A stretch of DNA of 35,023 nucleotides, taken from Macrostomum lignano. Its lineage: Eukaryota. The DNA lies in contig NIVC01004787.1 in NCBI GenBank assembly GCA_002269645.1, forward strand, positions 1 to 35,023, given 5' to 3'. Under the pieces are notes generated by a model that did not search any database, was not told the origin of the DNA, and was given only the letters and a program-made list of their open reading frames with translations. Every line of letters starts with the position of its first letter. The first letter of the stretch is position 1. Made by a program: the position numbers and the translations under genes. Shown in pieces: positions 1 through 35,023 of this stretch.

Positions 1-774
1 CCCAAAGACACTGCACCCACCCCAAAGACACAGCACCCACCACCCAAAGACACAGCACCCACTCCAAAGACACTGCACCTACCTCAAAGACACTAGCACC
101 CACCCAAAGACACTGCACCCACTCCCAAAGACACTGCACCCACCTCAAAGACACTGCCACCCACCCAAGACACAGCCCAAAAGACACAGCACCCACCCTA
201 AAGACACTGCACCCACCCCAAAGACACTGCACCCACCCCAAAGACACAGCACCCACCCCAAAGACAGCACCCACCCAAAGACAGCACCCACCCAAAGACA
301 CAGCAACCACTCCAAAGACACAGCACCTACCCCAAAGACACAGCACCCACCCCAAAGACACAGCACCCACCCAAAGACACAGCACCTACCCCAAAGACAC
401 AGCACCCACCTCAAAGACACGGCACAAAGACACTGCACCCACCTCAAAGACACTGCACCCACCCCAAAGACACAGCACCCACCTCAAAGACACAGCACCC
501 ACCCAAAGACACTGCACCCACCCCAAAGACACAGCACCCACCCCAAAGACACTGCACCCACCTCAAAGACACTGCACCCACCCCAAAGACACAGCACCCA
601 CCTCAAAGACACAGCACCCACCCAAAGACACTGCACCCACCCCAAAGACACAGCACCCACCCCAAAGACACAGCACCACCCCAAAGACACAGCACCCACC
701 CCCAAAGACACTGCACCCACCCAAAGACACAGCACCCACCTCAAAGACACGGCACAAAGACACAGCACCCACCC
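1..774. repeat. Minisatellite, ~20-22 bp unit CCCAAAGACAC(A/T)GCACCCAC(C); truncated by the window start
   Basis: Direct inspection; minus strand is G-rich (GGGGTGGG). Confidence 0.95.
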
Positions 775-808
775 TGACTGCACCCACCTCATCTAACGCC
801 GACTTCAG

Positions 809-895
809 TGAGCACGCCGCCACCGCTGGATGCTTGCGGAGCAACTCCTCGCTTTAATCTGGACCCGGGCTGCGGCTCCAACTGCCACAATTTTG
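809..895 (+). CDS. MPDZ: Candidate MPDZ/PATJ linker exon (..STPPPLDACGATPRFNLDPGCGSNCHNF), phase 1-1
   Basis: GC-rich unique island between two arrays; acceptor cttcag|, strong donor g|gtgagt at 896. The phase-1 end fits the phase-1 start of the exon at 9511. No sequence homology recognised and the 5' boundary is uncertain. Confidence 0.4.
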
Positions 896-1104
896 GTGAG
901 TAATTGGGGTTTTGTTAGTAGTACATTTGTGCATGCACTTGTTTTGCTGGTTGCATTCGGAATAGATGAGATTTTACTGTCTCTGAGGATACAATACGAT
1001 AGATTTTTGGATTTTAGGTTGCGATTATTAGATAGTCGGGTGAGATTATCGAATACTGGGGCAAGATTTTTGGATAGTAGTGTGAGACTATTGGACAGTA
1101 CGCT

Positions 1105-2462
1105 ACTGTACATAGTGAGATAATCTATACTGTACATGGGGAGATACTCCGATACCGTACAAGCTGAGATAATCCGATAATGTACATGGGGAGATAATCC
1201 GATACTGTACAGACTGAGATAATCCGATACTGTACAGGCTGAGATAATCCGATACTGTACAGACTGAGATAATCCGATACTGTACAGACTGAGATAATCC
1301 GATACTGTACAGACTGAGATAATCCGATACTGTACAGACTGAGATAATCCGATACTGTACAGACTGAGATAATCCGATACTGTACATGGAGAGATAATCC
1401 AATACTGCACATGGAGAGATAATCCGATACTGTACAGACTGAGATAATCCGATACTGTACATGGAGAGATAATCCAATACTGCACATGGAGAGATAATCC
1501 AATACTGCACATGGAGAGATAATCCGATACTGTACAGACTGAGATAATCCGATACTGTACATGGAGAGATAATCCAATACTGCACATGGAGAGATAATCC
1601 GATACTGTACATGGAGAGATAATCCAATACTGCACATGGAGAGATAATCCAATACTGTACATGGAGAGATAATCCAATACTGCACATGGAGAGATAATCC
1701 GATACTGTACAGACTGAGATAATCCAATACTGTACATGGAGAGATAATCCAATACTGCACATGGAGAGATAATCCGATACTGTACAGACTGAGATAATCC
1801 AATACTGCACATGGAGAGATAATCCAATACTGCACATGGAGAGATAATCCGATACTGTACATGGAGAGATAATCCAATACTGCACATGGAGAGATAATCC
1901 AATACTGCACATGGAGAGATAATCCGATACTGTACAGACTGAGATAATCCGATACTGTACATGGAGAGATAATCCAATACTGCACATGGAGAGATAATCC
2001 GATACTGTACAGACTGAGATAATCCGATACTGTACATGGAGAGATAATCCAATACTGCACATGGAGAGATAATCCAATACTGCACATGGAGAGATAATCC
2101 GATACTGTACAGACTGAGATAATCCGATACTGTACATGGAGAGATAATCCAATACTGCACATGGAGAGATAATCCGATACTGTACATGGAGAGATAATCC
2201 AATACTGCACATGGAGAGATAATCCGATACTGTACAGACTGAGATAATCCAATACTGCACATGGAGAGATAATCCAATACTGCACATGGAGAGATAATCC
2301 GATACTGTACATGGAGAGATAATCCAATACTGCACATGGAGAGATAATCCAATACTGTACATGGAGAGATAATCCGATACTGTACATGGAGAGATAATCC
2401 AATACTGCACATGGAGAGATAATCCAATACTGCACATGGAGAGATAATCCGATACTGCACAA
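1105..2462. repeat. Minisatellite, 25 bp unit GAGATAATCC(G/A)ATACTG(T/C)ACA(GACT/TGGA), ~54 copies
   Basis: Direct inspection; explains three overlapping 450-550 aa minus-strand ORFs. Confidence 0.96.
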
Positions 2463-2544
2463 GGCAGTGCAGTCAATCGGAACAATCACAGACAGTCAAT
2501 GCTGATGCAATCCTGAAGAATTACTTCTGCAATAATATACGGGG

Positions 2545-2995
2545 TGTTAAGAGTTATTTGCTCAATTAACTGCTTGAGAGCCACCTTCGGCCACTCGGGT
2601 GTTTGGTCGCGCGAAAATCAGAACCTGCCCGGCTCCAGCTCAACCTTTCTCGGGTGGGTTGAGACGGGACTGAGAAAGAGGCTGGGGAAAAGGAAATGAG
2701 AAGTTTTCTTCCCAGCTATCTCAAGGATTGCTGAGGCCAGGGGATAAAAGTACCCCAAGGCGTTCCGCGCTATTTATACCTCTGGTGAGGTTTAGGGAGG
2801 CCGCCTATCGCACTTCCCCATTCTCCCATCTCCCCTCAGTCAAACTCTGCCCTAGCCACATCCCAACCTGAGTTTCCACCGATTTCCCACCGGGAATCGA
2901 TCTGCTAGCATATCTATATCTAGTACAGTACTGTCTCATTGCTGCGGTTTTAGTAGTAGCATAGTAGTACGAGACACCTGTGCCTGCCATAGACA
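2545..2995 (-). mobile_element. Possible solo-LTR-like or other transposon fragment
   Basis: 450-bp unique segment reading TGT..ACA on the minus strand with an internal TATAAATAG; no target-site duplication found. Confidence 0.22.
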
Positions 2996-3012
2996 TGCTC
3001 TAGCTTTATACA

Positions 3013-3491
3013 GAGTCTGTTTATCTCTACCTTAGGTCTGTTTATCTCTACTTCAAGTCTGTTTATCTCTGCCTCAAAAGTCTGTTTATCTCTACCTCAA
3101 GTCTGTTTATCTCTACCTCAAGTCTGTTTATCTCTACCTCAAGTCTGTTTATCTCTACCTCAAGTCTGTTTATCTCTACCTCAAGTCTGTTTATCTCTAC
3201 CTCAAATCTGTTTATCTCTACATCAAGCCTGTTTATCTCTGCCTCGAAAATCTGTTTATCTCTACCACCAAAGTCTGTTTATCTCTACCTCAATTCTGTT
3301 TATCTCTGCCTCAAAAGTCTGTTTATCTCTCCCTCAAAAGTCTGTTTATCTCTACCTCGAAAATCTGTTTATCTCTCCCTCAAAAGTCTGTTTATCTCTA
3401 CCTCGAAAATCTGTTTATCTCTCCCTCAAAAGTCTGTTTATCTCTACCTCAAAAGTCTGTTTATCTCTACCTCAAATCTGTTTATCTCTGC
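3013..3491. repeat. Minisatellite, 21-23 bp unit (AA)AAGTCTGTTTATCTCTACCTC
   Basis: Direct inspection. Confidence 0.95.
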
Positions 3492-3987
3492 ATAAATTCT
3501 CTTTCTTCCCTAATCCGTGTATCTCTATCCCGCATTCATCAACGCAACTGACTTAACTTAACTTTACCAAAGCAGAACAAAATGCGGTAAACTCTCTGAT
3601 TGAATATTCGCCAAGAACTTCGACAAGACTCTTCTTCTTTATTTGGCCACGGAAAACCCCAGCCACTGTGCACAGGTGATTAACCACAAGATCCATGCTT
3701 ATGGTCAAACAAGTAAAATCGTAAATCTTCGCAGTAATCTGTTTAATTCGCATTGCATTCCGAGCCTTGATGGAGATAAATTCCAGACCAGTAACAATTC
3801 ATTGCACAGTGACTTAAATTTATCTCGAATCCATGATTTATTGTCAGTAGAATAACCAGTAGCCATATATATTGGAGGGCGAAATTAGGGCTGCAGCTCT
3901 GTCTAGGTAATATAGATAGCGTATATGGCGTAATGTATAGTAGAGTATAGTAATATAGATAGTCATAATTTAGATAGTTCGGTAGAT

Positions 3988-4465
3988 AACTATCTCTCCA
4001 TCTCCTTCTCTCCATCTCCTTCTCTCCATCTCCTTCTCTCCCTCTCCTTCTCTCCTCTCCTTCTCTCCCTCTCCTTCTCTCCCTCTCCTTCTCTCCCTCT
4101 CCTTCTCTCCCTCTTCTTCTCTCCCTCTTCTTCTCTCCATCTCCTTCTCTCCCTCTTCTTCTCTCCATCTCCTTCTCTCCTCTCCTTCTCTCCCTCTCCT
4201 TCTCTCCCTCTCCTTCTCTCCCTCTTCTTCTCTCCATCTCCTTCTCTCCCTCTCCTTCTCTCCCTCTCCTTCTCTCCCTCTCCTTCTCTCCCTCTTCTTC
4301 TCTCCTCTCCTTCTCTCCCTCTCCACTTCTATCCCCTCTCCCCCCTCTCTTCCTCTCTCTCTCTCTCAATTTTCCTTCTATCTACCTCTCTCCTCTCCGT
4401 CTCATTTATCTCTCTTCCTCTTACTCCCCCTTTTTCCTTCTCCCCTCTCCTCTTCTCTTCCTCTC
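3988..4465. repeat. Polypyrimidine array, ~14 bp unit TCTCCTTCTCTCC(C/A)
   Basis: Direct inspection. Confidence 0.93.
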
Positions 4466-5180
4466 TCTAGTCTCACATCTGGCATCTAGTCTCACATCTG
4501 GCATCTAGTCTCACATCTGGCATCTAGTCTCACATCTGGCATCTAGTCTCACATCTGGCATCTAGTCTCACATCTGGCATCTAGTCTCACATCTGGCATC
4601 TAGTCTCACATCTGGCATCTAGTCTCACATATGGCATCTAGTCTCACATCTGGCATCTAGTCTCACATCTGGCATCTAGTCTCACATCTGGCATCTAGTC
4701 TCACATCTGGCATCTAGTCTCACATCTGGCATCTAGTCTCACATCTGGCATCTAGTCTCACATCTAGCATCTAGTTTCACATTGGGAATCTATTCTCACA
4801 TCTGGCATCTAGTCTCACATCAGGCATCTAGTTTTACATTTGACATCTAGTCTCACATTTGACATCTAGTCTCAAATCTGGCATCTAGTCTCAAATCTGG
4901 CATCTAGTCTCCCATTGGGAATCTAGTCTCAAATCTGGCATCTAGTCTCAAATCTGGCATCTAGTCTCAAATCTGGCATCTAGTCTCAAATCTGGCATCT
5001 AGTCTCAAATCTGGCATCTAGTCTCAAATCTGGCATCTAGTCTCAAATCTGGCATCTAGTCTCAAATCTGGCATCTAGTCTCAAATCTGGCATCTAGTCT
5101 CAAATCTGGCATCTAGTCTCACATCTGGCATCTAGTCTCAAATCTGGCATCTAGTCTCACATCTAGCATCTAGTCTCACA
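4466..5180. repeat. Minisatellite, 19 bp unit TAGTCTCA(C/A)ATCTGGCATC, ~37 copies
   Basis: Direct inspection; C variant in the 5' half, A variant in the 3' half. Confidence 0.96.
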
Positions 5181-5867
5181 GCTGTTCTGTTCCACACTAA
5201 ACTTGCATGATCTATCTCTTATTTTGCACAGACAAGGTTTTTTGCAGGCTTTCAATTCGATACACATCGAATGTGTAACCAAAATCACGGCGAACACCCC
5301 TGTCCACCCCGCTCTCCTGACTCTCAGCATGCAAAGAACTATAGAAAGATTTTCTTCCTGCTAAAATAATTTCGAATTTCTCTGGTTTCGAATAGCTGCA
5401 TGTACACACTTTCTACGTATTTTTTCTCTCGGCGGTGAGAAAAAGAGAGAGAGAGAGCATGTGAATTCGCACATGCGCTGCGCAGTGTGACATGATTTCC
5501 ATGCTGTCCTTTTCTGTACCCCTCTCGCCCCCCTCTCTCTCAGGCATGTACATTCGAGGCCCCTCAGCAACTGCGGTTTAATCTAACGAAAAAAATGCAG
5601 AGTCAGAGAGACAGACACAAACTGACTTCATTAGTGCCGACATGCGGTTGGTTTGGGCCCCGTTTGTCAGGACGACTTTATTGTTACCAAATTAGTAAAT
5701 TTATTTTAACGAGCTGAATAGAGAATGAAGCGTCATAAATCACTCGGCAACCTGCGTCGTTCGCTGTCTACCTTGTACTTGAGAATCTCGGGAACAAATA
5801 ATAGTCTGGTCTTCGACAGAGACTTCTGCAAGAAGTATTTCAGTAAGTCTTTGTACTGATCCTGGGA

Positions 5868-6287
5868 GGTAAAGAGAGATTTACTGAGGTAAGCAGAGAT
5901 GTAGGGACGTAAGGAGGGATAAAGAGAGTTAGGTAGAGATATAGGGAGGTAAGCAGAGATGTAGAGAGGTAAGCAGAGATGTAGGAAGGTAAGGAGAGAT
6001 GTAGAGAGGCAAGGAGAGATGTAGAGATAAGGAGAGATGTAACGGAGTTCAGGAGAGACGCAGAGAGGTAGGTATAGATGTAGGGAGGTAGGTATAGTTG
6101 TAGGGAGGTAGGTATAGATGTAGGGAGGTAGGTATAGATGTAGGGAGGTAGGTATAGATGTAGGGAGGTAGGGAGAGATGTAGGGAGGTAGGGAGAGATG
6201 TAGGGAGGTAGGGAGAGATTTAGGGAGGTAGGGAGAGATGTAGGGAGGTAGGGAGAGATTTAGGGAGGTAGGGAGAGATTTAGGGAA
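5868..6287. repeat. Purine-rich minisatellite, 20 bp unit GTAGGGAGGTAGG(G/T)A(G/T)AGAT
   Basis: Direct inspection; more degenerate at the 5' end. Confidence 0.93.
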
Positions 6288-6879
6288 ACTACAGATGAGG
6301 AACAACAGCTAGGTGATGTAAAATCATTGGTGTTGGTGTTGATGTAAAATTTGTAAAGTTATGAAGACGCAAAAAATCAAATGAACAGAAGATTGCATAA
6401 AATTAGCTTTCATAAATTTCCAGCTTTTCCAGCTAGTTTATCAGCTGTCCTAAAAAATAGAAAATCGAGTCTTGACTCGAATTTATTTTACGACCTCCTC
6501 GAACAACTACCCGCGCACGCTGCTCTTCTACAGAGCCCGAAAAAGTGCATCGCTTTATTGAATTTCTTCAAATAATACCAGGATACGGGATACCCATTGT
6601 AAGGCGTTGGATGATTGATGAGTTGTCAAGCGAGGAGGAGAGAGAGGTTGAGACAGAGGCATGAGTAGCTTCATGGAGCTTTCAATTACTCGACAGCCGC
6701 TCAGCCACCCCTCAGTACAAGCGGGCCACGCGATTCTTCAGGCATGAAGGCTGAATGGCTGAATGGGGGCAGGCGGCTGCCTCGGGCGGAAAGGAGTTGG
6801 GGGAGACGGGAAGGAAGCGAGGAGAGGCGGGAGTGGCGTAAGCAGATGGCTGACTGCAGGCGGTGGGGACTGAGATGCA

Positions 6880-7549
6880 GAGGGTGAGAGGGTGAGAGGG
6901 TGAGAGGGTGAGAGGGATGAGAGGGTGAGATGGTGAGAGGGTGAGAGTTTTAGAGTGTGAGAGTGTTAAAGGGTGAGAGTTTTAGAGGGTGAGAGTGTTA
7001 AAGGGTGAGAGGGTGAGAGTGTGAGAGTTTGAGAGGGTGAGAGTGTTAAAGGGTGAGAGGGTGAGAGTGTGAGAGTTTGAGAGGGTGAGAGTGTTAAAGG
7101 GTGGGAGGGTGAGAGGGTGAGAGTGTTAGAGGGTGAGAGGGTGAGAGAGGTGAGAGGGTGAGATAGTGAGTGTGAGAGAGTGAGAGGGTGAGAGGGTGAG
7201 TGTGAGAGGGTGAGAGGGTGAGTGAGAGAGTGTGAGAGGGTGAGAGAGGTGAGAGAGTGAGAGAGTGAGAGAGAGTGAGATGGTGAGTGTGAGAGGGTGA
7301 GAGGGTAATATGGTGAGTGTGAGAGTGTGAGAGGGTGAGAGAGGTGAGAGAGTGAGAGAGTGAGAGAGAGTGAGATGGTGAGTGTGAGAGGGTGAGAGGG
7401 TAATATGGTGAGTGTGAGAGTGTGAGAGGGTGAGAGAGGTGAGAGAGTGAGAGAGGTGAGAGGGTGAGATGGTGAGTGTGAGAGGGTGAGAGAGGTGAGA
7501 GAGTGAGAGAGGTGAGAGGGTGAGATGGTGAGTGTGAGAGGGTGAGAGA
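6880..7549. repeat. Purine-rich array based on GAGAGGGT (8 bp) with larger internal block duplications
   Basis: Direct inspection. Confidence 0.93.
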
Positions 7550-8034
7550 ACAGAGAACCCACCAGTCAGCAAGCTAAAAGTGACGACTTAAGCGAAACGG
7601 ATTAAACAGGTTTGCACAGATCAATAGGCGCAGTTGAAACTGCGCAATAGCATTAGGAAGCCAGTAGTCGGACTAAGAAAATTAGTCTGAGCCATTGTCT
7701 GCCTTGAAGATAAGATAGCGCCTATCATAGTTGCACTGGCTCATTAGTGAGACTATTAATACGTAAGTGAGCAGCATATTCTTCGCACTTGAAGTGCAAA
7801 TGCTAACTATTATAACTGACTAGGGCACAGGGTTTACATAGTGTTAATCAGTTTAGATTGAGAGTTAGCGATCCACTCTGCACATTATAACTGGCAAGCT
7901 TTCGGAAGTTTCACGTTGGCTTTTAGAGGCAGACTTGAGGTTGGGGCGGGTAGAAAACCAATGGCTGTGAGTGCAACTCACTTTTGTGCTGCTGCTGACT
8001 AGCGATCCTCTCTGCTGTATGCTGTCTGCCACAT

Positions 8035-8965
8035 GTATCTCTCACTATCTCCCTCTCATTCTCTCTCTCCCATCTCACCCTCTCTCCTATCTCACCTCTC
8101 TAATCTCACTCTCTCTCCCATCTCACCCTCTCTCCTATCTCACCTCTCTAATCTCACTCTCTCCCATCTCACTCTCTCTCATCTCTCTCTCCCATCTCAA
8201 CCTCTCTCTCCTCTCATCCTCTTTCCCTTCTCAAAATATGTCTCATCTCTCACTGTCTCCCTCTCTGTCCTTTCTCTCCCTTTCTCCCATCCTACTCTCT
8301 CTCCCATCTCTCTGTTCATCTCCCATCTCTCTCTCCATCTCCCATCTCTCTCTCCATCTCCCATCTCTCTCTCATCTCTGCTTCTCTCTCCCATCTCTCT
8401 CTTCATCTCCCATCTCTCTCTTCATCTCCCATCTCTCTCTCCATCTCCCATCTCTCTCTCCATCTCCCATCTCTCTCTCCATCTCCCATCTCTCTCTCCA
8501 TCTCCCATCTCTCTCTCCATCTTCCATCTCTCTCTCCATCTTCCATCTCTCTCTCCATCTTCCATCTCTCTCTCCATCTTCCATCTCTCTCTCCATCTTC
8601 CATCTCTCTCTCCATCTTCCATCTCTCTCTCCATCTTCCATCTCTCTCTCCATCTTCCATCTCCCTCTCCCATCTCAACCTCTCTGAACTCTCACTCTCT
8701 CTCCGATCTCTCTCTCCCCTGTCACCCTCTCCCTTATTAACCTCTTTCTCATCTCTCATTGTCTACCTCTCTCTCCTTTCTCTCCCTCTCTCTCGCCTCT
8801 CACCCTCTCTCCAGTCTATCCCTTTCTTCAATCTCAACTTCTCCCTCATCCTTCCCTAGTCTCCCTCTCTCCGTCTTTCTTTCCCATCTCTCACTCTCTC
8901 CTTTTATCGCGACCCTTTCTCCCTCTATTTCCCTCTGCTTTTTTCTCCCATCTCTTCTATCCTTC
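8035..8965. repeat. CT-rich array (CATCT(C/T)CCATCTCTCTCTC, ~19 bp core) with degenerate flanks
   Basis: Direct inspection. Confidence 0.92.
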
Positions 8966-9234
8966 TCTACCGAATAGCCCCTATGCCATTGTCCAAAGGT
9001 CCGCAGCAGAATTTTTTTCGAAAATCGATGAAGATAAACAGAGCAGACTGCCTGATCAAACTCAATTATAGGATTGACCCAGGAAAGCCCAACTGCCTCA
9101 TTCGCAAATTTTCGGAATCTGAGAGGGGAAAAACCCTGCGGATGTGCAGAAGAGAGTCATTGTGATTTTCCATTTAGGAGCCATGCCAAGACTCCAACTA
9201 AAACTAGGCAATAGAGAATGTATTCACCGAGTAC

Positions 9235-9452
9235 CGAGTCATCGGGTACCGACCATCAATAAGATACAGTCAGAAAGTCATCGGGTGTGCTCATCAATCC
9301 AGTCATAAAGTCATCGGATATGCTCATCAATCCAGTCATAGAGTCATCGGGTATGCTCATCAATCCAGTCATAGAGACATCGGATATGCTCATCAATCCA
9401 GTCATAGAGTCATCGGATATGCTCATCAATTCAGTCATAAAGTCATCGGGTA
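9235..9452. repeat. 33 bp tandem repeat GTCATCGGATATGCTCATCAATCCAGTCATAGA, ~5-6 copies
   Basis: Direct inspection; gives an 11-aa periodicity in the ORF track. Confidence 0.92.
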
Positions 9453-9510
9453 TGCCAGGCCTAAGCTATCACGCCTACCTGATATCCAAATCGATACCCA
9501 CAACAACCAG

Positions 9511-9770
9511 AGGGTCCGCTATCTGCTGAAGTCGCCGAGTCCATCGCGCACCGCTGGTCGAGTCTTCTCAACGACAGCTCGCTAACGGTGGTAACGGTGC
9601 AGCTGGCCAAGTTCAAGCACCATCCCGGCCTCGGCATCAGCCTGGAAGGCACGGTGGACGTGCTGGAGACCGGAGCGGAGGTCCGGCCGCATCACTACAT
9701 CCGGGCCATCCAGCCCGACGGCCCTGTGGCGGCTGACGGAACCTTGAGGCCGCATGACGAGCTGCTGGAG
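9511..9770 (+). CDS. MPDZ: MPDZ/PATJ exon: N-terminal part of a PDZ domain equivalent to human MPDZ PDZ4
   Basis: Translates to GPLSAEVAESIAHRWSSLLNDSSLTVVTVQLAKFKHHPGLGISLEGTVDVLETGAEVRPHHYIRAIQPDGPVAADGTLRPHDELLE. This parallels MPDZ PDZ4 as I recall it (..VSKFSENSGLGISLE..HHFIRSVLPEGPV..GDELLE). Acceptor aaccag|, donor gag|gtgaga (phase 0). Confidence 0.9.
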
Positions 9771-9821
9771 GTGAGAAACTATGGGGGGATAAGCAGTTCT
9801 TCTCTTGAAGTAACAGCCCTC

Positions 9822-10931
9822 TTCTTCTCAGCCTCTGTCACTATCTCCCTCTCAGCCTCTGTCACTGTCTCCCTCTCAGCCTCTGTCAGTATCTCCCTCT
9901 AACCCTCTGTCACTATCTCCCTCTAACCCTCTGTCACTAGTCTCCCTCTAACCCTCTGTCACTATCTCCCTCTAACCCTCTGTCACTATCTCCCTCTCAG
10001 CCTCTGTCACTAGTCTCCCTCTAACCCTCTGTCACTATCTCCCTCTAACCCTCTGTCACTATCTCCCTCTCAGCCTCTGTCACTATCTCCCTCTCAGCCT
10101 CTGTCACTATCTCCCTCTCAGCCTCTGTCACTATCTCCCTCTCAGCCTCTGTCACTATCTCCCTCTCAGCCTCTGTCACTATCTCCCTCTCAGCCTTCTG
10201 TCACTATCTCCCTCTCAGCCTCTGTCACTATCTCCCTCTCAGCCTCTGTCACTATCTCCCTCTAACCCTCTGTCACTATCTCCCTCTAACCCTCTGTCAC
10301 TATCTCCCTCTAACCCTCTGTCACTATCTCCCTCTAACCCTCTGTCACTATCTCCCTCTAACCCTCTGTCACTATCTCCCTCTAACCCTCTGTCACTATC
10401 TCCCTCTCAGCCTCTCTCACTATCTCCCTCTCAGCCTCTCTCACTATCTCCCTCTCAGCCTCTCTCACTATCTCCCTCTAACCCTCTGTCACTATCTCCC
10501 TCTCAGCCTCTCTCCCTATCTCCCTCTCAGCCTCTCTCACTATCTCCCTCTAACCCTCTGTCACTATCTCCCTCTCAGCCTCTCTCACTATCTCCCTCTC
10601 AACCTCTCTCACTATCTCCCTCTCAACCTCTCTCACTATCTCCCTCTCAACCTCTCTCACTATCTCCCTCTCAGCCTCTCTCACTATCTTCCTCTCAACC
10701 TCTCTCACTATCTCCCTCTCACCCTCTTTCACTATCTCCCTCTCACCCTCTTTCACTATCTCCCTCTCACCCTCTTTCACTATCTCCCTCTCAGCCTCTC
10801 TCACTATCTCCCTCTCACCCTCTTTCACTATCTCCCTCTCACCCTCTTTCACTATCTCCCTCTCACCCTCTTTCACTATCCCCCTCTCACCCTCTTTCAC
10901 TATCTCCCTCTCACCATCTTTCACTATCTCC
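9822..10931. repeat. Minisatellite, 24 bp unit CACTATCTCCCTCT(CAG/AAC/CAC)CCTCT(G/C/T)T, ~46 copies
   Basis: Direct inspection; variants occur in blocks. Confidence 0.95.
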
Positions 10932-11589
10932 TACTCAATCTCTTTTTTCATCTATGTTTCGATGATAGAAAAGTCAACGAACTGAACTGATACCAGACCT
11001 GGAATATAGCATCGAGCACTGAGCTTCATCCATGTTCTAGATCGCATCAGACGAGAACCATGAGAACTATCCCCTGTGGGAGAACGGAAACTTAGTTCCC
11101 AACATTTGTCAGCTGTTGGCTAATAGAATTTTCTTTTCCCCTTTCGTTCGATTATTTTTCGTACGTTCGGCCTTTTTTTCCTCTTCCAATGCTCGAACTT
11201 TGCGTGTGTCTCGAGTCTGCAACCAGAGCAATCAGAGCAACACACTGCCGTGCCCTCAGCCCCTCAGTCCATGCAGCTCTAGACTGCTGTTCCACCCGTA
11301 TCGGGTGTCTGACACCGGCAATTGAAATCTTTAACATTAAAAGAGAAAATAATTGAAAACTGTTGAAAAAATAACAATTCAAAACAGTATTACAAACTTT
11401 AAAGATTCACTCGCATAAATAGGGCTAGTATTTGTGTTCGCTTAGGCTTGATTGGCATCTTTAATTTAGTTTCAGAGAGACTTATTGGTTGGTACACTTT
11501 TTTCTAAACGGATCTTTCTCCACCGAGTTTCGTCTATGGTAAAAACCCACTTCACAGTCTACGCAAATAAGCTATACATGTACCTTTAC

Positions 11590-12052
<463 letters not shown>

Positions 12053-13201
12053 AGAATTGCCTAGATGAAAGGCGAGATATTCTGAATTTGAACATGGTGT
12101 TCTTAAAGACCTAAAATTCGGCATAGTCGGAAAACCTGTCTATGGTAAAATTTGCACGAACAGACAGCAGACGAGCAGCGTACGTTTTCTACATGTAATA
12201 AATTTGTCCATAAAGAGGCGAATATGCAGTACATATAGCTTGTAGTAGGAAGATAGCAACGATATTTGGAGCTTGTCAAATTTTGAACTCGATAATCGCA
12301 AGATTCTCCATATAAGTCAATTAAAATTTTGATCATTTTTGTTCGGGATTAACTACAAAACAGGGCTTGATTGTTTATCTTTCAAAATCGAGGTGAAGTC
12401 TCGATTCCTAGAAATTAAAAAAATAAAAACCCACCTATCCGGAAGCGATCCTTGAAATCTCCAGGGTCTGAAACAAGCTAATTTGGTCAAATTTCTCCAA
12501 ATCCATTTTAATCCTTTTTGTTTTGATTTGCTGATCCCATTTGATTAGCGCAGCTCACGCTTTCCACGAAAATAATCTTTTCAAAAAATTTAACGAATTT
12601 TTTTTCAAAACGTGTTTTTCTTAATTGAACAATCCTTAGTTGAATCATTTGAAATGTGAATTTAAAATTTTTTAAATGGTATTTACTATTGAGAATATTT
12701 ATTTATTTAATTCAGTCACTAAGTAGAGCCAAACGTCAAACAGTTTATTCAGTAAAGGGAACTAAAACATGATTTTCAGCAGAGTTGAGAGCACCTTTTC
12801 TACTACTACTGCTTAAGTAGGCATCACAACTTGAAAATATCGGAATTGCATGAAAATCAAGAAAACAGATTATTTTTAAGTAGGTACTTTTAAAAGGAAA
12901 ATTCACGATATTTACTCCTGCAATTATCTTAGCAAATACCGCAGTCTCCGATCTCAAACACAACCTCAAATTACCACATACCAAAACTGGACAAAACCAA
13001 TACCAAAAGAAGCAAATGACGTACGGATCAAGAAATCAGAGAGGGATAGAAATCAATTTCTGTTGATTAATTGACAAGTTTAGTAGAGAAAGATTACTGC
13101 CTTTTAAAACTACTGGTAGGACTCTGAAACTGGAAGACGTTCATGTATGATTATTATAATCTGCAGCTTTAGCGCAGCTTACTGCTTGTTTGACGGTTAA
13201 A

Positions 13202-16200
13202 TCACCTTGGAAACCGTCGAGCCTCAACCAGTTTGACCCGGTCGTAGCCCAGTAGGCCGCGCAGCAGCTTCAATTCCTTCTGAGTGGGCTGCTGGTAGAG
13301 CAGAAAATCGTCGCCGTGAACAGAGTAGGGAATCTCGATGAACCGCGCCAGACCAACGTGAAGCGCCACAGTCAGCAGCTTTGTTGTCAGCATCGGGTGC
13401 AGCAGAGCTGCGTCCGAGCTGGTGTCCAGCTGCCGCGGAGCGCCGCCAGCAGCCTGCAGATGATGGTAGGTCCGTCGTTGAGCCAGACAGTCCAGCGTGC
13501 GCCGCTGGCGTTCCAGCTCCTGCATTGTGGCATCGTCGGGCGTCGCGCTAGACGGCGCGTTGGCCAACGAATTCGCCAGAAGGCGCAGCTCGCGCGAGTC
13601 CCACAGGCAGCAGCGCGTGTCGACCGTTAGTCGGACGGCGATGTCCGGTCGACGATCGTGGGGGATCCGCTGCCTGACGTGGAACAGCTCGGGCTGGAGG
13701 GACCAGCTCAAGTCCAGCTGCATCTGCTTGTCACTCCAGCTGTTCAGCAGCTTCAACTCCGCAGGCCGTTGGCCGCAGCGCAATAGCAAGTTGCATCGTT
13801 GGCCACTGTTAGTAGCAAGTCGAGTGACGTGGGATCGCAATGTTTTGCCTTTTAAAGATCTAAGCAGCCTTTTATCTGCTGCTCTGCTTTCTTTCTGGAT
13901 CTCCAGCTGCTCGGGAAGCAGTTGCCAGCAGACCGAGGCGCCTTGGATTCCGGCTGCCACGCCTTCGAGCTTCACGTAGCTGTACTGGCTGAACAGCTCG
14001 GCTTCACTCAGCTTTGCCGCCTCAATCAACCAGCGCATTCGGGTCTCAAGGAAGCGTGAAAGAACTTCTCGTTGTCTGACAATCTCCCAAAATCGCGGCA
14101 GTCGATACTTGCAACACTTTTTTCCTCTCCTCTCCGAGAGAGTTTTTAGCCGTCGCAGCTGAGCTGAGCGGACACTGTTCTCGCCAGATATTTTTGACTT
14201 TCGAGCGAACTTCAGCTTGTAGAGAGCCTGCCGGCGGACTGAACGCATTCGCTCCTGTCGCTTGTCCACCGTTTTCTCCGTTGTTGAATCCCGCTGTTGA
14301 ATGTCCGTTGCTTTGGCTGCTGGTTTTGGAACTTTGCCATTTTTTGGCGGCTGTTTCTTCTCCCGACGGCACATCATGTCGAGTTTCCGCTCAAACTTCT
14401 TAACGATCTCAAGTCTTATCGTATCCATTTTCTTGGAGAATTCGCTAACCAGTCGGTTCTGTTGCATCTGCTCGCTAGAAAGAATTGATGGATGCCTGTA
14501 AACCCGTGTGACATCCTGCTTCTTCATCTCTTTGACTAAAGCCTCTTCGCTATCGTCTGGATGGGGACTTGGTAGGACAGTGACTTCAACGTACTTCTTC
14601 ATCATGTTAGAGATGCGTTTAACATTGGTTTCCGCTGTGTCCACAGTGCGCTGCACCTCGTCGCGGGCCTTTTTAGCGCGTACCGCAAAAGACTCAGTTT
14701 TCTTAGGTTGCACCTCCGCTGGCTTGGGCGTTTCCGCTGGCTGAGATTGCTTCTTTTTCAGTTTTGCCTTCAATCGTTCCTCAGTTGTCATTGGAGTGGA
14801 GTTCATCTTCGGTTTCGTTTGAGCTACAGTCGGTGTACTCTGTGCTGTCTGCGCTTTAGGTGACTTCTTAGCCTGCGGCGAACTATTCTTGATGCCTGCG
14901 TAAAGCGCTTGAAGCAAATTGTACGCCTTTGAGCCCACGATTTTCAAGTCTTGGCTGTCGTATTTCGCGCCCTTTGTGAGTAGCAAATTAGCCAGCGGTA
15001 TTCTTTCACCTGGCGCGTCGTCTGACATGATTGCGAGGTTTAGCACTGTGAAGCCTTCAGGTGATCTCCTGTTCACGTCGGCACCCTTGGCAATCAATTC
15101 CATGGCGATGCTCTGGCTACCCTGCTTGCCGGCAATCATCAGTGGGGTGAAATTGTCACCGCGTCTGGGGATGTCCAGCTTAGCCGTCGGCGGTGTGAGC
15201 ACGTTGACCATAGCCAAGTCTTTCTGCCTGCAGGCAATATGAAGCGGAGTTTCTCCATCGCTTGAGAAAAATTCGAGATTTGGATTCGTTGCCTGAAGAA
15301 TAAATTTCATTGCTTCTAGGCTTCTCCTCTCGGCAGCAATGTGCAGCAAGGTGTACTGCTTTCCTTCGTAATCGAATAATGAGTCCATATTAAAATGCTC
15401 CAGAGTGTTCCGCGTTGTTAAAACTTTTAACAAATTGGTTCGATTTAGCAGAACACTGTAGTACAAAGCGTTGCGACCTTGTGAGTCCATTTGAAATGGA
15501 TCCGCATTGGAGTCGAGTAGAAGCTCGAGCAGAACTGTGCCATTCAGCGTAGCAGCGATCGAGCAGGGCGTCTTGCATTCAGACTTACCCTCCGGCATCA
15601 AGTTCGGATTAGCTTTATGATTAAGCAACACTGTGGAAATATTTAAGCTAGCGGTTTGTACTGCCAAACTTAGAGCGCTGAAGCCTTTCTTGCTAAGCAT
15701 GTTGACGCTCGCGGAAGCTTTCAGAAGGCGTTCAACAATTCCAAGACTACCGCTACGCGTAGCGGCCATCAGAGGTGTCACGCCTTTGGCGTCAGCGCAG
15801 TCCGGTTGAAACCCTCGATCGAGGAGGAACGAGACGATGTCTTCAGTGCGGTTCTCGCAAGCAACGCAGAGTAGCGGCGTCTCTGAGCAGCTATTGGCCT
15901 TTTCGAGGCTTGCACCTGAATCTAGCAACAATTTCACCAAGTTCAGGTTCTTGGACATGATTGCCAGACGAATGGGCATCTCAGCCGCCAAGTTTGGCTC
16001 GTTGATAAGCCTCACCAAAGCTGGAAGCTCCGTCAAGTAGCGAACGATAGACTCGCGGCCAAGACGCGCCGCAGCGTGCAGCACCGTATTGCCAGCAGAG
16101 TCCTTGCCGTCGGGCTGCAGAACTTTGTGGTGCACCAAAATCAAGTGCTGCAGCATTGACAGCTCGGCGTACTCAGCGACGTGGAACAAAGCTGTCCGGC

Positions 16201-17071
16201 CCTTGTCGTCGGCAGCGTCGATTGCAACACCCTGCTTCATCATTTCAGCGACGAATGTCTTTTGATCCCATGGCTTAGCCGCCTCGTTATTAGATGGGCC
16301 AAAGTCGACGGGGTCGCTGTCAGCGGTTGAGCAGCTAATCTGGGGTCGTTGGCAAGCCAGCATGATGACTGTCCGCCCGTCTTCAGTGACAGCCTTAACA
16401 TCGGCGCCCCACTTTATTAGCCTGGCCGCCATGGAAAACTTTCCAGCTTCTACAGCGTGCAGCAGTGGAGTATAGCCTGCCGAATCCCGATCGTTAATTA
16501 TCTCCGCAAGCCTGCTCTCGCTGATGTACTTGTAAATTGGCCAGGCTTTGCCAGCTCTAGCCAGCATCATGAGCACAGTGCGGCCATGCCGATCCCTGAC
16601 AGCGAGATCGGCTCCGGTTTTCTCCACCAGCAGGTGCTCAACTATGGCCACGTGACCACATTCGGCCGCAACAAACAGAGCGGTCTTACCGTCCCGATCA
16701 ACTGGAACCTGACTGGCGCCGGCTCCCAGGAGACACCGGGCGAGCTCTAGACGACCCTCGGCTAGCGCGTGCATTAGAGCTGTTCGACCCTTGGCGTCTT
16801 GAATGTCCAGCTTGGCGCCATAGTTAACCAGGAGTCGCAATAGCGGCTGGTGACCGTTCTTAGCCGCCAAGATCAACGGCGTTTGGCCATCCAAGTTTAG
16901 ATCGTTGATGTTGGCCCCGTTCTTGACAAGACATCGGACTACGTCCAAATGGCCATTGGACGAAGCTGCTAGTATCGGACTTAAGCCGTCTCTCTTAGAC
17001 TTCTCGTTGACTACTCTGTACTTGGTCAGCTCAAAGCTTCGCAGATCAGCTGGAGTCAGCCGCCTGTCCAT
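13202..17071 (-). CDS. Nested antisense gene with an intronless CDS: ~1289 aa ankyrin-repeat protein (~19 ANK repeats, basic linker, unassigned C-terminal region)
   Basis: Uninterrupted ORF open from 17104; first ATG at 17071 in context ttaacaATGg; TGA at 13202. Repeated G-x-T-[PA]-L-[HM]-x-A..G..V..LL..GA motifs over roughly residues 40-725 (~16990-14930). Confidence 0.88.
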   Translation of the reverse strand: MDRRLTPADLRSFELTKYRVVNEKSKRDGLSPILAASSNGHLDVVRCLVKNGANINDLNLDGQTPLILAAKNGHQPLLRLLVNYGAKLDIQDAKGRTALMHALAEGRLELARCLLGAGASQVPVDRDGKTALFVAAECGHVAIVEHLLVEKTGADLAVRDRHGRTVLMMLARAGKAWPIYKYISESRLAEIINDRDSAGYTPLLHAVEAGKFSMAARLIKWGADVKAVTEDGRTVIMLACQRPQISCSTADSDPVDFGPSNNEAAKPWDQKTFVAEMMKQGVAIDAADDKGRTALFHVAEYAELSMLQHLILVHHKVLQPDGKDSAGNTVLHAAARLGRESIVRYLTELPALVRLINEPNLAAEMPIRLAIMSKNLNLVKLLLDSGASLEKANSCSETPLLCVACENRTEDIVSFLLDRGFQPDCADAKGVTPLMAATRSGSLGIVERLLKASASVNMLSKKGFSALSLAVQTASLNISTVLLNHKANPNLMPEGKSECKTPCSIAATLNGTVLLELLLDSNADPFQMDSQGRNALYYSVLLNRTNLLKVLTTRNTLEHFNMDSLFDYEGKQYTLLHIAAERRSLEAMKFILQATNPNLEFFSSDGETPLHIACRQKDLAMVNVLTPPTAKLDIPRRGDNFTPLMIAGKQGSQSIAMELIAKGADVNRRSPEGFTVLNLAIMSDDAPGERIPLANLLLTKGAKYDSQDLKIVGSKAYNLLQALYAGIKNSSPQAKKSPKAQTAQSTPTVAQTKPKMNSTPMTTEERLKAKLKKKQSQPAETPKPAEVQPKKTESFAVRAKKARDEVQRTVDTAETNVKRISNMMKKYVEVTVLPSPHPDDSEEALVKEMKKQDVTRVYRHPSILSSEQMQQNRLVSEFSKKMDTIRLEIVKKFERKLDMMCRREKKQPPKNGKVPKPAAKATDIQQRDSTTEKTVDKRQERMRSVRRQALYKLKFARKSKISGENSVRSAQLRRLKTLSERRGKKCCKYRLPRFWEIVRQREVLSRFLETRMRWLIEAAKLSEAELFSQYSYVKLEGVAAGIQGASVCWQLLPEQLEIQKESRAADKRLLRSLKGKTLRSHVTRLATNSGQRCNLLLRCGQRPAELKLLNSWSDKQMQLDLSWSLQPELFHVRQRIPHDRRPDIAVRLTVDTRCCLWDSRELRLLANSLANAPSSATPDDATMQELERQRRTLDCLAQRRTYHHLQAAGGAPRQLDTSSDAALLHPMLTTKLLTVALHVGLARFIEIPYSVHGDDFLLYQQPTQKELKLLRGLLGYDRVKLVEARRFPR

Positions 17072-18014
17072 TGTTAAGACTCTGTTGACGGCTTTTAGTC
17101 CCAACTAGCAACGAAGCTTGCAATAAAGCTGGCTCCAGCTTTCAAAAACCGTTTTGCAACAACGCTGTGGGTTTAGTAGGAACCAACATTATAAAGCATG
17201 CAGCCAGGGTTTCCACGGAAAAGCCTTTTCAATCTCAAAGCATGCGCGGCACGACCGCGAATAAACCAAGGGCCGGCCCTAGCCTGATAGTGATAGTACT
17301 CAGTCCGTGTACTGTACGCCCCAACACACGCTGGGGTTGTCGCAGTGTACACACCGCTTGAACGCGCCTAAACGTACGAAAGCGCTAATCTAGATTCAGA
17401 AAGACTGTCTTCTTTAATAACAAAATGCAAAATAAAGCTGAAACTCGACTCAACGCTTTCGCAAAAACCATTGCCTGCCTTCTTTTATATGAAGTGGAGG
17501 TTCATGTTTCAGCCGCCTTTGATACCAGACTAGAAGGGCTAGAGCAAGTTTAAACTCGATTTAGGCAAAAGGCTTACTAGCTTACTGTGTGTACTGGCCC
17601 TAATGCCCTTCCTCTCTTTCCCGTGTGTGTCAAGAAACTTGCTCTAGCAGGCAGGAACAGGGGGAATGCGCTGCTAATTCAGCTATATTTTCTTCTTAAC
17701 CCTCGCCTCTCCTCCTTTAGCCTTTCCATTCTTCTCTCTCTCAAGGGAGTGATAGCGGAAGAGAGAGGAGAGGGAATGGGGGGGTGTTTTGGGGGGGGGG
17801 GTTGCCTTTCAGTGTACGAGCGTAAAAACTGGGGAGAGGGGGGGGGTTGGGGCATTGTACAGTCCAGCTGCGTTTATTTTTATCTGACCATCGTTTGACC
17901 CTACTGCTAGTAGCCAAGCAAGAACTCTTTCGACATTCGATGCAAGTCGAGTCGATGTTAAGTGACTTTAATAAAATAAGTTTTGATTTCCATTTATCCC
18001 ATCTCCTTCGCCAG

Positions 18015-18758
18015 GTGAATGGCAAAAAGCTTTACGGCTTGAATCATCTCGAGGTGGTTGAGATTCTAAAAAACTTGCCGAAATATGTTCGAATCGTGTG
18101 CGCAAGGCCAGTGCAGAACCGTCTGCAGCAGGAGGACGGAGACGTGGCGGCAGCTTGCAGAGACGATGCCGACAGTCTCGACATCGACCAGATGGACGAC
18201 GACGATTTGATGACAACTCGGAGCCGGACGACTCGAGAGTCGCAGCCCGAGGCAGACTTAAGCGCCGCAGACGGGAACGCCAACACTGCGACGCTGCCTT
18301 CAAGAGGCGGCAGCGGCAGCGGGAACAACAAGAGTCAATCATTCGACGATTTTTCCAACACCGGCTACTGGTCGAATATTCCGACAGTGGTGGAGCTGGA
18401 AAAGACACCCGCTGGCCTGGGCTTCAGCGTGTTGGACTATCAAGATCCGCTGAGCGCCGATGAGACGGTGATCATCATACGCAGTCTGGTGCCGAACGGA
18501 GCAGCGCACAGGGACGGCCGACTTCTGCCTGGCGATCGTCTGCTGTTCGTGAACGACACCAACTTGGAACGGGCCAGCCTGGAGGAGACGGTTCGCTGCT
18601 TGAAATCCGCGCCCCGCGGTCGCATTGCCATCGGGGTGGCCAAGCCCCGACCGTTGGCGTCGGCATCGGCGGAGCGCAAGACCAGCATCGTGGACAATCG
18701 GCATCTGCCTGCGTCGAGCGGGCCGCGGCAGAGGCGGCAGCAGCAATGGCTTAAGACG
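18015..18758 (+). CDS. MPDZ: MPDZ/PATJ exon: end of PDZ4-equivalent, linker, complete PDZ5-equivalent
   Basis: Acceptor ccttcgccag|; starts VNGKKLYGLNHLEVVEILKNLPKYVRIVCAR, continuing DELLE|VNG. Contains VELEKTPAGLGFSVLDYQDPLSADETVIIIRSLVPNGAAHRDGRLLPGDRLLFVNDTNLERASLEETVRCLKSAPRGRIAIGVAKP, very close to MPDZ PDZ5. Donor acg|gtaagt (phase 0). Confidence 0.93.
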
Positions 18759-19193
18759 GTAAGTCTTCTCATGGGAGAAACAATATTCCCAATTATTTTC
18801 TTTGCTCCAATTTAGCCGGATGCCTATCGCTCGAAGCTTTGTTCACTGAATCCTGAATATTGTTCACGGAAAGGAATATTATAATTAATCCTACTTCCCA
18901 GCGAAAGTTCGCAGGTTTCTGATTTTAGCTCGTAAATCAGCTATACGTATTTCTTTGTACTCGAATTTTTGGAAGGATGGAAGAACTTCATGCGTCACAG
19001 CGCCGATCAGGTTAAAGTTAAGCGTGTTGTTTCATATTGACTGCGAGATACGAAGCTTTTTTGCAGTAGCTCGTGTACTTTCCCAGCACGAATCTGACGG
19101 AAATTTGACAAAATTGACAACTTCTTTACCTTAGAAAACATGGCAATCAAAGCAAAAAAAACTTTGAATCCCAATTGCCTGGTTTGGCTGCAG

Positions 19194-19928
19194 TCAAACC
19201 TGTCAACGCCTCAGCTGTCGCAGCATCAGCAACAGACTGCAGTCAAGCACCGGCCAATTCAGATCAGCAGCTCCTCCGTGTCCTCTCGACTGGACAGCAT
19301 CGAAGAGGATTTCGCTGGCACCGACAGCTGCCTGCGAGAGCACGCAAGAGCTCTGCGGCTCGACCTGACTAACAGCATCGACCCCGACTCTTGTCAGCGA
19401 GGCTCGAAATTTTCCAGCGCAGGCACTCGATCAAGAGCCTCTGTTGACTCCTCCGCAGCTACCGAGGAAGAACTGCGCCACTCGGAGACTCCCAGTTCGG
19501 AAGTGTTGAATTGCTATAGTGCACAGATTGTGCAGCAAGCAATGTCCACTGTGCTGGCACAGCTGGCTTCGGAATACAAGCCCAGGCCTCATCCCAGCAC
19601 CACCAGTACGAGGAGCTCGGTCGCCTCCACCCTGTCCCCTTTCGACACTGCCGATCCGCTGTCCATTGTTGAGTGCCATGACGACGAAGCCAACTCTGCT
19701 CATCGAATCGTTGCCTCGGCAATTGAAGCGGCTCGCAGACAACTGCTCCAGCAAGATCGACACATGCCGGACGGGAAAACTGTTCTCACCTACGCTTCTT
19801 CCAAAACATCGGCGTCTTCCTCTTCATTAAATAGTTTGGCGTCATCCTCGTCATCCGGAGACATGCTGATCGAGCTGGAGCAAGTCGAAGACTGCGGCTC
19901 CGACACCGATGCGCTGTTCAACCACCAG
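19194..19928 (+). CDS. MPDZ: MPDZ/PATJ exon: Ser-rich, probably disordered linker between PDZ5 and PDZ6
   Basis: Lies within open frame 19140-20096; acceptor ttggctgcag| (phase 0), donor cag|gtgaga (phase 0); coding-like composition. The 5' boundary is less certain. Confidence 0.75.
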
Positions 19929-20214
19929 GTGAGACAGAGCAGCTCCCACGAAGAGACGCACCCTTCCGCTCGACGCGTCGTCAATGTCTGTCGTGTTGTG
20001 GTACCTGTCCTTTTTAGTTATGCAGCTAATAGTTATAATAAAAGACCCTGCTTGAAGGCTTCTTTCTGTTCTAACAGTAGGTTAACACTTACCTAACTGC
20101 ATGTCGTCGTTAGTTGAGTATTTTTTTTGTGTCGTTAATTATGATTTTTTTTTGTATTTTCTCTGTGTTAGATTTTACACTTTGCTGTAAGTTCAATGCG
20201 TACTTTTACACCAG

Positions 20215-20274
20215 ATCGACGTACTTGACGCGGATTTATACACAGCTTTCAGCTACCAGCGATCTACTCTGGAG
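20215..20274 (+). CDS. MPDZ: Candidate 60-nt symmetric (phase 0-0) MPDZ exon IDVLDADLYTAFSYQRSTLE
   Basis: Pyrimidine-rich acceptor ending caccag|, donor gag|gtaacc, open frame, length a multiple of 3, joins in frame between ..LFNHQ and ELLDAE.. Confidence 0.55.
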
Positions 20275-20794
20275 GTAACCTTACCAACATAAATCACAGA
20301 TGTAGCATCGCATGTGCACATTGAATAAATTCTTTAGGAGCTATTTGTCAATAATTGAGCATGATGTTGGTGAAATCAACGACCATATATCCCTGTCACA
20401 GTTGAGAGTTGGACTGATCGGTAATCGAGATCAATACCCAGCGAGGTGAATGGGTCATGGTAGTTTGAGAAGCTTGACAATTTTTTATCCAAAGCAAAAC
20501 TGCTTACAAAATTTCTGATACTTCAGAGCAGTTTGATCCTGTCAGCTTCTACTATTCATGTAGCTCTAACAAGTGCATTGAGTAGAACCTGAGAACCCGT
20601 TTTTGCGCTTCTCGATTGAATATTATAGTTACTCAGCAGCAGCTACATACACTGTAGTCACGCGGCACAAAACTGTCACTGGTGACGTGTTGAGGCCGGT
20701 TTGCGATAGACTAGTAGCTCCGCAGTTGGAATATTGCGCAAACGTATTTTAAAAATGGTCTTTAACAACTTTAAACGGATTTAGCAGCAAAGGC

Positions 20795-21030
20795 CAAGGG
20801 CTTTAGCACCAGGGGATTAAGCACCAGGGGCTTTAGCACCAGGGGATTTAGCACTAGGGGCTTTAGCACCAGGGGATTTAAGCACCAGGGGCTTTAGCAC
20901 CAGTTTAGCACCAGGGGCTTTAGCTTTAGCACCAGGGGCTTTAGCACCAGGGGCTTTATTTTAGCACAGTGCACCAGGGGCAACCAGGGGCTTAGCTTTA
21001 GCACCAGGGGCTTTAGCACCAGAGCTTTAG
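20795..21030. repeat. Minisatellite, 15-16 bp unit CTTTAGCACCAGGGG
   Basis: Direct inspection. Confidence 0.92.
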
Positions 21031-21073
21031 CCAGCTTGCAACAGGGGCTGTTTCCAGGTCTCGTCGTCCACAG

Positions 21074-21202
21074 GAGCTGCTCGATGCAGAAGCGGAAATC
21101 GACGACGAAGAGGACGAATTGGTGCTGATGCGACCGCCGCGACAGGTGGCCTTCGGCGGTGCCACGTCGATCAGCTACTTCGGTGCATCTACTCCTCCGC
21201 AG
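21074..21202 (+). CDS. MPDZ: MPDZ/PATJ acidic linker exon (ELLDAEAEIDDEEDELVLMRPPRQVAFGGATSISYFGASTPPQ)
   Basis: Acceptor gtccacag|, donor cag|gttcgt, phase 0-0, 129 nt. Confidence 0.72.
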
Positions 21203-21351
21203 GTTCGTGCTGTGAGTTGGCCACGTAGTTTGAGTACAGGGTTTTGCTATGCGCCACTTTTTATTAAATACGGGGTGAAGCAAGCAGCCTACTTAGTTTC
21301 AGACTAACCTCTGACAATTCCGCTTAACTCTGCTTAAAATCAACACCGCAG

Positions 21352-21641
21352 GTGTCTCAACCGATGCAGCTGCAGTTGCCGCAGTCAATGGAGCGCTGCC
21401 TTCATATCAGACCTCGTCCTGGCGACACCCTCGAACTCGGCCTCGTAGTTGAGTCAGTGGACTCTGGCGTCAACGGGTGCATCATCCGCAGAGTCCTTGA
21501 GGGCGGCCTCGCCCACTCCGAGGGCAGCCTGCAACCGTGCGATTTTGTGACGGCCGTCAACTCGGAGTCTCTGCGGCGCCTGACAACGTCCGAGGCGAGA
21601 GAGCGACTTCGATGCGCGGGCGCACTTGGCCGAGATTTGTT
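21352..21641 (+). CDS. MPDZ: MPDZ/PATJ exon: PDZ6-equivalent domain
   Basis: Acceptor caccgcag|. MERCLHIRPRPGDTLELGLVVESVDSGVNGCIIRRVLEGGLAHSEGSLQPCDFVTAVNSESLRRLTTSEARERLR aligns by eye to MPDZ PDZ6. Donor tt|gtgaga (phase 2). Confidence 0.85.
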
Positions 21642-21863
21642 GTGAGACTCTTTGAATCTTTGATAGAGCGCTTCTTCAGAGTCGAGAAGGAAGTGCTGAA
21701 TTAGCGAACATGGCTTTTTACCATTGGCTCTCGTGCAAGTTGACGAGCAATAAAATGCGCTGTTACGTCATCCCGTCTTCCCGGAGTTGATAGCGCACAG
21801 ATTTAATACTTCAAGTAGTTGATACAAAATCGTTTGTTTCCTCCATCACTTAATTCACTCCAG

Positions 21864-21980
21864 CATCCGATACTACTCAGCGGCAGACATATCTCGACAC
21901 CTGACATCGTTCAAATCGCACCAATCTGAGTCGCAGAGCTCAGCGGAGCACGGGCTGCATAGTCGCTACGAGTATGCTAT
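21864..21980 (+). CDS. MPDZ: MPDZ/PATJ exon: last strand of PDZ6 plus linker (FIRYYSAADISRHL..RYEYA)
   Basis: Acceptor cactccag|, phase 2-2, donor at|gtgagt. The spliced RDL-FIRYY matches the MPDZ PDI-KITYV position. Confidence 0.8.
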
Positions 21981-22224
21981 GTGAGTCATCTTCACGTATT
22001 ATTCCTTGTTGATGACGTTGGCAACTATTTCTAATTACATGTAATCGAATTCAGTAACATATTCGTAGAATTTGGCTCTGTTACCTGTTTGACTGTAAGA
22101 CGGTAAATTCCACCTTTAGGACAGGTAAATCCACCTGTAAAACGAGTAGCTTAAGTCACAAGCTGGGAGATACTAACAACTGGTAGATACCAAGAAAATT
22201 TCAATCGCCCAACGCAATCTTCAG

Positions 22225-22690
22225 CGTCCACTATTCGGACGAAGATCAGCGTAGCGGCTCAATGTCACCTCAGCCCACCAAGCCAGCGAGGACCAACGGA
22301 GCAGTCGACAGCGAGTCGATCATCTATCTAGACGAGGACGAGCGCGCCCTGGCCGAGGCGGCGGCAGAACAGGTCCCAACTGAAGCGGAAGTGCCAACAG
22401 CCGACGAAGAGCCCGCAGCGACGCCAGCGCAGACGCTGCCGCAGGCACGCGAGAAGTCGTTGTCGCTGGATGGCTCTCCGGCGAACGCCAACGCCAGCAG
22501 CTGGAGCGAGCCGCGGCTGGTCAGACTGCGCCGGGATGCCAACCGCAGTCTCGGGGTCAGCATTGTGGGCGGCCGAGTCAACGGCCACGACCTGCAGCAG
22601 GGCATCAGCGGAGTCTTCATCAAGCAGGTGGCCGAGGCTGAGTCCAATAGGCGAGACGGCGTGCTCAGGACTGGCGATAGGATTTTGGCG
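22225..22690 (+). CDS. MPDZ: MPDZ/PATJ exon: linker plus N-terminal part of PDZ7-equivalent
   Basis: Acceptor tcttcag| (phase 2). WSEPRLVRLRRDANRSLGVSIVGGRVNG..GVFIKQV..GVLRTGDRILA resembles MPDZ PDZ7 (WNQPRRVELWREPSKSLGISIVGGR). Donor gcg|gtgagg (phase 0). Confidence 0.88.
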
Positions 22691-22719
22691 GTGAGGCTTA
22701 CTAATAAAGCAATGGTGCC

Positions 22720-22888
22720 GTCCTGACATCCTGACCTCCTGACATTCTGCTATCCTGACATCCTGACATCCTGATATCCTGACATCCTGCCATCCTGCCA
22801 TCCTGCCATCCTGACATCCTGACATCCTGACATCCTGACATCCTGCCATCCTGACATCCTGACATCCTGACATCCTGACATCCTGATA
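22720..22888 (+). repeat. Octamer array (CCTGACAT/CCTGCCAT)n
   Basis: Direct inspection; reverse complement of the array at 28636-29183. Confidence 0.93.
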
Positions 22889-23006
22889 CATCAAACAATC
22901 GCTGTCTCTGCATTAAAATATTGCTTTACTTGCAGTAATCGAATATTACACACAACCTATTCTAGAATCAATAAATGAAGATCAATAACTTATTCATTAC
23001 GCCCAG

Positions 23007-23117
23007 GTATGCGGCCAGGACCTGACGCACGCAACTCACGATGAAGCTGTCAATTTAATTAGAAACGCGCCGTCTCCAGTTGAATTCTGCATTCAATCTC
23101 TGCTGAACCCTTCGTGT
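23007..23117 (+). CDS. MPDZ: MPDZ/PATJ exon: C-terminal part of PDZ7-equivalent (VCGQDLTHATHDEAVNLIRNAPSPVEFCIQSLLNPSC)
   Basis: Acceptor gcccag|, donor tgt|gtaagt, phase 0-0; matches MPDZ [33 protein letters not shown]. Confidence 0.88.
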
Positions 23118-23394
23118 GTAAGTTCTATCGTAGCGAGTTCTACACCAAGCCCACTTGTTCGTTTAGAGAACACCTGTAGCTTTAATTTTTTATAGTGCAA
23201 CTCTTTCGAGCTTGCAAAGCGAGTTCTCCGCTGCTTTTAGAAGAAAAATACTTCCCTAGCAGAATTCCACAGACTGTTCGAGCGACCTATGCGTACACTT
23301 GTTCTCTTAATATATTAATATACATGGAATAACTCATCGTCCCAAATGATGCATAGATGCATAGATCTATCGCCATAGCACTTTTATTTCTGTT

Positions 23395-23736
23395 ATCATA
23401 TCATAATATCATAATAATATCAACAATAATATCATAGTAATACTTGATTACACCTGCCCTAATGGTCAAATGTGCAACCGACAGCTCAGCCGCAGCTATT
23501 GCGCGTTGCATCTGAAGGCTGCGTATGGCTGTTCAGTCCAAAGACTGGAGGGGGGTCCGCACACACACCCTCAATTACCCCAGCTAATGCTGGCACCCAT
23601 TTTACAGCTGGGTGAACTGAAGCAATGCAGATATGTGTCTTGCTCAAGGGCACAAATTATTCCAGTTGGAACGGGAATCGAACCCCTGACCTTTCAGTCA
23701 TGAGCCCGATGCTCTAACCACTAGACCACAACCCCC
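23395..23736 (-). mobile_element. tRNA-derived SINE with a CORE(MIR)-like central domain
   Basis: Minus strand: GGGGTTG-TGGTCTAGTGG (A box, 23718-23728) ..CTCATGA.. GGTTCGATTCC (B box, 23674-23684). Then TGTGCCCTTGAGCAAGACAC..TGCTTCAGTTCACCCAGCTGTAAATGGG, similar to the MIR CORE consensus, then a (TATTATGA)-like tail near 23395-23440. Confidence 0.8.
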
Positions 23737-24828
23737 ACTAGGCTACAACCCCCACTAGGCTACAACCCCCCACTAGGATACAACCCCCACTAGGCTACAA
23801 CCCCCCACTAGGCTACAACCCCCCACTAGGCTACAACCCCCACTAGGCTACAATCCCCCACTAGGCTACAACCCCCACTAGGCTACAATCCCCCACTAGG
23901 CTACAACCCCCACTAGGATACAACCCCCACTAGGCTACAACCCCCCACTAGGCTACAACCCCCACTAGGCTACAACCCCCCCACTAGGATACAACCCCCA
24001 CTAGGCTACAACCCCCACTAGGCTACAACCCCCACTAGGCTACAACCCCCCACTAGGCTACAACCTCCCCACTAGGCTACAACCCCCCACTAGGCTACAA
24101 CCTCCCCACTAGGCTACAACCCCCACTAGGGTAAACCCCCACTAGGCTACAACCCTCCCCACTAGGCTACAACCTCCCCACTAGGCTACAACCCCCACTA
24201 GGCTACAACCTCCCACTAGGCTACAACCTCCCCACTAGGCTACAACCCCCACTAGGCTACAACCACTAGGCTACAACCCCCACTAGGCTACAACCTCCCC
24301 ACTAGGCTACAACCCCCACTAGGCTACAACCCCCACTAGGCTACAACCTCCCCACTAGGCTACAACCCCCACTAGGCTACAACCCCCACTAGGCTACAAC
24401 CTCCCCACTAGGCTACAACCTCCCCACTAGGCTACAACCCCCACTAGGCTACAACCTCCCCACTAGGCTACAACCTCCCCACTAGGCTACAACCCCCACT
24501 AGGCTACAACCTCCCCACTAGGCTACAACCTCCCCACTAGGCTACAACCCCCACTAGGCTACAACCTCCCCACTAGGCTACAACCTCCCCACTAGGCTAC
24601 AACCTCCCCACTAGGCTACAACCTCCCCACTAGGCTACAACCTCCCCACTAGGCTACAACCCCACTAGGCTACAACCTCCCCACTAGGCTACAACCTCCC
24701 CACTAGGCTACAACCTCCCCACTAGGCTACAACCTCCCCACTAGGCTACAACCTCCCCACTAGGCTACAACCCCCACTAGGCTACAACCTCCCCACTAGG
24801 CTACAACCTCCCCACTAGGCTACAACTT
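23718..24828. repeat. Minisatellite, 17-20 bp unit CCACTAGGCTACAAC(CT)CCC, ~60 copies, contiguous with the SINE 5' end
   Basis: Direct inspection; the unit length varies with the C-tract. Confidence 0.95.
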
Positions 24829-25375
24829 CTTTTCAACAAATTATTTTCTACAGGTTGAAAAAGTGTTTAAATCGAATCGAATAATTTGAATGCCAAAACT
24901 GCATATCGGTTTTTTGTTGAAATTTACCAGAGTTTTAATGTGCAATTAGTCATTAGCAATTAAGTGATTATTATATTATACACTTAATAAGGCAGTCTAT
25001 AACTATGACTATGAATCATCACTAAATATTAAAAGAACAATAAGAATTCAGTAATATGAAAATCAGCATTGTTAATCGCTATCGCTACTACTATCTTTTT
25101 CATTTAAAAAAAATTAAATCAAGGACTATGTGTTGCTTGTGATGGTAAGTTTCTAAGAACTCTTACGCATGCCTCTTTACGCATCTTGCCAATTTTCTGT
25201 TTTGAAAGCCGCGTGAATACTGTGCATAAAATGTAAATCATTTCTGATTTTTACCCGCCTTATTTATCAACAGAAATATTCTTATTTGAATTATATTATG
25301 GCACTTGCATGAACTATATACGATTTTCTTTGCCTTTCGATCGCTTTGGTTTGTGGTAACTGCAATCAGCACAAT

Positions 25376-27143
25376 GCTAGACAGGCAGTGTGTCTCATGT
25401 TAGACAGGCAGTGTGTCACATGTTAGACAGGCAGTGTGTCTCATGTTAGACAGGCAGTGTGTCTCATGTTAGACAGGCAGTGTGTCACATGTTAGACAGG
25501 CAGTGTGTCTTATGTTAGACAGGCAGTGTGTCTCATGTTAGACAGGCAGTGTGTCTCATGTTAGACAGGCAGTGTGTCTCATGTTAGACAGGCAGTGTGT
25601 CTCATGTTAGACAGGCAGTGTGTCACATGTTAGACAGGCAGTGTGTCTCATGTTAGACAGGCAGTGTGTCTCATGTTAGACAGGCAGTGTGTCTCATGTT
25701 AGACAGGCAGTGTGTCTCATGTTAGACAGGCAGTGTGTCTCATGTTAGACAGGCAGTGTGTCACATGTTAGACAGGCAGTGTGTCTCATGTTAGACAGGC
25801 AGTGTGTCTCATGTTAGACAGGCAGTGTGTCTCATGTTAGACAGGCAGTGTGTCTCATGTTAGACAGGCAGTGTGTCTCATGTTAGACAGGCAGTGTGTC
25901 TCATGTTAGACAGGCAGTGTGTCTCATGTTAGACAGGCAGTGTGTCTCATGTTAGACAGGCAATGTGTCTCATGTTAGACAGGCAGTGTGTCACATGTTA
26001 GACAGGCAGTGTGTCTCATGTTAGACAGGCAGTGTGTCTCATGTTAGACAGGCAGTGTGTCTCATGTTAGACAGGAAGTGTGTCTCATGTTAGACAGGCA
26101 GTGTGTCTCATGTTAGACAGGCAGTGTGTCTCATGTTAGACAGGCAGTGTGTCACATGTTAGACAGGCAGTGTGTCACATGTTAGACAGGCAGTGTGTCA
26201 CATGTTAGACAGGCAGTGTGTCTCATGTTAGACAGGCAGTGTGTCTCATGTTAGACAGGCAGTGTGTCTCATGTTAGACAGGCAGTGTGTCTCATGTTAG
26301 ACAGGCAGTGTGTCTCATGTTAGACAGGCAGTGTGTCTCATGTTAGACAGGCAGTGTGTCTCATGTTAGACAGACAGTGTGTCTCATGTTAGACAGGCAG
26401 TGTGTCTCATGTTAGACAGGCAGTGTGTCTCATGTTAGACAGGCAGTGTGTCTCATGTTAGACAGGCAGTGTGTCTCATGTTAGACAGGCAGTGTGTCAC
26501 ATGTTAGACAGGCAGTGTGTCACATGTTAGACAGGCAGTGTGTCACATGTTAGACAGGCAGTGTGTCTCATGTTAGACAGGCAGTGTGTCTCATGTTAGA
26601 CAGGCAGTGTGTCTCATGTTAGACAGGCAGTGTGTCTCATGTTAGACAGGCAGTGTGTCTCATGTTAGACAGGCAGTGTGTCTCATGTTAGACAGGCAGT
26701 GTGTCTCATGTTAGACAGGCAGTGTGTCTCATGTTAGACAGGCAGTGTGTCACATGTTAGACAGGCAGTGTGTCTCATGTTAGACAGGCAGTGTGTCTCA
26801 TGTTAGACAGGCAGTGTGTCTCATGTTAGACAGGCAGTGTGTCTCATGTTAGACAGGCAGTGTGTCTCATGTTAGACAGGCAGTGTGTCACATGTTAGAC
26901 AGGCAGTGTGTCTCATGTTAGACAGGCAGTGTGTCTCATGTTAGACAGGCAGTGTGTCTCATGTTAGACAGGCAGTGTGTCTCATGTTAGACAGGCAGTG
27001 TGTCTCATGTTAGACAGGCAGTGTGTCTCATGTTAGACAGGCAGTGTGTCTCATGTTAGACAGGCAGTGTGTCTCATGTTAGACAGTGTGTCTCATGTTA
27101 GACAGGCAGTGTGTCTCATGTTAGACAGGCAGTGTGTCACATG
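25376..27143. repeat. Minisatellite, 23 bp unit TAGACAGGCAGTGTGTC(T/A)CATGT, ~77 highly homogeneous copies
   Basis: Direct inspection; no spacers. Confidence 0.97.
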
Positions 27144-27584
27144 TCTGACTGCAATCGTACATAGAACTAGAGCAGAAATTCTTGCTTCAGGCTATCAATC
27201 ATTTATTAGAATAACCCATTGAGTACTGAGGCACTGGTAGATGCTTACATATGCTTCTATCTGGAAAAATGTGGGATTGCAACACACGCGTATTCATATA
27301 ATTCCAGTTTTTTCTATCGCTTATACTGATAGCCTAACTGAATATCTGTGTCGCATCCTGACTATAGAGCTGCGTACTTATATGAATTTTTATTACATTT
27401 TTGTCAAACTATTAATGCTTAAATCTTCTTTATTTTACCTGTCAACTATTTATTGAGCTTTTTGTGACGTCATGTAATTTAGCGACAGCTCACAATGTAC
27501 TTTTCTGTACCTTTTCGTGCACGTAAAGGAAATATTTAGGAAAAACCTCCAAAAACGCTACTTAACCATAGCTGACACCAAACA

Positions 27585-28405
27585 ACACCTAACCCCAACT
27601 GACACCCAACCCCAACTGACACCCAACCCTAACTGACACCCAACAGCAACTGACACCCAACCCCAACTGACACCCAACAGCAACTGACACCCAACCCCAA
27701 CTGGCACCCAACAGCAACTGACACCCAACCCCAACTGATACCCAACCCCAACTGACACTCAACAGCAACTGACACCCAACCCCAACTGATACCCAACCCT
27801 AACTGATACCCAACCCTAACTGACACCCAACCCCAACTGACACCCAACCCCAACTGACACCAACCCCAACTGACACCCAACAGCAACTGACACCCAACCC
27901 TAACTGACACCCAACAGCAACTGACACCCAACAGCAACTGACACCCAACAGCAACTGACACCCAACCCTAACTGACACCCAACCCCAATTGACACCCAAC
28001 CCCAACTGATACCCAACCCTAACTGACACCCAACCCCAACTGACACCCAACCCCAACTGACACCCAACAGCAACTGACACCCAACCCCAACTGACACCCA
28101 ACAGCAACTGACACCCAACCCCAACTGATACCCAACCCCAACTGACACTCAACAGCAACTGACACCCAACCCCAACTGATACCCAACCCTAACTGATACC
28201 CAACCCTAACTGACACCCAACCCCAACTGACACCCAACCCCAACTGACACCAACCCCAACTGACACCCAACAGCAACTGACACCCAACCCTAACTGACAC
28301 CCAACAGCAACTGACACCCAACAGCAACTGACACCCAACAGCAACTGACACCCAACCCTAACTGACACCCAACCCCAATTGACACCCAACCCTAACTGAC
28401 ACCCA
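27585..28405. repeat. Minisatellite, 17 bp unit AACTGACACCCAAC(CCC/AGC/CCT), with a 390-bp higher-order duplication
   Basis: Direct inspection; near-identical ORFs at 27629 and 28019 (offset 390). Confidence 0.95.
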
Positions 28406-28476
28406 ATAAACACAAACTGTCAAATCAACGCCAAAGACGTTAAGATAAACAAAAAATCAAACCCAATTTCTCTCAG

Positions 28477-28611
28477 CCCAGCGACTCCGAATCGAGCAGC
28501 AGGCCGGCGCTGACACCCGAGCCACCCATAGCCGAAGTGCCCGCCTGGGACGTCGGTGCGGATGAAGCTACGGACGGAAATCCGGCAACAGCTGGGACGC
28601 TGGACAGTGCG
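28477..28611 (+). CDS. MPDZ: MPDZ/PATJ linker exon (PSDSESSSRPALTPEPP..AGTLDSA)
   Basis: Acceptor tttctctcag|, donor gcg|gtgagt, 135 nt, phase 0-0; GC-rich island between two arrays. Confidence 0.72.
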
Positions 28612-28635
28612 GTGAGTGAGCAGTTCAAATACAGT

Positions 28636-29183
28636 GGCAGGATGTCAGGATGTCAGAATGTCAGGATGGCAGGATGTCAGAATGTCAGGATATGGAAGTA
28701 TGGCATATCAGGATGACATGTCAGGATGGCAGGGTGTCAAGATGGCAGGGTGTCAAGATGGTAGGGTGTAAAGATGGCAGGATGTCAGGATGACAGGGTG
28801 TCAGGATGCCAGGGTGTCCAGGATGCCAGGGTGTCAGGATGGCAGGATGTCCAGGATGTGTCAGGATGTCAGGATGTCAGGATGTCAGGATGTCAGGATG
28901 GCAGGATGTCAAGATGGCGAGGTGTCAAGATGGCAGGGTGTCAAGATGGCAGGGTGTAAAGATGGCAGGATGTCAGGATGACAGGGTGTCAGGATGACAG
29001 GGTGTCAGGATGCCAGGGTGTCAGGATGGCAGCTGGTGCCAGGATGTCAGGATGTCAGGATGTGAGGATGGAAGGGTGTCAGGATGGCAGGGTGTCAGGA
29101 TGGCAGGGTGTCAGGATGGCAGGGTGTCAGGATGTCAGGATGTCAGGATGTCAAGATGGCAGGATGGCAGGGTGTCAGGATGA
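28636..29183 (-). repeat. Octamer array (ATGTCAGG/ATGGCAGG/GTGTCAGG)n
   Basis: Direct inspection; same family as 22720-22888 in the opposite orientation. Confidence 0.93.
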
Positions 29184-29579
29184 CATCCTAAAAAAGGTTA
29201 GGATAGTTACAACCTATAAAATATTACTTAAAGAAGCTAGAAGTACGATCTACAATTGAACCTATATGCAGCAGCTTAACCTCACGTGTTCCTCAACAAG
29301 CAATTTTCTAATTCTGTATTTTGCGTGTCATCTCGAATTCTTCTCCAGCAGGAAGGGAGCAGATTTCCCTTAGAAATTTTCCTTTATCGATCGAAATTCG
29401 GGTTGTCTGAGGGGAAAATGAAGACTGCACGCGATTGGAATCTACGTTCCTAGTTAGTAGTCGCTTAAGAACTGCTGTTAGCGGTGCATTAAACTGCCTC
29501 GTGAAAATGCATAATCAGATAAACTGATTTCGCGTCGCTATGGCAACTACATAGAGGATTAAAGTTTACCACAGCAAAC

Positions 29580-30368
29580 CTGACTGGCTGTTTATCAGCT
29601 TGACTGGCTGTTTATCAGCTTGACTGGCTTTTTATCAGCTTGACTGGCTTTTTATTAGCTTGACTGGCAGTTTATCAGCTTGACTGGCTTTTTATCAGCT
29701 TGTCTGGCTTTTTATCAGCTTGACTGGCTTTTTATCAGCTTGACTGGCTTTTTATTAGCTTGACTGGCAGTTTATCAGCTTGACTGGCTTTTTATCAGCT
29801 TGACTGGCTTTTTATTAGCTTGACTGGCAGTTTATCAGCTTGACTGGCTTTTCATCAGCTTGACTGGCAGTTTATCAGCTTGACTGGCTTTTTATTAGCT
29901 TGACTGGCAGTTTATCAGCTTGACTGGCTTTTTATCAGCTTGACTGGCTTTTTATCAGCTTGTCTGGCTTTTTATCAGCTTGACTGGCTTTTTATCAGCT
30001 TGTCTGGCTTTTTATCAGCTTGTCTGGCTTTTTATCAGCTTGACTGGCTTTTTATCAGCTTGACTGGCAGTTTATCAGCTTGACTGGCAGTTTATCAGCT
30101 TGACTGGCAGTTTATCAGCTTGACTGGCTTTTTATCAGCTTGACTGGCTTTTTATTAGCTTGACTGGCATTTATTAGCTTGACTGGCTTTTTATTAGCTT
30201 GACTGGCTTTTTATTAGCTTGACTGGCTTTTTATTAGCTTGACTGGCTTTTTATTAGCTTGACTGGCTTTTTATCAGCTTGTCTGGCTTTTATCAGCTTG
30301 ACTGGCAGTTTATCAGCTTGACTGGCTGTTTATCAGCTTGACTGGCTTTTTATCAGCTTGACTGGCTT
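29580..30368. repeat. Minisatellite, 20 bp unit TGACTGGC(TT/AG)TTTAT(C/T)AGCT, ~39 copies
   Basis: Direct inspection. Confidence 0.96.
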
Positions 30369-30832
30369 TATTGTCTATGGCCAAGAGCAGTTTCCTGGAA
30401 GCGAATAGCAGTTCTCCCCTGGATCGGTTTAGTTGTATTAATCTGACCTGACAAGCAGCAGCCAATTGCGGTTGCTTACGGCAGATCATATTAATTCGCA
30501 GGTATAAAGATCTCATTAGTGTTTTCTGCTTCTAAAATTAGAAACAGTGTCTATCTATCTGCGCTAATGGACCAGGTGCTGATTGTTCGGAAGGGGGATT
30601 AATAAATATTTGGCTCGGTACAAATTGCCCGGCCCCAAAAAGGATGCACGTGAGGAGCGAGGCGAATAACTGGGCTTTAAGCACTCTGGTTGAGTCAGGG
30701 GGTTTCTAAGTGAACGCAATATCCACTGCCATTGTGCAGATATATAATTAATTAGTTATTTATGGAGATTAACTGTGCCAATAGGGAGGTGTAGGGAATG
30801 ACGTTGGGTGAGAGGCGGGAAAGAAACAAAAC

Positions 30833-31080
30833 AGAGTGAGGGATAGGAGTAGTTGTACAAGAGAGAAAGAGGGGGAGAGATAAGAGGGAGTGGGGAGTGA
30901 TAAGAGGGAGAGGAGAGATAAGAGAGAGAGAGAGATAAGAGATAAGAGGGAGTGGGGAGTGATAAGAGGGAGAGGGAGAGATTAGAGGGAGAGGGAGAGA
31001 TTAGAGGGGGAGATAAGAAGGAGAGGAGAGGGAGAGGGGAAAAAGGAGAGAGGAGAGAGAGGGGAGGGAGAGGGGAGAGG
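30833..31080. repeat. GA-rich low-complexity tract (GAGATAAGAGGG-like)
   Basis: Direct inspection. Confidence 0.85.
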
Positions 31081-31861
31081 AAATATAAAATGCCTAAGCT
31101 AGCTGTACATGTACAGACCTCACAGCTTAGGGCAGATTTAAAATCAGAACAGTTTCAAGTCATCGCATTTCTATGTATCCATTGTGCACCCGCAACCACA
31201 GCCCCCCCCCCCACACTCGTATTCAACACGGGATGATTCACACGTCTTTTTATTTAGTGCAACAGAGTATATGCAGATGTATAGCCCAAACCCAGCCAGT
31301 CTCAGCAATCAGAATTCATTGCTCGCAACTTCGATGCACGATAATCCCCGCCTTAGTCTTGAAAGAATCGCCTCTGCAAAACTGGAGGAGCAGGAAAAGC
31401 AGAGAAGGATGGGGAAAGAGCGGAGGAAAGCAAGGGGGTAAGCTGGGGAAAGAAATTTGCTAATGCCCGGATGAGGCTGGGTCTGGGAGCCAGTCAGAGA
31501 CGAGCAGGAGAGAGTGCGAGACGGGACCCGAGCTCAGAATCGCAAAACAAACCGGGGATGAGGGGACAGACAAACGATGAGGATGGAGGAAGAGGAGGAA
31601 GCGAGTCAGTTCTCTAAAAATGTGACCCGCGATCGGTCCTCGCTAGACAAGAGCTGGAGCAGTGCTCACGGAAGGCCAGCAGTTGAGAAGTTCAGAGAAT
31701 TATGACGTGTCGCAGGTGCTGCATCTGCCGCAGCTTGCAGCGGCTTCTGTTTAGCCGGGCACCGCCTACCTGACTGGGGCGGTGGCTCTGTCTCCTGGTG
31801 GTGACGAACCGATGGTAGGGTGGCTGCTGCTGCTGCTACCACTGAGGATTCTGCTGATTCC

Positions 31862-31862
<1 letters not shown>

Positions 31863-31916
<54 letters not shown>

Positions 31917-31928
31917 TTGTTGTTGTTG
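31863..31928. repeat. (CTG)~17 (TTG)~5 trinucleotide tract
   Basis: Direct inspection; two shorter CTG runs nearby (~31823-31837, ~32246-32269). Confidence 0.92.
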
Positions 31929-32924
31929 ATGCCGGCCCGCTGGGTCACCTGGTCAATGGGCCTACGGAACGGTCTGACTGCAACATGGCACAGCAGCCGT
32001 CAATGCCCCGCTCACCATAGGACAGGGCCTTGCACCACCGCGTCGCCGCGTGAGTGTGCAGAGGGCATGTCGGTGAGCCTGCACCAGGTCCACCAGGGTC
32101 AACCCCAGCAGAGGGGCCGGAATTCCAGCTTTCGTGTCCGTGGCCAACGGACCTTCCACCCCACGCCTGACAGTCCAGCACTGGCGGCCAGCCCCGATGG
32201 GGTCTAGCAGTGTCTGGAGCTGCTCGGAGGCCTGCTGGATGTGAGGCTGCTGCTGCTGCTGCTGCTGCTAGTGATGATGACGCTGCAGCAGGGGTCGAGA
32301 CGGTGAGGCTGTAGTGATTGATATCCCACTCTGCAAGCATGTGCCGTGGAGACGAACTGACACGCATGCAGGCACAGCTCTCCCAGCTCCCAGCTCCCAG
32401 ACTCACAGACAGGCATTTCCCAATCCAAACTAAGGGAGACTCAAGCTAAGAAAGTTCTGAACAGTTGAGAGACCTTTCCATCTTTAGCTACAGGTTCAAC
32501 AATGCTCGTTCAGGCGAATCAGCAAGGATTACCCTCCCAAAAACTCCCAAAATCGAGTTGAACTTATAAAAGAATGAAATTGACTTTCACTCTCTTTCTA
32601 ATCCCAATCTTTCTCACGTCACGGGGAGCTCAGTTTTAATAATAGTGCCAAATTAGTCTGTCAAGTAACTGGGACAAAGAGGAAAAAAATCCCGAGCCTG
32701 TTGAGCTCCTCAGCGACTCCACATCAATCTTGAAATATTGATAAACAGCGCCGTGCAAAATATTAATTCTCATCTTGACAGGAAAACTCATCACAACCAT
32801 TCGTTAATCAGTCTGGCTGTCAACAGATTTGTTGGCCTGCCTTTATAATTTTATATTAACAAGCCTTTAACCTCCCACTGCTGCCATTGATTGCTTTCCG
32901 AGTGACGCTTCACCCTTTTGGTGC

Positions 32925-33700
32925 TTCGGTGAGCCACTTGCTACCCCCTCCCTGATCCTTCAGTGAGCCACTTGCTGCCCCCTCCCTGATCCTTCGGTGA
33001 GCCACTTGCTACCCTCTGATCCTTCAGTGAGCCACTTGCTGCCCCTCCCTGATCCTTCAGTGAGCCACTTGCTGCCCCCTCCCTGATCCTTCAGTGAGCC
33101 ACTTGCTGCCCCTCCTGATCCTTCAGTGAGCCACTTGCTGCCCTCCCTGATCCTTCAGTGAGCCACTTGCTGCCCCCTCCCTGATCCTTCAGTGAGCACT
33201 TGCTGCCCCTCCCTGATCCTTCAGTGAGCCACTTGCTGCTCCTCCCTGATCCTTCAGTGAGCCACTTGCTGCTCCTCCTGATCCTTCAGTGAGCCGCTTG
33301 CTGCTCCTCCCTGATCCTTCAGTGAGCCGCTTGCTGCCCCTCCTGATCCTTCAGTGAGCCACTGCTGCTCCTCCCTGATCCTTCAGTGAGCCGCTTGCTG
33401 CTCCTCCCTGATCCTTCAGTGAGCCGCTTGCTGCCCCTCCCTGATCCTTCAGTGAGCCACCTGCTGCTCCTCCCTGATCCTTCAGTGAGTCACCTGCTAC
33501 CCCCTCCCTGATCTTCAGTGAGCCACTTGCTGCCCCTCCCTGATCCTTCAGTGAGTCACTTGCTACCCCTCCCTGATCCTTCAGTGAGCCACTTGCTGCC
33601 CTCCCTGATCCTTCAGTGAGCCACTTGCTGCCCTCCCTGATCCTTCAGTGAGCCACTTGCTGCCCCTCCTGATCCTTCGGTGAGCCACTTGCTGCCCCAC
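32925..33700. repeat. Minisatellite, 31-33 bp unit GAGCCACTTGCTGCCCCTCCCTGATCCTTCAGT, ~24 copies
   Basis: Direct inspection. Confidence 0.95.
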
Positions 33701-34279
33701 CCCCACAAGGTATCGAATTTCAACAAAATTCAGCCTTGTTTTGCTCGAACCGGCAGACACACTTCCATAGCTTAATCTCCACCCAAACGCAAACTGGCGA
33801 TTTCTCTAGTTTCCATGGCACACGCTCCACAGCTCTCCTCCGTCTGCACTTTCACTTCAGTTCCGTAGCTATCGCCACTCTGGACTGGCCTGAGCCTGAG
33901 TGAGATGACGTGGGGAATGGGAGCCCCAGAGAGGGCCAGAGCAAACCCGATGAGCAAACAAAAATGTCATCGAATCTGTCGGCGGAGGCGGCGAGGTTCC
34001 TCCCTACCGCGGACTCGTCAGTGTTGCCGATCTGCCCTCACGGACCAACGCCCCCTCCGTTCTCTTTCAGCAGGAAGGTCGTCTAGCTTGGTTTAGAAAG
34101 CAAATCATTTGCTTTTTTTAAATTTTTTCTCCGTACTAAGGGGAATTCGTTGGTCCAAACTCGAAGACACTGATATTTGTTCCTATGTAGTTCTGCACTT
34201 CTATCATGCTTGCCATTTCTCATACAGTTATTTGGGACTCGTGGATAACATCTGATACAGTCCCCAACCTGACAGAACG

Positions 34280-34755
34280 CATCGACTCAATCTGACACAA
34301 CTTCTAGTCCGACACAACTCCAACCTGACACAACCTCCAATCTGACACAACTCCAATCTGACACAACTCCAACCTGACACAACCTCCAATCTGACACAAC
34401 CTCCAATCTGACACAACCTCCAATCGACACAACCTCCAATCTGACATGACCTCCAATTTGACACAACTCCAATCTGACACAACCTCCAATCTGACACAAC
34501 CTCCAACCTGACACACCTCCAATCTGACACAACCTCCAATCTGACACAACCTCCAATCTGACACAACCTCCAATCTGACACAACCTCCAATCTGACACAA
34601 TCCCTAATCTGACACAACCTCCAATCTGACACAATCCCTAATCTGACACAACCTCCAATCTGACACAACCTCCAATCTGACACAACCTCCAACCTGACAC
34701 AACCTCCAGCCTAACACAACCTCCAACCTGACACAATCTTCAATCTGACACAATC
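34280..34755. repeat. Minisatellite, ~17 bp unit TCTGACACAACCTCCAA
   Basis: Direct inspection; resembles the 27585-28405 unit. Confidence 0.94.
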
Positions 34756-34907
34756 TTTTCTGAAACCCGAATGAAAAGTAATAAGACCTAAGGTTCTTCC
34801 ATCAGGTACACTGCACCCTATACTCGTACAAGTTATATTTGTACTTGTTGGTCGAACGAAGCATTTTCCTAAGTACATGTACTTTAACAAAATCATTCGA
34901 TTTCCAG

Positions 34908-34994
34908 GAAACCCGCCATTCGAATTCGAACTCGGTCCCCGCAACAGTATCAGGCGATGACGAGTTCGGTTACGCCTCTGGCTGATCCGCGACA
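34908..34994 (+). CDS. MPDZ: MPDZ/PATJ exon preceding PDZ8 (ETRHSNSNSVPATVSGDDEFGYAS-x-LIRD), with an apparent 1-nt frameshift
   Basis: Acceptor atttccag| (phase 0); the DDEFGY motif matches MPDZ EDEFGYSWKNIRERYG; donor a|gtgagt at 34995. As assembled the frame hits TGA at 34983, and LIRD lies in a neighbouring frame one nucleotide out of register. Confidence 0.65.
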
Positions 34995-35023
34995 GTGAGT
35001 ACCGATTTTTAGTGTCATCAGGA

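Follow-up and report, generated by a model that had tools for sequence, protein, structure and literature searches.

The question raised by this locus of the flatworm Macrostomum lignano is whether an ankyrin-repeat (ANK) gene with an unbroken coding sequence (CDS), lying antisense in an intron of a multi-PDZ gene, was brought there as a retrogene, as cargo of a transposable element (TE) or by horizontal transfer, or is simply a gene of the animal. The window analysed is the whole 35,023-nt stretch of contig NIVC01004787.1. It is considered probable that the ANK gene is an ordinary, vertically inherited, lineage-restricted coding gene of M. lignano, placed antisense in one intron of an MPDZ/PATJ-like gene, vertical inheritance being judged within M. 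lignano only.

Architecture of the nested locus

The following elements can be distinguished at the locus:

9588..9770, plus strand: part of a host exon carrying two thirds of a PDZ domain, counted from its N-terminal side (...GLGISLEG...DELLE); 9588 need not be the exon's 5' limit
9771..18014, plus strand: host intron of 8,244 nt (GT...AG, frame-preserving join) containing the entire ANK gene and two tandem arrays
9826..10931, no strand: 24-nt minisatellite, 46 copies, directly after the host donor site
11590..12053, no strand: (CAGA)n microsatellite, 116 copies, in the host intron downstream of the ANK-gene 3' end
12698..12749, minus strand: polyadenylation-signal cluster predicted from sequence motifs (AATAAA 12749, ATTAAA 12711, AATAAA 12703)
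13202..17071, minus strand: complete single-exon ANK-repeat CDS (dN/dS 0.18 against a second locus copy, no indels)
13202-13204, minus strand: stop codon TGA of the ANK CDS
17072..18014, minus strand: ANK-gene 5' flank (putative 5'UTR and promoter), overlapping the host intron at its 3' end
18015..18700, plus strand: host exon with the rest of the PDZ domain (VNGKKLYG...), a spacer rich in acidic residues and Ser, and a further, complete PDZ domain; the 3' limit is approximate

The host intron opens with the donor GAG/GTGAGA at 9771 (a slash marks each junction) and closes at 18014 with an acceptor preceded by a pyrimidine tract (...CTCCTTCGCCAG/GTG). The joined frame reads ...RPHDELLE/VNGKKLYGLNH..., scores as a PDZ domain and aligns from end to end with the solved MPDZ PDZ domain 4xh7_A (E=9e-18), DELLEVNG being conserved. 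The original prediction that this intron cuts a host PDZ domain at DELLE/VNG is thus borne out by canonical splice sites, a frame-preserving join and the PDZ match. The host gene, of which only a fragment lies in the window, carries at least four PDZ domains in a row, with MPDZ and PATJ as best matches; for three of them the best or near-best solved-structure matches are found in these proteins (the matches were 4xh7_A, 2d92_A at 5.8e-24, 2ehr_A at 3.6e-22 and 2fcf_A at 7.3e-21). Tandem PDZ domains are what the host shares with the polarity scaffolds MPDZ (MUPP1) and PATJ (InaD-like), although DLG4 scores similarly for some host domains. MPDZ and PATJ have an L27 domain at the N-terminus and a total of 10-13 PDZ domains; in the host fragment within the window neither an L27 domain nor that full number of PDZ domains was seen.

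On the opposite strand an open reading frame runs uninterrupted from 13202 to 17104, as given by the ORF list and translation of the window. Its first ATG, at 17071, stands in a good Kozak context (ACAATGG), and the CDS of 3,870 nt including the stop encodes 1,289 amino acids. The translation is identical to an annotated M. lignano hypothetical protein of gene family Mlig028949 (P0001), a name not found in searchable full texts or supplements. With the host on the plus strand and the ANK gene on the minus strand, the whole CDS and the polyadenylation signals lie within one intron. An opposite-strand, single-exon ANK-repeat CDS had been proposed for this intron, and the open reading frame together with strong Pfam ankyrin matches confirms it. 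The description "intronless" holds for the CDS, which is as far as the claim reaches, 5'-UTR exons standing outside it; "giant" is too strong a word for 1,289 amino acids. No similarity between the ANK gene and the remainder of the window was detected, and Rfam and tRNA scans of the whole window gave no match.

The host PDZ gene is not among the called genes in the public annotation of these contigs. The locus shows the uncharacterised family Mlig028949 to be a real, constrained gene nested in an MPDZ/PATJ-like gene that is absent from that annotation, and it exposes an older database model, UniRef A0A1I8IR35 (P0125, 1,579 aa), as a strand-chimeric artefact whose extensions translate host exons in antisense. 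For this reason the model was rejected as support for extra exons of the ANK gene. Beyond annotation the importance is small.

Locus copies, selection and transcription signals

Five copies of the ANK gene are present in the assembly, that of the window included, and on each of the other four contigs colinearity with the window extends across the host exons. The copies are duplicated or allelic versions of one locus and have not been transposed. Nesting is common to all of them and hence predates the duplication or divergence which gave two copies of about 96% identity. Between these two, the window and L002, 102 substitutions and no indels are found over 3,870 nt. The substitutions are distributed over the codon positions as 18/15/69 (68% at third positions); 64 are synonymous and 38 non-synonymous (dN/dS 0.18, binomial p=1e-16). 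Omega is 0.14 for the ANK part and 0.25 for the C-terminal half (p=2e-5), and the host exons have a similar value (0.17). The flanking intron has 37 gapped positions in 943 nt, against none in the CDS.

The reading frame could in principle be a chance or decaying one, or an artefact of unstranded reads from host pre-mRNA, and the chimeric model P0125 does show that strand errors have occurred at this locus. This explanation is scarcely credible for an open frame of about 1,300 codons with a Pfam ANK match of E=6e-90, and it is refuted by the substitution pattern. The ANK CDS is intact and under purifying selection over its full length, and the gene is genuinely coding. CDS indels of 1-3 nt occur in three of the five copies. 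These sit in short runs, and copy L005 has 10 indels as against 5 substitutions, on which grounds they are read as probable PacBio assembly errors, some of which could be real pseudogenised alleles. The truncated models P0122 and P0123 were for the same reason rejected as pseudogenes, their indels in short runs being probably errors of the assembly.

The GenBank gene models of this assembly were built from transcriptome assemblies only, and non-coding and repeat-overlapping transcripts were removed (PMC5730564); RNA evidence and freedom from repeat annotation are thereby implied for the ANK gene. It would be transcribed from a promoter of its own within the 943 nt that lie between the host splice acceptor and the ANK ATG. 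This flank contains a TATA-like TATAAAA (17483-17489), which lies 418 nt upstream of the start codon and is conserved in the second copy. The published acceptor motif of trans-splicing with the spliced leader (SL) reads [T/C]TNCAG (PMC8629364); its sole match in the 5' flank is an SL-acceptor-like TTTCAG ending at 17438, with no occurrence within 60 nt before the ATG. Transcription would stop at the signal cluster near 12700, from which a 3'UTR (12698-13201) some 450-500 nt long is predicted, and the 3' flank diverges by just 1.6% between locus copies.

Transcription converging with that of the host could plausibly cause mutual interference or reciprocal regulation, as is generally described for nested genes (PMC3192792, PMC11694760). 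It has also been considered that the gene may be a Macrostomum-restricted invention, made of an old ANK array fused to roughly 580 residues of constrained sequence that would be basic, helical and new, possibly of de novo origin. Its position, converging on the promoter-distal half of the PATJ/MPDZ gene, would couple the expression of the two genes by interference; this fuller reading is judged unlikely.

The ANK protein and its relatives

The protein can be divided into three parts, all encoded on the minus strand:

14942..16993, minus strand: ankyrin array of about 19-20 diverged repeats, aa 27-710 (Pfam Ank_2 E=6e-90; omega 0.14)
14192..14941, minus strand: basic Lys/Pro/Thr/Gln-rich linker, aa 711-960, probably disordered (no Pfam match; omega about 0.33)
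13205..14191, minus strand: C-terminal orphan region, rich in Leu/Arg and mostly helical, aa 961-1289 (no homolog, Pfam or PDB match; omega 0.185, p=0.002)

Assignment of the array to the Pfam Ank clan is clear, with bit scores of 296 for Ank_2 (cut-off 27.3), 229 for Ank and 201 for Ank_4; Ank_2 matches in 10 stretches and Ank reaches E=2.8e-70. Fifteen repeats were counted with a consensus probe and the others were added by eye, and the median identity between repeats is 31%. A non-ANK acidic insert occurs inside the array (aa ~243-285). The linker has a pI of 10.3 and basic clusters at aa 891 and 902. Prediction of aa 941-1289 with AlphaFold2 without an alignment gave an unusable model (mean pLDDT 36.5). 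Judged from domain type and composition, the protein may be a soluble scaffold in which a solenoid of about 20 repeats binds at least one partner protein. The linker, with its NLS-like KK/RR clusters, would be a flexible spacer, possibly nuclear-targeting or contacting nucleic acid, and the basic, helical, lineage-specific tail could give the specific output, e.g. by associating with itself or by recruiting a second partner.

Outside M. lignano no protein exceeds 29% identity to the ANK protein. The best generic matches (24-29%) are restricted to the repeats and come from protists, fungi, insects, vertebrates, bacteria and metagenomic sets. In an exhaustive phmmer search the last 589 residues had no homolog among 1.84 billion representative proteins; phmmer was relied on because word-indexed queries, whether made with the C-terminal half or the tail, came back empty and missed even the window's own protein. 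Residues 701-1289 have no Pfam domain even at E<=10, and the tail has no match among PDB sequences (best E=0.39). Absence of a detectable relative of the C-terminal half is the only unusual trait of the gene, and this constrained orphan half is a modest case of a taxonomically restricted protein region, in a flatworm for which transgenesis and RNAi are available.

Among the generic matches at 23-25% identity are ANK1-3, ANKRD17/ANKHD1 and the PP6 subunits ANKRD28/44/52, which likewise carry some 20 or more ANK repeats at the N-terminus, in an array presumed to form a protein-binding solenoid. Unlike them, the M. lignano protein has no ZU5-UPA-death or KH domain, Pfam finds ANK only, and its last 589 residues are unrelated to theirs; membership in these families was rejected on account of the missing modules and the unrelated C-terminal half. 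Canonical ankyrins (ANK1/2/3) carry a ZU5-UPA-death supermodule after 24 ANK repeats, and this identity was rejected since no Pfam domain follows the array. An ASB protein, with ANK repeats and a C-terminal SOCS box, was rejected as well (no SOCS_box match at E<=10).

Long ANK arrays with variable, often orphan C-terminal regions are also typical of bacterial and viral ANK effectors. It could be supposed that such an effector was acquired horizontally from a bacterium, an endosymbiont or a large virus, as Wolbachia and giant viruses commonly have long arrays and the generic matches include bacterial and metagenomic proteins. Those matches, however, cover the repeats only and hold no donor signal, and for the tail, searches of 185,579 prokaryotic genomes, IMG/VR, JGI metagenomes and the 1.84e9 protein representatives yielded no relative. 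Composition is that of the host gene (RSCU r=0.71, GC3 0.61 vs 0.70, CpG o/e 1.0 in both), the polyadenylation signals and Kozak context are eukaryotic, and the nuclear locus is syntenic and duplicated. A horizontal origin is consequently regarded as highly improbable. From the original prediction of a lineage-specific insertion, "lineage-specific" stands, owing to the orphan C-terminal 589 residues and the low identity of everything outside M. lignano, but the mechanisms of insertion proposed with it have left no trace.

Origin of the gene

An old retrogene is one candidate. On this view an ANK gene with introns gave a processed mRNA whose reverse transcript entered the PDZ-gene intron, gained a promoter and stayed functional. 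A CDS of 3.87 kb without an intron agrees with this when set against the M. lignano mean of 4.9 introns per gene (PMC5730564), and so does the length of the ANK-holding intron, as the remaining host introns visible in the window measure about 0.3-1.2 kb. Past the polyadenylation signals, however, there is no A-rich tail, the longest A run being 8 nt at 12605, about 100 nt further on, and no direct repeat of at least 11 nt (a target-site duplication) is shared by the two flanks. Nor was a parental paralog found among annotated and predicted proteins: in the database clustered at 90%, the second-best match shows 27% identity, over the ANK repeats only, and the tail is found nowhere else. Old retrogenes lose their poly(A) and target-site marks, so the test of marks is weak against an ancient event. 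Retroposition is judged quite improbable.

As a further candidate, the gene could be cargo of a transposable element that landed in the intron, or a domesticated gene of such an element. Repeats make up more than 50% of the M. lignano genome, LTR elements accounting for 21% (PMC5730564), and the host intron is full of tandem repeats. Neither an LTR nor a TIR brackets the ANK reading frame, though; none of the 10 largest flanking ORFs has a Pfam domain, TE protein domains included; the five copies all lie at one syntenic locus instead of being dispersed; and the GenBank gene set, in which the ANK gene stands, left out transcripts overlapping the repeat annotation (PMC5730564). The TE-cargo reading is largely refuted and must be held very unlikely. 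As no mark of any tested mechanism was detected, the retrogene, TE-cargo and horizontal-transfer ideas are all unsupported.

An ordinary nested gene of M. lignano, the preferred reading, has known counterparts, for opposite-strand coding genes nested in introns are common in animals (PMC3786989, PMC11694760). Drosophila 2mit in timeless2 (PMC3786989) and mammalian pairs (PMC11694760) resemble the locus in having a whole coding gene in one intron and in opposite orientation, with termination signals of its own, functionally unrelated host and guest, and a potential for interference (PMC3192792). The M. lignano locus, known here from sequence alone, differs in the genes that form the pair and in the host intron, which breaks a PDZ domain. 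It can be said that an intronless gene within an intron need carry no mark of retroposition or transfer.

Nested gene and host intron

On the minus strand, the ORF list of the window contains a single outstanding open frame (13202..17104, 1,300 codons from TTG), and its first ATG at 17071, in the context ACAATGG, gives a protein of 1,289 aa. The same protein is present in a database, in a 90% cluster of Macrostomum lignano proteins only (Mlig028949 g1, g2, g4 and g5), and its Pfam matches are limited to ankyrin-repeat (ANK) families (Ank_2, E=6e-90 in 10 stretches; Ank, E=2.8e-70). The window is the entire contig NIVC01004787.1 of assembly GCA_002269645.1, for which genome-guided and de novo transcriptome assemblies were the sole source of GenBank gene models (PMC5730564).

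The plus strand carries the host gene, of which one exon part stops with RPHDELLE at 9770, directly before the donor GTGAGA. The coding sequence resumes with VNGKKLYG after a pyrimidine-rich acceptor (...CGCCAG) whose last base is 18014. The exon sequence joined across 9771-18014 forms a PDZ domain, which aligns over its full length with the solved MPDZ domain 4xh7_A (E=9e-18), DELLEVNG being kept. Three more host PDZ domains lie downstream, one of them likewise split by an intron (between ILAV and CGQD); among solved structures, PATJ/InaD-like and MPDZ match them best and DLG4 comes close. As far as the gene fragment in the window allows, the host fits MPDZ/PATJ. The original prediction of a single-exon ANK CDS of 3.87 kb, antisense in the PDZ-splitting 8,244-nt intron of an MPDZ/PATJ-like gene, is confirmed by ORF, splice-site and PDZ evidence. 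M. lignano genes have a mean of 4.9 introns of 1.1 kb each (PMC5730564). The host (9588-23100, plus strand) is missing from the called genes on all five locus contigs, where the ANK gene alone is listed; it may have been filtered from the GenBank 'coregenes' set or fragmented across contigs.

Locus copies and selection

The comparison set consisted of four other contigs with cluster members (L002-L005), all colinear with the window over host exons, ANK gene and remaining intron alike. Two classes can be distinguished by identity to the window, about 99-99.6% for L004 and L005 and about 96.4% for L002 and L003; the classes represent either homeologs or diverged alleles. Chromosomes are duplicated in DV1, the line that was sequenced, so 180 Mb of the assembly falls into blocks with an identity of 95% or more (PMC5730564; see also PMC10468722).

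Between the window and L002, the 3,870-nt CDS shows 102 substitutions and 0 indels, and 37 positions are gapped in the 943-nt 5' flank. The substitutions are 64 synonymous and 38 non-synonymous (dS 0.072, dN 0.013, omega 0.18, binomial p=1e-16), with codon positions differing 18/15/69; host exons have an omega of 0.17.

Omega by region of the ANK CDS, window versus L002
ANK half: omega 0.14, p 4e-13
C-terminal half: omega 0.25, p 2e-5
Last 329 aa: omega 0.185, p 0.002

This substitution pattern indicates that the ANK ORF, orphan tail included, is constrained coding sequence in both copies, and the nesting is older than their divergence. The CDS flanks (12206-13201 and 17072-18014) differ between locus copies by 1.6% and 2.3% substitutions, less than the synonymous sites of the CDS and the neighbouring host intron (4.3%); this low divergence, based on small counts, would agree with a functional role of the flanks as UTR or promoter.

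Truncation of the shorter protein models P0122, P0123 and P0124 is caused by 1-3-nt indels in short runs or by a contig end. Such CDS indels occur in L005 (NIVC01001121.1, 8611-10167 and upstream), L004 and L003 at short homopolymer or dinucleotide runs, and because the L005 copy has 10 of them versus 5 substitutions, they point to uncorrected long-read assembly errors. The public model P0125 (1,579 aa, UniRef A0A1I8IR35) was rejected as an artefact, a strand chimera in which the ANK ORF is extended by host exons translated in antisense (19793-20017, 18443-18811, 18047-18334 and 9585-9827). These GC-rich host exons contain long open frames in antisense, the largest reaching 194 aa.

Protein anatomy and origin

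The ANK protein is divided as follows.
aa 27-710: ANK array, about 19-20 repeats, broken by an acidic non-ANK insert at ~243-285
aa 711-960: basic linker, Lys/Pro/Thr/Gln-rich, pI 10.3, with KK/RR clusters
aa 961-1289: tail, Leu/Arg-rich, basic, mostly helical by prediction

The repeats are old, their pairwise identity having a median of 31% and a maximum of 48%. A full-length search returned thousands of generic ANK matches (23-29% identity, repeat half only), with protists, fungi, arthropods, vertebrates and bacteria all represented, and none of the defining modules of named ANK families was found. The protein belongs to the ANK-repeat superfamily and to no named family. For the C-terminal 589 aa, neither Pfam, even with E<=10 allowed, nor a PDB sequence search gave a match, and the sole hit of an exhaustive phmmer run against 1.84 billion representative proteins was the protein itself. 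A word-indexed protein search missed the window's own protein with sub-sequence queries and found it with the full-length query; a negative result from this kind of sub-sequence query is unreliable.

Three mechanisms had been proposed for a lineage-specific insertion, and none of them has left a trace. Polyadenylation signals are grouped at 12749, 12711 and 12703, about 450-500 nt past the stop, and no poly(A) remnant follows them (longest A run 8 nt). The two flanks share no direct repeat of at least 11 nt and the protein databases hold no parental paralog, which speaks against a retrogene; an ancient retroposition, though unlikely, is conceivable. Transposon cargo fares no better, as neither LTRs nor TIRs enclose the gene, none of ten flanking ORFs has a Pfam domain, and the copies are syntenic, not dispersed. 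Horizontal transfer is likewise disfavoured by codon and CpG figures (GC3 0.61 versus 0.70 in host exons, RSCU correlation 0.71, CpG o/e 1.0 in both) and by searches of prokaryotic genomes, IMG/VR and JGI metagenomes, in which the tail has no relative.

Possible function and repeat surroundings

The intron holds a constrained ANK-plus-orphan-tail gene with its own polyadenylation signals, antisense to its host. Opposite-strand protein-coding genes within introns are well known and frequent; in Drosophila, about 6% of genes are intronic (PMC3786989). The ANK gene is real but ordinary and lineage-restricted, its orphan, constrained tail being the sole mildly interesting feature. The promoter of the ANK gene would lie within the 943 nt separating its ATG from the host acceptor, where a TATA-like TATAAAA at 17489 is kept in L002. 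The protein may act as a scaffold whose ANK solenoid binds partners, and its basic linker and tail would serve localisation and a lineage-specific interaction. Convergent transcription could cause interference with the host, as documented in other nested pairs (PMC3192792, PMC11694760).

The host intron also contains two tandem arrays.
9826-10931: 24-nt minisatellite
11590-12053: (CAGA)n array

The window (1-35023) has at least 18 distinct mini- or microsatellite arrays, with repeat units 4-33 nt long and as many as 77 copies, for example at 1104-2461, 4466-5184, 9826-10931, 23718-24826, 25374-27144, 27585-28406, 29581-30369 and 32924-33702. They fill roughly one third of it, mostly PDZ-gene introns, and yield many long pseudo-ORFs on both strands; this load fits the 15% simple/tandem repeats of the M. 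lignano genome (PMC5730564). An 8-nt-based array (CAGGATGT-like, with 'CQDVRMSG' pseudo-peptides) occurs inverted at ~22730-22925 (minus) and 28638-29182 (plus), about 6 kb apart, one copy adjoining a host PDZ exon. On both strands at ~31805-32017, ORFs of 150-166 aa contain putative poly-Leu, poly-Ala and poly-Ser frames that stem from a CTG/GCT-type trinucleotide run.
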